A stretch of 64,000 bases of DNA from an uncultured delta proteobacterium (GCA_963737905.1 CAVTUQ010000014.1:121953-185952), one strand, 5' to 3'; shown: positions 1 to 64,000, numbered from the stretch's first letter. Numbers and translations are program-made. Notes: a model not told the origin generated them from the sequence alone.

Positions 1-372
1 TTTTGCGGGGAGCAACCTGCGAACGGCCGCGATTAAGGCGGCTGCATCTATAGGTTTCTGAATAAACTCTGCGAAGTCTTCCAAAATAACCTTTCCCGAA
101 CCGGCGGAAAGATACCCTGAAATGACTATTATCGGCATGTTCGGCCATCTGGCACGAATTTGGTGGATCAGATTGACTCCATGAAGTCCGGGGAGAACAA
201 GGTCAACGATTACTAGATCAAAGGCTTCCTGAGTAAGTACTTCGGCTCCCGTAGTAAGTATTTCCAAGGCTTGGTCCCCGTTTTGTGCTTCGGCTACTTG
301 GTAACCTTCGGCTCGCAAAATCTGAGTAAACGCGCGCCGACTCAGAGAGTCGTCTTCAACAAAAAGAATCAT
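1..372 (-). CDS. Stand-alone response regulator receiver (CheY-like); 3' end runs off the window edge
   Basis: Not in the ORF track. Manual translation from ATG at 372: MILFVEDD...FDLVIVDLVLPGLHG...PIIVISGY...FIQKPIDAAALIAAVRRLLPAK. All receiver motifs present (acidic pocket, phospho-Asp, S/T, KP). Confidence 0.9.
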   Translation of the reverse strand, partial: MILFVEDDSLSRRAFTQILRAEGYQVAEAQNGDQALEILTTGAEVLTQEAFDLVIVDLVLPGLHGVNLIHQIRARWPNMPIIVISGYLSAGSGKVILEDFAEFIQKPIDAAALIAAVRRLLPAK

Positions 373-644
373 TTTCGGTCTAAGTTAGCTGTTTCACCTT
401 CGGACATCCGCAGACTCGTCTATATGCTCATTCATTGATCCTTTAACATCGTGCTGTCAACGAAGTCGTTGTCCTTGTTCAACCGTTAGGCTAAGTGACG
501 TCTGATTATAAGCCATCTTGAGTCTAATGCCAGCTGGGGCACAGTCAACCTCTTTTTTGTTTAATTCTATCGAACAAGGCTCCTAGAATCGGTTACCTAG
601 AATTCTCTTAACCTTTAGAAAGCATCCCAAACATCCTCATGTTC

Positions 645-900
645 TGCAGGCGAGACAATCGCTGGTCTGAGTCAATCGCGATCGGCAGCGAGGGATTTGT
701 TGAGCAAGTGAAAATTGAATTGGGCTTCAGAGCACAACATCGCCAGGTTGCGGTGGCGGACGGTTTGTATACTCTTCGAGAGCCGGTGCCGCCTTATGGC
801 GACCATTTCGATAGGGAAAATGAGGCTCTAAGGCCAAATAACACCGTTCCCTGGCAAACAAACCTTGAAACAACAGAGGCTTAGCCTCGGTCCGACCCCA
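645..900 (+). mobile_element. RAYT/IS200-like (Y1 HUH) transposase 3'-end relic, copy 1 of 3
   Basis: Encodes RRDNRWSESIAIGSEGFVEQVKIELG...YTLREP, which resembles the C-terminus of RAYT-type transposases. Ends TAGCCTCGGTCCGACCCC. Highly similar to 4343-4640 and 9791-10006. Confidence 0.7.
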
Positions 901-1141
901 ACGTCCCGACGTGTCTGATCCCCGCGGATCGGGTCCTCGGAGAATTCAATAAAAAGCTTTAGCGAACCGACTTGATGAGGGTTCGCGTCGCTACAATAAC
1001 GTGGAAGGCCAAAAGCATGGATACACTCCCCGGTGAAGAATTCAGGAGTACAATGTTTTTGCGTCCCAATCAGTGACTCGTTTTTTTCCTTTTTCCAAAT
1101 GGAATAAGCTCGGGACCGCATCGTTAAGCGCGGCTCCTATC

Positions 1142-3157
1142 CTAGTTCTGATCAATCCTTACCGCCGCCGTTTGCCGCACAAAGCCGGGAGGACGGCCGT
1201 GCTTGGAACGAATTTCTAACCAACCATCGCGGGAATCGACAACATTGATTTTAATTCCCGGTTTAATGTTGGCGATCAGCCGTGAGGTATCGCTCGGCTC
1301 CCTGTAAACTTGGGTTGACCGAGATATTTTGTATGTACCCTGGACACGTCTCCGTATTTGTTTGGGAAATTCATTAGCTCCCGACGCAGGACTTGATCTT
1401 TGGAGCGTTTCTGAGCCAGCCTCGATTGGGATCGATTGCTCAATAGTCACGGTTTCAGGCGCGACGGCTAGTTCTTTCGACCCGGAAGGCTTGTTGGAGC
1501 CTGTGTTCAGGGCGCCGACAGCGACGGTGGCCACGATTGCAATCGCACCCGTGGCCGCAATCATTCCGACGCGCCGTGTTCGCTTTCCTGGAGTCTGGAT
1601 GAGCGGTTTGATTTCTTCGTCGTTTGCCACGTGGACCCTGGCCGCCGAGTCGTCCGAACTCAAATCGATGGGATTGCTACTCTTATCACCTAGGCCATCG
1701 ATCAGGGAATTCGCTTCCGAGACTGCCACTTGCTGCGCTTGTAATTCCACGAGGTGCTGCCGAAAGGTGCTAACCTGCGTTTGGGTTTCCTCACTCTCTA
1801 CGGGCCGTTCCTGCGATCGCGAAATTTCTTCTTCAAGTCGGCGATTTTCCTCACTTAGCTCCTCGCACATGCGCTCCATTCCCGCCAACCGTTCGCAAGT
1901 CGCATCTAGCTCTTGAACTTTTACTTTCCCCGTATCGAGCTCCCGTTGCAAGTCCGCGACTTGTGTTTTCAGCTTGTCTTGCTCCTCGTTCAAGATCATT
2001 TCCCGAGATTCAACCATGCCTAGTTGTTCCTGTGTGGCCTCCAATTCACGGACTCGCGCTTGGCCTTCTTCTGCTTGTCGTTTCAACTCGACAACTTCGT
2101 TTTGCAGTCGCGCATAACATTCGGCGGACTCCTGATTCTGCCATGCGGATTCGCTAAGCCGGGTTTCGCTCGTTTGAAGCTGGTTTTGCAGAGACGCAAT
2201 CTCTTCGCGCAGCTGCTGATTTTCGAAATTGACGCCACCTAGGCGCTGTTGCTTGGCCTCAAGCTCTCTTATGGCTTCTTGGCTTGCTTGCAGCTGATTG
2301 CTCAGTTCGCTGACCTCGGTTTGGAGTCTCGAATTGTGCTCGGTAATCTCCCGGGCCTGAGTGACTGCTTCATTACAACGGCTTGCGGTCGTTCCTAGTT
2401 GTGTTTTTACGCTTGCTATTTCCTCTCGAAGCGCTTGGTTCTCGGTGTGCAACTGCTGATTCTCGGATTGAATACCAGGCATGTGATCCTGTAGTGTTCG
2501 GAGTTCTTCTACGGTCTGTTCGCTCGCCGCGAGCTGACTTGAAAGCGAGTTCATCATCTCCAGCAGCTCGTTGTTTTTCATCGTCAGTTTATCCATTTGC
2601 TGTCTTGATTCGGCGAGGTCAGATTCTAGTTGTAAATCGCGATCAGCAACCTCCTTGTACTGACTGGCAGTTGTGTTAAGCAGCGATTCGCTCGTTTGAA
2701 GCTGGTTTCGGAGGTTCTCAATCTCCTCGCGCAGCTGCTGGTTTTCCAAATTGACGCCACCTAGGCGCTGTTGCTCGGCCTCAAGCGCCTTGATGGTTTC
2801 TTGGCTTGCTTGCAACTGCTGTTCTAGCTCGCCAGCGCTCATTAGCTGGCGTTGCTCGCACTGAAGCTCCTCCACCATTCTTTTGCTGTCTTCAAGTTCG
2901 CTTGACAGGGAGGCGATCTTTTCGATGAGGTACTTGTTTCTCGTCGTTAATTCCGCGGATGGATGCGTTTCAGAGTCTTGAGCATCGGAGGTCGGACATA
3001 GCTGGCCAATGATGGCGCGGATGCGATGATTGCGTCGGAGTTTCTCTAACTCGCGTCGCTGTTTTCTAAGCTCGCGCTCGGCAGCCAGCAGAAGTATCCC
3101 TAGAACTATCATGGCTGCGGCGGCGAACATAAGCAGCCAGGCTAACAGGGTTTCCAT
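1142..3157 (-). CDS. Membrane-anchored long coiled-coil protein with a second TM helix and C-terminal SH3b-like domain
   Basis: N-terminal hydrophobic helix; ~430 aa rich in E/Q/L heptads; TM segment (VGMIAATGAIAIVATVAVGAL); C-terminal VYREPS...IKPGIKINVVDSRDGWLEI...GFV typical of bacterial SH3. RBS GAGGA before the ATG. Confidence 0.8.
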   Translation of the reverse strand: METLLAWLLMFAAAAMIVLGILLLAAERELRKQRRELEKLRRNHRIRAIIGQLCPTSDAQDSETHPSAELTTRNKYLIEKIASLSSELEDSKRMVEELQCEQRQLMSAGELEQQLQASQETIKALEAEQQRLGGVNLENQQLREEIENLRNQLQTSESLLNTTASQYKEVADRDLQLESDLAESRQQMDKLTMKNNELLEMMNSLSSQLAASEQTVEELRTLQDHMPGIQSENQQLHTENQALREEIASVKTQLGTTASRCNEAVTQAREITEHNSRLQTEVSELSNQLQASQEAIRELEAKQQRLGGVNFENQQLREEIASLQNQLQTSETRLSESAWQNQESAECYARLQNEVVELKRQAEEGQARVRELEATQEQLGMVESREMILNEEQDKLKTQVADLQRELDTGKVKVQELDATCERLAGMERMCEELSEENRRLEEEISRSQERPVESEETQTQVSTFRQHLVELQAQQVAVSEANSLIDGLGDKSSNPIDLSSDDSAARVHVANDEEIKPLIQTPGKRTRRVGMIAATGAIAIVATVAVGALNTGSNKPSGSKELAVAPETVTIEQSIPIEAGSETLQRSSPASGANEFPKQIRRRVQGTYKISRSTQVYREPSDTSRLIANIKPGIKINVVDSRDGWLEIRSKHGRPPGFVRQTAAVRIDQN
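2165..2832. repeat. Intragenic direct repeat of ~145 bp (2165-2310 and 2687-2832), 522 bp apart
   Basis: Both copies encode QLQASQE.I..LEA.QQRLGGVN.ENQQLREEI..L.NQLQTSE; the DNA similarity is directly visible. Confidence 0.9.
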
Positions 3158-3234
3158 AATATTCCTCCTATACCAACTTCGTCGCCGGTGACTCGAAAAT
3201 ATTCTCTAAGCCGTTTCTTGAGGAGCTGAATTTC

Positions 3235-3423
3235 TTGCCGCTGGTGTTGAGCAATGTTCTAGGGGGGAGCAATGGATCTGCCATCCGGCTAAGCACCCCT
3301 AAGAGTCCGCTTAAAAAAAATCGTGACCGCGACTTGTCTGACTGCGAGCGTGAGGCCGCCTTTGCTGGCGCTGGCGACAAGCAGCAGGTCTTCGATAACT
3401 GCATGAAGGCTAGGGGCTATTAG
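3235..3423 (+). pseudogene. C-terminal remnant of a small Cys-containing lipoprotein-like protein
   Basis: DLSDCEREA...FDNCMKARGY is a C...CMxARGY tail common in small lipoproteins; no signal peptide or lipobox upstream. Confidence 0.4.
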
Positions 3424-3626
3424 TAGGAGCCCTCGTCACAGCAGGGAGATTGCCCGCCGGAGACCGATCGTTGACCCGAACCCGCCCCGGCCGTCCCCGA
3501 AACCGCCTTTTTTAACGCTCTCCCGAGGTCCTGTAGATCTTCCCCTATGCCACGAGTCGTTGCGCATCCTTCCAAGGTTAATACGGCCAAAAGCAACGCC
3601 CAGAGGGGCGACGTCTTCCTTTTCAT
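3420..3626 (-). CDS. Entericidin EcnA/B-family small lipoprotein
   Basis: Lipobox LEGC followed by ATTRGIGEDLQDLGRALKKA, matching the EcnAB pattern C.T..G.G.D....G.AI; RBS GGAGG. Confidence 0.8.
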   Translation of the reverse strand: MKRKTSPLWALLLAVLTLEGCATTRGIGEDLQDLGRALKKAVSGTAGAGSGQRSVSGGQSPCCDEGSY

Positions 3627-3820
3627 TTTGCCTCCAGGTGAATCTATAGCGCCGGGTGAATGGAGGATCGACTTTTCGTTTCTTCGTTCCGTTCTTGACA
3701 GTAGATCGTTCCAGTCTGGCTAAATAGAAAAATGGTCGACAATAAAAATAAAATAAAACGATATTTTCTGGTCACGATTGCCTCGGGTGCTTACCATGCA
3801 GTCCTCCCAATTCTCTAAGG

Positions 3821-3836
3821 AGCAATGGATATGCCA
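3821..3836 (-). promoter_or_regulatory. Putative sigma-54 promoter for the entericidin-like gene
   Basis: Minus strand TGGCATATCCATTGCT = GG-N10-GC, close to consensus TGGCAC-N5-TTGCW. Confidence 0.6.
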
Positions 3837-4342
3837 CCCGGCTAGACATTGCCAACACGACGATTTTTGCGGTTTTACAAAGCAGGTCGGCCATTCAAGC
3901 TTGAAGAATTTACCTGACCAGCGAAAATTTCGGCCTGTTCTAATGGACTCGCCACCCCTCTCTGAAATTTTCCCCCGTAACAGGGGATTACTATCCAGAC
4001 GGGTTGACGAGCCCCTTCGAACTGATCCCAAGAAAATTCACTTGCTTAGCCTCGTTTAGATCGGCGGCATTGGCGTTGCTCAGGAAAACATGCATATCAC
4101 GCTGCCACAGCTGGCAGGTTTATAGGCGTTAGGACGGAGCGGATATTTTCAGTAAGGGGATTAGAGACACACGACCAGCACGCCGTAGGAGATGGCATAC
4201 GGAGTCGCGCGAGAGGACTTTGCACAAATCCGCAGTGCGACAAAGACGCAGATTCTATTTTTCTAACTGCCCAGTGTCGGGTACAACCCGGAAGAAGAAA
4301 ACCAGCTATTAGAAAAACTGCATTGCCAAGCCGTATAACAAA

Positions 4343-4640
4343 AAGGCGCATCGTGAATGGGTCGAAGCAGGATCGAGCGGAGACATAGTGCGACGAGACG
4401 ATCGCTAGTCTGAGTCGATCGGGTTCGGCAGCGAGGGATCGGTTGAGCAAGTGAAAATTGAATTGGGCTTCAGAGCACAACATCGCCAGGTTTGTGGGGA
4501 CGGTTTGTATACTCTTCGCGAGCCAGTGTCGCCTTATGGCGACCATTTCGATAGGGAAAATGAGGCTCTAAGGCCAAATAATACCGTTCCCTGGCAAACA
4601 AATCTTGAAACCAACAGAGGCTTAGCCTGGTCCGACCTCC
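4343..4640 (+). mobile_element. RAYT-type transposase 3'-end relic, copy 2 (longest; stops and frameshifts)
   Basis: KAHREWVEAG...RRDDR*SESI...EQVKIELGFRAQHRQV...; ends TAGCCTGGTCCGACC. Confidence 0.7.
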
Positions 4641-4752
4641 AACGTTTTTTCCGTTTGTGGGACCTAAGTCCTATGCTTTAGTGCGCTCTCGGGGTTTTGC
4701 CCTGAACCCTTCCCAATCAAAGAGTTTCGCCAGTGCGTCAGTCTCCGCACGG

Positions 4753-6339
4753 CTAGCGTCCATCGTCGTGATGGCGGTCACGATCGCGTCGATCTTCGCA
4801 AACGAAGTTCGCCGCATCATCGATGCTGCCAGACCCCACGTACCGCGCCACTTGCGGGTAAGCACAGATGGGACGTGTGCGGCTCACCGCGCCGGCAGTA
4901 ACCCTGGAGGCAATGATCTCCTCCGGGGCCGTGCCCTCCTCGACCCAATCCTCAAGCGCGCTCACCAGGTCCAACGTATTGGGCCCTCCAGGGTTGGCTC
5001 CGCCACAATGTCCCACATTGGGCAATAGGAAGAGTCGGACGAAATCCTCCGTTTTGTCCGGGTGACGCCGGTTACGATCGGCTTTGGTCCGAATCCTGTT
5101 GTAGTAATCAATGGTGTCCACCGGGTTTGGCAGTGGGTCGGATTCACCATGCCACACGATCATCTTGCCGCCACGCTTATTGAAGGCGGTCAGATCTGGG
5201 TTGTCCGCGTTGTGGATGAACTCTAGTGTCTCACCATCGAACTCCTTGTTGAGCGTATATTCGACGTCTCTGTCGAAAGTGAAGGTCGTGAAGTTATAGT
5301 TGGGATCTTCGAAGACCGTATTCTGAAAGAACGTGGTGTATTGTGGATTTGGCACGTCCCCGATCGATTGTCCCTGATCGAGTTCGCTCGTCCTCGGCAC
5401 CCCTGGATAGACCTGTTCGCCCGTGGCCAGGTTCACCGGTGGCCCGGCGTACATACACTGGAGGGTTTCGACCTGGGGCGCGGTGAGACACGTCGGGTTG
5501 TCGGCACCGGTGCAGAGCAAACTCTTGGGCTGGAACTTGCAGCGCCGCGGGTCGTCGACCTGGCCGTCCACAAGACCGTCCAGGTGGTCGCAGGCCGCTA
5601 TTACCGCCTTGAAGATTGCCGGCAGCTTGCCGACTGGGATGGCGTGCGCGCCGGTCGGATCCTCATGATTGCACTGCCAGGTCCAGACATGCCGCGATCG
5701 CAGTTGGAGCACCCGGTAGACAGGTGAGCCAGCGATGATGCCATCGTAGTCGTCGGGGTAGCGCTGGGCCTCCATGAACGCCTGCCGGCCGCCAGTCGAG
5801 CACCCGTTGAAGTAGGAACGCTCGGGATCGGCTCCGTAGAAGCCGTTGATGATCGCTTTGGACTTCAACGTGAGCTCGTGAATCGATCGATAGCCGTAGT
5901 CTTTGATCTGCTGCGCGTTGGTCCACCAGGGATCGCCAGGGGCGTTGGAGCTGTGCCCAGTGTCCGTAGATGCTGTGGCATAATTGCGACTGAGCGCGGT
6001 TTGCATGTCCGAGAAGCTGATCGATCCGGCCAGGCCGCCGTTGCCGACTGCCTGGAATTTCCCGTTCCAGTCTACCGTCGGTATCCAGACTTCGAAGAGG
6101 ATCGCCGGCGTTATGACCCCTCTCACCCGACAGATGGGAAGCGCAATATTGCCGACCGGGGACGGATTCGGGCCCGCTGCCAGCGACTCAACTAGCGTGA
6201 TGGTCGTTTCCGGTAAGTTGAGGGCCGCGAAAGTCTCGAGGGTACAAGGCGCGGTCGTAGCTGTGGACGGCGTCGGCGCGAGCGCGACCGTCACAACCAA
6301 GGCAGTGGAGAGAACAATGAGAAAAAAGCGGCGACTCAT
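4753..6339 (-). CDS. Secreted tannase/feruloyl esterase family alpha/beta hydrolase
   Basis: Signal peptide MSRRFFLIVLSTALVV...; GNGG, TDTGH, GCSTGGRQ nucleophile, HGESDP, GHCGG, RPICAYP motifs. ATG at 6339 with RBS GGAGG. Confidence 0.93.
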   Translation of the reverse strand: MSRRFFLIVLSTALVVTVALAPTPSTATTAPCTLETFAALNLPETTITLVESLAAGPNPSPVGNIALPICRVRGVITPAILFEVWIPTVDWNGKFQAVGNGGLAGSISFSDMQTALSRNYATASTDTGHSSNAPGDPWWTNAQQIKDYGYRSIHELTLKSKAIINGFYGADPERSYFNGCSTGGRQAFMEAQRYPDDYDGIIAGSPVYRVLQLRSRHVWTWQCNHEDPTGAHAIPVGKLPAIFKAVIAACDHLDGLVDGQVDDPRRCKFQPKSLLCTGADNPTCLTAPQVETLQCMYAGPPVNLATGEQVYPGVPRTSELDQGQSIGDVPNPQYTTFFQNTVFEDPNYNFTTFTFDRDVEYTLNKEFDGETLEFIHNADNPDLTAFNKRGGKMIVWHGESDPLPNPVDTIDYYNRIRTKADRNRRHPDKTEDFVRLFLLPNVGHCGGANPGGPNTLDLVSALEDWVEEGTAPEEIIASRVTAGAVSRTRPICAYPQVARYVGSGSIDDAANFVCEDRRDRDRHHDDGR

Positions 6340-6376
6340 AAGGCACCTCCTACTTTTTTGGTGGGATAGCTTCAAG

Positions 6377-6588
6377 TTTTATTGTAGAAGAAGCGGGCTC
6401 GTCCAATATTATTTTTCAATGACGGCCATCGGTTTTCCTTATGCCGCGTCAAGTTCCGGTATTGTGTAAAATAGAAGTTCGCGCTCCGATTGATTTTTCC
6501 TCATTACCTATTTCTACTCGTCAGAAATAAAACTTATAGCTGACATTAGAAAAATATATTGGACGGCCGGCAATCTTCTAGATAAAAA
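6377..6588. promoter_or_regulatory. Imperfect ~60-bp inverted repeat forming homologous leaders of two divergent hydrolase genes
   Basis: 6377-6436 TTTTATTGTAGAAG..GTCCAATATTATTTTTCAATGACGGCCATCGGTTTT versus the reverse complement of 6529-6588 TTTTATCTAGAAG..GTCCAATATATTTTTCTAATGTCAGCTATAAGTTTT. Confidence 0.7.
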
Positions 6589-6619
6589 GGCAGTCTCACT
6601 CCCGAAAGGAAGCACAAAC

Positions 6620-8158
6620 ATGTACGAAATCAAAATAGACAGATCACTGTTCATCCTAGCCATAGTTTTGGCTTTTGGTTTGCTCTGCTTTTCCGCATCG
6701 CAGGCCCAGCTCCAGCCGACCACAAATGTCGTTGTCACCGACAATCTTAACAGCGACGGCAATATCAACGTGAACGCGGCGCGCTTGCGACGACCCAGCA
6801 CCGACGTGTTGGGAAAGGCGCACATCGGCATCTTCGTCATGCATTCTTTCTCCGGTTACCAGAATTTTTCAGTTTGCAATGGATTGGCCCAGCGGGGTTT
6901 TACGACCTTGTGTGCCGACAGCATATGGACGGGACGTCAGGACCAATTTTACGGCTTTGAGCAGCATGCTCCGGGAATCAGAGCGGGAATCAACTACTTG
7001 CGAAACCTTCCCGCTGATCCGGCAACGGGTCTACCGGCCATCTCAAAGGTCATTCTTTGGGGCCACAGCGCAGGCTCGGCCATGATGTCGTTCTATCAGA
7101 ACGTCGCGGAAAACGGTCCACGGATTGCCTGCCAGGGACGGGAAAAAATCCTTCCCTGCGTTGATACGAACCTACGCAACTTGCCCAAGGCAGACGGGTT
7201 GATGTTGTTCGACCCGCAGGAAGGGCCCGACGTATGGTTCTTCAATGTAGACCCGGCGGTGATTAACAACGCTTGTACTGTCCGGGATCCGCGGTTGGAC
7301 ATGTTCCTCCCCGAGAACGGCTTGACCAGTAACGAGTCCGGGACCTACAGCAAGCAATTCTTGAACAGATTTTTCAAGGAGCAAGCCGAACGAAATCGCG
7401 ATCTACTTGAAGTAGCGCAGGACTTGTTGCGTGCAAAAAGACTGATTACCGGCAACCCTGACGAGATGGGCGACGATATACCGTTCACGATCGTTGGCAC
7501 CACAGATGCGCGGCCATGGAACTATGATTTAAACTTGCGCCACATCACCAAGAAGCCGCACGTCTTTCTGTCCCGCGATGGCACGAACAAGTTCCAGATC
7601 GTGGAAACCGTTCGAGTTCCCAACGGAGATGCTGAATCAGGCTTGGATTGTGCCACTTCGACGCAGACTGTCAACGTGCATATCTGGCTTGGCGCGAAAG
7701 CTTTGCGTACCACTGACCAACAAAAAGATGGCAAAGATCATAAAAAAGACCACCGGAACAAACACGATGAGATCTACAATCAGACCGAAAATGATATTCT
7801 TGGTATCGATTGGGATTCAACCGCCACAAATCCTTACACCAACCTCAAGGGAGTCGGAAAACATCCAAATGACAATCAGAAGACAACACCACTGCTGATT
7901 ATCTCCAACGGCGCTTATTACTTTATCGTTCCCGGGGAGATTTACTATGATATAGCGTACAGCAAGGACAAAACGTACGCTATATCAGAAGGTGCCGTGC
8001 ACGGCGGTGGACCCTGCGCCGACTGCACGCGCGTAATCCTCAACAATCCCGACCTGGCAACTGCCGAGGCCAATGCTTACTGGACCGACCCACAAGGGAA
8101 CGGCCCACTCGAAAGATCCTTCAACTTCATGGCTGACTGGTTGACCGCGAGGTATTAG
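6620..8158 (+). CDS. Secreted alpha/beta hydrolase, uncharacterised family, paralog A
   Basis: Signal peptide; WGHSAGS nucleophile elbow; SFYQNVAENG..C; EGAVHG His motif; clearly homologous to 8358-9689. Confidence 0.8.
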   Translation: MYEIKIDRSLFILAIVLAFGLLCFSASQAQLQPTTNVVVTDNLNSDGNINVNAARLRRPSTDVLGKAHIGIFVMHSFSGYQNFSVCNGLAQRGFTTLCADSIWTGRQDQFYGFEQHAPGIRAGINYLRNLPADPATGLPAISKVILWGHSAGSAMMSFYQNVAENGPRIACQGREKILPCVDTNLRNLPKADGLMLFDPQEGPDVWFFNVDPAVINNACTVRDPRLDMFLPENGLTSNESGTYSKQFLNRFFKEQAERNRDLLEVAQDLLRAKRLITGNPDEMGDDIPFTIVGTTDARPWNYDLNLRHITKKPHVFLSRDGTNKFQIVETVRVPNGDAESGLDCATSTQTVNVHIWLGAKALRTTDQQKDGKDHKKDHRNKHDEIYNQTENDILGIDWDSTATNPYTNLKGVGKHPNDNQKTTPLLIISNGAYYFIVPGEIYYDIAYSKDKTYAISEGAVHGGGPCADCTRVILNNPDLATAEANAYWTDPQGNGPLERSFNFMADWLTARY

Positions 8159-8357
8159 AAGCGCTGCGATTAAGTCCGTCGCTCGAATCTTCGATGAATG
8201 GGTAATTCGCGATTTTTGTTAGGAGAGGCAGAGATTTATCATAAAACGTGTTTCGCCAGGTTCAATTGGAAGCGAAAAAGAGACAGACACAAAAGAGACT
8301 GTCCCCTTAACTTTCCCTTAGCACCACAAATTGTCGAGTTGAAAAGAGGTTCAAAGG

Positions 8358-9689
8358 ATGAAAACAACAATACATTCATTAGCCGTCCTCGCAATAGTGA
8401 GCGTTCTTTCTCTCGCTCCCTCGCATTCGGCGTTCGCCCAAAGTAATCCCATCTACATTCAATTTTCTCCCGGGGCAGTGAAGGGCGCGCTGTACCGACC
8501 TGATAGTGAGCCGGCGCCCCATGTTGGCATACTGGTCATCCATCGCACATCGAACGTTATGGGAAGCCTGACGTGTACCGAATTGGCCACCAGAGGATTT
8601 ATGGTGCTTTGCATGAACCCGCGTTCCGACAACAATGAGGCTCTAGTGATCTGGGAGACCCTAGCACTCGATGTAAAATCGGGCATTGGATTCCTCAGAA
8701 AACAACCCGGCATTACCAAAGTTCTTCTTCTGGGCGGCAGCGGTGGCGGGCCCACGACTAGTTTCTATCAGGCCGTTGCAGAGAATGGGCCTTCCTATTG
8801 TCAAGGACCTAATAAGATCATCCAGTGCGGTAATGAACTCGCTGGCTTGCCGCCTGCAGATGGCATAGTTTTTAGAGACGCCCATCCTGGAAATCCAGTG
8901 ATCGCGGGAGTAAGAAATATTAATCCGGCAGTTGTCAACGACCGCGCGATTTACAATCGCAATGCCCCCGTTAGATTAAATCCAAACCTAGATCCTTTCG
9001 ATCCCAAAAACGGCTACAATCCTAACGGAGCATCCACCTACTCTGAGTCGTTCAAAAAGAGGTATTCCGCCGGACAGGCGGAGCGAATGAACACGTTAAT
9101 CGATCTGGCTTTGCAACGCTTGCATGAGATTGAGTCGAGCGACAATCCCACAGATGACGATGTATTCATTATTCGAAGGGGCGATAATGCAAAACTTTTC
9201 CAACTGGATCTGAGCATCCTTCATAGTACGGTAAAGCCGCAGAAATTGCTGAAGAACGATGGTACCATCATAACCCAAATCGTCGAAAGCGTAAGGGTGC
9301 CCGCTCCCGAACTCGCCCAGCTAAACCCGGCATTCAACGGTGGCACGCTGTTCTTGACGGTCCGGTCCTTCTTAAGTGCAAATGCGATTCGGGCCTGGGA
9401 TTCTATCGACGGAATCGATCACTGCTCAAGCAACAATTCAACCGTATGTGCCGTTCAAAGTATTTCTGTCCCGGTTCTATTCGCCACTATGCAAGGACAT
9501 TACTTTATACGCGATAACGAAATCCACTATGACCTAGCAAAGAGCAAAGATAAGGACCTCATTGTCATAGAAGGAGCAACGCATGGAATCACACCCTGCA
9601 TGCCTTGTGAGCAATTTCCAGGGCAATATTCAAATTCCGTGAAGAACTTTTTTGATTATGTAGCCGCTTGGATCAATGCAAGATTTTAA
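8358..9689 (+). CDS. Secreted alpha/beta hydrolase, uncharacterised family, paralog B
   Basis: Signal peptide ending AFA; GGSGGGP elbow; SFYQAVAENG..YC; DAHPG; EGATHG. Confidence 0.85.
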   Translation: MKTTIHSLAVLAIVSVLSLAPSHSAFAQSNPIYIQFSPGAVKGALYRPDSEPAPHVGILVIHRTSNVMGSLTCTELATRGFMVLCMNPRSDNNEALVIWETLALDVKSGIGFLRKQPGITKVLLLGGSGGGPTTSFYQAVAENGPSYCQGPNKIIQCGNELAGLPPADGIVFRDAHPGNPVIAGVRNINPAVVNDRAIYNRNAPVRLNPNLDPFDPKNGYNPNGASTYSESFKKRYSAGQAERMNTLIDLALQRLHEIESSDNPTDDDVFIIRRGDNAKLFQLDLSILHSTVKPQKLLKNDGTIITQIVESVRVPAPELAQLNPAFNGGTLFLTVRSFLSANAIRAWDSIDGIDHCSSNNSTVCAVQSISVPVLFATMQGHYFIRDNEIHYDLAKSKDKDLIVIEGATHGITPCMPCEQFPGQYSNSVKNFFDYVAAWINARF

Positions 9690-9790
9690 CATTATCGCCC
9701 AAGTTACACCTCACATCTCCCCATCAAATCCGCTTGGATTTGATGGGGAGTCATGTCACTTCCACTCTTTCCTTTTTGTTTCTCGCCTGC

Positions 9791-10006
9791 GGTCTGCGCG
9801 GTCGGCAGCGAGGGCAAGTGAAATTGAATGGGCTTCAGAGCACAACCTCGCCGAGTTGCAGTGGCGGACGGTTTGTATACTCTTCGAGAACCGGTGCCGC
9901 CTTATGGCGACCATTTCGATAGGGAAATTGAGGCTCTAAGGCCAAATAACACCGTTCCCTGGCAAACAAACCTTGAAACAACGGAGGCTTAGCCTGGTCC
10001 GACCTC
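9791..10006 (+). mobile_element. RAYT-type transposase 3'-end relic, copy 3 (shortest)
   Basis: Same DNA as copies 1 and 2 with small indels; ends TAGCCTGGTCCGACC. Confidence 0.7.
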
Positions 10007-10143
10007 ACCGTCAGGTACCAGCACTCGATCAGCTTTTCCCTGGCCGCCTGTTGCACTCCGCTTCCCCCCTGTGTCAAATAAACGCAACAATCGATCTTTA
10101 AACTCCATCGTCGCCGGGTGACAAAAAAAGCGAGAAGCGTGAA

Positions 10144-10746
10144 GTGATTGCGATCGCTCTCTTATTGGCCCTTTTCTTTTCCGGCTGTATTAACATTGCT
10201 GACGTAAACACCGCGTTTCGCCGCATTGATCGGGTATGGCAACTTGAATACCAGCGTAGCGAAGATGAGCTTCGTTGGCGCGTCATAGAGGCCGACTTGC
10301 CGACGGCCTACCTCGCGGTAAGGCTGACCTTTATTGAACTTGGCTTGCCCATTCAGGAAGAATCTCTCAAGGATCGTATCATTATTGCAGAAAATGAAGC
10401 ACCAGCGCCGTTGACTCTGGAGGAATGGAAAGACGTTGCCAAGCAAGAAAATATCAAACTCCGCGATATTGCACCTTGGTACATGACAATAAGCGACGAT
10501 CCGAAAAAATATATCGTCACAGTGAAGGCCACGTTGCATAGCTACCAAGACCGGGCGTTGGTTTTGTTGGACTATACGCTAGATGCTCCTGAATTGAGAA
10601 GGCAGGGCGTGATTCCTAACAAGTACGCGCCGCCAACGGCGGTTAAAATTGCAACAAATAAATTTTGGCTAGCTTTGAAAAAGCAACTTGAGCATATGAA
10701 CGTGAAAGAGCCAAGGCGTCGCCAAGAAAAAGAATTTGAGATTTAA
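10144..10746 (+). CDS. Hypothetical lipoprotein
   Basis: Hydrophobic signal with lipobox FFSGC; 200-aa open frame. Confidence 0.7.
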   Translation: MIAIALLLALFFSGCINIADVNTAFRRIDRVWQLEYQRSEDELRWRVIEADLPTAYLAVRLTFIELGLPIQEESLKDRIIIAENEAPAPLTLEEWKDVAKQENIKLRDIAPWYMTISDDPKKYIVTVKATLHSYQDRALVLLDYTLDAPELRRQGVIPNKYAPPTAVKIATNKFWLALKKQLEHMNVKEPRRRQEKEFEI

Positions 10747-10789
10747 ACACCTGCCATCCCCGCCGCAACATTGAAATCGCCATCTTTGT

Positions 10790-11040
10790 TTAGTTTTGCT
10801 TCCTACGCTCTTTGATCTGCCGCTGTCGAACGCTTTCAAACCCACGTAGTTCATCTAGTAGCCACACGTGCGTTTTGATCTTCTTTTCAAGTAAGCGTTG
10901 ATTCTCTTCTAGTTTCTCGATTTGGTTTTGCATCGTCTTTAACTGTTGGCGTAGCTGCACCTGCTCCTCTTAGCTTAATTGTGCTCGAATCTCGACCGGC
11001 GCGCCAATAGCAGCATTGCAATTATGACTCCAACCCTCAT
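10790..11040 (-). pseudogene. Decayed small secreted coiled-coil protein
   Basis: MRVGVIIAMLLLA, then a frameshift and a stop, then EEQVQLRQQLKTMQNQIEKLEENQRLLEKKIK...RKQN*. Confidence 0.4.
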
Positions 11041-11111
11041 CTTCTCTGCACCTATCGCCTTCGTCGCTCGCCAATAAAATGTTTTTCCGCATCACGAAAA
11101 GCCGTTTAAGG

Positions 11112-11816
11112 TTATGGCAGTGAATCCTTGTCAAAGGATTGAATTGGTCTGACGTTTGGTTCAATAATTTCGCAAAACTCTAAAGAATCGGGTTTTTTCA
11201 TACAGTGGGCACGCTTAATAAAATAAGTGTAGTGATCTGCTAGCTGGATTCCCCATGCCTCTTTAGAGTCTGCAAATAAAATCGGTTCTATCAAGTGATT
11301 GAATTTAGCCTTTGTTTGCATAACCTTGGTCTTACGATACAACCGCAAGGAATCTTTAAACATCGCTTCTCTTTGTGATTTGTCGGCAATTATAGTTCCG
11401 ACTTCACCAGGGGCGCTGCCGCAAAACCAAGTTTCTATTCCCGTTAGACACATAACCAATGCTAGATCTTCCGGTTTTATACCGAGGTCTGGATAAAGAC
11501 TGTTAAAGAACCCGCGTTCCACAAAAGCTGCGTATATTGGTAGTTTGTGGCGAGCAATCAGCCCTAATACTTCCTTTTGAAGCGATACGCGGTTTTCTCT
11601 GCCCCATCGCTGAAAAGCATCTGTCCCCCAAAACAAGTCACGGGCCTTCAACTCTGTGTCTTCTGAAAGCTCGGGAAAATCTTTTCTCACGTCTAAGAGA
11701 TCGGCTTCAAAACTCTTCCACTGTTCATCGCCGTTAATAACCACTCCAGCAACCACAGTGAAGGGTTCCTGATTTGGATCCCCAACGCCGCTCTCGTCGA
11801 TATAAACAAGGCGCAT
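11112..11816 (-). CDS. DUF3800-domain protein (predicted RNase H-like nuclease)
   Basis: MRLVYIDESG start, ELKA, IIADK, DSKEAWGIQLAD: the DESG...QLAD signature of DUF3800. Confidence 0.85.
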   Translation of the reverse strand: MRLVYIDESGVGDPNQEPFTVVAGVVINGDEQWKSFEADLLDVRKDFPELSEDTELKARDLFWGTDAFQRWGRENRVSLQKEVLGLIARHKLPIYAAFVERGFFNSLYPDLGIKPEDLALVMCLTGIETWFCGSAPGEVGTIIADKSQREAMFKDSLRLYRKTKVMQTKAKFNHLIEPILFADSKEAWGIQLADHYTYFIKRAHCMKKPDSLEFCEIIEPNVRPIQSFDKDSLP

Positions 11817-11874
11817 TATCTTTTGCGCATGTGTTAGGTTCGCAGTTCTAACCTGCTCGGTCCAATCATACATT

Positions 11875-11902
11875 TGTATACCCCTTTCGGCGTATCCGTC
11901 AA
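11875..11902 (-). promoter_or_regulatory. Putative sigma-70 promoter of the DUF3800 gene
   Basis: Minus strand TTGACG-N16-TATACA. Confidence 0.4.
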
Positions 11903-12004
11903 ATAAAACGGGCGTCCCAGTTCGGCAACGGCGCGTCGGGATCGATGTGATAACTATTCGCTATACATTGGTGGTGGCTTCCCAAATCAAGATTTCAGGG
12001 ATAG

Positions 12005-12130
12005 TCATTGCGGGGTAGGATTTAGAAGCCTTTGATACGTCGCCCTCTCTTCTGAAATCTGCTGCATAAACTCTTCTCGCGTAATCAGCCCCTTCTCGAT
12101 CAACAGCTTCGCCAGTGCATCCGTCTGAGA
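12005..12130 (-). pseudogene. 5'-truncated fragment of a small helical protein (QTDALAKLLIEKGLITREEFMQQISEERATYQRLLNP)
   Basis: Manual translation. A shorter homologous DNA piece occurs at ~4706-4746. Confidence 0.55.
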
Positions 12131-12145
12131 GTGTGGGCGGAAGTG

Positions 12146-12778
12146 TTAGTTTGTCGTTTCGGGTCCTCGACAGGCTTTGACAAACGCAGTTCCAAGAGGG
12201 GTAAGTCTGATGTTCCTAAAAAGGGTCAAATCGGGTCGCCAAAAATTAGTGAACGGCAAGTCTATAAGAGCAAGGCGCTCTCCAAGATTCATACATATAA
12301 CGGGAAGTTCGTTTTCCGGTAGGTTGGCTTCTAGGACCAGGTTGTGCTCAGAGTCGGGACTTTCCTGTTCCCAAACATATAAGGTGTCCAGTAGTCGAGC
12401 CTCCGGTGGCGTTATTTCTGCCAAAACTTTTGGAAATATCGGATGTACAGGTGTGCCAGCCGCTGCCGTTGCTAATAGCCCTGCCCATTTTGTGGCTAAA
12501 TCACCGTCGTTTTCCAAGGATGCGTATTGGACGATTGGAACCAGAAGAGTCAGTTCAACAGTTGTTGGCGCAATTTTCTTTTCTGAAAGGCGACGCTGGA
12601 CTTCAGTTATTAACCGCTCAATATTTTGAGAACGTAATAAATTTATGCGGTCCGCAAGTTTTTCACCGTAAGCGTCTGCAACCGGACCAAGTAAACGAAG
12701 GAATAGTTCACGAGCTTCACGCGTGAGTCGTTCAATGGATTCTGCAATTTTGCCTAAGCCAATTAAATCATCAGCCAT
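12146..12778 (-). CDS. Abi-alpha / DUF4393-like protein
   Basis: LLVPIVQYASLENDGDLATKWAGLLATAA...VHPIFPKVLAEITPPEARLL...LTPLGTAFVKAC pattern typical of DUF4393/Abi_alpha. Confidence 0.75.
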   Translation of the reverse strand: MADDLIGLGKIAESIERLTREARELFLRLLGPVADAYGEKLADRINLLRSQNIERLITEVQRRLSEKKIAPTTVELTLLVPIVQYASLENDGDLATKWAGLLATAAAGTPVHPIFPKVLAEITPPEARLLDTLYVWEQESPDSEHNLVLEANLPENELPVICMNLGERLALIDLPFTNFWRPDLTLFRNIRLTPLGTAFVKACRGPETTN

Positions 12779-12956
12779 TTCGCGCTCTCGCGTCATCCTA
12801 GAAATGCCTGAGCGATGAATAAGATGCTGCACCTATAACGCCACGAGAGGCTGCTAGTCAAGATTGCAGTAATAATAGCTCGTTTCATCGAATGGTTGGC
12901 GTCGCCAAAAGCTTCTCGTCATCATCTTTGACTTTCTATAATAAAATGCCGACTGA

Positions 12957-13265
12957 AGGCTCCGAAACCGTCAAGAGTTTCAGCGGAATCAGCTCACCGA
13001 ACTTGCCAGCACTGACTTTGAGTCGTGGGCTAAAGAAAGTTTAGAGATTGCGGCGAAGTTTGCTTACCGTAACGGGGGGCGGATTGGGATTCCGAAGGGC
13101 GGGGCTATGGACTGCACGATGGTAGCAGCGGCTTCCGTTCTTCCTGTGGGCTACGTTGTTAGCGCAAGCCGGATTGCTGATAGACGGATGATTCTCGCCG
13201 GATATCGGTCGGCGGATTTGTTGACGCGAATTGTAGGCCAGGCAGGTTTCAACAACTCTTTTTAA
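12957..13265 (+). pseudogene. C-terminal fragment of an S1/P1 nuclease
   Basis: No start codon. FESWAKESLEIAAKFAY...LPVGYVVSASRIADRRMILAGYRSADLL matches the S1/P1 C-terminal WAxES...AGYRLA motifs. Confidence 0.75.
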
Positions 13266-13698
13266 AAGTTCCGAATCTGGATGGCATCGGCGTCCTTATC
13301 AGCGCGTCTTTCGAACCCTGCCCTAACGCTTTCTTTTAGTAAACGATGTTTACGTTTGCGTATACTATTGTTACAACGCTCATATCCTAATGTAGACAGC
13401 CCCGACTCCTGGCCGTGATTTGATCGCAATAGCTCGTCTTCCGCCGAAGCAGCGATTAAGAAGAACGACACAGTAATCCCTCACGCGCTTAGGTTCGACA
13501 ATACATAAGGTCGAAGCGCTGAACAGCACTAAATTCTTCTAACGATTTCGTGATGTTCAGGTGGTGATAGCTGTTCCAAAGAAGACCTGCACACAGCTTT
13601 GTTCTTTCTTCGTCTTACACTGTCCCATTCTTAATTTCTGCTGGCGATTCTGCGATTAGACCGTCTTATGGTTGAAATTAATATGAAGCTTTTTTTAC

Positions 13699-13714
13699 CG
13701 GCATACTGTTTGCG
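13699..13714 (+). promoter_or_regulatory. Putative sigma-54 promoter
   Basis: CGGCATACTGTTTGCG (GG-N10-GC), ~125 bp upstream of the lipoprotein ATG. Confidence 0.5.
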
Positions 13715-13838
13715 ACTTCGCTCGGCTCAGTTCATGAACACACGATAGCTACAACGAACTGAGCATATTGTGATCATAATCGAAAACAGCGGCTAGGTTT
13801 AATGGAGATCAATTAACAGACCAGAAAGGAGATCAACA

Positions 13839-14590
13839 ATGTTTCGTGAATCTATAAGAAAGGTTATTCCGGCAGTTACTATGGCGGCACTCATATCGGC
13901 AGGTTGCGCAAGTAGCAAGCTAGTTAACGTCCCAACTGAAGCTCCAGCGGATCTAGGATTTAAAGCATCCAATCAAGAGATGGAGACTCAGGTGCATTAC
14001 ATCATTCAGCCAGATGGACCGGGATCATGGGTTAAGGGTGCCAAGTGGATTGAATTCAAAGTAAGTCTAAGAACGCTAAGGAATCGGATATATCACTCGA
14101 AAAGTTCGATCTTATTGATCACCGCGGAGTTTATTTGGGATCAGACTACGCTTCGTTGATCCAACTACAGTCTAAAACCGATTCCTCTGCTCAAATGTAT
14201 GACAGCGCAATGACAAGCTCAGTACTCACGACCGCCGGATCGGCCATAGCCATGACAGGTGCCATGGCTGGCGGTGGGGCAGGAATGGCGATCATGCCAC
14301 TCATTGGAGGATTAGGTCAGCTAGGGTCGATGAGTTCACTCATGGGACAAAATTCGGCAGTTTCAGAAATGAAGGACCGCGAAGCAATAGAGATGGAATT
14401 TAATAAGCATCAGCTGGAGACACCTGTTAGGCTCAGTGGTAAGGCTGCAATAGATGGTAGTCTGTTTTTCCCAGTGACTTCGCAACCAAGAGCTCTGATA
14501 GTCCACTACCGCAATGGTAAGGGGCCTGTACAGTTGAAGCTTGTCTTTGAGAAACTCTCGAGCGCAGACTCTACGCACAGCGAAAAATAG
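13839..14590 (+). CDS. Hypothetical lipoprotein with a Gly/Met-rich (glycine-zipper-like) segment, split by one frameshift near 14070
   Basis: Lipobox ISAGC; RBS AAAGGAG. A frame change after KVSL gives KNAKESDISLEKFDLIDHRGVYLGS, joining ORF 14135-14590. Confidence 0.65.
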
Positions 14591-14631
14591 GTCCCGTATC
14601 CAAGGTACTAGAGTTTCTAGGGAGGAATACC

Positions 14632-15678
14632 ATGAAAACCAAAAAACACTTGATCTATCATCGGATAATGAGGGTTTTTGTTTTGTCGAGTCTTTTGCTT
14701 TTCGGACGAGCTATTTTTCTGCCGCCGCTCGCGGGCGCAGTCCCTATCTGGTGGGAAATCCAAATTAAAGACAACGGCCTTAATCTTACTGCAAAAGAGC
14801 TAAAGACTATCCGTGACGAGTTGGTCTCGGGGTTGCGAATTTGAGATACAAAGGTACGGATGGCAGTGCTTAATGCCGCCAGACCCTGATGACCTGGCTT
14901 ATATTGACGGCCGACGGCCTCGGGGGATCCACTTAACTGTCGAGCTCTCCGAAGATGACTTCGATTGGACAACCCTGGGCCAACCTTTGACCGCTAAGCT
15001 GACAATGGGAATTGACGAGGGACTTAATAACAACAAGAACCTTAAGTGGGAATCGGAAAGAACAGCTAAGGTCCCGGACGGCCTCATCGATCCAGACAAT
15101 CGCGGCATAGCTATGGGAGGTCATGTCCGGGCGAATCTCGTAAAACTGTTCGAGAGGAAGCCCCGAAACTACCGTCGGAAAAGTGTACCCCAAAGGCCCC
15201 AAAGGTGAAGGCAAAAGTGAAGCGCACTCGAGTCGGTGTGGTCGTGGACGATCACTGGGAAGCCGAAGGACAACTAACTCTCGACGAAAACGGGAGCTTC
15301 GTCACAGTGATTCCCGCGTCCTACCGATACAATACTAGCTATGCTGCCTGCCCCCAGTCCGGCGCTGGTCAGGCATCGATAACACTTATGGGAGCGTACG
15401 ACGCCGCAGACAACAAGCTGGTTCTAAGTTTGGCTCTTGAGAACGCTCTTGCTCCCTCGGGAATTGCCTATTGGTTCCCGTGCAGCATTTCGCGGTTTCC
15501 GGTGCATTCCGATTTGCACGAGGTGTCGATTGCATTGGAAGACGGTGCCCATTCGATTTCCAGTGGACATTTTGCCGGGGAAACGTGGGAAATATCTCTC
15601 GATTTAAGCTATGACACGGACGAGTCGACCGAATTCCCCCTCATCATGATGCATGATGGATTTGAAGGATGGCGATAA
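14632..15678 (+). pseudogene. Hypothetical secreted protein broken into three overlapping frames
   Basis: RBS GGAGG; signal-like N-terminus (RVFVLSSLLLFGRAIFLPPLAGA); abutting ORFs 14632-14844, 14813-15208 and 15205-15678. Confidence 0.5.
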
Positions 15679-15722
15679 GGCCAGATATACCGGCCCGAAG
15701 TAACCCAGCTATTGATCGCTTT

Positions 15723-15826
15723 GGTGACGGGGTGACACCGGGTGACGGGGTTTTTAGAAAGTCCCCCTATGAAGATGATTTATAGAAAGTTATCAAAAAC
15801 AGCGTCACTACCTATCACCTGTCACC
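15723..15826. repeat. Iteron-like structure: 3 direct GGTGAC, an AT-rich core, then 3 inverted copies
   Basis: GGTGAC at 15723, 15731, 15741; GTCACT/ATCACC/GTCACC at 15804, 15814, 15821; core contains TAGAAAGT twice and is bounded by GTTTTT/AAAAAC. Confidence 0.75.
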
Positions 15827-16074
15827 CGCAAGCGGTTTCCCCCGTTTGCGATAGTGGGAGAAGCATAGTCACTCAACACGTTCTTCGAATAGTGTCGAAT
15901 AGTGTTAGGGGTCAAGTCTAGAGTTGAATACTTGCTGCGATCTTTTCAATCCGATCTTTGAACTTCATCTCCTTCGCCATCTTAGATTCTACGACCCGGC
16001 CGTTCCAACTCACGGTTGCATAACCATTGGGTCCGAAATATTCCGCGATCTCCGGCAAAGTTCGATCGCGAGAC

Positions 16075-16520
16075 AGTCCGGCATCCACGGCATTGGAAAT
16101 GGAGTAGCTCCGGTGCCACGGCAGGGCTTGTACAGTCTCGCTGGTGTTTCACCGTTGATGAAATACTCAGTCATTTCGTCAGCGGAAGGCAACGCCCAGG
16201 AAAAGTATTGCGAGTTTGTTCAGGCCGGGATCGGCAACCCTTCAATTTGGGACGATCTTGAGGCCAGAGTCTCCTGGGAACCGAAGGGTTTGCGGAGGGG
16301 CTGCGACACCTGGTGACAGAAAGCAATAGATTCGAGATACCGACGGGTCAACGATTCGTAGGGCGGCGGAGTTTGGAGAAGCTGTTTTCTACGAGAAGCT
16401 CAGGCAAAGCATCCAGGGACCGGCTCGTCGCCGAAGCCAATACAGCGCACGGTTATAGCGAGATGGAGGTGGCAAGCTTCCTGGGCCTACATTATTCGAC
16501 GATCAGTCGAATCCTCGTGA
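16075..16520 (+). mobile_element. Decayed RAYT-type transposase C-terminal half with HTH tail
   Basis: Across frames: WKWSS.GATAG, YCEFVQAGIGNPSIW, EIPTGQRF, RDRLVAEA...HGYSEMEVASFLGLHYSTISRI. REP-like GGGGTCAAGTCT upstream at ~15908. Confidence 0.75.
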
Positions 16521-16531
16521 TTCCGTGGACC

Positions 16532-17729
16532 TTACTCCCTAGCAAGTTCACGCCACTTAACTACTGCTGGCTCAATAATTCTCTTGTCAAGATTGTCAGT
16601 GTTCTTCATCTTGATACGCAAACGTAGGCAGAACCCATGGGAATGTTGTCAAGTTTTCCGGGAGACTAACGAATTCTCTCTCTCCGGCGAGCACTAATGG
16701 CTGAACGGGTAGCGAAGGAAACCCTGGCACGATGTTGTGGAGTTCAGCTCGAACTTCGGTAGCATCAGTGACGTCGGCCACCACAAACTTAGCAAGGCCC
16801 GCGAGTATTTTTACTGTCTCGGTCACGTCCCGGTTTCGAGGGATCGTGAAGTCAAAGACAATCGGCACTAAATCCTTTCCTCGAAGCGCCTTGCGGATAG
16901 CGTCTAGCACCTTTTTTCGTTCATGAGTGAATCGACCAAGTATCAGAACGACTTTAGAGGTCACTGTGTCTATCACTTCACGGATCTTCTTATTGTTAAG
17001 CAGCAGATAAATAAACTGCGCTACCTCGAGGTTATCTGCAGTTATTTCGGCAGCACCGGGAGGAGAAATAATTAGATTCGACTGAATGGCTCCCTCTAAG
17101 TTCACTTCCCACGCTGAAACGCCATAAACCAAACAATCCGAAAGATTCGCTTTCTCAAAATTAGCTCGAACAATTCTTGTCCCAGTAAGGTTCGCGCCTG
17201 TGAGATCGGCGCCGCAGAAGATTGCTCCATCGAGATCTGCCTCGCTAAGATTGGTCCCATGAAGGGTTGCTCCGGTGAGATTCGCATCGCGGAGGTTGGA
17301 TCCGCTTAGATCCAGCCCGCTGAGGTTTATCTCCCAAGTTCTGCCCCGCGAAAATTAGTGTCGCCGAAGCGTGCGTTCGAAAGATTAGCCCCTGTAAGAA
17401 TCGCGTCGCTGAGATTCGTTCCGTGGAGATCGGTCCCTCCCCAGATTGGCGCGTACGAGTCTTGCTTTTTCTAAAGTTGCGCCCCGGAGTTTCGCATCAC
17501 CAAAGTCTGCCTCGTCCAACTCCGAACTGCTAAGGTCTGCTCCAGTTAAGTCCGCACTATTCAGTTTTGCGCCCCGAAGGTCTACACCATGAAGCCTAGC
17601 CGTAACAAGATATTGCCCGCTCAGATCTGGTCTCTCCCCCCGCTCGCGGGCCGCGGCGACTCGTTTAGTAACAGAATCCTTTAGTTGGTCATTCTTCCAG
17701 GGATGTGGCAGCATCTCATGTATTTCCAT
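16532..17729 (-). pseudogene. Pentapeptide-repeat protein with C-terminal TIR-like alpha/beta domain, frameshifted
   Basis: A(D/N)LxG pentapeptides; LEVAQFIYLLLNN..KVVLILGRF..FDF..ADVTD..VRAEL; the terminal segment NLDKRIIEPA..RE* lies in another frame, ending at 16532. Confidence 0.75.
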
Positions 17730-18045
17730 CCTGTCAATTACCTCTCTGGTTTTGGAGTGTAGGACTCGTCTATCGTTTCACCGAGACCACGATCGCAAAC
17801 CTAGTTACTGGGTACTACTCAAATACCACAGTCAAACTCAGTTTACGCTACCACTTCCTAACCAAGGGAAAAGGGGAAAAAAGGGGACACCTTATTGAAG
17901 GCAGATCAACAGGCGTCTACCGTGAAAAATCGAGGTCTTTAGCTGAGACGTTGCTCCGCTTGTCGAACGCCATGCCTGGGGGAGAATAAATGGCACGCGA
18001 ACCTTTTCTTGACTAGGATGGAGCCGGTTGATATAGCGTCGTCCG

Positions 18046-18705
18046 ATGCCTTGAAGAGCACGCATCGCGCCGGGCGAAATAGTTTACCATGTCCCTAACC
18101 GGGCCAACGGACGAAACGAACTCTTTCATAAGTCGGAAGACTATTCTGCATTCGAGAGAATCATAATTGCAACCATGCATCGCTCTCCCATTCGGCTGCT
18201 GGCATACTGCTTGATGCCCAATCACTGGCACATGGTTCTCTGGCCGAGGAAAGATGGTGAGATGACCGAGTTTCTTCGCTGGTTGACAACCACGCACAGC
18301 CAACGTCTGCATGCACATCGACACACGAGCGGTTATGGGCACATTTATCAGGGCCGATTTAAAAGTTTTCCCATTGAACAAGATGAGTCTTTGCTAGTTG
18401 TGCTACGCTACGTTGAACGTAATGCGTTGCGGGCAAAGCTCGTCGAGCGTGCGCAGGATTGGCGCTGGTGCAGTTTATGGCGCCGCATTAATGGGGATCA
18501 ACAATTCGTGCTGAGTAGGGGGCCCGTTGAGACTCCAACGGACTGGATCGATGGGTGAATGGACCGCAGACCGCAGCCGAACTCGAGGCATTGCGGAAAT
18601 CCGGGAATCATGAACGCCATACGGCTCGGAAAACTGGAGGATGAGGATCGCCAACATGTGCATTTGGGAATTTACTCTTCACTCCGCGGTAGACCTAGAA
18701 AAGAC
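18046..18705 (+). mobile_element. REP-associated tyrosine transposase (RAYT, Y1/HUH) pseudogene
   Basis: MP*RARIAPGEIVYHV start with a stop and frameshift; AYCLMPNHWH (HUH), HIYQGRFKSFPI, YVERNALRA, WRWCSL, terminal RGRPRK. Confidence 0.9.
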
Positions 18706-18725
18706 CCCTTTACTCTACTCTTGAT

Positions 18726-19079
18726 CTACAGACCAGTAAACTGGTCGTATTTTTTTGGATGCTTTGCCATAAAAAAGCGTAGCTTCTGAGCTAACTCTAA
18801 TCTTTCCTTTTCAGTTAGCGCCTGTCCAGATTCACTTGTCATGTTAAGAGGCACACCAGAATCGCGCCACTGCCACTTTTCCTTTGGATCAATTCGCAAT
18901 AGACCGCTAGTCGTATCGTATAGCAGGCCGATGTCAGCGACTTTGCCTATCTTTCCGCCAGTTTGGTAACGGAGAATATCGAATTGGGCGAGGTAGCTTA
19001 TCCGAGCACCATCCTGAAATAGGTAAGGTGAGTTGAAATAAATCGCATTAAGCGCGGCTCGAAGTAATTTAAGCATCAT
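18726..19079 (-). CDS. Candidate immunity protein for the RHS toxin (Imm74-like)
   Basis: 117-aa ORF starting 7 bp after the toxin stop; C-terminal W...LTEKERLELAQKL is reminiscent of Imm74. Confidence 0.65.
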   Translation of the reverse strand: MMLKLLRAALNAIYFNSPYLFQDGARISYLAQFDILRYQTGGKIGKVADIGLLYDTTSGLLRIDPKEKWQWRDSGVPLNMTSESGQALTEKERLELAQKLRFFMAKHPKKYDQFTGL

Positions 19080-19085
19080 ATTGTC

Positions 19086-20906
19086 CTATTTTATAGGAAT
19101 ATTACGCCAAAGAAGAATTGGTTTTTCAATGTTTGTCCATACCCAACCAGCATTGCGTATCACTGCTTGTACTGATCCGGTTGCGTTTCCTGCAAAGGTT
19201 GCCGAAGCTACCGTCCAAATTCCTTGCCAAACGATATCCGGAAGTCGGACCTGATAACCAAATTGTAGAGTTTCGATCACATGCCCGATTGGGGTTGCCC
19301 CAATGGTCGTCCCAAGCTCTTGAGCGGCAGTTCGGGCGCCTTCTTTAAAACCCGACCAAGGGACGGAATTTGCCCCGGCATTTAAGCCCGCACTCCAGCC
19401 GATTCCAATGCCCAAAGCTAAACCCGTGTGTTTTCCTGCTGCATACGCTGTACTACATTGATCCACTACATCGCTCAGACCAATCGACGCCACCAATTCT
19501 TGCCGCAAGAGCTGTGAGATTGGAATCGCGCTATGCCCCAGAACTCTTTGCGTGAAGTTCCCCAAGTTCATGAAACCGCCCGACAAAAAGTCGCCTGTTC
19601 CGGCAGAGAAGTTAGAAACGTTGTCTAACCAATCAAGTCCATAAGGATCGACTCGCCCGACTGGATTATTACCAACGAAACCATAGAAATTGAGGCCGGC
19701 CGCAAAACCATTTGGATCCTCACTGCTAAACCGCCCGGTCGCAGGATCATAGAATCTGGCGCGGAAGTAAAGTAATCCGGTTTCTGAGTCCAACTCCCTT
19801 GCCGTAAACGTATATGGCTGAACAAAGTTTGCATCCAGTTGCGACTCGATCTTTCCAAACGAAGAATAGCTGTAGCGCTGCACCACGGTTCCGCTTTGGT
19901 TCGTTATTTCCGTGATCGAGCTTAGGCCATCGGCATGGTAGAAGAACGGCTGAGCGTTCTTCTCCATGATCAGCGGTTCGTCGATCCCAGGGCCGTGGGT
20001 GTAGCGAGCGACGATACTGTTGGCACCGTTCAGTTCGAGCAGGATGTCTTCGTTGTCGTACACGTATCGCGTCGTTGTTGTGCCCGCATCGATTACTTCC
20101 TTTTCTACCCTCCTCCCTAAACCATCGTACTTGTAGTTCACCGTCTTGGTTGCAGTCATTACCCTAGCTAGCTTATTTTCGGCATCATACTCGTAAGTGG
20201 TGACCGCTCCGCCGATTTTCGCGGTCTTTCGGGTAGTATTCCCATTGTTGTCGTACTGGTAGGTGAAGTTAGCGTCTTCCAGAAGTTGATTCGCTTGATT
20301 GAACGTCGAAGCACCATTCTGGTTAGAGTTCCCCCTGTTGCCCACGGCATCGTAGGTATAGTTTTCCAACGGATTTGACGGCAGCGGGTTAATCGCTTGG
20401 ACCAGGCGATTTAAGGCATCGTACGTGTAGTTTGCCGTCCCATTGTTGTCAGCCTTGGAATTCCGATTCCCCACTTTGTCGTAGGTGTATGTAAAAGAAT
20501 TGATCGTTGTGGCTCCGAGTTGATGAGCGATATTTAAAAGCTGCGACGCCGCGTCGTAGGTGTAGTTCGTCACTGTGCCGTTGGCATGGGTCATCGAAGT
20601 TCTTCGCCCAAGCGCATCGTAGGTAAAAGTCGTCGTCTGGCCCTTGTTGTTGGTCATCGATGTCAGCCGGTTCAAAGCGTCGTAGCTGTAGGTTGTCAGC
20701 CCGGTCGGATCGATCATCGAAGTGCGATTGCCGTTTAAGTCATACGTATAGATGGGATCCAAATCGTCCAATTTTGGATTGGGGAATAGGGATGAAGAAG
20801 AGGTGCTGCATGGCGAGATAGAGGTTCGCATGAATTTCGGATTTCGAGTCTCGCTGCCCAAGTTCGAAGGCGGGAGCAACCATTCTTGGTTGCCGGCGGT
20901 CGCCAA
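19086..20906 (-). CDS. C-terminal part of a giant RHS protein: second half of the YD shell, RHS-associated core and toxin tip
   Basis: YTYDLNGNRTSM.. YD repeats; YFRARFYDPATGRFSSEDP..NPVGRVDPYGL core; 182-aa tip at 19086-19634. Confidence 0.92.
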   Translation of the reverse strand: MATAGNQEWLLPPSNLGSETRNPKFMRTSISPCSTSSSSLFPNPKLDDLDPIYTYDLNGNRTSMIDPTGLTTYSYDALNRLTSMTNNKGQTTTFTYDALGRRTSMTHANGTVTNYTYDAASQLLNIAHQLGATTINSFTYTYDKVGNRNSKADNNGTANYTYDALNRLVQAINPLPSNPLENYTYDAVGNRGNSNQNGASTFNQANQLLEDANFTYQYDNNGNTTRKTAKIGGAVTTYEYDAENKLARVMTATKTVNYKYDGLGRRVEKEVIDAGTTTTRYVYDNEDILLELNGANSIVARYTHGPGIDEPLIMEKNAQPFFYHADGLSSITEITNQSGTVVQRYSYSSFGKIESQLDANFVQPYTFTARELDSETGLLYFRARFYDPATGRFSSEDPNGFAAGLNFYGFVGNNPVGRVDPYGLDWLDNVSNFSAGTGDFLSGGFMNLGNFTQRVLGHSAIPISQLLRQELVASIGLSDVVDQCSTAYAAGKHTGLALGIGIGWSAGLNAGANSVPWSGFKEGARTAAQELGTTIGATPIGHVIETLQFGYQVRLPDIVWQGIWTVASATFAGNATGSVQAVIRNAGWVWTNIEKPILLWRNIPIK

Positions 20907-23900
20907 TGGACGTGAGACCTGTCGATGAGTCGGGTCGCCTCCGCCTTCATTACCGGCGGCTGCTCAACGGTCGGCGCCAACAGGGCGAGCTGTTGTTCCG
21001 TATGGATAGTGCCGCTCTGGCCGTTGGGGGCACCTGATCCTATGCCACCGGTGGCAGTGACTTGGGTGACAAGACTAAACGCCGTGACATCCGCGTAATA
21101 TAGGGCTATCCTCCCACCACCTCCTCCACCACCACCCGACAACGTAGCCGCGCTCCCGTTCGCGCTCATCGACCCTGTCCCAGAAAGAGTACCAACATCA
21201 ATGCGTATTCCCCCACCACTCCCTCCAGCAGCGGAGCCGCCACCTGCAGGCGGGCCGCCATTGGCCCAGATGGCTCCATTTAGCACAAGCGTCTGCGCTA
21301 CAATGCGAATCAACCCGCCGCCATTGCCTGCATCGGCGCCATTAAAACCACCGCCACCACTGCCGACATCGTTGGGATTTCTCAAATCCCCATAAACCGG
21401 ATTTGAAGCTCCTCCACCTAGACCTCCATAACTTCCTCCGGCGCCTGAGCCGCTGCCCAACTGAAATCCCTGCGTCATTCCAGTCGTGTTGCTCGGGTTC
21501 CCCGGTTGTCCTCCGCCCAAAAACCCTCGACCGGTTACGTCCATACGACTCGTCGCATCGATGGTGAGAGAGTTGACATTGAGAAGTAGTTTTCGAAGAA
21601 CACTTGCAGTAGTCGGCGGATGGGTGACAACGCTGTTATCGGCAAGCTGAAGGGACGTGGAAGCATTGACCTCAATCGACTCCAAAGTGCTTCTGGTGGT
21701 TAATTGAATCGTGGACGCAAACAATTGGTTCAAGGCGAGTAAACGGCTATCAGTTACAATCTGAATATCATTCACAACATTCAATAAACTATCGACCTTG
21801 GCCTTTGCACCGCGCCGAATCTTTACGGCCGTAAAATTCAATGAAGCGGCCGGAATTGCAAAAACCGGCGTCGTTTCATTAGGGGCAATCAGATTATTGT
21901 TATCGACTATGAGTTCTCCCCTCTCTCTTCCCGAACCCTGTAAATAGACCGTACCGGCACCGCCATTGGTTGAACCCCCGCCAAACGTCGCGCCAAAAGC
22001 ACTGACATTCCCAAAATTAAAAGTCGTTGCATTTTGATAATACACAGCGACTCTGCCTCCACCTCCCCCACCTCCTCCCGACGATAAAGCCGCACTACCG
22101 TTTACGCTAATCGACCCGGTTCCAGAGAGCGTCCCGACATCAATCCGTATCCCGCCTCCACTGCCTCCAGCCCCAGCACCACTAGCCGGACCTCCGTTGG
22201 CTCGAATCGCTCCATCGAGTGCAATTGTCTGCGCTACAATGCGAACCAATCCGCCACCATTGCCTGCTCGGCCACCACTGAAGCTACCGCCTCCACTACC
22301 GATATCGTTGGGATTCTTAAAATCTCCATAAGCTGGATTCGTGTTCCCACCGCCCAGACCTCCGTAACTCGCGCCATTCCCTGAACCGTTAACGGCCTGA
22401 AAGCCAAGCGTCATGCCATTAGTCGGGCTCGGGTTCCCTGGCTGCCCTCCACCCAAAAACCCCCGACCTGTCACGTCTATGCGACTCGTCGTGTCGATAG
22501 CGAGAGAATTAACAGTGAAATCCAATTTGAAAGCCGCCGCAGCGGTCGTAGGTTCATGCGTGATGACAGCATTGTTGGTGACCGCGACTGAAGCAGCGGT
22601 GAGTGGTTTTGTAAGAGTCAGTGTCGAACTCCCGGAGACTTCTAGATTAGCAGCAAGATTGATTTGATCGTCGATCTTGACATTCGTAGTACGCCGAACC
22701 CGTAGATTACTGAGCGCCAGTAACCCGGAAGCTTGTGGAAGAATCGGTGTGGCTACCGCAACAAGATTATTATTGTCGACTATGAGTTCTCCGTTCTCTC
22801 TTCCCGAACCCTGTAAATAGACCGTCCCGGCACCGCCATTGGTTGAACCCCCGCCAAACGTCGCGCCAAAAGCGCTGACATTCCCAAAATTAAAAGTCGT
22901 TGCATTTTGATAATACACAGCAACTCTGCCCCCTCCTCCCCCACCTCCTCCCGACGATAAAGCCGCACTACCGTTTACGCTCATCGACCCGGTTCCAGAG
23001 AGCGTCCCGACATCAATCCGTATCCCGCCTCCGCTCCCCCCAGCCCCAGCACCATTAGCCGGACCTCCGTTGGCCCGAATCGCTCCATCGAGTGCGATCG
23101 TCTGCGCCACGATACGAACCTGGCCGCCCCCGTTACCTCCCTGATTTCCACTGAAGGCGCCACCGCCACTACCCACGTCATTCGGATTCCTGAAATCCCC
23201 GTAGAGCGAGTTCGTATTCCCGTTGAAAACACCGCCCAGACCTCCGTAACTCGCGCCATTCCCTGAACCGTTAACGGCTTGAAAGCCAAGCGTCATGCCA
23301 TTAGTCGGACTCGGGTTGCCTGGCTGACCTCCACCCAGAAATCCCCGACCCGTCACGTCTATGCGACTGGTGGCATCAATCTGGAGGGTCCCGGTTACTA
23401 GGATATCTAGTTTCTTTACGGTGCTCGATGTGGTCCCGCTCTGCGTAAGGATGGCTCCGTTGAGTAACACGAGATTGGCAAATGTATGAGATCCGTCAAT
23501 CGTCAGGGTTTTGCCGCTAACCTGGATTGTTCTTCCATCGAATTGTCTATTGTTCGCATCGATCAAAGTATCGGTGTTTATGGGGACGACAGTTTCTGCA
23601 AGCGTCGCTTCCGTGCCTGAAGTCGAAGAGAGTAGCCGGTTTGCCAGATCATATTGGTTCACGACTGCAACTACGGGGTTGGTCACTGTTGTAAGATTTC
23701 CAACGGAGTCATAGCTAAACATCGTAACCTGCGCGCCGACCTCGCTGGATGTGGCCGGACGCGTCTTGCTGATTAAACGATTTAGCGCGTCGTAGTCGAG
23801 AGTCACCGTCTCTCCATTGCGGTTGGTGGTAGAAGTGAGATTCCCGTTGGTATCGTAAACGAAGCTCTCCGACAGACCCAAAGGATTTGTCGCGGAGGTG

Positions 23901-26900
23901 AGGCGATCCAAACCGTCGTAGGCGAAAGTGGTCGTTTGATTTTTCGCGTCTCTGACCTGTGTAAGGTTTCCTTTTGGGTCGTAGCTGTACTGGGTAATCT
24001 TTAGAGCCGCGTCCAAGACGGAGATAAGGCGGTTCATCGGATCATAGACAAACTCCGTAGCTCTGTTCTCCCCATCTGTGGACTTAAGGACATTGCCGGC
24101 ATTGTCGTAAGCCAAGGCTGTAACGTCGCCCTTGGGATTGGTCGTGGTTACGAGATTACCCTTGCCGTCATAAGTAAAACTTGTGGTGGTTTGAATCGGA
24201 GTTCCAAACGCAGATGTAATAGAGGTTACAAGGCCGCGGATATCGTATGACACCTGGGTCCGGTTCCCCAAGGCGTCGATGATCTCGACCGGGTTACCTT
24301 TCTCGTCATAGTTGATCGTCGTCGTGTTCCCCTTGGGATCACGAATGGTTCTCACTTGGTTGAAGCTCGGCTCATAAGTAAACGTCGTCGTTGCGCCGAG
24401 CGGATCTGTCGAACTCAGCAGATTGCCCTTGGCATCGTAGGTCATCGTTGTAATTGCGCCATTGGAACGAGTGATCCGGGTCGGATTACCGTTTGCGTCG
24501 CGCTGGGTTGCAGTCGTGTGCCCTAGAGCGTCGGTCTGGGCGACGATTTGGCCCAAGGAGTCCAGAGTGAATCGACTCGGATTTCCCTTCCCATCGGTGA
24601 GCGTAGCAGCGGCATTCTGGCTCAGGACGATGGGCGCGGGATGGGTGGGAGTGCCCTGCCCGTTTGCGATATCGGCGAGCCCACGGATTTTACTCGAGGT
24701 TAAAGAGCGTGTCTCGCCTGTGGGACGGGTCGATTGGGAAAACCTACCGGCAAAATCGTATAGGTAGGTGGTGCTGTTTCCCCTTTCGTCGGTGCCCTGG
24801 ATAACATGCCCTTTATCGTCGTAGCCATAGCTCACGAAACTGCCGTCCGGATGGGTTGTGCGGATGAGATACCCGGAGGAGTCATACTGAAATTGGGTCT
24901 GTCTGCCTGATGGATCCGTAATTCGCTGAAGCTTCGCTCCGGCATAGACCAATGCAGTGACAAGTCCGGCCGGATCGGTAACTGCGGTCAGCCTATTGCC
25001 CGCATCATAGCTATAGTTGGTCGTGTTACCGCTGCGATCGACCACAGAAGTTTGATGACCTTGGGAATTGAAATTAGCTCTAGTTCCGTCTTTGAACGTC
25101 CGCGTGAACGTGCCATCGGGATTCTTGATCAACATGGAGAAGTCTCGCGGCGGCGAGGTAAATGTGTCCGGCCCGCCGGAGAAGAATAGAGCCGTGCCGT
25201 CTCCGCTCGTCAGCAACAGAGTGCCGTCGGCCTGTGGATGAAGCTGCTGCAGGCCTGTAACGGCCCAGCCTGCACCCATGGGGCTGCTCTTTCGATTCAC
25301 GACGATTACATTACCGCTTGCAATCCCACCGATAGACGAATTCAGATAGTTGCTAAAAACCGTCGCCTGGTAAGGATAGCGGCCGGACACCAGGTTGGAT
25401 GCATCAAACTGGATGGAAAGACGAGAGATAGAATCGGCATCTTCAGGAAGGGAACGGGCGTCGGTGAAGACTTCGCCGCCTTGCTGGACGCCCCCGACGA
25501 CCAGCCGTGTCGAATAGCTATTCGGAACCGCAGCGCGGACATTTAGCGTCGTATCCAATGTTATGATCGGCCTGGGATCAGCAGTTATGGAGCTGTAGGT
25601 GAGCGAGAGGCTCCGGTTTTGGCTGAGCGAGCGATAAGAAGGTAAATTGTGGGTAATGTAGAGACTTCCCTCTTCTAGATTAGCCTCGGAACCTACCGCG
25701 GTGCGGCAAGATCCGCAAAAATTGCTTCCTTGATTCGGTGTTGGTACCGGACTGCTCGCCAATGGAAAATGCCAGGCGCTGGCCGTGACTCCTCCCTCGA
25801 CGGTGATGATACTCTGGCCATCGGCAGAGATCGCCGTCTTGCCCACAATATTAAAAGTCCCTGTGTCAGGGCTCAAAGACCAAAGGTTGAGCTCGTTTCC
25901 TGGCAGCATGCCGTCCGCATTGGGGAAAGTCAGACGGGCTGGTGGATTGAACCTGATACCGGCGGGCTGGATTGTGATCGCCATTCCGGGCCTTAACTCC
26001 TCCGGCCTCGACTCCGGGCGACCGTAGTCAGGCACCGGATTGACCGACAGCTTGCCATTGAACGGCGTACCGTCGGCATTCCGCGCGGAGCCAGCTAGTA
26101 TAGTTAGCTCAACTCCGGGAAGATTCGAGTTGGTCACTACGGTATTGAAGTTGGAACTCACCTGGACTTCGGATTCGACATCGACGTCAGGAAGAGTAAT
26201 AGGAGAACCGAGTTCGTTTAGAACACCATCAATCAAGTTCACTGACACGGCAAGAATCGCGAACACACCAAGATGGGCTTCTCTCCCATTGACAATGAGT
26301 TGCTGCTTGCCCGAAGGAATCCCGGTAATAGTGAAGTATCCGTTGTTGGCGGAAAACCCTGTCTGCCCAGTGGCTTTTAGGGTTACCTTGACGTTGCCCA
26401 GGGGCGATTGGTTCAGGTTGTAAACTTTGCCTCTGACCGCGGTCGTCCCGCCAGGCGGAGGATTCGGGACGGTAATGGTAATTGTCTCCGAGGTGGAGAT
26501 TTGGCCGCTCAAGGCAGTGAAAGTGAGCTGATAGCTACCGACCTGCAGCATATCCGGCGTGAACGTGAAAACACCCGTTGCAGAGGTGAAATTTGCGTGA
26601 TTCGGCAGCGGCAGTGGAGACACGAACAAACTCACCGGACCGCCGCTCGAATTCGTGGCACTGACAGTGAACTTGAGCGTTTGGCCGAGGTTGACAGTTT
26701 TATTGCCGATGGGATTAAGAACCAGGCCGCCCACCGCGATCGTGGCTGTTGTCTGGGAGACGGCGGTAGCACCGAGAGCGTCAGTAACAGTGAGAGTGAC
26801 CCCGAAGGTTCCGGCCGTCCCGTAAACGTGGGTCGGTGTAGCACCTGTGGCCGCACCGCCGTCGTCAAAGTTCCAATTGAAAGTGACGCCATCTCCATCG

Positions 26901-28429
26901 GGGTCGGTGCCGGAACCAGAGAATTGAATCGGCACTCCGACATTGCCGACGTAAGGACCGCCGGCATTAGCTGTAGGCGCGTGGTTGACGTGAATGACGG
27001 TGATGGTGACCGTAGACGGAGTACTGTATAGCTGTCCGTCATTCACGACGAGCTGAAAAACATATTCCCCGAGACTGAGTGGCGTAAATGTCGGCCTTAC
27101 AGTAGTCGCTCCGCTGAGGTTCGCGTTTCCTCCAGGCTGAGCAATGATCGTCCATTGATAGGCTAACGTCGCCCCCTCAGGATCGCTGCTTTGACTCCCG
27201 TCCAGGGTAACGAGCTGACCGCCAAATACAGTCCGATTCGCACCGGCATGGGCAAGCGGTGGCGCATTGGGAAACTCGAAGGCGCCGGCATCGAAGGACG
27301 CCACCCGATCGGCGTTGCCGTCCGCCGGGCGGATGCCTTCGATTGCGAAGTCCGCCTCAAAGATCGGATTGAACGTCGGGTTGAACCCGAGTGTCCGCGG
27401 GTCGATCCCGACATCGATAGCAAAAGAATTTACCCTCAGACTGAAATCATCGTCCTCGCTGTTGGGCAAATTGTCCGGGCCGTTTAGGTTTACAAAAAGA
27501 TTCGACGCCACGTTGCAGCCTGGAAGCGCAGCCACGCCCACACCCTCGGTTCCCTGTGGTGTGAAATTTCCGGAATCCGTGGTGTCCAGAACCGGTCCGT
27601 TGATCTCACCAAGCGTGTTGCCACAGACAAGATTGTTGCGTAATTTGATACCCGCAGGTTGAGGGCTATTGGAACTCTCTCTTTTAACGCCAAATCTTCC
27701 GCCGGTTGATCCGGACGCCGTACCGTTTTTATTGATGATATTGTTGGCGATCGTAACGACGTGATTTCTCGTCACGTCGATACCGTTCCACTGGTTGCCG
27801 TAAATAGTGTCGTTGATAATGTAATGTGGCCCACCCTCGGCGTCCTCAAAGGCAATACCGTTGCGGCCGTTGCTATAGATTAAATTGTTCACGATCATCG
27901 TGCCCGGATTACCCCGCGCGATGGTTATACCGCCGTTGCACGAGCTGCTGCCGTTGCCAAAAATGCGGTTGAGCTCGATGTGGATGTCTTGATTGGCATT
28001 GTTACCGCCCATCATAGAGATCGCTTGCGCACCGGTTCCGGTAATCGTCAAGCCGCGTAGGGTTACGAATTTCGATTGTTTGAATCGGATCGCCCATTTC
28101 TCGGTACATTGCGGACCCGGCGCGCCGGTTAGGACAACTTGTCCGGGCGGAAGCGCTGGATCCGCTTCAATGACAATACGATCAAACTCGGTTGCATTGG
28201 GAAATTTATTTTTCTCGATCGCGACTTGTTCAGGATAGGTGCCGGTTTGGATGCGGACGATATCGCCGGGCTGTGCGACATCAACGGCGTCTTGAATCGT
28301 GGTGTAACAGGGAGCCTGTCCACCGCAGGCAGGATCCGTGCGACTGACGAAGATGATGCTCTGTTGCGACTCTACCGGCCGCGGACAGAACAATATGAAG
28401 AAGGTCACAAAGCCTAGGAGTTTTCTCAC
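20735..28429 (-). CDS. N-terminal part of a giant secreted teneurin-like RHS/YD protein (beta-helix, 2 PKD, Ig-like, carboxypeptidase-regulatory-like, plug, YD repeats, 3 Gly-rich repeats); probably one ~3,100-aa gene with 19086-20906
   Basis: GTG start with RBS GGAGG; Sec-like signal peptide; TIQDAVD..PGD.V.I..GTY.E beta-helix ending DAGAFE; NAPPLAHAG and WNFDDG PKD motifs; YD repeats ~25100-23630; overlapping frames at 20735-20906. Confidence 0.9.
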   Translation of the reverse strand: MRKLLGFVTFFILFCPRPVESQQSIIFVSRTDPACGGQAPCYTTIQDAVDVAQPGDIVRIQTGTYPEQVAIEKNKFPNATEFDRIVIEADPALPPGQVVLTGAPGPQCTEKWAIRFKQSKFVTLRGLTITGTGAQAISMMGGNNANQDIHIELNRIFGNGSSSCNGGITIARGNPGTMIVNNLIYSNGRNGIAFEDAEGGPHYIINDTIYGNQWNGIDVTRNHVVTIANNIINKNGTASGSTGGRFGVKRESSNSPQPAGIKLRNNLVCGNTLGEINGPVLDTTDSGNFTPQGTEGVGVAALPGCNVASNLFVNLNGPDNLPNSEDDDFSLRVNSFAIDVGIDPRTLGFNPTFNPIFEADFAIEGIRPADGNADRVASFDAGAFEFPNAPPLAHAGANRTVFGGQLVTLDGSQSSDPEGATLAYQWTIIAQPGGNANLSGATTVRPTFTPLSLGEYVFQLVVNDGQLYSTPSTVTITVIHVNHAPTANAGGPYVGNVGVPIQFSGSGTDPDGDGVTFNWNFDDGGAATGATPTHVYGTAGTFGVTLTVTDALGATAVSQTTATIAVGGLVLNPIGNKTVNLGQTLKFTVSATNSSGGPVSLFVSPLPLPNHANFTSATGVFTFTPDMLQVGSYQLTFTALSGQISTSETITITVPNPPPGGTTAVRGKVYNLNQSPLGNVKVTLKATGQTGFSANNGYFTITGIPSGKQQLIVNGREAHLGVFAILAVSVNLIDGVLNELGSPITLPDVDVESEVQVSSNFNTVVTNSNLPGVELTILAGSARNADGTPFNGKLSVNPVPDYGRPESRPEELRPGMAITIQPAGIRFNPPARLTFPNADGMLPGNELNLWSLSPDTGTFNIVGKTAISADGQSIITVEGGVTASAWHFPLASSPVPTPNQGSNFCGSCRTAVGSEANLEEGSLYITHNLPSYRSLSQNRSLSLTYSSITADPRPIITLDTTLNVRAAVPNSYSTRLVVGGVQQGGEVFTDARSLPEDADSISRLSIQFDASNLVSGRYPYQATVFSNYLNSSIGGIASGNVIVVNRKSSPMGAGWAVTGLQQLHPQADGTLLLTSGDGTALFFSGGPDTFTSPPRDFSMLIKNPDGTFTRTFKDGTRANFNSQGHQTSVVDRSGNTTNYSYDAGNRLTAVTDPAGLVTALVYAGAKLQRITDPSGRQTQFQYDSSGYLIRTTHPDGSFVSYGYDDKGHVIQGTDERGNSTTYLYDFAGRFSQSTRPTGETRSLTSSKIRGLADIANGQGTPTHPAPIVLSQNAAATLTDGKGNPSRFTLDSLGQIVAQTDALGHTTATQRDANGNPTRITRSNGAITTMTYDAKGNLLSSTDPLGATTTFTYEPSFNQVRTIRDPKGNTTTINYDEKGNPVEIIDALGNRTQVSYDIRGLVTSITSAFGTPIQTTTSFTYDGKGNLVTTTNPKGDVTALAYDNAGNVLKSTDGENRATEFVYDPMNRLISVLDAALKITQYSYDPKGNLTQVRDAKNQTTTFAYDGLDRLTSATNPLGLSESFVYDTNGNLTSTTNRNGETVTLDYDALNRLISKTRPATSSEVGAQVTMFSYDSVGNLTTVTNPVVAVVNQYDLANRLLSSTSGTEATLAETVVPINTDTLIDANNRQFDGRTIQVSGKTLTIDGSHTFANLVLLNGAILTQSGTTSSTVKKLDILVTGTLQIDATSRIDVTGRGFLGGGQPGNPSPTNGMTLGFQAVNGSGNGASYGGLGGVFNGNTNSLYGDFRNPNDVGSGGGAFSGNQGGNGGGQVRIVAQTIALDGAIRANGGPANGAGAGGSGGGIRIDVGTLSGTGSMSVNGSAALSSGGGGGGGGRVAVYYQNATTFNFGNVSAFGATFGGGSTNGGAGTVYLQGSGRENGELIVDNNNLVAVATPILPQASGLLALSNLRVRRTTNVKIDDQINLAANLEVSGSSTLTLTKPLTAASVAVTNNAVITHEPTTAAAAFKLDFTVNSLAIDTTSRIDVTGRGFLGGGQPGNPSPTNGMTLGFQAVNGSGNGASYGGLGGGNTNPAYGDFKNPNDIGSGGGSFSGGRAGNGGGLVRIVAQTIALDGAIRANGGPASGAGAGGSGGGIRIDVGTLSGTGSISVNGSAALSSGGGGGGGGRVAVYYQNATTFNFGNVSAFGATFGGGSTNGGAGTVYLQGSGRERGELIVDNNNLIAPNETTPVFAIPAASLNFTAVKIRRGAKAKVDSLLNVVNDIQIVTDSRLLALNQLFASTIQLTTRSTLESIEVNASTSLQLADNSVVTHPPTTASVLRKLLLNVNSLTIDATSRMDVTGRGFLGGGQPGNPSNTTGMTQGFQLGSGSGAGGSYGGLGGGASNPVYGDLRNPNDVGSGGGGFNGADAGNGGGLIRIVAQTLVLNGAIWANGGPPAGGGSAAGGSGGGIRIDVGTLSGTGSMSANGSAATLSGGGGGGGGRIALYYADVTAFSLVTQVTATGGIGSGAPNGQSGTIHTEQQLALLAPTVEQPPVMKAEATRLIDRSHVHWRPPATKNGCSRLRTWAARLEIRNSCEPLSRHAAPLLHPYSPIQNWTIWIPSIRMT
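21000..23380 (-). repeat. Three tandem Gly-rich repeat units (~0.87-0.94 kb period) inside the RHS gene
   Basis: Each unit reads R(I/M)DVTGRGFLGGGQPGNP..SYGGLGG..YGD..NPND.GSGGG..GGSGGGIRIDVGTLSGTGS..GGGGGGGR. 21903-22230 and 22776-23103 are nearly identical in DNA. Confidence 0.95.
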
Positions 28430-28497
28430 AGTCGCCTCCCGATGTTGAATTAAGGAGTCAAATCAAACCGGCTTATGAACCCCCAAAATGGCGGCCG

Positions 28498-28527
28498 AAT
28501 ATATTGATCGAGTATCTAGGGTGTCAA
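28498..28527 (-). promoter_or_regulatory. Putative sigma-70 promoter of the RHS gene
   Basis: Minus strand TTGACA-N18-TATATT, ~70 bp upstream of the GTG. Confidence 0.5.
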
Positions 28528-28930
28528 TAGGGCCTGCGAGAAATTAGCCCACTGAAGACAAAAAAAGGTTGCAGCTCTCATTGCGGTACAGGGTGGAGAG
28601 CAATCGGCTATTCTAACTTTTCGTTCGCATGCCAAGCGACTGTAAGCTTGACTTACATTTCACAGCTGCAAAAGTCGTGAAGATCTCGCCGGTGCGACTC
28701 CACGCGGCTACGTCTGAAAGCGTTTAGAAAGTAAAATGAAATTACATTTGGATCATCGTAAATTCACCAACTCCACAAGCAAGTTATAGCCGCGGAAGGT
28801 GCCGACTGAAATCACTGTATGACGACTTTACAACCGCTGCCGGAATTATCTTTTCTAACTCCTTGTGTTTGCACGCAAAATAAATGGTTGCGCTTTTGCT
28901 TTCGAGAACCTGGAAGGATTCTTCCTTGTT

Positions 28931-29230
28931 ATGGAGCTCCGCACCCACCCGCTTATGTCCTACCGCGGCCGTCCGAACTGGCCTCCCCGTTGGGTTTGGC
29001 TTGGTGGAAAGAAAAACGAGCGCCCGACAGGCGAAGTCGGTGTTCTGAAAGAGGTAAGCAAATACTCGCTTTTGTCGTCGGACGGTTTAACCCTGGTGAT
29101 AGAATATAATGAAAGCGCGTATATGGGTTTGCTGTTGTTTGACGATTTTGGAGTTTCCCGGAAGATCCACGATCTCTTCAAGACCCTTCGGGATCGCCCT
29201 ATCGCGGAAATTGGTAGCCTGGATATATAA
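28931..29230 (+). CDS. Small hypothetical protein (LRTHPLMSYRGRPNWPPRW family)
   Basis: Open frame from ATG 28931, ending IAEIGSLDI. Confidence 0.65.
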   Translation: MELRTHPLMSYRGRPNWPPRWVWLGGKKNERPTGEVGVLKEVSKYSLLSSDGLTLVIEYNESAYMGLLLFDDFGVSRKIHDLFKTLRDRPIAEIGSLDI

Positions 29231-29259
29231 GCCAACCAACTTTACATCTATCTGTCAGA

Positions 29260-29676
29260 TCATGTTCCGGTTTTCGCGATGACTCGTGGCTGGGATCTCT
29301 TTGGGTGGCTTCCATGTTCCGCTTGGGCAGAATGATTCTTGAGCTTTGCTTCCTTCCAGCACAGGAGCCCCTGACGTATGTAATCGGGATAGAGTTCTAA
29401 GGTTTCACAGATATTCTCAAAAGAGAAAAACCAATCACTATTTTTTTCCAGAATCCACTCTTCGGCTTCTTGAAATAATCTTTTTTCTCTCTCGCGCTGT
29501 GCAAGCGCATACTTCTGGAAACATTCAATCGCGCTATCCAGAACCGCAAGCATCAGCGCTTCTTCTCCCTCACGGATCTGTTTTTTGTACAGTTTCTCAA
29601 TCGCTCCACGGTCCACTGGATCGAGTGAAGACCATCCGTCAGTGAGGGATCTTTCATAATTGTTTCTTCTCAACAT
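29260..29676 (-). CDS. Hypothetical helical protein (LMLAVL..AIECFQKY..FSFENICETL family)
   Basis: 138-aa ORF; sigma-54-like TGGCATGACTTCTGCG at 29742-29757 upstream. Confidence 0.75.
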   Translation of the reverse strand: MLRRNNYERSLTDGWSSLDPVDRGAIEKLYKKQIREGEEALMLAVLDSAIECFQKYALAQREREKRLFQEAEEWILEKNSDWFFSFENICETLELYPDYIRQGLLCWKEAKLKNHSAQAEHGSHPKRSQPRVIAKTGT

Positions 29677-29973
29677 AGGTGTGGGTGCCTTTAAAGTGTG
29701 GGCATCTGCTTATGGCAGAATGTCAGCCCAAGCGACTCAAGCGCAGAAGTCATGCCATGGGCAACGACGACAGCCTGGCAAATTCTGTCCCGTCTTTTCA
29801 GTGCTGATCGCTTGGGAAAGCAGGCGGCTCGGACCCTGACCTGGGTCGCGATTTTCAAGACAGGCAAAGTTGCCGGAAATCGGTTTCCCGGCGCCGATGT
29901 TTCGGCTCTCCCTACAACCTTGACGGAATCACCAAAGCAGGGGACAATACGTCGCTAAGAACGGAGGCCCACA

Positions 29974-30270
29974 ATGCAGCTAAAATTTGCCATAGAAGAG
30001 GCGACGCCCTCGACGGCGCACAAGTCAACGGCCCAATACAGCATCGTGGCTTCTTGCAACAAATGCGCTGGAATGCATGACATGGGGATCTCTGTCACGA
30101 TGGAAAATGGCCCCGCCAGCAAGCAGAGCATCGGCGAACTCTATGATGGAAAAAGCCTTCCAAAATCCCTAGCAAACCTTACCCAAAATAGCGTTACATG
30201 CCCCAAGACCGGTAGGCAGTCTACCCAGAGAAACAACCATCAAATCTTTTTAGTGCCAACGAAGAATTGA
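29974..30270 (+). CDS. Small Cys-motif (zinc-ribbon-like) protein
   Basis: RBS GGAGG; CNKCAGMH...CPKTG. Confidence 0.7.
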   Translation: MQLKFAIEEATPSTAHKSTAQYSIVASCNKCAGMHDMGISVTMENGPASKQSIGELYDGKSLPKSLANLTQNSVTCPKTGRQSTQRNNHQIFLVPTKN

Positions 30271-30313
30271 TCGAACGCCCCGGTTCGTTATCGTTCCTTG
30301 CCGCCAGGGAGGC

Positions 30314-30547
30314 TTATCTATCGCGGTTGACCTGGTATTTGCGGACAGGTTTTATCGGAGTTCGCGCTTTCCCTCTGACAACCAGCGCCCAAGCAATCTG
30401 GTAATTGCAATGCTTGCACCAGCCGCTCACCGCCCGGATCGAAGAGCGGTATGAAAGTCGAGACACTATGACGCCGAAATAACCGGCGCACTTGGGACAG
30501 CTTCGGGCGAGATATCTTGCCGCTTGGGGTGCAGGAACGGTTTTCAT
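30314..30547 (-). CDS. Small zinc-ribbon protein
   Basis: CPKC...WCKHC pairs; ATG at 30547. Confidence 0.6.
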   Translation of the reverse strand: MKTVPAPQAARYLARSCPKCAGYFGVIVSRLSYRSSIRAVSGWCKHCNYQIAWALVVRGKARTPIKPVRKYQVNRDR

Positions 30548-30782
30548 ACGCAGGCAAGAGAGCAAAACGCACACCACAGGAAAAGTCTGGAAACGCGCCG
30601 CACTTTAGCGACAGAGTTAGAACAATTTGACAGCCTCTGGCGTCAAATTGTCAATCAATGGCAATATCGGGTCTTCTCTCTGGCTCGCTCAGCAAACGCG
30701 TAGATCTTTTCTCTTGCTGGAATCACAACTCGTTGCTGCTGCGAGAGGGAGAAGAAGAATAGTAAAGTATGTAAACCGAACG

Positions 30783-31154
30783 CTAAGGCAGGATGAACTT
30801 TTCTATCGTGGCTTTCATCAACTCCATTGAAACCGGCTTTTCCAAGTAATCCACCATTCCTATCCTCAGCACCTTTCCTTTCCACTGTCTGGAACTCCAA
30901 GCCGTTTGAGCAACGATCGGAATATGCGCCGTGTTGGGATTCCCTTTTACAGCCTTGGCGGCATCCATACCGGAGATATCAGGGAGATCGAGATCCATCA
31001 GGATCAGGTCGGGTTTTTCGGAAGTCGCCTTTTCTATTGCCTCTGCTCCATTTGCAGCCTCTATCGTGTCATAGCCGCAAAAACGCTTCAGTATGGCAAC
31101 AAGAATGGTTCGCGAGTCATCACGGTCTTCAACGACCAGGATTCTTTTGCTCAT
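30783..31154 (-). CDS. Single-domain response regulator (DivK/CheY-like)
   Basis: ILVVEDRDD, PDLILMDLDLPDISG, IPIVAQTA, YLEKP. Confidence 0.93.
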   Translation of the reverse strand: MSKRILVVEDRDDSRTILVAILKRFCGYDTIEAANGAEAIEKATSEKPDLILMDLDLPDISGMDAAKAVKGNPNTAHIPIVAQTAWSSRQWKGKVLRIGMVDYLEKPVSMELMKATIEKFILP

Positions 31155-31227
31155 GGAGTCGTTCTTCTATTAAGATCGAACCGCATCAGCGAGAATTTGA
31201 GCGCTCCTGACACGAGCGCGGGTTACA

Positions 31228-31914
31228 CTAGGATTGCGCCAATTCCTTTGCCCCGACAACGATGATCGCGGTGTCTTTAGTCGGCATCTCCAACACCGTC
31301 ATGAAGATGTGAGGCATACCTTCCATGCGAATGCCTTGAGTGATCTCGACAGAAATTCCTACCTTCAGCGGTTGCGCGATTTTAACCGCCTTGACTTGGC
31401 TGTTCGGTGACGTCCCGGTCACTTCGAATACGATGGCGTCGTTGGTTATTTGGAGAATTTTCAGCTCGAGCTGATTTTCGCCTTTGACCGAATAATTGAA
31501 AACAAACTGTTGCGTTGATTGACCCGCGAGACTTATGGGTCGTATGGATGGATTTCTAAACCCCAGGGCAGCCGCCTTCGACCGATAGAGGTTCGTTTCG
31601 AGAGACACCACTCTTTCGGTTAGGTTACTGGTTCTCTCTTCTAATTTCGCCAAGAGAACTTTTGCGTCGGCAAGCGCTGTGCTTGCATCCTGGGTAGCGG
31701 GGAGGTTTTTTTTCTTCGCTTGAGCACGAATTAGGACGTCATTGTTTACATACCCGTAGAATAGCGAAACGATGCCTATAGTCGCTGCGACCAGGAGACC
31801 GGCGGCGGTCACATACTTTAGAATATTTAGTTTTTTACGGGCCTGTGGGGACCTCGCCTGGTCGTGAAGAAACTCGGGCGGATCGAACTCAAACTCTACT
31901 TCCGGCTGGCTCAT
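31228..31914 (-). CDS. Hypothetical single-pass membrane protein with coiled coil and beta-rich C-domain
   Basis: TM segment YVTAAGLLVAATIGIVSLFYG; RBS GAGG. Confidence 0.7.
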   Translation of the reverse strand: MSQPEVEFEFDPPEFLHDQARSPQARKKLNILKYVTAAGLLVAATIGIVSLFYGYVNNDVLIRAQAKKKNLPATQDASTALADAKVLLAKLEERTSNLTERVVSLETNLYRSKAAALGFRNPSIRPISLAGQSTQQFVFNYSVKGENQLELKILQITNDAIVFEVTGTSPNSQVKAVKIAQPLKVGISVEITQGIRMEGMPHIFMTVLEMPTKDTAIIVVGAKELAQS

Positions 31915-31946
31915 AGCAACACCTCGCAGGCTCCAGTTCCCAGGTG

Positions 31947-31962
31947 AGCAATGGCAATGCCA
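31947..31962 (-). promoter_or_regulatory. Putative sigma-54 promoter
   Basis: Minus strand TGGCATTGCCATTGCT, ~33 bp upstream of ATG 31914. Confidence 0.6.
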
Positions 31963-32220
31963 GGGTGCAAGGTATCGTTTTTCTTGAGAAAAGGAAGGGA
32001 ACTTGAGAAGATTTTGGACAAAAATGTGAACTAATGGACAGAAAGGGCCAGAATTCTCGCCGCCTTTCTGTTGAGATTCAACTTTATCCGATGTTCCACC
32101 TTGATCATTCCTCGTTTTGGTCCTTAGCTATAACTATAGTCAAAGGCGGGAGTAACGAAGTCATGGACTTCGGAGGCATTGTAGCTCAAGGCCTCCACGA
32201 ATTAACGCTTGAATAAGGAC

Positions 32221-32907
32221 TTATCCGGGTGGCTCTATATTTTTCTTTTGCTCCAACCATTTCTCCAGATAGCGCCCTGCCACATCGCGTCCCCCCAAAC
32301 CAAAAGCCAAGGCAAGCGCGAGACAAACCGCGCCGAAGACCAAGATGAATGCCCAGATCACAATCTCCGAGGCGATATCCAGAATCTCAAAGATACCCGC
32401 CACGACAAAAATAACTGTCCCCAGGTAGGCCACCCGGCCGATCGAAGCCGCTTGCTCTAGTCCTGCGTTAGCACAAGAAGTTCGAACGACCGTGTCAAGA
32501 AAATTCGCGAAATACAGCCCGAGAATCAGCACTACGAGGGCGGCGACGATCTTCGGAATATATAGATAGATCGTGTGTAGGGTATCGGTGGCCCCGCTAA
32601 GGTTAAGGGTTTCCAAAGTGGTTACGATGGCGATCAAAAAAAGAAACCAAAAGACCAGCAGCCCGACGATGTCGGAGGCCGTTTGTTTGATTCCGCCCCG
32701 TTCAAGCGCGTGCTTGATACCCGCACGATCGGCAAGTGTATCGAACTGGCATACCCTGAGGACGCGCACAACGATTCTTTTGATGATGTTGCAGAAGGCC
32801 CAGCCCACTACGATGAGAGCCACAGAAAACAAAAGGTTCGGCAAAAACACGGCTATCTTGGTGACAAAGGCATCCCAAAAGCCGGTCACGGTAACCACGG
32901 GATTCAT
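32221..32907 (-). CDS. CmpX-like / MscS TM-helix repeat membrane protein
   Basis: FLPNL, YIPKIVAA, ALALAFGLGGRD motifs; RBS AAGGAGG. Confidence 0.85.
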   Translation of the reverse strand: MNPVVTVTGFWDAFVTKIAVFLPNLLFSVALIVVGWAFCNIIKRIVVRVLRVCQFDTLADRAGIKHALERGGIKQTASDIVGLLVFWFLFLIAIVTTLETLNLSGATDTLHTIYLYIPKIVAALVVLILGLYFANFLDTVVRTSCANAGLEQAASIGRVAYLGTVIFVVAGIFEILDIASEIVIWAFILVFGAVCLALALAFGLGGRDVAGRYLEKWLEQKKNIEPPG

Positions 32908-33097
32908 AGTTTCCTCCTTGGCAGCGGGCTCGCTGATTGAAATTACTAAATAGGGGTCTCGCGCAAAAATTGTCAACCCTTACGCAATACAAGGCAGCCG
33001 CCGCCGTGACCGGCACTTGAATCCGAGACGAGCGACAACTATATTCGGTCAACTCCTTTTCCGTCAGTTCGATATTTGCACTCTTAGGAAATTCACG

Positions 33098-33815
33098 TTG
33101 CACCTTACCGTTCGCCAACTCGCGAAAGCCTATGGACTACTGTGGGCGCTTAGGGATGTCAGTTTTGACTTGCCGGCCGGAGAAATCGTAGCTTTGCTAG
33201 GGCCTAACGGGGCGGGCAAGACCTCGCTGCTGAAGCTTCTCGCCGGGCTGATTTCTCCGACCACGGGCGAGATCGTTCTCGACGGCTCGAACTTTAGCCG
33301 CACGGCCACCGTTCAACGGTCAGCTATAGGATTCTTGGCTCCCGGCGAGCATCTTTATGAAAACTTGACGGTGCGTGAAAATCTCGTTTTCTTCACTTCC
33401 CTTTACAAAAAGACCCAAGCGATCGCTCATATCGATTTCACTCTGGAGGAGGTCGGCCTGAAGCACCGTTCCGAAGAATACGTCGCCGCACTTTCCAGTG
33501 GGATGAAATGCCGTCTTTCTATCGCTAAATGGAAACTCCTTCGAGCCCGGACTGTTGCTGCTCGATGAGCCCTACGGCGTCTTGGACGGTAGCGGCATCG
33601 ATCTGTTGGAGAGCTTCTTGAGAGCGCAGCGTCATAAAGGAAGTGTCACTATTATCGCCTCGCATCATGTGGCCCGGGTGCTGAACCTATGTACGCGCGC
33701 AGTGATCCTTCACCAAGGAAGATTAACCTTTAACGAGGCCCGCCAGCAGCCCTGGGATAGCTTTGCGCATGCCTTTGGAGAATTCCTGCCCCACGGGGAG
33801 TCATGGACTTCCTAA
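33098..33815 (+). CDS. ccmA: Heme exporter ATP-binding subunit (frameshift near 33550)
   Basis: GPNGAGKT Walker A, LSSGM signature; LLLDEP Walker B in the next frame; first gene of the ccm operon. Confidence 0.88.
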
Positions 33816-34480
33816 GCCAAATTTTCCTGCTGCTCAAAAAGGATCTCCTTTTGGAGATGCGCCGGCGGGAAAGTCTCTTGACTATGTTTTTTTTCGGCAC
33901 GCTGCTGCTATTCGTTTTTCATTTTTCTTTCGATCTCGTGCCCGAACGGGTGGCGGAGATGGCGCCGGCTCTGCTCTGGCTGGCGTTTCTCTTCACCGGC
34001 ACATTGGGACTCGGGCAACTTTTCGAGGGCGAGCGTGACAACCATTGCCTCGAGGCCCTGTTGCTTTCGCCCATGGATCGCGGCGCACTTTTTCTCGCCA
34101 AAACGGGCTTCAATTTTATCCTGATGGTCCTCGTGGAAATCGTCGTCATTCCTCTGTTCTGGATTCTCTTCAACCTTCGATCCTGGGATGTTATTCCTTT
34201 GCTGTTTCTCGTCACTTTGCTAGGAACCGTCGGTTTCTGCGTCTTAGGCACCCTGTTATCGGCGGTCACTCTAAAGTCGAGAGCCCGGGAGCTTTTGCTG
34301 CCCTTGGTGTTGTTCCCGCTTATGATCCCCGTGATCTTGGGGACGATTCGCTGCATGGAGGCCGTCCTTCGCGCCGGCGAACTTGGCGATGCGTTACCCT
34401 GGTTGCGTCTTTTAGTGGGATTTGATGTGATATTTCTGACAGCGGGAGTCTTGATTTTTGATTGGGTTATCGAAGTCTAA
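33803..34480 (+). CDS. ccmB: Heme exporter permease CcmB
   Basis: KDLLLEMR, FEGERDNHCLEALLLSP, LLLPLVLFPLMIP. Confidence 0.93.
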   Translation: MDFLSQIFLLLKKDLLLEMRRRESLLTMFFFGTLLLFVFHFSFDLVPERVAEMAPALLWLAFLFTGTLGLGQLFEGERDNHCLEALLLSPMDRGALFLAKTGFNFILMVLVEIVVIPLFWILFNLRSWDVIPLLFLVTLLGTVGFCVLGTLLSAVTLKSRARELLLPLVLFPLMIPVILGTIRCMEAVLRAGELGDALPWLRLLVGFDVIFLTAGVLIFDWVIEV

Positions 34481-34482
34481 CT

Positions 34483-35187
34483 ATGGCTGAAATCTCGAAC
34501 ACCGCGCGCAACAGCAAAGGTTATCTCGGTGCGTTGGCTTTGATCAGTGTTCTATTCGGGCTCTACTGGGGGCTATTTCGGGCGCCGCCCGACGCCTACC
34601 AGGGCGAAGTGCAGCGCATCATGTATCTCCATATCCCAAGCATTCTGACAGCCTATCTGTCCTTCTTCCTGGTTTTCATCGGAAGTTGCCTCTATTTATG
34701 GAAAAGAGAAAAAAGGGATGATATTTTGGCTTATTCCGCCGCGGAGATCGGCGTTTTGTTCACTTTACTGACGATCATCGAGGGTTCGATTTGGGGTAAA
34801 CCCACCTGGGGGGTTTGGTGGACATGGGATGCACGATTGACCCTGACGGCGATCTTGCTTTTGATTTTTGCCGGATATCTTATGTTGCGATCACTCACCG
34901 AAGATGAAAATCGCGCGGCCTCCGCTGCCGCCGTGTTGGGGATTATCGGTTTCCTCGACATTCCCTTGATCCACATGTCCGTCTACTGGTGGCGCACCTT
35001 GCATCAGCCACCGTCCATCCTGCGCCCGGACAAGGCCCCGTGGGATAACGTTCATCCAGCGATGCTGACCGCCCTTGCGATCAACTTCGTCGGCTTTATG
35101 CTCCTGTACTTTTACTTGCTCTCTCAGCGTTTCCGGCTTGGAGAAACAAGGGAAAAAATCAAGGCGCGCTTGCTCAGGGACAACTGA
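34483..35187 (+). CDS. ccmC: Heme exporter CcmC
   Basis: RIMYLHIP, WGKPTWGVWWTWDARLT (WWD domain), WWRTLHQ. Confidence 0.96.
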   Translation: MAEISNTARNSKGYLGALALISVLFGLYWGLFRAPPDAYQGEVQRIMYLHIPSILTAYLSFFLVFIGSCLYLWKREKRDDILAYSAAEIGVLFTLLTIIEGSIWGKPTWGVWWTWDARLTLTAILLLIFAGYLMLRSLTEDENRAASAAAVLGIIGFLDIPLIHMSVYWWRTLHQPPSILRPDKAPWDNVHPAMLTALAINFVGFMLLYFYLLSQRFRLGETREKIKARLLRDN

Positions 35188-35342
35188 TGGGCGCGTGGGG
35201 ATTTGTCTTTTTAGCTTATGGGATTGTTTGGGGTGCGATCTTGATTTACTGGCTTGCGCTCAAGCGCCGGCTTCGCCGCGCGGAGACGGAACTGGCGCAA
35301 TTGGGGAACCCTCAGGAGTCACAAAAAAATGCGCAAACGTAG
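35187..35342 (+). CDS. ccmD: Heme exporter CcmD
   Basis: 51-aa ORF (not in the track) MGAWGFVFLAYGIVWGAILIYWLALKRRLRR, coupled by overlapping stop/start between ccmC and ccmE. Confidence 0.85.
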   Translation: MGAWGFVFLAYGIVWGAILIYWLALKRRLRRAETELAQLGNPQESQKNAQT

Positions 35343-35775
35343 GCGTTTCATCATTGGCGGTTTGATCATTCTCGCCGCTCTCGCCTACATCATATATGGC
35401 GGCATGCAGCAGGCTATCGTCTATTTCGTTACGCCGTCGGAATTGAAGGCCAAGGAGAGCGCTTCCAACGACAAGTTTTTGCGCATGGGCGGGATGGTGG
35501 TCGCGGGATCGCTGCAAAAAGACGTCAAGAATCTCACCTATCGTTTTGACTTGACCGACGGCAGCACATCTTTCCCGGTTTTCTTCCGTGGCGTACCCCC
35601 GGACCTCTTCACCGAAGGAAAAGGCGCAGTGGTGGAGGGTCGCATCGGTGCCGATGGCGTCTTTCAGGCTACCACCATTATGGCCAAGCATGCCGAAGAA
35701 TACAGTCCCCACATCGAGGGTAAGGACGGCTATCCGAAAAGCTTTGTCCCTGGAAAAGAGTCGACCCCGCAGTGA
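35329..35775 (+). CDS. ccmE: Heme chaperone CcmE
   Basis: YFVTPSE, RMGGMV, GVPPDLFTEG, AKHAEEY (HxxxY). Confidence 0.96.
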   Translation: MRKRRRFIIGGLIILAALAYIIYGGMQQAIVYFVTPSELKAKESASNDKFLRMGGMVVAGSLQKDVKNLTYRFDLTDGSTSFPVFFRGVPPDLFTEGKGAVVEGRIGADGVFQATTIMAKHAEEYSPHIEGKDGYPKSFVPGKESTPQ

Positions 35776-37733
35776 CCGCTACTCTCGGCCATACTTCCAT
35801 CCTCCTGGCCTTGCTGTTCGCGGTCTGGGGAATTGTCAGCCCGATTCTCGGCGCTCGGGGCGATCACCGGCGCTACGCGGTCTCCACTCGCCTCGCCATT
35901 CTGGCGCAATTCGTCTTGGTTACGTTGGCAGCGGCCTCCTTGATCTACGCCCTCGTCACGACGGACTTCTCGATCCGCTATGTGGCGTTCAACACGACGC
36001 GGGCAACTCCGGTTTACTATCGTGTCACTGGTTTGTGGGGCGCCCTCGAAGGTTCGCTGCTGCTTTGGGAGTGGATTCTCATTATCTTCTCCGGCCTAGT
36101 GGCCTGGATCTACCGTGACCGTCAACCTGAAACGATGCCATGGGTGCTGATGATCTTTTCCATCGTCTCCGCCTTCTTTCTTGTCGTCGTCGCCTTCGTT
36201 TCCAATCCTTTCGAAACTATCTCGCCGGTGCCGCTGGACGGCCGCGGTCTCAATCCGTTGCTTGAAGACGCCAATATGATGACCCACCCGCCGCTTCTCT
36301 ACACCGGTTTCGTCGGGCTCACGGTACCCTATGCCTTCGCCATGGCGGCATTGATTCGTGGCAAACTCGATGAGGCCTGGATCGTTGCCACCCGGCGCTG
36401 GACCATCACGGCTTGGTTCTTCCTGACGGCCGGTAATCTCGTGGGGGCTTGGTGGTCCTATCATGTCCTCGGCTGGGGCGGCTATTGGGCGTGGGATCCG
36501 GTGGAGAATGCCGCCTTCATGCCCTGGCTGCCGGCCACTGCTTTTCTCCATTCGGTACAGGTTCAAGAGCGCCGGCGGATGCTTAAAGTTTGGAACCTCT
36601 CGTTAATTATCATCGCCTTCGCCTTGACGATCTTCGGAACTTTTCTAACGCGATCGGGAATCCTGTCTTCGATTCATGCTTTTTCCTCCGGACCTGTCGG
36701 GGGTGTTTTTCTCGGATTTCTTTCTTTTGTGTTGCTCGCATCCTTTGGCCTCTTGGCCTTTCGGGCCGACCTCCTTAGAGGACAGCCGGAAGTCGATTCC
36801 ATGGTCAGCCGGGAGTCGGCCTTTCTTTTGAACAACATCGTTCTGGTATCGGCCCTCTTTACCATCTTTCTCGGGACAATTTTTCCCTTGCTCTCGGAGG
36901 CGATCGCCGGCACGCAGGTCAGCGTCGGCGCGCCCTACTTTAACTCGGTCATTGTGCCATTGTTTCTTTTGCTGGTTTTTCTCATGGGCGTGGGGCCGAT
37001 GATCGCCTGGCGCAAGGCCTCCTGGGACAACCTCAAACGGAACTTTCTCTGGCCGGCTTCGGGTGCACTCCTTTTAGGGGTCGCATTGTTTTTCTGGAGG
37101 GTCCGAGACTTCTTACCGCTGCTGGGGTTCACTTTGCTGGCTTTCGTGGCTCTTACAATCTTTTATGATACCGCACTGGCTTTGCGTGCGCGCCGCCGCA
37201 TCGCCGGCGAAGGTATGATTGCCGGGTTGGTAACGCTGGCGAGACGCAACCAACGCCGTTACGGAGGTCTGGTCATCCATCTCGGCGTCGTATTGGTTGT
37301 CCTGGGTATTGCCGGCTCCATGACTTACAGTGTCGAACGCGAGGCCACGATGAACCTCAAAGAGAACTTGAATATAGGTCACTATGTTATTAAATTTGAA
37401 GGTCTCAAAGGTTCACAGCAACCGACGCACTTTCGCGTCGAGGGCTTGTTCCGGGTGTTCCATCAAGGCGAGGAATGGGGCGTCCTATCGCCGGCCTTGA
37501 AGTTTTTTCCATCGCAGCAAGCGCCGGTTGGACGCGCCGTGCACCGAAGCACGATTAGCGACGACCTCTATCTGATCCTGTCAGGCTTCAGCGAGTTGGA
37601 CAAAAACCAAGCCACATTGAAAGTATTGGTTCGTCCTCTGGTTATGTGGATCTGGATCGGCGGATTTGTCATCGCCCTGGGAACCCTGCTTGCAATCCTG
37701 CCGCTGGGAAGAACTTCGCCGGAGGAAGCTTAA
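35772..37733 (+). CDS. ccmF: Cytochrome c heme lyase CcmF
   Basis: WGALEGSLLLW, GLNPLL, HPPLLY, WGGYWAWDPVEN, TRSGILSSIHAF. Confidence 0.97.
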   Translation: MTATLGHTSILLALLFAVWGIVSPILGARGDHRRYAVSTRLAILAQFVLVTLAAASLIYALVTTDFSIRYVAFNTTRATPVYYRVTGLWGALEGSLLLWEWILIIFSGLVAWIYRDRQPETMPWVLMIFSIVSAFFLVVVAFVSNPFETISPVPLDGRGLNPLLEDANMMTHPPLLYTGFVGLTVPYAFAMAALIRGKLDEAWIVATRRWTITAWFFLTAGNLVGAWWSYHVLGWGGYWAWDPVENAAFMPWLPATAFLHSVQVQERRRMLKVWNLSLIIIAFALTIFGTFLTRSGILSSIHAFSSGPVGGVFLGFLSFVLLASFGLLAFRADLLRGQPEVDSMVSRESAFLLNNIVLVSALFTIFLGTIFPLLSEAIAGTQVSVGAPYFNSVIVPLFLLLVFLMGVGPMIAWRKASWDNLKRNFLWPASGALLLGVALFFWRVRDFLPLLGFTLLAFVALTIFYDTALALRARRRIAGEGMIAGLVTLARRNQRRYGGLVIHLGVVLVVLGIAGSMTYSVEREATMNLKENLNIGHYVIKFEGLKGSQQPTHFRVEGLFRVFHQGEEWGVLSPALKFFPSQQAPVGRAVHRSTISDDLYLILSGFSELDKNQATLKVLVRPLVMWIWIGGFVIALGTLLAILPLGRTSPEEA

Positions 37734-37734
37734 A

Positions 37735-38301
37735 ATGCCGTGGCGGCGGCTCGCTATTACGGTCTTGATTATCTCGCCGGTTCTCTGGCTGCTTGCTTTC
37801 GGTTTTACGCGCGACGCCCGTTACATCACCTCGCCTTTGGTGGCCAAAGAGGCCTCGCCGTTTGCTGTGACCCTTTTCGATGGCCGCAAAATCAGCCTCA
37901 GCGAGCTGCGCGGCAAAGCGATCTTTCTAAATTTCTGGGCCTCCTGGTGCACCCCTTGCCGAGAAGAGGCAAAGGACCTCGAAGCTGCCTGGCAGCGCAT
38001 CAAAGACAAGAATATGGTTTTTCTCGGCATTGCGCTTCAAGACACGGAGAAAGATTCCCGCGCCTTTATTCAAGAATTCAACATCAGTTATCCCAACGGC
38101 CGGGACGAAACCGGGAAAATTGCGGTTGATTACGGCGTGTGGGGTATTCCCGAGAGTTTCTTTATCGACCCGCAGGGACGCATTACCTATAAGCATGTCG
38201 GCGGCATTCGCCCCCCTCTGGTTACCGCCAAGCTGGAAGAAGCTGCGCGCGGCATTGTCACCGCCAAAGAAGGCAAGGAAGATTACCAACCCATTCACTG
38301 A
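37735..38301 (+). CDS. ccmG: Thiol:disulfide oxidoreductase, CcmG/TlpA family
   Basis: NFWASWCTPC, YGVWGIPESFFID. Confidence 0.9.
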   Translation: MPWRRLAITVLIISPVLWLLAFGFTRDARYITSPLVAKEASPFAVTLFDGRKISLSELRGKAIFLNFWASWCTPCREEAKDLEAAWQRIKDKNMVFLGIALQDTEKDSRAFIQEFNISYPNGRDETGKIAVDYGVWGIPESFFIDPQGRITYKHVGGIRPPLVTAKLEEAARGIVTAKEGKEDYQPIH

Positions 38302-38308
38302 TTATTTC

Positions 38309-39931
38309 ATGTTGCCTCGACTGCTTTTCATCGTCTTTTTTCTTCTTGTGGTCAATCCGCTGTGGGCGGCCGCCGTGCCGGATATCGACGATCAGACACG
38401 GGCCATCGCCCAAGAGCTGCGCTGTGTCGTCTGCCAAAATCTCTCGGTTGCGGACTCGCCTTCGGAAATGGCCCAGCAGATGCGTGGGATTATTCGCGAA
38501 CAATTGACGGCCGGAAAAACTCCGCAGCAGATCAAAGACTTCTTCGTCTCGAAATACGGCGAGTGGGTTCTACTGGCCCCTACCACCCAAGGTTTCAGCC
38601 TTTTGGTTTGGGTACTGCCATTTGTCGTTCTGATTGCGGGAGTCGCCTGCGGCCTTTGGCTCATCCGTCGGTGGTCCGCCAGAGAAAAGGGCGGCAAGGA
38701 TACCGTCGCCAACTCGGAGTTGTTGGCACGCGTCCGGAGTGAAGCCGCAACCGGCAAAGCTTTCTATATTGACCCGGAGGATTCCAGCCCTGACGCGCAA
38801 CTCCGCCAAGAGCGCGCCCGGCTTTACACCGAACTGAAGGAACTCGAATTTGACTATCAGGCCGGCAAGCTTGCCGAATCGGATTACGCCGTCCTCAACT
38901 TTGAGATCGAGAATAGAGCGGCGGCAGTCCTCCAACAACTCGACTCGCTCTTGCCGCAGCAAGCGCCCGTGCGACTGACCGCCGGACGCCCAACAGTTGA
39001 GAAAAAAGGCAGCTCGAATGAAACGCGCAAAACTTACCGGGGATGGCAGCTTGCGACGGGAGGGGTCGTTTTACTCCTCTTCGGTTTGACGTTAGGCATC
39101 GCCCTGACAAATTCTTTGCGTCCAAGAGAGTCGACACAAGATTCCATTACGGGGGGCTTTTTAACCGGCACCGCAGGTAACCCAAGCGCCCGATTTCTGG
39201 AAGAAGGGAAAACGGCCTTTGCCAAGCAGGATTGGCCCAAAGCAATTGAAGCATTTAAGCAGTCACTCGTCGTAGATCCCGACCAGCCTGAAGCGCACGC
39301 CTACATGGGTTTCATTTTGATGCAAGCGGGTCACGCGGACGGGGCCTTGCTGGCGTTCGAGAAAGCACTATCCCAAGTGCCGGATTTTCCCATGGCCCTT
39401 TGGGGCAAGGGTATGGTTCTATTGCGCGACAAGCAGGATTACGCGGGCGCTCGGCAGGCATTGGAAAGGTTGGCTCAGCTCCTACCCGCGGGCGCGGAAC
39501 GAGCCGAGGTGGAAAAGGTAATTACGGAGATGCCTCGGTCGGAGAGAAAGCCGCGTCCGGGCGCGACTGCTGCTGCGTCCGGGCAGCAGATCGCCGGGAG
39601 GATCTCCATCGATCCAAAACTCAAAGCCAAAGTGGATAGCCAAGCCACTCTTTTTGTCATTGTTCGGCCTTCTGACGCCGCGAAAGGTCCGCCTCTGGCG
39701 GTCAAAAAGATCGATCGTCCGGTTTTTCCGCTTTCCTACGCCCTCGGCCCCGAAAATGTAATGATGAGGGGTATGCCTTTCACGGGCAGTGTCACTGTTA
39801 CGGCGCGCTTGGACAAAGATGGGAACCCCACTACCCGGCAACCAGGAGATTTAACCGGCGACTATAAGAAAAATCCTGCGGCCGTGGGGTCGAAGAATAT
39901 CGATATCGTACTTGATCAGGTTGTCCAATAA
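38309..39931 (+). CDS. ccmH: CcmH-CcmI fusion (LRCxxC domain, TPR repeats and C-terminal Ig-like domain)
   Basis: LRCVVCQNLSVADS, KYGEWVL, ELEFDYQAGK, TPR helices, PPLAVKKI...ARLDKDG. Confidence 0.9.
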   Translation: MLPRLLFIVFFLLVVNPLWAAAVPDIDDQTRAIAQELRCVVCQNLSVADSPSEMAQQMRGIIREQLTAGKTPQQIKDFFVSKYGEWVLLAPTTQGFSLLVWVLPFVVLIAGVACGLWLIRRWSAREKGGKDTVANSELLARVRSEAATGKAFYIDPEDSSPDAQLRQERARLYTELKELEFDYQAGKLAESDYAVLNFEIENRAAAVLQQLDSLLPQQAPVRLTAGRPTVEKKGSSNETRKTYRGWQLATGGVVLLLFGLTLGIALTNSLRPRESTQDSITGGFLTGTAGNPSARFLEEGKTAFAKQDWPKAIEAFKQSLVVDPDQPEAHAYMGFILMQAGHADGALLAFEKALSQVPDFPMALWGKGMVLLRDKQDYAGARQALERLAQLLPAGAERAEVEKVITEMPRSERKPRPGATAAASGQQIAGRISIDPKLKAKVDSQATLFVIVRPSDAAKGPPLAVKKIDRPVFPLSYALGPENVMMRGMPFTGSVTVTARLDKDGNPTTRQPGDLTGDYKKNPAAVGSKNIDIVLDQVVQ

Positions 39932-40244
39932 GTCACGGTCATATAGCTCGTAGTGTTCGGTCCGCTGATCCCTCCACCTGATTCGCCAAGAGAATGCCCG
40001 ACCGGTTCAATCAGCAAAAGCCTGTGCGGCCGGCTGATGTAGAGAACCACGCCTTTCAAGGCCCTTCGCTACGCGATCCCATAAGCTTATTTTTTGCACG
40101 CCACTGCCGATAACTCCTATGCTGGACCCTGGCGTTCCCTAAGACCGCTAGCAAGGAAACAAGCGGACTCAAGAGAGCGCAAAGCAATGCTAGCGTGTTC
40201 CTTGAGATAGTCGTTCGCGACGATCGTCACGTAGAGCGTTAAGG

Positions 40245-41507
40245 ATGGACACAGAAGAATTAAAAACAAGAAAGTCCGTTTCGATATCTCGGATCAAGCC
40301 CGGCATGTACGTGGTGAGTCTCGATCGGTCGTGGTTTCAGACGCCGTTTTACTTGCACCGCCGGTTGATCAAAAACGCCGAAGAAATAGAGCAGCTCAAG
40401 AAGCTCGGCGTCCGCGAAGTCGTGATTGACACCGCGCTGGGGGCCGACGTTGAAGGCCCACTGCCGGACCCAGCGCCCGTGACCACTCCCGTGGCAACGA
40501 GCGAAAGTGGGCGGACTCCTCGCCGGACCTCGCTCCATGAGGCTGCGCTCCAACCTTTGGTCCAAGAGCTTGAAGTGGCGCGAACGATTCACACCGAGGC
40601 CCTGGCGGTCGCGCAAACCATTTTTGATGGTGTCGGCAGTGGATCTCCTGTCAGTAGTCCGATTGCTAAGAAAGTTGTCACGACTCTATTGGACAGTATA
40701 ACGCGTTCTCCGGAGGCTAACCTACTCTTAACCCAAATGCGCCGCTTTCAGCATGACCTGTTTACTCACGCGGTGAACGTCTGCGTGCTCTGCCTCGTGG
40801 TCGGAACTCTGGATGGCTTTGACAGCGAGATATCCGCGCTTGGCTTGGGAGCCTTGCTCCATGACGTCGGTGAAACCCGTATGCCACGAAACCTGATTCG
40901 AAAAAACGAGCCTTACACGGAGTCGGAGCGCCAGCTCCTGGAACAACATCCCAGACTTGGTGCCACCCTGTTAGAGCGAGGCGAAAACATTCCTGAGCTG
41001 GTGCGTCGCGTTGTGGCCGAGCATCACGAGCGCATCGACGGCTCGGGCTATCCTTTCGCCCTTCGGAACACCCAAATATCTCTCTTGAGCCAAGTTATTG
41101 CGATCACCGACACCTATGACACTATGCTGACGGGGCGCAATCAGGGATCCCTGCAGCCCATCGAAGTCCTCCGCCAGCTCTATTTACAGAGCAATGCCGG
41201 GGCGTTCGACCGCGATCTAATCGAGCGGATCATCCGTTGCTTGGGTGTTTATCCTGCTGGCAGTGTGGTCGAGCTTAATACGGGAGAACGTGGGATCGTT
41301 ATTGCCGCAAACAAGAAGGACACCCTGAGACCAACCTTACGCATTATTTCGTCACGCAATGGCTTAGCCCTATCGCGAGGACCCGTTATCAGTCTCGCGG
41401 ATTGGGACTCCGGTGCCGAGCGACGAATCGTTCGGGCTTTGGATCCCGGTAAAGAGCGCGTTGATGTGCTTGCCTATCTGAAGCTCGCGCCGGCATTTTC
41501 CGGGTAA
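40245..41507 (+). CDS. HD-GYP c-di-GMP phosphodiesterase with N-terminal DUF3391-like domain
   Basis: IKPGMYV..LDRSW, THAVNV, LHDVG, HHERIDGSGYP. Confidence 0.92.
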   Translation: MDTEELKTRKSVSISRIKPGMYVVSLDRSWFQTPFYLHRRLIKNAEEIEQLKKLGVREVVIDTALGADVEGPLPDPAPVTTPVATSESGRTPRRTSLHEAALQPLVQELEVARTIHTEALAVAQTIFDGVGSGSPVSSPIAKKVVTTLLDSITRSPEANLLLTQMRRFQHDLFTHAVNVCVLCLVVGTLDGFDSEISALGLGALLHDVGETRMPRNLIRKNEPYTESERQLLEQHPRLGATLLERGENIPELVRRVVAEHHERIDGSGYPFALRNTQISLLSQVIAITDTYDTMLTGRNQGSLQPIEVLRQLYLQSNAGAFDRDLIERIIRCLGVYPAGSVVELNTGERGIVIAANKKDTLRPTLRIISSRNGLALSRGPVISLADWDSGAERRIVRALDPGKERVDVLAYLKLAPAFSG

Positions 41508-41511
41508 TACG

Positions 41512-43059
41512 ATGGACCTCCGAACTCATTCAACCGCCGCGCCTTTCAGCTCAGAAGCTGCAGAGCGTTCCATCGTTCAGTTGCTCATCGAAGCGCTGCC
41601 GTCAGGCGCCATCATTGTAGATCCCCAGGCAAAAATTACTGCCCTCAATCTACAGGCGGAAATGTCTCTGGGTTGGGGGGCATCGATCCTGGAGGGGCAA
41701 TCGGCTCATGAGATCCTAGAGTGTCGAGCCGAAGATACCCCAAATACGCCGGCAGATTGCCCAATCTTGAGAGTTCTCAGTGGAGGAAGTGCCAGCCCCA
41801 ATGGGCATATGTGGGTTCGCTGTCGAGACGAGACTTTCAAGCAGATCGAATATCACTGTGTTCCCTACCCCACGGGAAAAGGACTCGGGGCGATCTTGGC
41901 TTTCCGCGATCTGACCCGCGAGTTGGAGTTGGAAAAAGACTTACGCCGTCTTGCCTCCATTGCAGAGGAAAGTCCAATTGCCATCGTCGAGCTGAACGAA
42001 GATGCCAACCTTATCCAGGCCAACCCGGCCATGATGGCTCTATTGGAACGATTCGGTTTTAGTTGTAACGCTCGTCCCGCCATATTGCCGGCGAACATCG
42101 AGACGCTTACGGCTCAGTGTCTGCACACCCAAACCGAACTCGATGGGATCGAAGTCAGCGTCGGAAAGAGTCATTACGAATGGAAATTGGTTCCCGTCAC
42201 GCGCGAGAAACTCGTGCGCGGATATGGAATCGATCTCACGGCGCGCAAACGAGCCGAAATCGAACTGACCCAGGCCAGGGCACGGGCTGAGGTTGCGAGC
42301 CAAGCCAAGTCGGAATTTCTTGCCAACACGAGTCATGAACTTCGCTCGCCGATTCATGTCATTTTGGGAATAACGGATCTTCTAACCAAAGACGGTCTAA
42401 ACGAAGGACAACTCGAGTATGTAAAGACCGTCGGTTCGTGCGCGAAATCGCTGATGGCTATCATCGACAATATTCTCGATATGGCGGCACTGGAAGCCGG
42501 AAGGATCAACGTAGAGACAACCCCCTTCAACTTTCGCGCCTTTATGAGTAGGACAGCTGCCCCTTTTTTTCGCCGAGCCGAAGAAAAGGGATTGCAACTG
42601 AGAGTTACCATCAGCAGAAAAGTGCCGGCGCGGGTCTCTTGTGATCGTAAGCGGCTGAGTCAGCTTTTGCAAAATCTTCTCAGCAATGCGATCAAGTTTA
42701 CCAAACGGGGCGAAGTGACCGTCGAAGTAGACCCGGGTGCCATAACGAGATGCCCTTCCACGGAAGGCGAGACAGCGAAAAAAGGATCTTCTCATGGAAC
42801 CGCCTTCCATCTTTTTTTCTCGATACGCGATACCGGAATCGGCATTCCTCGCGAAAAACAAGAGGCCATCTTCGATCGCTTTTCGCAAGCGGATGGTTCC
42901 AGCAGTCGGAGCTACGAGGGAACCGGATTGGGATTGGCGATATCGAAGCAACTGGTCGCACTGATGGGGGGAACCATCGGCGTAGAAAGCGAGCCGGGAG
43001 AGGGAAGCAGATTCTGGTTCAGCCTGCCGATGGAAGAGCCGTTCCGAGCCTCAAAGTAA
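41512..43059 (+). CDS. PAS-domain sensor histidine kinase
   Basis: FLANTSHELRSP H-box, NLLSNAIKFT, DTGIG, GTGLGLAI; no receiver domain. Confidence 0.93.
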   Translation: MDLRTHSTAAPFSSEAAERSIVQLLIEALPSGAIIVDPQAKITALNLQAEMSLGWGASILEGQSAHEILECRAEDTPNTPADCPILRVLSGGSASPNGHMWVRCRDETFKQIEYHCVPYPTGKGLGAILAFRDLTRELELEKDLRRLASIAEESPIAIVELNEDANLIQANPAMMALLERFGFSCNARPAILPANIETLTAQCLHTQTELDGIEVSVGKSHYEWKLVPVTREKLVRGYGIDLTARKRAEIELTQARARAEVASQAKSEFLANTSHELRSPIHVILGITDLLTKDGLNEGQLEYVKTVGSCAKSLMAIIDNILDMAALEAGRINVETTPFNFRAFMSRTAAPFFRRAEEKGLQLRVTISRKVPARVSCDRKRLSQLLQNLLSNAIKFTKRGEVTVEVDPGAITRCPSTEGETAKKGSSHGTAFHLFFSIRDTGIGIPREKQEAIFDRFSQADGSSSRSYEGTGLGLAISKQLVALMGGTIGVESEPGEGSRFWFSLPMEEPFRASK

Positions 43060-43180
43060 CTGAGTGTATTTTCAACTTGGGATAACATTTTCACTCAACT
43101 ACCAAAAAGATTCTCTCCAGACTTGACGGCTTCCTTTCTTTTTCATATGGCCTAGGTTGCGACCCAAAAAAGGAGGCGAT

Positions 43181-44323
43181 ATGGCAACCCATCTCGTTAT
43201 CGACGCTGACGGCCACTGTTATGAACCAGACGTGGGTTTGGTGAAGTGGCTACCAAAGGAATACGCGCACCTGGCGCCCAATCGTGTGACCGACAGCTCC
43301 GGATACTCTCACCTGATGATCGAGGGACGGTTGGCGGGGCGCCGGCGCTGGGGCGGAGGCGCCGATCGCGGGGCAGTGTTTGCCGATCACATCGAGAGAA
43401 GCCGTCCCGGCATGACCGACGCAACTAAACGATTACCCGACATGGACGAGGAGGGTATCGATGTCGCCGTCATTTTTGGCACCTCCATCGCTCTGATGGT
43501 CAACGGCATGGCTGACAAACCCCTGGCGGCGGCCATTTGCCACGCCGTGAATCGTTGGCTGGCGGAAGAATACATCGCTCCTGATCCCAAGAGGTTGAAG
43601 GGGGTGGGACTGATCCCGGTTCAAGATCCGCCCGCTGCGGTAAAAGAATTAGACTACCTGGCCCAGCAGCGCGGCATCGTAACCGCCATGTTGCCAACGA
43701 ACGTGTATGGCATCAATCTCGGTCATCGCATGTTTGATCCGGTTTATGCTGCCGCCCAGGAGATCGGCATGCCGCTTTCCGTGCACCCGCAGACCGAGCA
43801 CGACGGCCAGTATGGCGTCTGGGGCGTCATGGGCGCGGGCAGCGAGCGCATGGAGAAATACAGCTACGTGCACATGACCGCCTTCCCTTTCGAATGTATG
43901 ATCGCGCTCATGCACATGGTCGGCGAGGGCGTATTCGACCGCTATCCGAAACTCAAGGTTGGTTTCATGGAGGGCGCCTGTGGCTGGGCGCCATTCTGGG
44001 CCGAACGTTTGGACGAGCATTTTGAAAAACTTCGCCCGCAGTGGCCGCTCTGTCAACGCAAGCCGTCGGAAATCGTCCGAAGCTCTCAGGTCTGCTTTAC
44101 CTGTGAGCCAGAAGAAACGATCTTGCCTTATGTGCTCGATACCATCGGTATCACACAGGTAATGTACGCGTCGGACTACCGTCACTGGGACTCCGAGTTT
44201 CCCGAATCCGTGCGCAAATTGGAGAGCATTCCGGGGCTGAGCGAAGAGCAGAAACGCCGTGTTCTCGGCGAGAACGCCGTCAAGTGGTTTGGATTAAAGG
44301 CTGGGGATCTACCTACTCCGTAA
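43181..44323 (+). CDS. Amidohydrolase_2 family metal-dependent hydrolase/decarboxylase
   Basis: IDADGH, DMDEEGID, LSVHP, FMEGACGW, YASDYRHWD; RBS AGGAGG. Confidence 0.92.
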   Translation: MATHLVIDADGHCYEPDVGLVKWLPKEYAHLAPNRVTDSSGYSHLMIEGRLAGRRRWGGGADRGAVFADHIERSRPGMTDATKRLPDMDEEGIDVAVIFGTSIALMVNGMADKPLAAAICHAVNRWLAEEYIAPDPKRLKGVGLIPVQDPPAAVKELDYLAQQRGIVTAMLPTNVYGINLGHRMFDPVYAAAQEIGMPLSVHPQTEHDGQYGVWGVMGAGSERMEKYSYVHMTAFPFECMIALMHMVGEGVFDRYPKLKVGFMEGACGWAPFWAERLDEHFEKLRPQWPLCQRKPSEIVRSSQVCFTCEPEETILPYVLDTIGITQVMYASDYRHWDSEFPESVRKLESIPGLSEEQKRRVLGENAVKWFGLKAGDLPTP

Positions 44324-44453
44324 GTTTCTGCCCGGGGTCGCGCAATTTACGAGAGGCAGCGATGCCATTCGGCACCTCCTTGCCCATCTTTTTCGAAGCG
44401 TGGTATGTTTCGCAGGAATTGTGCGATTGAAAGCGGCACATAGGAGGACTCTC

Positions 44454-44561
44454 ATGTGGACATCCAAAGCGCGCAATCCCCGAACCTATCGTATTGTAGG
44501 ATCCCAGCGCCAGGTTGACGAGGAGGCGGTCTCGCAGTTCCCGCGTTCGACCCTAGGGTGA
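44454..44561 (+). CDS. Putative 35-aa small or leader peptide (MWTSKARNPRTYRIVGSQRQVDEEAVSQFPRSTLG)
   Basis: Strong RBS AGGAGG just before the ATG; followed by a hairpin and T-tract. Confidence 0.45.
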   Translation: MWTSKARNPRTYRIVGSQRQVDEEAVSQFPRSTLG

Positions 44562-44577
44562 GGAGTCTCACGCTCGC

Positions 44578-44600
44578 GCGACCTCCTAGGTCGCTCTTTT
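44578..44600 (+). terminator. Putative intrinsic terminator ahead of the Rieske gene
   Basis: GCGACCT-CCT-AGGTCGC stem followed by TCTTTT. Confidence 0.45.
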
Positions 44601-44648
44601 GTGAAGAATGCGAGTCAGGCATTCATCAAAAATGAGGAGTTTATCACC

Positions 44649-45828
44649 ATGCTCAGTCGTGAAGAGAATGATTTGCTCACGCGCGTAGGTTCGGAAACTC
44701 CGGCGGGTCAACTATTGAGGCGCTACTGGCAGGTTGTGGCGGCCGCTTCGGAGCTAAGCGACGAGAAACCAAAAAAGCGGGTCCGGGTTCTCGGCGAGGA
44801 TTTAGTGCTGTTCCGCAATCAAAAGCGGCGGCTACGGTCTCGTCGGGGAACACTGCTCGCATCGAGGCGCCTCCCTCTATTACGGATTTGTCGAGGAGGA
44901 TGGCATCCGGTGTCCTTATCACGGCTGGAAGTACGATCCCTGTGGCAAATGCCTCGAACAGCCCTTTGAAGGCGGCCGCGAGCTTCAAAGACAAAATCCA
45001 ACATCCCGCTTATCCCGTGGTGAAACTTAGGCGGCTTGTTATTCGCTTACCTGGGACCGCCGGAGAAAAAACCCAATCTACCCCGATGGGATATCCTGGT
45101 CCGGCAAGACGGCATTAAGAAAATCGATGTCTGCGAAGTCCTGTGTTGCAACTGGCTACAAGCGATGGAGAACTCCGTCGACCCCACGCATACCTATTAT
45201 CTCCATTCTCACACTCTGAAACTCAAGGGAGCCAAAGACTATGTTCCCTTTCATTATCAACCTCTGAGCAAAATCGAGTTTGATCTTGGTCATTTACCCC
45301 AGCTGGGCAGGGATTCAGAAACAGCGCGTTTTCACTGGCGACAACGTTCCTCCCGAGGCTCCGCACCCATTGATTTTCCCCAACATCCTGTTTGTCCCCG
45401 TGCGCTGGGGTTACGCGCTGCATTTCCGCACTCCTATCGATGATTATAATACGCATGTTTATCAGTTTCGCTTCAATCCGACCAAAGACGGCAGCATTGC
45501 TGAACAACCCGAAGACCCACCTATTGAATATGTCGGTACCAAAAACGCCGACGGCGAATTTCACCTGGATAACTTTGCCAGCCAGGACCACATGGCGTGG
45601 GAAACCCAAGGTTCGATCTCTGATCGCGCCAAGGAGCACTTAGGCGAATCCGACCGCGGCATTATTATGTTCCGTAAACTTCTGCGCGAGCAGATCCAAG
45701 CGGTTCAAGACCGCAGTGACCCCATCGGCATCAACATGGACCCGAACAAGGACGAAGTCATCCAGCTTATTCACGAAGGCTACTCGGCGTTTTCCTTCGC
45801 AGCGGCACGGGAAGATCAGCGGGCCTGA
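44649..45828 (+). CDS. Rieske aromatic ring-hydroxylating oxygenase alpha subunit (phthalate 4,5-dioxygenase-like), several frameshifts
   Basis: MLSREENDLLTRVG..LLRRYW; CSHRG and CPYHGW Rieske ligands; NWLQAMENSVDPTH...LH; QDHMAWETQG..EHLGESDRG spread across frames. Confidence 0.88.
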
Positions 45829-45867
45829 TCGTTTATAAGTCAGCCCTGCCGATGGGGTGGAAGTCAA

Positions 45868-46842
45868 ATGAAACGGCTAGCGCAATCCTTTGAACGCCCG
45901 GTGCTCGTTTTATTGATCCTCTTTTTTCTCACCGTACAGAGCCATGCGGCGGAAAAGACCAAGATCACCCTCGCCTACTCGACGACTGGCCCGACGGCCG
46001 TCGGATTGTGGATGGCGAAAGAGATCGGGGCTTTCGACAAGTACGGCGCCGATCCGAACCTCATCTTTATCTCGTCGGGCCCAGTTATGGTTCCAGCGTT
46101 GATCAGTGGTGACGTGCTGGGAGGCATTGCCGGGGCCAACGCCGTGATCTCCGCAGTGCTGGGCGGCGCTTCGATCGTTTCGGTGGCGAGCCTGGCCAAC
46201 CGTCCTTACCTTCGCCTATGGGTCCAGCCTGAGATCAACCGCCTCGAAGATCTCAGGGGAAAAACCCTCGGTGTTTCACGCTTCGGAGCGACCACAGACA
46301 ATCTCACGAGAATTCTCTTGCGTAAGACCGGGCTCGAAGGCGGGGTGAACATTCGCCAACTGGGTGGGACGGTGGAGGTGGGACTTGCTTTTCGTCACCG
46401 GCAAATCGACGGCGCGGTCCTAGCAACGCTTCGCACCGATGCACAGTATCGAATCCTGGCGGACCTGGCCGAGCTCGGTATCCAGTACTCCATGGGTTTG
46501 CTGGTGGTCTCACGGGATTTTTACCGCCGCTCCCCGGAAACTTTGGCGAATATTATGCGCGCCTATGTCGAGGGCGTCGCCGCCATCCGCGACCAGAAAC
46601 AGATGGCGTTGAAGACGATCGCTCGTTATACGCGGCTCAAGGAAACCAAGCCCATCGAGGAGATTTATGCCGATGCCGCCAAGTACGTCGACCCCGTTCC
46701 CCGCGTCGAGCCCGAAGCGGTCTCCGCTACTCTGGAATTCATGGGTAAAAAAGGACTTCCCATCGAAACCTTCGCCGATAATTCCATCGTCGATCGCCTA
46801 GTTCGCGAAGGATTCATTGATCAGCTTTATAAGAAGCGGTGA
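45868..46842 (+). CDS. ABC transporter substrate-binding protein, NitT/TauT (NMT1/THI5-like)
   Basis: Signal peptide; AKEIGAFDKYG, EDLRGKTLGVSRFG, DNSIVDRLVREGFID. Confidence 0.9.
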   Translation: MKRLAQSFERPVLVLLILFFLTVQSHAAEKTKITLAYSTTGPTAVGLWMAKEIGAFDKYGADPNLIFISSGPVMVPALISGDVLGGIAGANAVISAVLGGASIVSVASLANRPYLRLWVQPEINRLEDLRGKTLGVSRFGATTDNLTRILLRKTGLEGGVNIRQLGGTVEVGLAFRHRQIDGAVLATLRTDAQYRILADLAELGIQYSMGLLVVSRDFYRRSPETLANIMRAYVEGVAAIRDQKQMALKTIARYTRLKETKPIEEIYADAAKYVDPVPRVEPEAVSATLEFMGKKGLPIETFADNSIVDRLVREGFIDQLYKKR

Positions 46843-46964
46843 AAAAATCTTTCGAGCGTTTCCCAAAACCGGCTCGCCCCCGCAACTGACGTGCGGATTC
46901 CCGTCTTTGCGCTGGGTCGCCTCTTCGGTTGCGGTTCTATCGCGCTCGGCGATTGCAATTGTCG

Positions 46965-47741
46965 TCACGGCCGGCCACGTGCCACCGCATCCTCAACATC
47001 GTACTTGAGTAGGTTCCAGATCTTGTCCATGCAATTACAAAAATCGGGGTCTTTCATGCTTTTCATAGTGCGCGGGCGCGGCACATCGACGGTCACGATG
47101 CTCTTGATCAGTCCCGGCCGGGCGCTCATCACCGCGATGCGATCGCAAAGCATGACCGCTTCTTCGATGTTGTGGGTGACGAGGATGACGGTTTTCTTGT
47201 CGCGTTCCCAGATGCGTAAAAGCTCCTCGCGCATGACGAGACGGGTTTGTGCGTCGAGGTTGGCGAACGGCTCGTCCATCAGCACCACCTCGGGATCGTT
47301 GGCCAGCGCCCGCGCGATGGCAACCTTCTGCTTCATGCCGCCCGAAAGTTCGTGCGGCCGAGCGCCGGCGAAATCCAACAGCCGCACCACTTCGAGAAAA
47401 AAGCGGCTGATGCGTTTATAAACCGACGGCTCTTCCCGGCGAAACTCCGCGCCCAACGGCACGTTTTCTTCGACCGTCCGCCAGGGCATCAGCGCCGCAT
47501 CTTGAAACACCATGGAAACGGGCGACTTCGCATGTTGCTCGCCGACGAACTCCACGGTGCCGGTAGTCGGGGTTTCCAAGCGGCCGATGACGTGCAACAA
47601 CGTCGTCTTGCCGCAGCCGGTCGGACCGATGATGCCGAAGAACTCACGGTCGCGCACATCAAGGTTAACGCCGCCGATAGCGCGAACGTCGCCCTGGCTC
47701 GTCGTGTATACTTTGGTCAATCCGCGAACAACGACCTGCAT
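46965..47741 (-). CDS. ABC transporter ATP-binding protein, NitT/TauT family
   Basis: GPTGCGKT, LSGGMKQ, LMDEPF, VTHNIEEA. Confidence 0.93.
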   Translation of the reverse strand: MQVVVRGLTKVYTTSQGDVRAIGGVNLDVRDREFFGIIGPTGCGKTTLLHVIGRLETPTTGTVEFVGEQHAKSPVSMVFQDAALMPWRTVEENVPLGAEFRREEPSVYKRISRFFLEVVRLLDFAGARPHELSGGMKQKVAIARALANDPEVVLMDEPFANLDAQTRLVMREELLRIWERDKKTVILVTHNIEEAVMLCDRIAVMSARPGLIKSIVTVDVPRPRTMKSMKDPDFCNCMDKIWNLLKYDVEDAVARGRP

Positions 47742-47827
47742 GTTAATAATGATAGGAATTTCGGAGGCCGACACAAAAGACATAAAAACCGGCTCGGCCC
47801 TTGTTCCTTCCTCCTAGGTAGGTCCAT

Positions 47828-48707
47828 TCACCGCGCTCGGGCAGATGCTCTCTTCGCGGCTTCTTCAATGGCCCGGAAAGCATAAACCTGGGCCAGGTGA
47901 GCGCGAAATTTGGCGGAGACGTGCAGGTCCTCAAGTGGATCCCTGCCCTCGGCCACATCAGCAAAGCTCTCTTCGATCAATTTGGGAGTAAGCTTGTTGC
48001 CACGCAAGCGCTCTTCGATTGCTTGAGCGCGAAAAGGTTTTTCGCTCAAGCCCGTCACGCCCACGCCGATATCCTCACAGCGACCGTTTTGAGCAAGTCT
48101 AAGCCAGACGGCTACGCCGACAACCGCGAAGCCGGAGGCTTGTTGAGCCATCTTGAGGTAGGCGCTGCCGCAGCGCCGCGACGACACCGGCACGCGGACC
48201 TCCGTCAGGATCTCGGTTGGCTCGATGGCTGTGGTCATGGTACCAAGAAAGAATTCATCAGCGGCAATCCGCCGCTCTCCTTTTGGCCCCAAGAGTTTCA
48301 GCTCCCCTTCCAGAGCAAGGATCGCTGCCGGCCAATCAGCAGAGGGATCGGCGTGGGTCAGGCTGCCGCCGATGGTGCCGCGATTACGCACCTGGACATC
48401 ACCGATGGCACGAGCCGTCTGAGGCAGCAACGGACATTTGGCCTTTAGCAGCTCTGAGCTTTCGATCTGGTAGTGCGTGGCAAGCGCGCCGACGACGATC
48501 TTGTCGTCCTCTTGGCTAATCTTGCTGAGACCCGGAATTCTGGTGAGATCGATCAACAGCTTTGGGGTTGGCGAGCCTGAGCTTCAACAACGGCAGCAGG
48601 CTATGGCCGCCGGCCAGAAGCTTGGCTTCTTCTCCGTGCGCCGCCAAGGCGCGCACCGCCTCGTCCAAACTCTGCGGCGCGATGTATTCAAAGGCGGCCG
48701 GGATCAT
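47828..48707 (-). CDS. coxM: CoxM/CutM FAD-binding subunit (frameshift near 48560)
   Basis: MIPAAFEY..LAGGHSLLPLLKLRLA, then QVRNRGTIGGS..ADPSAD in the next frame. Confidence 0.88.
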
Positions 48708-51031
48708 CTTCGCCCTCCCGCGGCCCTTTTTTCCTGGCACAGGCTCCAGATCTTTTGCGGGGTGAGCGGCATATCGACGTGGGCAACCCCAAAGGGAGCC
48801 AGCGCATCCACTACAGCGTTGACCACGGCCGGTGTGGAGCCGATCGTTCCTGCCTCGCCGATGCCTTTGATCCCTAGCGGATTCACCGGGGTTGGCGTTT
48901 CCGTGCGGGTGAGATTCAAACGCGGTAGATCCGCCGCCCGCGGCAAAGCGTAATTCATCAAGCTACCAGTGAGGAGTTGACCGTTCTCGTCATAGACTAC
49001 TTCTTCAAAGAGAGCCTGACCCATACCTTGGACGATTCCTCCCTGGATCTGTCCGTCGACCAGCAGTGGATTGATCACTTTGCCGCAGTCATCCACCGCG
49101 ATGTATTTTCTGATTTCGATCCTGCCGGTTTGCGGTTCAACTTCCACGACGCAGATATGGGTACCGAAAGGAAACGTGAAATTGGACGGTTCAAACTGCG
49201 ATTCAGCGGCAAGGGTCGGCGCCAACTTTCTAGGCAGGTTTTTGGCCACCTGTGCTTCCTGAGCGATTTGCTGAATCGTAAACCCCTTCTTCGGCACCCC
49301 CTTGACGCTGAATCTTCCTGCCGCAAAGTTCAGATCGTCGGGGTCCACCTCCAGAAGATGGGACGCAAGTTCGCGCGCCTGCTCCCTAACCCTTATTGCG
49401 GCTTGATAGATGGCAGTTCCCCCAACTGCCGTAGCCCGGCTGCCGAAAGTGCCGATGCCCTTGGGCACGGCGGCAGTGTCTCCATGGATCACCGCAATAT
49501 CATCTAGCTCGACGCCCAATTCATCGGCGACGATCTGGGCAAAGGAGGTCTCCTGCCCCTGGCCGTGGGGCGAAGCGCCCGATAAGACTTTTACTTTCCC
49601 GTTGAGCTCGACCTCCACCTTGCCGTACTCCCACATTCCCTTTGGCCCCATGGCACAGATTTCGACATAGGTCGAAACCCCGATCCCTAAATATCTTCCT
49701 TGATTTCTGAGCCGCTTCTGATCGCGGCGCAATTTTTCATAGCCGGCAAGTTTAAGTGCCTTGCTCAGGGCCGACTGATAATTGCCGCTGTCATACGCTA
49801 GACCCGTTGCAGTCTTGAAAGGGAATTCGGTGGGTTTCGGAAAGTTTTTCCTCCGCACCTTCACAGGATCGAGTCTCAGCTCTTGCGCGATCCGGTCCAG
49901 CATCCGTTCGATCACAAAGGTCGCCTCGGGCCGCCCTGCTCCCCGGTACGCGTCCGTGGACATCTTGTTCGTGAAAGCAGCCGTAAGCTCCATGCTGATC
50001 GCAGGAATTTTATAGCAGCCGGAAAGCATGAGGCCCGTAAAGGGAGGAATGGCAGGTGTGAAAAGTTGATGGTAGGCGCCGATATCGGCGATGACTTTAT
50101 ATTTTAGCCCTAGGATCGTCCCGTCCTTTTTCACTGCCGCTTCCACTTCACCCACTTGACCCCGGCCATGAATGGTTGCTAGAAAATTTTCGCTGCGCCC
50201 TTCGCTCCACTTCACCGGACGGTTGAGCTTGAGAGCGAGATACCCCAGCAGCGGTTCCTCGGCATAGACATTGAGCTTGCTGCCGAAGCTTCCGCCTACT
50301 TCCGGCGCGATCACTCGGATTTGATTCTCCGGAAGCTTGAGCATCTGCGCGAGATGGGCCTTCAGCATGTGTGGAATCTGCGTGGATGACCAGACGGTCA
50401 GCTCCTTATCAGAGGAGAGATAATGAGCCACAACCCCGCGCGGCTCGATCGCGATAGGGGCTAATCGCTGGTGGACGAGGCGCTGTTTGACAATTTTATC
50501 GGCTTCTTTGAAGGCCTTGGTTAAATTTCCCTGCTTCTGCTCCGAGCGAAAGGCCACGTTGTCCGGCCATTCGGAATGAATGACCGGCGAGTCCGCGGCC
50601 AGAGCTTTCTCGGGGTCCGTGACAACAGGCAGAGGCTCATACTCTATTCGAATCAGATCGAGGGCGTCCCGGGCGGTATAACGATCCTCGGCGACTACGG
50701 CGGCCACTCCCTCGCCGACATAGCAGACTTTGTCTACGGCGAGCACGTAATGTTTGGGAACCCTGAGCGTTTCATTGCCGCCGCTAACGGGCAGCGTGCC
50801 GATCTGATCCTTGATCTCCGAACCGGTGACGACGGCGATAACGCCGGGATGTTGGCGGGCCGCGTCCGTCTCAAGACTTTTTATTTTCGCGTGCGCGTAG
50901 GGAGTTCGCAAAATAGCGGCGTGAAGCGTGTCCGGTAGATTGACATCGTCCACGTACTGGCCAAGCCCGCGAATCAATCTCGGGTCTTCACGGCGCTTGA
51001 CCCTAGCGCCAACCAATTTGCTTACTGGCAT
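48704..51031 (-). CDS. coxL: Xanthine dehydrogenase/CODH-family molybdopterin large subunit, form II CoxL-like
   Basis: RREDPRLIRG, GGSFGSK, AYRGAGRPE (form II motif), GTFGSR, KGIGEAG. Confidence 0.92.
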   Translation of the reverse strand: MPVSKLVGARVKRREDPRLIRGLGQYVDDVNLPDTLHAAILRTPYAHAKIKSLETDAARQHPGVIAVVTGSEIKDQIGTLPVSGGNETLRVPKHYVLAVDKVCYVGEGVAAVVAEDRYTARDALDLIRIEYEPLPVVTDPEKALAADSPVIHSEWPDNVAFRSEQKQGNLTKAFKEADKIVKQRLVHQRLAPIAIEPRGVVAHYLSSDKELTVWSSTQIPHMLKAHLAQMLKLPENQIRVIAPEVGGSFGSKLNVYAEEPLLGYLALKLNRPVKWSEGRSENFLATIHGRGQVGEVEAAVKKDGTILGLKYKVIADIGAYHQLFTPAIPPFTGLMLSGCYKIPAISMELTAAFTNKMSTDAYRGAGRPEATFVIERMLDRIAQELRLDPVKVRRKNFPKPTEFPFKTATGLAYDSGNYQSALSKALKLAGYEKLRRDQKRLRNQGRYLGIGVSTYVEICAMGPKGMWEYGKVEVELNGKVKVLSGASPHGQGQETSFAQIVADELGVELDDIAVIHGDTAAVPKGIGTFGSRATAVGGTAIYQAAIRVREQARELASHLLEVDPDDLNFAAGRFSVKGVPKKGFTIQQIAQEAQVAKNLPRKLAPTLAAESQFEPSNFTFPFGTHICVVEVEPQTGRIEIRKYIAVDDCGKVINPLLVDGQIQGGIVQGMGQALFEEVVYDENGQLLTGSLMNYALPRAADLPRLNLTRTETPTPVNPLGIKGIGEAGTIGSTPAVVNAVVDALAPFGVAHVDMPLTPQKIWSLCQEKRAAGGRR

Positions 51032-51122
51032 CTGATCTCTCTCAATTTTATATTTTCGATTTTGGATTTTAGATTGAGCCCAAAATTCTTTCCCCTTGTG
51101 CCTCTCGCGTCGGGTCTTTTAT

Positions 51123-51627
<505 letters not shown>

Positions 51628-51778
51628 CTTCTGAGACCTTATCTCAATGACGTGCTAGCGATCAAGTTGTTTCACTTGCCTCACGTTGGTCCACGTAGAA
51701 ACGATTGGATACCGTCGATGTGGAGACGTTCTGGATCCTTGCTGCAGTAGCACGTCACTGCAAAAAAGGTGTTTCATG

Positions 51779-51855
51779 CTTCGAGGGGCCTCAGCATGAA
51801 CCGAATTTTCACAATCATTTCCAAGCTCTTTCCGTTCGTCCTGAGGTCGTCGAAG
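51779..51855. repeat. REP-like imperfect inverted-repeat doublet
   Basis: CTTCGAGGGGCCTCAGCATGAACCG ... CCGTTCGTCCTGAGGTCGTCGAAG form complementary arms. Confidence 0.7.
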
Positions 51856-51883
51856 GACTCCGAGAAAGCTTTTCAGCGAGCTG

Positions 51884-52963
51884 CTAGGGCAAATGCTTCG
51901 GGATATCGATTCGCGAGACCGTGTATTTTGTCACATCCTCCTCAGGCTCGTCTCCTTCCGTCATCGTCAACGGCAAGGCGAGGTTCGTCACAAATATCGT
52001 GTCGTCGAGGATGACGACGCTTGCCGGGAAAAGCAGCCCACGCGGAGATCCGTTCTGTCGCATGCCGAGGAAGTCGCCCAGTTTAGCGATCACGCGGCCG
52101 TTCTCGTTGAGAATCACTACCTCGTCCGCCTGATTTGCCGCGACCACGAGATTGCCGCGGTAAAACGCTAGGCCGTCGGCGCCATTGATACTTTCAGCAA
52201 AGATAGTAACCTCCTTCGTTTCCAAATCCAGCCGCAAAATGCGATCGTCCCCAGTATTCGCAATAAACAACTTGGTCTCGCCTCGGTTCAACGCAAGGCC
52301 ATTGGCGCCGAATGGAGGGAAGCCCGCCGTCGCCAGTAGACCGTCATGTATGACAGTCGTCACGTCGCAAGGTGTCGAGCATTTGTGCGCGTTATCAATA
52401 CGAAAGACCGCTCCTTGGAAAGAGTCCGATATATAGAGATTACCGTACCTGTCTAACGTAAGAGCGTTGGGAGCCGGAAAATTATTGCTGCCAAATATGA
52501 TCGTGTCTTGGCTCATATCTGGATTATCTACCTTTCGAGGCGCCGGCGCACCGATTTGTGGGATCGAAGCCACGTCCTCAATATCGGTCGTATCGGTAAA
52601 GTTGGCCGCGATCCGCTGAATCTTGGAAGCGCCGAAGTTGCAGATATAGACCTTATTGTCCCAGCGGTTAAACTCAAGTCCCAAGAGCGGAGTCCCATCA
52701 AAATCTCGCTGCGCCACAAGCTGACCCTTTTTGTTAAACCGTAGAAGCTTGTTGCTGTTGGGACCGAAGTCAAACGTGCCGACGTAAATTTCTCCAGTTT
52801 TAGGATTAGCGGTAATCCCTTCTGGGAACCGCACGCCGTCCGGCAAAGTAGCGAATCTCTCCGCCGCATTCTCTTGGACGATGATATCTTCGCGCGCCAA
52901 TGCTTCGCTATGAGACGCAATAACCAAGGACACGATCGCTGCAAAAACAGAGAATTTTTTCAT
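51884..52963 (-). CDS. Secreted SMP-30/gluconolactonase/LRE-like beta-propeller protein
   Basis: Signal peptide; FPEGI, PNALTLD..GNLYISDS, GANGLAL, GADGL repeats. Confidence 0.88.
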   Translation of the reverse strand: MKKFSVFAAIVSLVIASHSEALAREDIIVQENAAERFATLPDGVRFPEGITANPKTGEIYVGTFDFGPNSNKLLRFNKKGQLVAQRDFDGTPLLGLEFNRWDNKVYICNFGASKIQRIAANFTDTTDIEDVASIPQIGAPAPRKVDNPDMSQDTIIFGSNNFPAPNALTLDRYGNLYISDSFQGAVFRIDNAHKCSTPCDVTTVIHDGLLATAGFPPFGANGLALNRGETKLFIANTGDDRILRLDLETKEVTIFAESINGADGLAFYRGNLVVAANQADEVVILNENGRVIAKLGDFLGMRQNGSPRGLLFPASVVILDDTIFVTNLALPLTMTEGDEPEEDVTKYTVSRIDIPKHLP

Positions 52964-53490
52964 TTTCGTGCTCCTTTCTGGTTGAAAACGCCGCTAAGAC
53001 GCCACAGGGATAATCGCTGCTGAAAACCAACAGTGAGCCTCCTAGAGAGATCCGGGCCAGGGCCAAAACGGGCTGGGAATCAAAACTCAGCCCGGAGTGA
53101 TCCCGGGTTGATTCGCGTTGTTTAGTTCAATGACAGGCTTGCTGTCAAACAGGAAAAACTGGGATTAGCCGGTGCCCGCGGCAGCGCAAGGTAGTATCGG
53201 AATCACTCGGAGTCGCCATTTTCTTCCTTTCGGAATTCCGAAAAACTGAGAGAGGAATATCAGTGGACCTTGCCCTGATTAAGAGAAGGCAGATAGTGAA
53301 GGATTACGGAGAATATCAGCGCTGGCGCGCGAATCAGCTCTGCCGGGGCCTCGATTTCTTCTGGCGCTTCAAGCTTCGCGGTTAATCCCGCATCTTTTAC
53401 TACCGCAGATACCAGAACACCGAACTCACACCCTACAAGAAGTCAGTGCAAGCTTTTTTGATCACCAAACGTGGGCGATCCGAAAAACAA

Positions 53491-53964
53491 TCAGCTATTG
53501 AGCCCGCTTGCCTGGGCAACGATTTCGTCCACGCTCTTGTCCAAGTCGAGTTTGCGGTTGATCCGCGCCTCGCCGCGCTCCGTCACCAGAGCGTAGATCT
53601 CAAGACAGTTCCCCTCAGGGTCAAGAAAATAACATGAGACGGTGTTGCCCATCTCTTCGTAGGCGTGGCTTACGCAATGGTCGATCGGCACTCCCAAAGT
53701 CTTGAATCGTTCGTAGTACGCTTTGACGTCGGCCGGCGTCTCTACCCGCCAGGCGATGTGCGCGATGATCTTGGCGTCGCCCTCGCGTCCCTTGGCCAGA
53801 GCGAGTTGGTGGTCCTCGATCTCGGGATCAGGCGTCATGAACACCATGCGCCCCGGGTGCTCGCGGTATTTAACCAGCCCGAGGACGTCCTGGTAGAACG
53901 CCACCATCTTGTCCAAGTCATTCACATAAAGCACCACGTGGCTAAGCCCTTTGATCTTTGGCAT
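53491..53964 (-). CDS. VOC/glyoxalase family protein
   Basis: LSHVVLYVNDLDKM..FY, HQLAL, HIAW, YFLDPEGNCLEI; RBS AAGGAGG. Confidence 0.92.
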   Translation of the reverse strand: MPKIKGLSHVVLYVNDLDKMVAFYQDVLGLVKYREHPGRMVFMTPDPEIEDHQLALAKGREGDAKIIAHIAWRVETPADVKAYYERFKTLGVPIDHCVSHAYEEMGNTVSCYFLDPEGNCLEIYALVTERGEARINRKLDLDKSVDEIVAQASGLNS

Positions 53965-53991
53965 GTGCGCCTCCTTTAGATATTTTTGAGT

Positions 53992-54090
53992 CTAGATGAA
54001 TTTTTCGATCGTGGATATCAAATCCATTGACACCGGCTTTTGAAGGTAAGCCACTATTCCCGCCGCGAGCGCCGCTGTTTTCCATCCGCC
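53992..54090 (-). pseudogene. C-terminal relic of a receiver domain paralogous to 30783-31154
   Basis: WKTAALAAGIVAYLQKPVSMDL..TIEKFI versus WKGKVLRIGMVDYLEKPVSMELMKATIEKFI. Confidence 0.7.
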
Positions 54091-54510
54091 CACAGGAATA
54101 CAGTTTATCCGGTTACGGCACAAGACCCAATCGGAGTGGTGCGGCAACATCGACGCCCCCATAACTCCGTATATTTGGTTGGCTGGCATTTGGGTTGCAT
54201 CTCTTTTAGTTGGCCGGACATCTAAGAGGCAGTTCTTCGCAAGACAGATAGAATCTTTATGAATGAATTTTTATTGCTCGCGCTGGTTATCGTTTATCTG
54301 GTTATCTCTTATGTGCCCATTTCAGGCGCACCTAAGCCCACTTGGCAACATCATCCCAACGATCGATCCCCCTATAGCGACCCAGAAACGAACGGCGGCA
54401 CACGCTCCTAAACTACCCCTCGGTTTATTGCAAATGTTTTTGGCGTATCCGTAAAGATACGCACCGTACCATTTTCTGCATCAACCGAGATTTGCTTTGT
54501 TAATTTACGG

Positions 54511-55446
54511 CTAGTTTTTCTCGGAAGGATGAAAGATCTCCGAGAGCCTTCGACGAAACCCTGCTTCCCCCTCCGGCAAAAGGTCGAACTTGGTCGTATC
54601 ATCGGTCTTTGTTAGTATTCTCTGCCCTTGGTCGTTTTCGTGCATCGAGATCAGTATCTTCTCCAGGCGGTCGGCCAGCGCTGGAGCAAAATCCCTTCGG
54701 ACCGAGAGAAGGTTGCGTGGAAGCGGCTCCGTTCGCGCCAGGATGGTGATGTCCGATCTTTTCTTCTCGTCAAGCCTAGCATAGTCGTCGTCACTGAAGG
54801 CTCCGGCCGCCACCTTTTTGGTGAGCACCCAATCGACGACTTTTTCTTGGGAATAGGCAAATAGGTAACCGATGTCTGTCGGGGAAGGATGGGGATCAAA
54901 TCGGCTCTTGTCGGCGAACTTGAATCCCTTCCGCATCAGGAAAGCCTTCGGTAGAAAGTGGCCTGAAGTCGATCCGGGATCTTCGAAAACGAAGACTTTA
55001 CCCCTCAGGTCTTCCAGCCGATTTACTTCGCCATTTCTTTTGGTAAAAATGAGGCTTCGATATTCCGCCATGCCTCCCTTCCACCGTCTCAGTAACAACC
55101 TGGCGACTCCGTGCACGTAATTGACGAGATAGGTCGGATAGGGGCTGTCCATGTAGAAATCGACCTTCTTCTGTTCAATGAGCCCGGCGAGTTGAAACGG
55201 CGTCGGCGCGATCACGACCTTGCCTTCGATGTCCGATGCGGGGGTGAGCTTCCCCGCAACATAGCGCGCAAAATCGCTAAAATGTTCCTCGATTTGCGGC
55301 CTATTTGTCTCGGCGATGATTCCCAAAGAGAGCGTTTGAGACTTCATCTTCTCCGGCTTCTGCGCGGCGTTCGCGGTAAAAACCATCACACAAACGAGAG
55401 CGGCGATTGCAAGCAAAACCGAGAGCTGATGCTGTTGTCTCCTCAT
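54511..55446 (-). CDS. Phosphate/phosphite/phosphonate ABC substrate-binding protein (PhnD-like), orphan
   Basis: Signal peptide; YRSLIF, LEDLRGK.FVFEDPGSTSGHFLP, ILARTEPLP. Confidence 0.88.
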   Translation of the reverse strand: MRRQQHQLSVLLAIAALVCVMVFTANAAQKPEKMKSQTLSLGIIAETNRPQIEEHFSDFARYVAGKLTPASDIEGKVVIAPTPFQLAGLIEQKKVDFYMDSPYPTYLVNYVHGVARLLLRRWKGGMAEYRSLIFTKRNGEVNRLEDLRGKVFVFEDPGSTSGHFLPKAFLMRKGFKFADKSRFDPHPSPTDIGYLFAYSQEKVVDWVLTKKVAAGAFSDDDYARLDEKKRSDITILARTEPLPRNLLSVRRDFAPALADRLEKILISMHENDQGQRILTKTDDTTKFDLLPEGEAGFRRRLSEIFHPSEKN

Positions 55447-55673
55447 AGGTATCTCCACCAAGGGCGGCACATGGACTTCGAGCTGCAGTCAACTCCTATT
55501 ATAAATATAACCGGAGACACTTTGGCAAACGGCGGCGGAAGAGCACTCGGAAATGAGAAGTTTCGTTTGACAGCAAGAACGGTTGTTCGCTAATGTCTCG
55601 GCCGACCCCAGCACCATCATAATAATAATAGATCATCATCCCATCTGCTGGCTAGTATTAAAGGGAGGAGTCG

Positions 55674-56684
55674 GGCATCATCAATGCCCACGGCCACGTC
55701 GGAGCGAAAACCGAGCCGCAGTTGCGCCAATACGCGCTTTACGGCGTGACCACCGCGACCAGTTTGCAAACCGATCCGGACGAAGTCGTTCAAGTGCGGG
55801 AGGCGCAGAAGCGCGGTGAGCTGCGCGGCGCACGAGTCTCCACAGTGAAGTACCGCTTCGCTCCCGACCCCGAGGTGGTGACACCACAGCAGGCCCGCGC
55901 CAAGGTCGACGAGATCGTCGCCGCCGGTGCCGATTACATCAAAGTGTGGGTCGACGGCGGGTTTGGCACGCGGGCCAAGCTTACCCCGGAGTTCTGCGCC
56001 GCAGTCCTCGAACAGGCCCGCAAGCACGACAAACTTACCTTCGCCCACGTATACGATCTCTCCGACGCGAAGATGCTGGTGGAACAGGGCTTGAATGTCC
56101 TTGCCCACAATATTCGCGACCGGGAGGTGGATTCCGAGTTCATCGCGATGCTGAAACAGCGCAACGTGACCCTCATCCCGACACTGGTGCGGGACGAGTT
56201 ACTGTTCGCCTACGGCGACGCGCCGACCTGGATCGACGATCCTTTCTTCCTCAAGTTCGTGCCGCCGGAGCGCGTGGCGGTGCTGAAAACCAAGATCCGC
56301 GACGAGCAGGCGAAAAACCCGCAGCGCGCCCTGATCAAGGCGGGTTTCGAGATGAACAAGATCAATCTGAAGAAGCTCTCCGATGGCGGGGTGCGTATCG
56401 CGCTAGGTACGGATAGCGGTGGGGCCGCCGACCGCTTCTTTATCCAGGGTTATTCCGAGCATCGGGAGATGGAGCTGATGGTACAGTCAGGCCTGACGCA
56501 GATGCAGGTGATCCAGTCCTTCTCGAAGGGAGCATCGGAGGCTCTGGGCATCGATAAGGAATTCGGCACGCTGGCAAAGGGCAAGACCGCGGACCTCCTC
56601 GTGCTCGAGAAAAATCCGCTCGAAAACATCGTCAACATGCGCAGTATTCAGGCGATCTATTTGGGCGGCAAGAAGTTTGAGTAG
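55674..56684 (+). pseudogene. Amidohydrolase_1 family enzyme, 5'-truncated
   Basis: Frame opens at GIINAHGH (HxH) with an in-frame TAA just upstream (55659-55661); IKVWVD, LGTDSG, GKTADLLVL..NPL. Confidence 0.75.
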
Positions 56685-56924
56685 GAGTCGCCAAATTCGC
56701 GGAAGGACTCTGCGTGGTCGCGAGGGTTCAATCCCATGCGTGGTCGGGCACGCGTCTTTGTAATCGCTCAGTCCGGCGAAATTCGGTCTGCATAAGTGTA
56801 ATGGGCGTCCTCTCTCCAAACGCTAGACCAAAGGAGACCGGAGGCGAACTTCTTTGGCAATCGATTGATTTCGGCGTAGAATACCTCCCTGAACCTCTGC
56901 GTTCTTCTCAGTGAATCCTGCGAT

Positions 56925-57203
56925 ATGCAGAACCGATCCAAGATTTTGATCTTGCTATTCACCGCTACTGTAGGGGTGGGGGCGTTAACTCTTTGGCATT
57001 CCCGTAACGATGACGAAGCCGTAGAGCATTTTCGGTCGCTTTTTTCCACTAGCACGTTATACGACCTCAAGCATTCCCTGCCATCCGTCACCGACCAGGC
57101 TAGTCTCTTGTACGGCGGCATTTCGTTGTTTGCGATCATCATGATCGTACTCGTACTGAGGGCCGTGCTGCGTGGCTCCTCACGGGGCCCAAGGGACGGT
57201 TAA
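56925..57203 (+). CDS. Small hypothetical membrane protein (two hydrophobic segments)
   Basis: 92-aa ORF with two TM-like stretches. Confidence 0.5.
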   Translation: MQNRSKILILLFTATVGVGALTLWHSRNDDEAVEHFRSLFSTSTLYDLKHSLPSVTDQASLLYGGISLFAIIMIVLVLRAVLRGSSRGPRDG

Positions 57204-57470
57204 GTTGGGAAATGGGTCTCTGAGTTGCCTTACTTGCGTAAGCTCTAGATAGGAGGTAGGGCCGGCCATCAGGCGATTTTTGCTCCGGGAGAATGAAAAG
57301 CCGTGAGGCTTTGCGCAAGTCGGGAATCACCCCACTTCGTTGCCCCCTTGACGCTCCTCCCTGATCTGCCTTACTTTCCACTCAAGTCAATCAATCGCCT
57401 GGATCAGATCTTTGATTCGCACCATTTCCTAGACTGGTCTCACCCGCCCAGATAATTTTGAGGCGCGAAC

Positions 57471-58385
57471 ATGGGAAAAATCTACGTAGTCGGCAGCATT
57501 AATCGTGATCTCGTTGTTTATGCTGATGGGCTACCTAGAGCCGGTGAAACCGTATTTGGAAATTGGTTTCAACAGTTTCCGGGTGGGAAAGGGGCAAATC
57601 AGGCAGTGGCAGCCAGCCGTTTAGGCGGCAATGTCCATTTTGTCGGAAACGTGGGGTCTGATGCCTTTGGCAAAGAGATGCGAGATTTCTTGGCGGGTGA
57701 AAATATCGACACCTCAGAAATAGCGATTCTCGACACAGTGCCAACCGGCATCGCGCTTATTACAGTGGATTCGGCTTCCGAGAACTCCATTGTTGTAGTA
57801 TCGGGCGCTAATATGGTTTGGCATACGCGGGATCTCGTGCAGATGAAGCTTGCACCGAGCGATATTGTCATCTGTCAATTTGAAATCCCGCTGGAGATTA
57901 TTGAATCAGTCTTTGAGCGAGTGAAGAAAATCGGCGCAACGACGATCCTCAACCCTTCGCCGATTAAACCTGCAACGGAGAGAATGCTTAGGAACGTGGA
58001 TTACCTAGTCGTCAACGAAGTTGAGCTTGAGGCATCGGCCGGCGCGACTCTCAACCCTGATGATCCGACCTCCGTATATGCAGCGATGGAGAAACTACAC
58101 GAGGCTGGGCCGCTCGCCATAGTCGCAACCTTGGGCCCTCGCGGAGCGCTTCTCAGCGGCCCGACTGGAAGATACAAAGCCATGGGTTACAAAGTAAATG
58201 CTATCGACACGACTGGAGCAGGAGACTGTTTTATAGGTGGCTTCGCCGTAGGCCTTGCAAAATCGTATTCTGTTCCCGACGCGATTGGCTTCGCCAATAA
58301 AGCTGCTGCAATCAGCGTCACGCGGCGAGGGGCGGCAGACTCTTTTCCGATGGCCGCTGAGGTTGAGCGACGTGATTTAGGGTGA
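57471..58385 (+). CDS. rbsK: Ribokinase (PfkB family)
   Basis: VVGSINRD, PGGKGANQA, NEVE, DTTGAGDCF. Confidence 0.93.
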   Translation: MGKIYVVGSINRDLVVYADGLPRAGETVFGNWFQQFPGGKGANQAVAASRLGGNVHFVGNVGSDAFGKEMRDFLAGENIDTSEIAILDTVPTGIALITVDSASENSIVVVSGANMVWHTRDLVQMKLAPSDIVICQFEIPLEIIESVFERVKKIGATTILNPSPIKPATERMLRNVDYLVVNEVELEASAGATLNPDDPTSVYAAMEKLHEAGPLAIVATLGPRGALLSGPTGRYKAMGYKVNAIDTTGAGDCFIGGFAVGLAKSYSVPDAIGFANKAAAISVTRRGAADSFPMAAEVERRDLG

Positions 58386-58439
58386 TCGCGTCTTTTACTT
58401 TTGACTTTCATCGCTAAAAGTAATGACCCCTAAACCCTT

Positions 58440-58638
58440 CTAAAAGAGGCGATGGCATCGGAGCGTCTTTCCTCCTGCCTCATCACGGCCGAGCGATCCC
58501 GTCTCGACAATCCAGCGGACCTGGAACCCGGTTATGTCCAAGGCGCGCTTAAGCGTCTCCGCAGTGAAATACAGATAGTGTTCAGCGCAGATTGCATCCC
58601 AGGCCATGCCGGCACGATGGCGATCCTCGCTGTCGTCT
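58440..58638 (-). pseudogene. C-terminal fragment of a class I SAM-dependent methyltransferase
   Basis: Manual translation DSEDRHRAGMAWDAICAEHYLYFTAETLKRALDITGFQV resembles the DS..R..G..W....EHL.YFT..TL...L...GF.V tail of Methyltransf_23-type enzymes. Confidence 0.55.
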
Positions 58639-58761
58639 CACCGAAGAGATGGACATTGACTTCGGTCTGGAGTAGAGAAGCTTTTAAATTTCGTCGATTC
58701 TACTGGAGGCCAACCGTCGTCTCTTTTCCTCCGGGTTTTGACAAACGGGTATGCTCAATCA

Positions 58762-59928
58762 ATGACCACCACCGAAACTCAATCGCCGCTTGACGCCGCA
58801 CGAAAGCTCGCTCCCGTGATCCGATCCTGCGCCGATAAGATCGAGGCGGAACGGGAGTTGCCGCAGCCGCTCTTCGAAGCGCTCGCCGACGTCGGCTTGT
58901 TCCAGCTGGCGCTTCCGCGCGCCCTGGGCGGCGCGGAGCTTGATTTGCCGGCCTACGTCCAGGTGCTCGAGGAGATCGGCAAAGCAGACGCCAGCGCCGG
59001 CTGGATCGTCAATCAGTGCGCGATCTTCGCGACCTATGCGGCGCGGATGCCGCGTAACATCGCTCGCTTGATCTGGATCGATACGCCACGCAGCGTCGTC
59101 GCGAACACCCCGCTTCCGACAGCTCAGGCAATCGTGGTCCCGGGCGGGTACCGCGTCACCGGCCGCCAGGGATTCAGCACGGGTTGCCGGCATGCCGCCT
59201 GGCTCGCGGCGCGCGCGCAGGTCCTCGAAAACGGCCAGCTCAGGCTACAGGAAGGCCAACCCGAGCAACTCTATCTCTTCGTGCCGGCGGCGGAGGCCGA
59301 GCTGCTCGACACATGGAATGTCCGGGGCATGCGCGGCACGGGGACTTACCATTTCGCCGTAAGCGACGTCTTCGTGCCCGCGGAGCGCACGGTGCTCCAG
59401 GCTGGCGCTCCCCTGCTGGAGACTGGACCACTCTACCAGATACCCCGGACCTTGCTGTTCGGCTCGGGCGATGCCGCGGTGGCCCTAGGGGTGGCCCGCT
59501 CTTGCCTCGCCGCGTTTTTAGAGCTGGCCGGCGCCAAGACACCGCGGGCGATGCAGGCGACGCTCCGCGATCAGCCGATGATTCAAGCTGCTGTCGGGCG
59601 CGCCGAAGCCGATCTTCGATCCGGACGGGCCTTCCTGGCCGAGGCGGTCCGCGAGCTCTGGACCGAGGCGACATCGACGGGCGCCACAACCCAAGACCGG
59701 CGTGCGGCCCTGCGCCTGGCCGCCACGCACGGGATTCGGCTGGCGGTTCAGGTCGTCGATACCGTTTATAATGCCGCTGGCGTGACGACGATCTACGAGG
59801 GGAATCTGATGCAGCGCCATTTCCAGGACATTCACGTGATCAGCCAGCATCTGCAGGCGCGCCTCTCCCACTATGAGCTGGTCGGGCAGCACTGGCTGGG
59901 GCTGAAGACCGATCTGACGAGGCCCTAG
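58762..59928 (+). CDS. Acyl-CoA dehydrogenase-fold flavin-dependent monooxygenase (HsaA/indole oxygenase-like)
   Basis: ADASAGW, FSTGCRHA, DTWNVRGMRGTGT, QRHFQDIHVISQH. Confidence 0.9.
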   Translation: MTTTETQSPLDAARKLAPVIRSCADKIEAERELPQPLFEALADVGLFQLALPRALGGAELDLPAYVQVLEEIGKADASAGWIVNQCAIFATYAARMPRNIARLIWIDTPRSVVANTPLPTAQAIVVPGGYRVTGRQGFSTGCRHAAWLAARAQVLENGQLRLQEGQPEQLYLFVPAAEAELLDTWNVRGMRGTGTYHFAVSDVFVPAERTVLQAGAPLLETGPLYQIPRTLLFGSGDAAVALGVARSCLAAFLELAGAKTPRAMQATLRDQPMIQAAVGRAEADLRSGRAFLAEAVRELWTEATSTGATTQDRRAALRLAATHGIRLAVQVVDTVYNAAGVTTIYEGNLMQRHFQDIHVISQHLQARLSHYELVGQHWLGLKTDLTRP

Positions 59929-59993
59929 CGTGAAGTCAGCGCAAGACAGTGAGAAACGCCATCAGTCCGATTTCGGCGCCCGATCCTTCGGGA

Positions 59994-60923
59994 TCAGTCG
60001 GCCACTTTGATGACGATCTTGCCGCGGCGGTGCAGCGCGCCTTCGAGCATCTCGTGTCCCCGACGGGCCTCATCGAGCCACAAGACTTCGCCCACTTCAC
60101 TCTGGAGCGCCCCCGCGTCGATCATCTCGCCGATCATTTTCAATCTCTCCGTCGTTACCTGAACGAGGAAGAAAACGGCCCGCACACCGTGCTGCTGCGC
60201 CCTTTCTCTAGAAGGCTGGGCTACTGAGGACACGACGATGCCACCGCGCTTGAGAATTCCATAGGAGCGGTCCAGCGTATCTCCGCCCACCGTATCGAGC
60301 ACCGCGTCGATATCTTTCACCCGTTCTTCGAACCGCCTTGTCCGATAATCAATGACTCCATCGGCGCCGAGTCTGCGCACGTAAGAGTCGTTTTCAACCG
60401 ATGCGGTGGCGATCACCACCCCTCCGGCTCGCTTGGCAAGTTGCACTGCATAGCCGCCGACATTACCCGCCCCGCCGTGGACGAGCACGGACTGCCCGGA
60501 CAATAGCTGGGCAAAATCAAAAACCATCTGCCATGCGGTCACCGCCACAACAGGAACCGACGCCGCATGGACGTGGTTGAGGGTTTTTGGCTTGGGCGCG
60601 AGCATCGTCGCTTTGACGGCAGCATATTCCGCGTACGCTCCGGCGAAACGTTCATTGGTTACGCCGAAAACTTCGTCGCCGACTTTCAGTTCTTCTACGC
60701 CGGCGCCGATGGAATCTACCACACCGGATATATCGGAGCCTAAAACTAAAGGAAGCGGCTGCGGAAGGACGCTCTCTCCCCTACGGATCAAAGCGTCCCA
60801 AGGCCCGATCCCGGCCGCTTTAACTTGCACCACGACCTCTCCGAGACCCGCCTCCGGTTTGGGCACCTCATCGAGGGAGATGACTTCCGGCAAACCGAAC
60901 CTGTGAATTCGAACAGCCTTCAC
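59994..60923 (-). CDS. NADPH:quinone reductase-type MDR oxidoreductase
   Basis: MKAVRIHRFG, VLVHGGAGNVG, GKIVI. Confidence 0.92.
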   Translation of the reverse strand: MKAVRIHRFGLPEVISLDEVPKPEAGLGEVVVQVKAAGIGPWDALIRRGESVLPQPLPLVLGSDISGVVDSIGAGVEELKVGDEVFGVTNERFAGAYAEYAAVKATMLAPKPKTLNHVHAASVPVVAVTAWQMVFDFAQLLSGQSVLVHGGAGNVGGYAVQLAKRAGGVVIATASVENDSYVRRLGADGVIDYRTRRFEERVKDIDAVLDTVGGDTLDRSYGILKRGGIVVSSVAQPSRERAQQHGVRAVFFLVQVTTERLKMIGEMIDAGALQSEVGEVLWLDEARRGHEMLEGALHRRGKIVIKVAD

Positions 60924-60926
60924 ACG

Positions 60927-61800
60927 CTAACGAAAGATTTCGGTAAACTGTACAAACGTCGGGTGTAACGCTTGAGCTTTATTGAGCCTATTCAAATAAT
61001 ATTCACTGGGCGGATAGTTTTTTACGCCCGCGGCCACTTCCAATCGATCTCTTAACACGGGACGTTTCGCCACGGCAACCGCTCTGCCGTTGGGCATCTT
61101 CGCAATTTCGGCTGTTAAACTTTCGCGATTCAGTGTAGTGTGGGGATACCTAGCCTGTGGATGGCTTTGCGTTTGTGAATGGCCGGCGAAACGGCTACCC
61201 CGCTTTGCGACCACAGGTCCTAATGGGAGGTATCCATGGCCGCCATTGCTCCACCTGTGGCAATGATCACGATCATAGCTATTGTTTTTTACCTTGCGCG
61301 ACGAAGCGCTTACAAAAACAGCAAAAAGACCCCGCGCCAGCGTGTTTGACACCATACACGGGAAGCAACGGTCGTGACAGATTCTGCACTGGTACAGGAG
61401 CCCACCCGCAGCCGCTGCCTGTGAAGGGACCGCGCATCTGGCTCGACATGAACCACGGGGGTACCCCCGGCGGGACATCAAATTCGGGAATGTCCTGTAA
61501 ATCGCTCGGCTTAAAGTCGTCACCCTACGGGCCCAGACTTGTCGGCGCATCAGGATGACTGATGGCCGTCCTGAGCGTATTCAATGCCGCGTTCCACTTG
61601 ACCAGCATCGCTTTCGTTAAGGCCTTGCGCTTCTCTTTATTGTTATTGGAGACGCTCTCGGGAAATGTGGGGCGGGGAATCTTTGCGCTATCGACCGCGA
61701 ACTCTTTGCCCTTGGGCGTTGCCTTCCATTTCGTCGACGCGCCGCCAGCGAGTTCGTCGAAGGCCACCACCGTTCTTTGGGCGACAATTGCCAAAGTGTG
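60927..61800 (-). pseudogene. Decayed hypothetical gene
   Basis: Protein-like stretches in successive frames (DELAGGASTKWKA..., AEIAKMPNG...FTEIFR*) with internal stops; family not recognised. Confidence 0.3.
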
Positions 61801-61922
61801 GCGAAACTAAAAGACAAGAATCGTCCAGACAGTCGTGTTGACTAGGCTGCCTTCGCCTCAATCTTTTCTAGAGCGCGGCTACCTTTTGTTGCGAAATCGC
61901 TTTATAGATTGTTGAAACAAAG

Positions 61923-63374
61923 TTGCTGCCAAGAGATCTGAACCCAGTGCGCGCTGCCGTAGTCATACTGTTTGCATTCCTCCTGGGTTGTTCGAGTACT
62001 CGCCCGCCCTCCACCCAGTCCCGCGCCAGTGGTGACACCGAGCAACCGAACATCGGGGTTATCCTGAGTCTCACGGATTTTCACTTCGACCCGTTCTATG
62101 ATCCGACACTCTTCCAGGCGCTTGTGCGCTCGCCACCGTCGGAATGGACGCGCATCTTCGGCGGTTCTCAGGTTTCGGGTTATGGTGAGTACGGCAAGGA
62201 CTCGAATTACAATTTGTTCGTATCCGCTATAAAGCATGCGGTCCTGGTCGCGCCCAACGCCGATTTCATTTTGCTGGCCGGCGATTGGCTGGCGCACGGT
62301 TTCACCGATACCTATTACCAGTATTCCGGCAGCCGTGATCCGCAGGGACTTCACGAGTTCATCGACAAGACGATAACCTTCTTAACCCAGCGCATCCGCG
62401 AACAGTTCCCGCACATCCCAATTTACCCGGCTTTAGGTAACGCGGACTCCTATTGTGGGGACTATCAGCTGCAACCCAAGGGCGAGTTCTTGCGTCGGAC
62501 AGCAGACACTTGGAAGGGACTGCTTCACAACGGTAACGATGAGCAAGCTTTCATGCAAACCTTCCCCAGCGGCGGATACTATACGGCCTCAGCACCCGGA
62601 CCGTCCACGCATCGTGTCGTCATCCTGAACACAGTGTTCTTCTCGACCGACTATCGAAATCAGTGCGGCGACCCGGAAGACGACCCGGCCGGCGATCAGC
62701 TCCGCTGGCTGGCTGCACAACTGCGGGATGCGGCCAACAAAGGCGACAAGGTTTGGCTACTCTATCACATTCCCTACGGCATCGATGCCTACAACAGTGT
62801 TATCGCGCCGGCTGGTAACGCAGTAGAGAAAGTCGTCTCGCTCTGGCAGTCCGGTTACACGGAGACGTTTTTGACCTTGCTGGACCAATATCGAGGTACC
62901 ATTCGGTCCATGCTAGCCGGCCACACGCACATGGATTACTTTAGACAGGGACCCTACGTTGAGACCGGACGACCCTCCGCCTTTCTGCTGGTGACGCCCG
63001 GCATCAGCCCCATCTTCGGGAACAATCCGGGGCTGCATCTACTGTCCTATGAACGCAAGACCTTCTCGCTCCTGGACTATACGACCTATCGACTCGACTT
63101 GGCCGCCGGGTCCGAGGCGGCCTGGAAAGAAGAATACCGCTTTTCTCGAACCTATCGCCTCTTCCCGTTGAGTGAGACAACGCTAAAAACTCTCTCCCGA
63201 TCTCTCAAGGAAGAGCCCCACACCCGTGCGACTTACATCGACTACTACAACGTGGTGGGCGATCCCGCTATGCCTCAGATGACCGACCAAACCTGGCCAC
63301 TTTACTGGTGCGCCATCGACTATCTCACCGCCGCACCCTTCCGGACGTGCGTGGAAAATTTTTCTCGGCCTTGA
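61923..63374 (+). CDS. Acid sphingomyelinase-like (SMPDL3-type) metallophosphoesterase lipoprotein
   Basis: Lipobox LLGC; TDFHFDPFYD, GDWLAH, GNADSYCGDY, YHIP, AGHTHMD, ISPIFGNNP. Confidence 0.88.
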   Translation: MLPRDLNPVRAAVVILFAFLLGCSSTRPPSTQSRASGDTEQPNIGVILSLTDFHFDPFYDPTLFQALVRSPPSEWTRIFGGSQVSGYGEYGKDSNYNLFVSAIKHAVLVAPNADFILLAGDWLAHGFTDTYYQYSGSRDPQGLHEFIDKTITFLTQRIREQFPHIPIYPALGNADSYCGDYQLQPKGEFLRRTADTWKGLLHNGNDEQAFMQTFPSGGYYTASAPGPSTHRVVILNTVFFSTDYRNQCGDPEDDPAGDQLRWLAAQLRDAANKGDKVWLLYHIPYGIDAYNSVIAPAGNAVEKVVSLWQSGYTETFLTLLDQYRGTIRSMLAGHTHMDYFRQGPYVETGRPSAFLLVTPGISPIFGNNPGLHLLSYERKTFSLLDYTTYRLDLAAGSEAAWKEEYRFSRTYRLFPLSETTLKTLSRSLKEEPHTRATYIDYYNVVGDPAMPQMTDQTWPLYWCAIDYLTAAPFRTCVENFSRP

Positions 63375-63402
63375 GTCGCGGCCGTACGGTCAACAGTGAA
63401 AT

Positions 63403-63864
63403 TCAGAATCGCGAAACGGCCCACAGGGAGCCGGCAATCGCGACTATGTCCTCGATCAAGGCGACATAGATGTCGGGTGTGCCCAATGCCTTCACGAGCC
63501 GTATGCGCGCCTGGTAGCCCCCAAAACAACCTACAACGCCGCCGGCGGCGCCAAGCAAAGCGCCCGGAAGAACGCTTTGCGCTCCGCTAGTGGCAACGCA
63601 CGCGCCCGTCAACCCACCCATCACAATGCGCGCAATCAGGCCCGGGGGCGCTGTGCGGCTTGGTGTTTTCGGGAGCTTGTCGGCCACGAGTTCTACCAGT
63701 GCAAGCAATGTAAAGATCGCGACAGAGGGAACCGAGCCAATGAGTGAGAGCGGGCCCTCGAGCTTTAGCCAGCCCAGGTGCACCGCCCACGCCGTCACGG
63801 CGGGGGCCGTAAGCGAGCGCAACCCGGCAAAAAAACCAATCAGAAAGGCAAATGGAAGTGTCAC
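63403..63864 (-). CDS. DUF4126-like membrane protein
   Basis: AGLRSLTAPA, ELVADKLPKTPSRT, ALIEDIVA; RBS AAGGAGG. Confidence 0.85.
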   Translation of the reverse strand: MTLPFAFLIGFFAGLRSLTAPAVTAWAVHLGWLKLEGPLSLIGSVPSVAIFTLLALVELVADKLPKTPSRTAPPGLIARIVMGGLTGACVATSGAQSVLPGALLGAAGGVVGCFGGYQARIRLVKALGTPDIYVALIEDIVAIAGSLWAVSRF

Positions 63865-64000
63865 TATGTAGTCCTCCTTCCGGCCGTCGATTTTCGGTCA
63901 CCGACATCGCCTGCACTTCACTGTTTTTGGCAAGTTTTCTCAACTGTCGGCTCTGTTTGCAAGGAAAATTTTGCGGGAATTCACCGACAAGCCATACGGT

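Follow-up and report, generated by a model that had tools for sequence, protein, structure and literature searches.

The cocoon of Tc toxins contains a large folded domain within the sequence of its cage. The β-propeller of TcB (residues 376–691) lies inside the cocoon sequence, closes the cocoon and docks it on TcA, according to the text of 10.1101/590430. Bacterial teneurin-like proteins (TLPs) are defined in the main text of PMC13018210 by an FN-plug, an NHL propeller and a YD shell, in this order. ADP-ribosyl cyclase (ARC) domains have been described as parts of polymorphic toxins that differ in their delivery modules (PMC12356396; PMC12605009).

We analyzed a 64,000-nucleotide stretch of DNA from an uncultured delta proteobacterium (GCA_963737905.1 CAVTUQ010000014.1:121953-185952), called here the window. 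Positions 18726-28429 of its minus strand hold one RHS/YD-repeat polymorphic toxin gene of ~3,100 residues and a small downstream gene. A sequence-only reading had proposed a giant RHS toxin with its YD shell broken by a triple Gly-rich insertion, and the open reading frames, Pfam/NCBIfam matches and motifs confirm this. It had also placed accessory domains, as a rule, N-terminal to the shell. The TcB propeller is an exception to this rule, and therefore a domain inserted in a cage has precedent. Three large predicted adhesin-like rods that interrupt the sequence of a toxin cage are a conserved and apparently undescribed layout, which may show how RHS cages get to target cells without an injection machine.

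Organization of the toxin gene

The toxin is encoded in two overlapping open reading frames (Table 1). RHS repeats form ten stretches in ORF 1 (PF05593, 265.8 bits; TIGR01643, 225 bits) and continue in ORF 2 (109.9 and 89 bits, respectively), where the RHS-associated core TIGR03696 scores 79 bits relative to a cut-off of 32.5. The motifs quoted in the sequence-only reading are located where it placed them: GSLYITHNL at residue 921, SPMGAGW at 1049 and YDLANRLLSSTS at 1593 of ORF 1, the YD motifs of which span residues 1141 to 1593. In ORF 2, YTYDLNGNR is at residue 53, and PVGRVDPYGL ends at residue 424 and is followed by 182 residues. The signal peptide, recognized by eye, has a pattern common to the relatives of the toxin: K/R, a hydrophobic run, AxA-like residues and then QQ. 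The carboxypeptidase-regulatory-like family is also recorded for relatives. The plug-like region is kept in relatives and was recognized by eye, with no match to a family model.

Table 1. Coordinates of the open reading frames and features of the toxin locus in the window.
Feature	Position	Strand	Details and basis
ORF 1	20735..28429	-	2564 aa
ORF 2	19086..20906	-	606 aa; overlaps ORF 1 in a different frame
ORF 3	18726..19079	-	117 aa
GTG start and Sec-type signal peptide	28367..28429	-	~21 residues, VES then QQ; by eye
Right-handed β-helix PF13229	27617..28090	-	residues 114-271; 30.9 bits, cut-off 25.9
PKD/Ig-like domains (K319L-like PKD, PKD_4, He_PIG)	26468..27268	-	residues 388-654; Pfam/NCBIfam
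Carboxypeptidase-regulatory-like (transthyretin-like) domain, CarboxypepD_reg	26285..26437	-	residues 665-715; 25 bits, below Pfam cut-off 32.3
Plug-like region (GSLYITHNLPSYRSL ... SPMGAGW)	25265..25687	-	residues ~915-1055; motif positions
N-terminal YD shell, last motif YDLANRLLSSTS	23618..25264	-	residues ~1056-1604; RHS repeats, matches to solved Rhs cores
Gly-rich β-helix unit 1 (predicted fold)	22733..23617	-	residues 1605-1899; DNA repeat comparison, unit HMM
Gly-rich β-helix unit 2 (predicted fold)	21860..22732	-	residues ~1900-2190; DNA repeat comparison, unit HMM
Gly-rich β-helix unit 3 (predicted fold)	20990..21859	-	residues ~2191-2480; DNA repeat comparison, unit HMM
Linker (PVMKAE ... 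NLYLAM ... DDLDP) with two frame breaks	20760..20989	-	three-frame reading
C-terminal YD shell, first motif DPIYTYDLNGNR	19869..20759	-	ORF 2 residues 50-346; RHS repeats, matches to solved Rhs cores
RHS repeat-associated core with PVGRVDPYGL (autoproteolysis motif)	19635..19868	-	ORF 2 residues 347-424; TIGR03696
Toxin tip, C-terminal half ADP-ribosyl-cyclase-like	19086..19634	-	182 residues and stop; profile of 5 tips
Candidate immunity gene	18726..19079	-	117 residues, start 6 bases past toxin stop; position, homologs

The toxin had been called teneurin-like, and this label is not supported. No NHL family matches the toxin at E 0.01 or better, and the YD repeats start ~90 residues past the plug motif, so there is no room for a propeller of ~330 residues. 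The two parts of the shell reach 34.3 and 29.6 bits with the TEN_YD-shell model PF25023, below its cut-off of 50, and match the teneurin-like structure 9IFO at E 2e-21 and 4e-41. Because the NHL propeller is absent and the TEN_YD-shell score is below the cut-off, the toxin falls outside the three-domain TLP definition in the main text of PMC13018210.

Frame breaks in the linker

The sequence-only reading had suggested joining two frames, and ORFs 1 and 2 are in different frames. There are two breaks rather than one, as NLYLAM lies in the third frame. The linker runs through all three frames in turn, with breaks near 20936 and 20805. Near-identical soil contigs from runs X1 and X3 (95–99% alike), which belong to one study and represent relatives of the window copy rather than its source reads, have one letter fewer at each of these positions. 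The breaks are probably indel errors in the assembly consensus rather than real mutations, because other genes of the window, such as ccmA, are broken too. The frame of ccmA changes at ~33540-33570 within an otherwise complete ccm operon, and that of a pentapeptide-repeat gene (16599-17777) changes twice; furthermore, a secretin on contig C22 carries internal stops.

It is rather unlikely, though a reading of some weight, that the window copy is a true pseudogene, in which two real one-base changes, at about 20936 and 20805, stop translation past the insert, so that the product of 2,564 residues lacks the toxin and the remainder of the shell. RHS loci are prone to decay, an IS200-like transposase is encoded just downstream, neither break is in a long homopolymer, and the relatives that are 95–99% alike keep a continuous frame. 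A distance of 131 bases between the two breaks is an uneven spread for a gene of 9.7 kb. However, no other stop or break was found in these 9.7 kb, and the breaks in ccmA and the pentapeptide-repeat gene point to a consensus with an erroneous indel about every 13 kb. The related metagenome-assembled genomes (MAGs) L002–L005 and L008 also show scattered breaks in this gene, and L004 has them in the neighboring rmlD and ABC-2 genes as well.

Structure of the insert

The insert is ~885 residues long and consists of three Gly-rich units, after which a linker of ~80 residues (~80–130) precedes the resumption of the shell. Residues ~1605–2490 of ORF 1 are covered by no Pfam or NCBIfam family, and none of 100 units matches any Pfam family. 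Glycine makes up 22–34% of 100-residue bins in the unit cores, compared to 6–12% in the YD part. At the DNA level, units 1 and 2 are 92–95% identical to each other, and unit 3 is 73–75% identical to either; the protein identities among the three are 80, 61 and 60%. A unit HMM finds exactly three copies, at residues 1605–1899, 1896–2182 and 2192–2480.

A single unit is confidently predicted to fold as a right-handed β-helix closest to those of the secreted adhesins EtpA and HMW1. The AF2 model of unit 2 (residues 1885–2185), calculated from 100 aligned units, has pLDDT 91.6 and pTM 0.90. Its best match in VIA-align is EtpA 8vba (Z 13.2, 203 aligned residues, rmsd 3.9, 22% identity), followed by HMW1 2odl (Z 11.6) and the TPS domain of EtpA 8cpk (Z 11.4). 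Candida Awp adhesins, HxuA, tapirin, FHA, IcsA, UpaB and VacA come next. The model thus agrees with the earlier suggestion that the insert is adhesin-like. The unit is present in more than 6,000 protein clusters. In other phyla (L029, L031 and L032) it precedes YD repeats on their N-terminal side, and it also occurs in giant surface proteins rich in Ig, TSP3 and LamG domains that have no cage.

Toxin tip and downstream gene

A profile of five tips matches 9OUF (E 1.4e-4), 9RO8 (E 1.2e-3) and, at E about 2, Aplysia cyclases; the match to ARC toxins is weak and spans only the C-terminal ~90 residues. The entry 9RO8 is titled 'ADP-ribosylcyclase toxin', and we take it to be that of the Pantoea PAAR-ARC toxin. 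The entry 9OUF is the ADP-ribosyl cyclase toxin Tac1, in which E573 (E226 of CD38) is described as the essential Glu and E516 (E146 of CD38) as the second active-site Glu (PMC12356396). The Glu of NIEKPIL is invariant in the five tips and aligns with that of 'iWeNiElPrL', so that its equivalence to Tac1 E573 is read from the alignment; a Trp is conserved as well. The second Glu ('TLE') is absent from the window tip, which has Gly at this position (TTIGAT). P0091 likewise has Gly there and P0274 has Asn, whereas P0015 and P0019 carry the Glu (LLEDT). The Pfam family Rib_hydrolayse matches one of the five tips at E 0.014, and the Atlas yielded no ARC lead. The weak profile match suggests that the tip is related to NAD(P)+-degrading toxins with the ADP-ribosyl-cyclase (CD38) fold.

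The tips are polymorphic, with 11 clusters among the 21 that could be scored. P0274, a TLP-type protein for which NHL and TEN domains are recorded, has a tip that is 55% identical to that of the window toxin. The 117-residue protein encoded downstream has 21 homologs (54–96% identity) and no Pfam or NCBIfam match, and therefore none to Imm74. In L005, a gene similar to that of P0003 (41%) begins 9 bases past a tip that is 56% identical, and L006 shows in part the same arrangement. For the homolog P0287 and for the protein P0091, the tip of which is 82% identical, the longest contig on record has the same length of 2,684,146 bases, and the two are therefore probably encoded on one contig. The downstream gene appears to travel with this type of tip and is likely to encode an immunity protein. 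The RHS core, the toxin tip and the candidate immunity gene of the sequence-only reading are all present.

Conservation of the insert and proposed mechanism

Of the 120 best homologs listed for query residues 1100–1700, 47 carry the unit, always at the same position in the shell. These 47 proteins are 57–85% identical to the query, and the other 73, at 36% identity or less, do not have the unit. Thirty-five of the unit-bearing homologs have three units, and P0030 gave four partial matches. Among the six with two units, the shell of P0063 restarts after the second unit just before the end of the sequence, and the other five sequences stop within or soon after the last unit. Five homologs have one unit: P0049 and P0059 continue through the C-terminal shell, and the remaining three end in the unit or shortly behind it. 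The family was found in nine species-level genomes of Binatia, 'delta proteobacterium' MAGs and Pyrinomonadaceae, and, judged by its sequence, the toxin belongs to a family that is conserved among soil bacteria not yet in culture.

The completeness of the genome is 87.5%, and its contamination 6.7%. TssC and PAAR have no match in it; neither has TcA_TcB_BD, the search for which was without a match in any control genome either. In line with the sequence-only reading of the window, no T6SS, PAAR or TcA partner was thus found in this incomplete genome. No POTRA/ShlB-type or TpsB gene was found among the neighbors in the window or in the loci of relatives, and the haemagglutination-activity/TPS family has no match in the 100 units or in any part of the protein. 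We speculate that the architecture is self-delivering.

The explanation that we favor, with moderate confidence, is a single gene for a Sec-exported RHS/YD toxin with a β-helix adhesin-type insert and an ARC-related tip. The chain starts with the signal peptide, a pectate-lyase-type β-helix, PKD/Ig and transthyretin-like domains, the plug-like region and ~550 residues of YD shell. Three predicted β-helix units of ~290 residues each come next, before a linker predicted to be disordered, a second YD part of ~300 residues, the RHS core with a putative aspartyl autoproteolysis motif and the tip of ~180 residues. The insert may leave the shell at a hairpin turn that connects one complete YD repeat to the next and project as a rigid arm, which we estimate at roughly 15–20 nm for three units placed end to end. 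The arm could bind or span the surface of the target cell, and killing would presumably occur by NAD(P)+ depletion.

The insert may instead be a gate or adaptor, which controls opening of the cage or docks it on a hypothetical translocator in the manner of the TcB propeller (10.1101/590430), or the β-helix arm may itself enter the target envelope. We consider these two variants together unlikely. The inserted gating domain of TcB provides a precedent, the insert and the linker motifs PVMKAE and NLYLAM are held at one shell position in all 47 unit-bearing relatives, and the other N-terminal binding-type domains could already supply adhesion. Envelope entry has been proposed for β-helical parts of contact-dependent inhibition toxins. 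Nevertheless, the modeled fold matches β-helices of adhesins and passengers, not a propeller, and the occurrence of the unit N-terminal to YD repeats and in cage-free surface proteins fits a general stalk module. The copy number of one to three would be odd for a precise gate, and no conserved neighbor gene that could encode a partner was found in the loci of eight relatives (70 of 75 ORFs scanned).

Possible continuity of the shell

On its N-terminal side, the insert is flanked by a complete YD repeat (NQYDLANRLLSS), and on the other by the beginning of the next (IYTYDLNGNR). The two parts of the shell comprise 555 and 372 residues, together close to the 909 positions of the TEN_YD-shell model. 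In three of the seven Rhs cocoons examined, the best local alignments of the halves are consecutive: residues 516–790 then 902–1289 of RhsA 7q97, 687–958 then 990–1213 of Tse15, and 717–1000 then 1183–1421 of S. bongori 8qjc. In RhsP, 8qja, Tse5 and the teneurin-like 9ifo, the halves map with gaps of 115–160 residues or overlap. BLAST registers are ambiguous. A 1,200-residue model of the one-unit relative P0059 (residues 1545–2744) is poor (pLDDT 68, pTM 0.34), with pLDDT below 50 in the RHS core part and below 30 in the linker, which is predicted to be disordered; it superimposes on solved Rhs cages with TM 0.3 and an rmsd above 30 Å. We propose that both YD parts build a single cage that encloses the tip after its cleavage, with the insert perhaps grafted onto its side as in the sequence-only reading.

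A functional split, with an N-terminal protein (first shell part and insert) and a C-terminal protein (second shell part and toxin) co-assembling in the manner of TcB and TcC, or else programmed frameshifting, is very improbable. The two-chain TcB/TcC cocoon works (10.1101/590430), the break lies in a linker that is predicted from a relative to be disordered, and ATG and TTG codons precede the YD restart in the second frame. However, no ribosome-binding site was seen before these candidate starts, NLYLAM in the third frame implies two breaks where one would be enough for a simple split, other genes of the window are broken too, and relatives have a single frame. The frame is open through the insert in the independent assemblies L001, L006, L007 and L009, and that of L001 and L007 stays open as far as the RHS core motif and through it.

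These open frames, together with the shared position in homologs, show that the insert is real and inherited, as had been proposed, and rule out misassembly. A chimera, in which a Gly-rich surface-protein gene was wrongly joined into an RHS gene, would fit a metagenome-assembled genome with contamination, and repeats as similar as units 1 and 2, which assemblers can mishandle. It is refuted to the point of being negligible by identical junctions, with motifs kept on both sides, in dozens of contigs that were assembled independently, come from several sources and include short-read and other assemblies.

Comparison with known systems

The insert unit shares the right-handed parallel β-helix with adhesins (EtpA, HMW1, FHA and HxuA) and autotransporter passengers; the alignments with EtpA and HMW1 have Z 10–13 over 160–203 residues at 20–22% identity. 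Unlike in the secreted β-helix adhesins, the unit has no TPS family match or nearby TpsB, and the helix is internal to another fold. The fold is all that the toxin has in common with TpsA exoproteins. The ARC toxins Tac1 (9OUF) and Pantoea PAAR-ARC align with the C-terminal half of the window tip over ~90 residues, whereas the tip lacks their second Glu and the immunity candidate has no match to Imm74.

Like the TLPs (PMC13018210; 9IFO), the window toxin carries a Sec-type signal and N-terminal adhesion domains of variable type, followed by a transthyretin-like domain ahead of a plug or plug-like region and by a YD shell of ~900 residues. Both have polymorphic tips encoded next to immunity genes (a candidate gene in the window), and neither has an obvious delivery machine. 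The window toxin differs from them in lacking the NHL propeller, a TLP-defining domain, and the main text of PMC13018210 does not describe an insert in the shell.

The T6SS Rhs effectors (RhsA 7Q97, Tse15 8UY4, S. bongori Rhs 8QJC, RhsP and Tse5) have in common with the window toxin the YD shell, the PxxxxDPxGL core and a polymorphic C-terminal toxin with a downstream immunity gene (a candidate in the window), and sequence matches to the solved Rhs cocoons reach E 1e-46. In contrast to these effectors, the window toxin begins with a Sec signal and extended binding-type domains in place of PAAR, VgrG or prePAAR, its shell is shorter (~930 residues) and contains the ~885-residue predicted β-helix insert, and its genome, at the completeness given above, yielded no T6SS.

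The window toxin differs from the TcB–TcC cocoon (4O9X, 4IGL) in being a single chain, with no Pfam families for SpvB or the TcB mid domains and with no TcA found by a search that was matchless in the controls too. Its insert is a predicted triple β-helix, not a propeller. Both have an RHS shell sequence that holds a large folded domain, predicted in the window toxin, and they share the aspartyl autoproteolysis core.

Gene organisation and domains

On the basis of its sequence, the window protein is placed among the RHS/YD polymorphic toxins, as it combines the repeats, the core and a polymorphic tip. By eye, the first residues of the toxin and of its relatives look like a Sec-type signal peptide. 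The second reading frame carries the RHS core with the motif PVGRVDPYGL, followed by 182 residues to its end, which form the tip. Residues ~1605-2490 of the first frame match no Pfam or NCBIfam family. Here the sequence-only reading had placed three glycine-rich units inside the YD shell; the units are present, each ~290 residues long, and all the motifs that it quoted were located in their places. Structure predictions and searches used the separate halves or intact natural relatives.

Positions of the toxin gene, its parts and the neighbouring features discussed in the text (window coordinates unless another source is named)
Feature	Position	Strand	Remark
First reading frame, 2,564 codons	20735..28429	-	overlaps second frame
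Right-handed beta-helix	residues 114-271 of first frame		Pfam/NCBIfam
PKD/Ig-type domains	residues 388-654 of first frame		Pfam/NCBIfam
Carboxypeptidase-regulatory-like domain	residues 665-715 of first frame		below family cut-off
RHS repeats, strong	first frame, to residue ~1604		Pfam/NCBIfam
Three glycine-rich units	20990-23617	-	residues 1605-2480 of first frame
Second reading frame, 606 codons	19086..20906	-	overlaps first frame
RHS repeats	second frame, from residue 53
RHS-associated core TIGR03696	second frame		79 bits, cut-off 32.5
117-codon frame, candidate immunity gene	18726..19079	-	after second frame
IS200-like Y1 transposase	18055-18555	+	just downstream of toxin-immunity pair
Counterpart of this transposase	L004, 16657-17622
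Mu-type transposase and IstB	L001, 16750-19092		downstream of cassette
Pentapeptide-repeat gene	16599-17777	-	two ORFs
DUF3800 and Abi_alpha (abortive-infection-type) genes	11115-12832	-	few kb downstream of toxin
ccmABCEFGH-type operon	32954-39928		complete except for ccmA
ccmA	33400-33800	+	frame shift
Secretin match	genome contig C22, 34308-34780		internal stops (2 TGA, 1 TAA)

A conserved insert in the shell

A complete YD repeat, NQYDLANRLLSSTS, ends the first part of the shell, and the second part opens with the start of another repeat, DPIYTYDLNGNR. Units 1 and 2 share 92-95% DNA identity and 80% protein identity; the third unit, which precedes the linker, is less similar to both (73-75% and ~60%, respectively). 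Tandem Repeats Finder gave no result because the repeat period exceeds 500, and a separate repeat search did detect the units.

Query residues 1100-1700 retrieved many single-frame proteins of 3,050-3,900 residues that span the junction at 57-85% identity. According to the unit profile, 47 of the 120 listed matches contain the unit, in every case between the same two shell motifs, and the remaining 73 (at most 36% identical) do not. The number of copies among homologues, which the sequence-only reading had proposed to tabulate, is one to three, with three in 35 of the 47; one relative, P0030, gave four partial matches. Six relatives have two units: the shell of P0063 resumes after unit 2, shortly before the sequence end, and the other five sequences end inside or soon past the last unit. 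Of the five relatives with one unit, P0049 and P0059 continue through the C-terminal shell, and three stop inside or soon past the unit. The family occurs in nine genomes (one genome per species) of Binatia, "delta proteobacterium" MAGs and Pyrinomonadaceae. A single open frame crosses the insert at loci L001, L006, L007 and L009 of other genomes, and in L001 and L007 it also runs through the RHS core motif. Among the intact relatives, P0011 (3,116 residues) is complete, and the L007/P0010 type (3,057 residues) is truncated by its contig end. Matches in sequencing runs shared at best just 0.33 of the sampled words, and all were short Logan contigs of relatives. Judged from the conserved junctions and the single-frame relatives, the insert is real: an assembly chimera, a concern when the insert was first noticed, is excluded as its source, and within this clade the triple form is ancestral.

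Units of one protein are often closer to each other than to the equivalent units of other proteins. Units 2 and 3 of P0045 are 91% identical, and they share 53-63% identity with the window units. Within-protein similarity was also seen in P0014, P0019 and the window itself (21860-23617, minus strand), reaching up to 91% within and 53-65% between proteins. This likeness within proteins suggests concerted evolution, or gene conversion, among the units.

The unit is a predicted adhesin-type beta-helix

An AlphaFold2 model of the unit, calculated from 100 aligned units (three from the window and 97 of the 108 from the loci), is almost entirely beta-structured and reached a pLDDT of 91.6 and a pTM of 0.90. 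The Foldseek comparison of a unit suggested in the sequence-only reading returned no PDB entry at E <=0.001 and only weak beta-helix rows; therefore, VIA-align was needed, and the adhesin likeness comes from it. Among 48,161 chains, the top match was the secreted adhesin EtpA (Z 13.2, 203 aligned residues, rmsd 3.9, 22% identity), followed by HMW1 (Z 11.6) and the EtpA TPS domain (Z 11.4). Further rows included Candida Awp adhesins, HxuA, tapirin, FHA, IcsA, UpaB and VacA. Every one of these adhesins, whether secreted or on the cell surface, is a right-handed beta-helix; since repeat structures commonly score Z 8 or below, weight is given only to the top rows and to the fold class. The unit is thus predicted to be a right-handed beta-helix of the adhesin type.

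The unit profile matched 6,186 clusters at E <=0.001, of which 1,289 reached E <=1e-30; the matching proteins have up to ~7,000 residues and as many as 12 matched stretches each. Companion domains in the 13 proteins scanned, out of 150 listed, were Ig-like, TSP3, CarboxypepD_reg, LamG and DUF2341. None of the 100 units matches a Pfam family, neither Pfam nor NCBIfam has a model for the unit, and an Atlas search gave unnamed clusters only; the unit is a very common extracellular domain missing from Pfam and NCBIfam. Units of ~250-300 residues are common in giant proteins of Verrucomicrobiota, Planctomycetota, Kiritimatiellia and Lentisphaerae (loci L010-L032). In RHS-type proteins of Kiritimatiellia and Baltobacteraceae (L029, L031, L032), the units are confined to the first ~930 residues, ahead of YD repeats that start only after residue 2,100. 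This N-terminal placement shows that the beta-helix unit is a portable module, which appears inside the YD shell only in the family of the window toxin.

Frame breaks in the linker

In a three-frame reading of window positions 20650-21100, the path through the linker is PVMKAE (first-ORF frame), PDSSTGLTS...KSEIHANLYLAM (third frame) and DDLDPIYTYD (second-ORF frame). The third-frame stretch matches the linker of P0005, the closest relative. In contigs from two soil-metagenome runs of the same study, which are 95-99% alike, the sequence is one letter shorter at each of the positions 20936 and 20805, and all three stretches share one frame; in a contig from another study, the linker has diverged. 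Related bins have scattered breaks in the toxin gene and in housekeeping neighbours. In the window, the frame of ccmA shifts between the ABC signature motif (LSSGMKCRLSIAK) and Walker B (LLLLDEP), probably because of an assembly indel, and this bears on the reading of other broken genes in the genome. The repeats of the pentapeptide-repeat gene run on across two frame changes and in-frame stops.

The continuous frame of the near-identical contigs, together with the other broken genes, favours consensus indel errors, which are the probable origin of the two linker breaks. Real decay of the gene, for which the breaks would be genuine, is rather unlikely, and a functional split of the toxin into two proteins is very improbable. 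Programmed frameshifting was dropped, since there are two breaks and other genes are broken too.

A proposed single shell from two parts

In favour of one shell, the insertion point falls between YD repeats, not within one, and the shell halves sum to ~930 residues, compared with 909 positions in the teneurin-type shell model. In best local alignments, the halves occupy consecutive stretches of RhsA (516-790, then 902-1289), Tse15 (687-958, then 990-1213) and S. bongori Rhs (717-1000, then 1183-1421). Local alignments to RhsP, 8qja, Tse5 and 9IFO have gaps or overlaps, and BLAST alignments of the halves with 12 RHS proteins that lack the insert overlapped in several registers, which leaves the insertion point ambiguous. 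A 1,200-residue model of the one-unit relative P0059, calculated with 29 aligned relatives, had a pLDDT of 68 and a pTM of 0.34, with pLDDT values below 30 in the linker (716-817) and below 50 in the core (1065-1200). It superimposed on solved cages with a TM of only 0.3 and is too poor to use; therefore, we infer rather than show that the two YD parts close into one cage. P0049 has a second, unrelated insert of ~100 residues in its C-terminal YD part, and the shell wall thus seems to accept inserts at more than one site.

Tip and candidate immunity protein

The variability of the tip, also to be tabulated according to the sequence-only reading, is that of a polymorphic toxin: 21 excisable tips form 11 clusters, and that of the window tip has eight members. 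A profile of five window-type tips matched, among solved structures, Tac1 (9OUF; E 1.4e-4) and the "ADP-ribosylcyclase toxin" 9RO8 (E 1.2e-3), with Aplysia cyclases at E ~2. Pfam Rib_hydrolayse was matched by one of the five tips (E 0.014), a single-tip phmmer search of the PDB was marginal (9RO8, E 0.21), and the best Atlas score of the tip, 0.87, pointed to no family. According to PMC12356396, the toxin Tac1 depletes NAD(P)+ as an ADP-ribosyl cyclase, and a change of its E516 favoured the release of cyclic ADP-ribose. The glutamate aligned to the essential E573 of Tac1 is invariant in the five tips, and the position of E516 is a glycine in the window tip. Because the match is limited to the last ~90 residues, the tip is likely, but not firmly, an ADP-ribosyl-cyclase-like toxin.

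Among longer proteins of up to 3,030 residues, two have homologous tips; P0015 and P0019 exceed that size. The tip of P0274 (2,959 residues, with NHL and teneurin-type domains on record) is 55% identical to the window tip. By sequence, the same tip type is common to the family of the window toxin and true teneurin-like proteins.

The 117-residue protein has 21 homologues and no Pfam or NCBIfam family. A gene of this type lies after a 56%-identical tip in L005, and partly so in L006. Its homologue P0287 and the toxin P0091 (82%-identical tip) are probably encoded on one contig, since the longest contig on record for each measures 2,684,146 bases. Complex prediction for the tip and the 117-residue protein scored 0.00, which gives no verdict either way.

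Neighbourhood and delivery

The toxin gene comes from a metagenome bin of 46 contigs totalling 6.7 Mb (87.5% complete, 6.7% contamination), which holds one RHS core. The sequence-only reading had seen no T6SS or TcA gene in the window, and the genome-wide partner search that it suggested extends this: TssC and PAAR have no match in the 87.5%-complete genome, nor does the TcA-binding domain, a search equally matchless in control genomes. Secretins are present. No shared partner gene was found among the window neighbours (49 of 83 ORFs, to position 44320) and the loci of eight relatives (70 of 75 ORFs). Transposases often adjoin the toxin gene, IS200-like in the window and L004 and of Mu type with IstB in L001. 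Many ORFs around the DUF3800 and Abi_alpha genes match no family, and this stretch may be a variable or defence island.

We conclude that the toxin would act as a stand-alone secreted or surface toxin. The beta-helix arm most likely provides a rigid, adhesin-like reach toward the target; the main rival is that it acts instead as a gate, an adaptor or a penetration device. We tentatively propose, as a possibility somewhat on the unlikely side, a further mode of RHS delivery. A stand-alone, Sec-exported cocoon would carry a beta-helical arm of ~15-20 nm that passes out through its wall. With no need for T6SS, TcA or anchoring to a cell wall, this arm would locate the target envelope and might breach it. 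The number of units in the arm (one to three) and the tip would evolve as modules that can be exchanged.

Comparison with known systems

T6SS effectors, Tc toxins and teneurins all draw on RHS/YD cages, a universal toxin container. How machine-less cages reach and enter their targets is an open question according to a 2026 paper on teneurin-like proteins (PMC13018210). The ~90-kDa adhesin-type beta-helix arm built into the cage sequence is a concrete candidate, open to testing, for the component that would provide targeting or delivery. A cage wall that seems to take very large insertions is also useful for engineering cocoons as protein carriers.

Bacterial teneurin-like proteins are closest in working to the window toxin, sharing the Sec signal, adhesion domains, a predicted cage, a tip with a candidate immunity gene and no evident machine. 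Their definition in PMC13018210 includes an NHL propeller; the window toxin lacks one and therefore lies outside that definition, which leaves the "teneurin-like" label of the sequence-only reading unsupported. The literature searches and the main texts of 10.1101/2024.02.26.582050 and PMC13018210 yielded no account of a beta-helix or glycine-rich insert in an RHS shell. Within the scope of that search, the insert is apparently new in a class of RHS/YD toxins that is already known. A precedent for a domain within the cage sequence is the TcB cocoon, in which, as described in 10.1101/590430, a beta-propeller (residues 376-691) shuts the cage and docks it on TcA.
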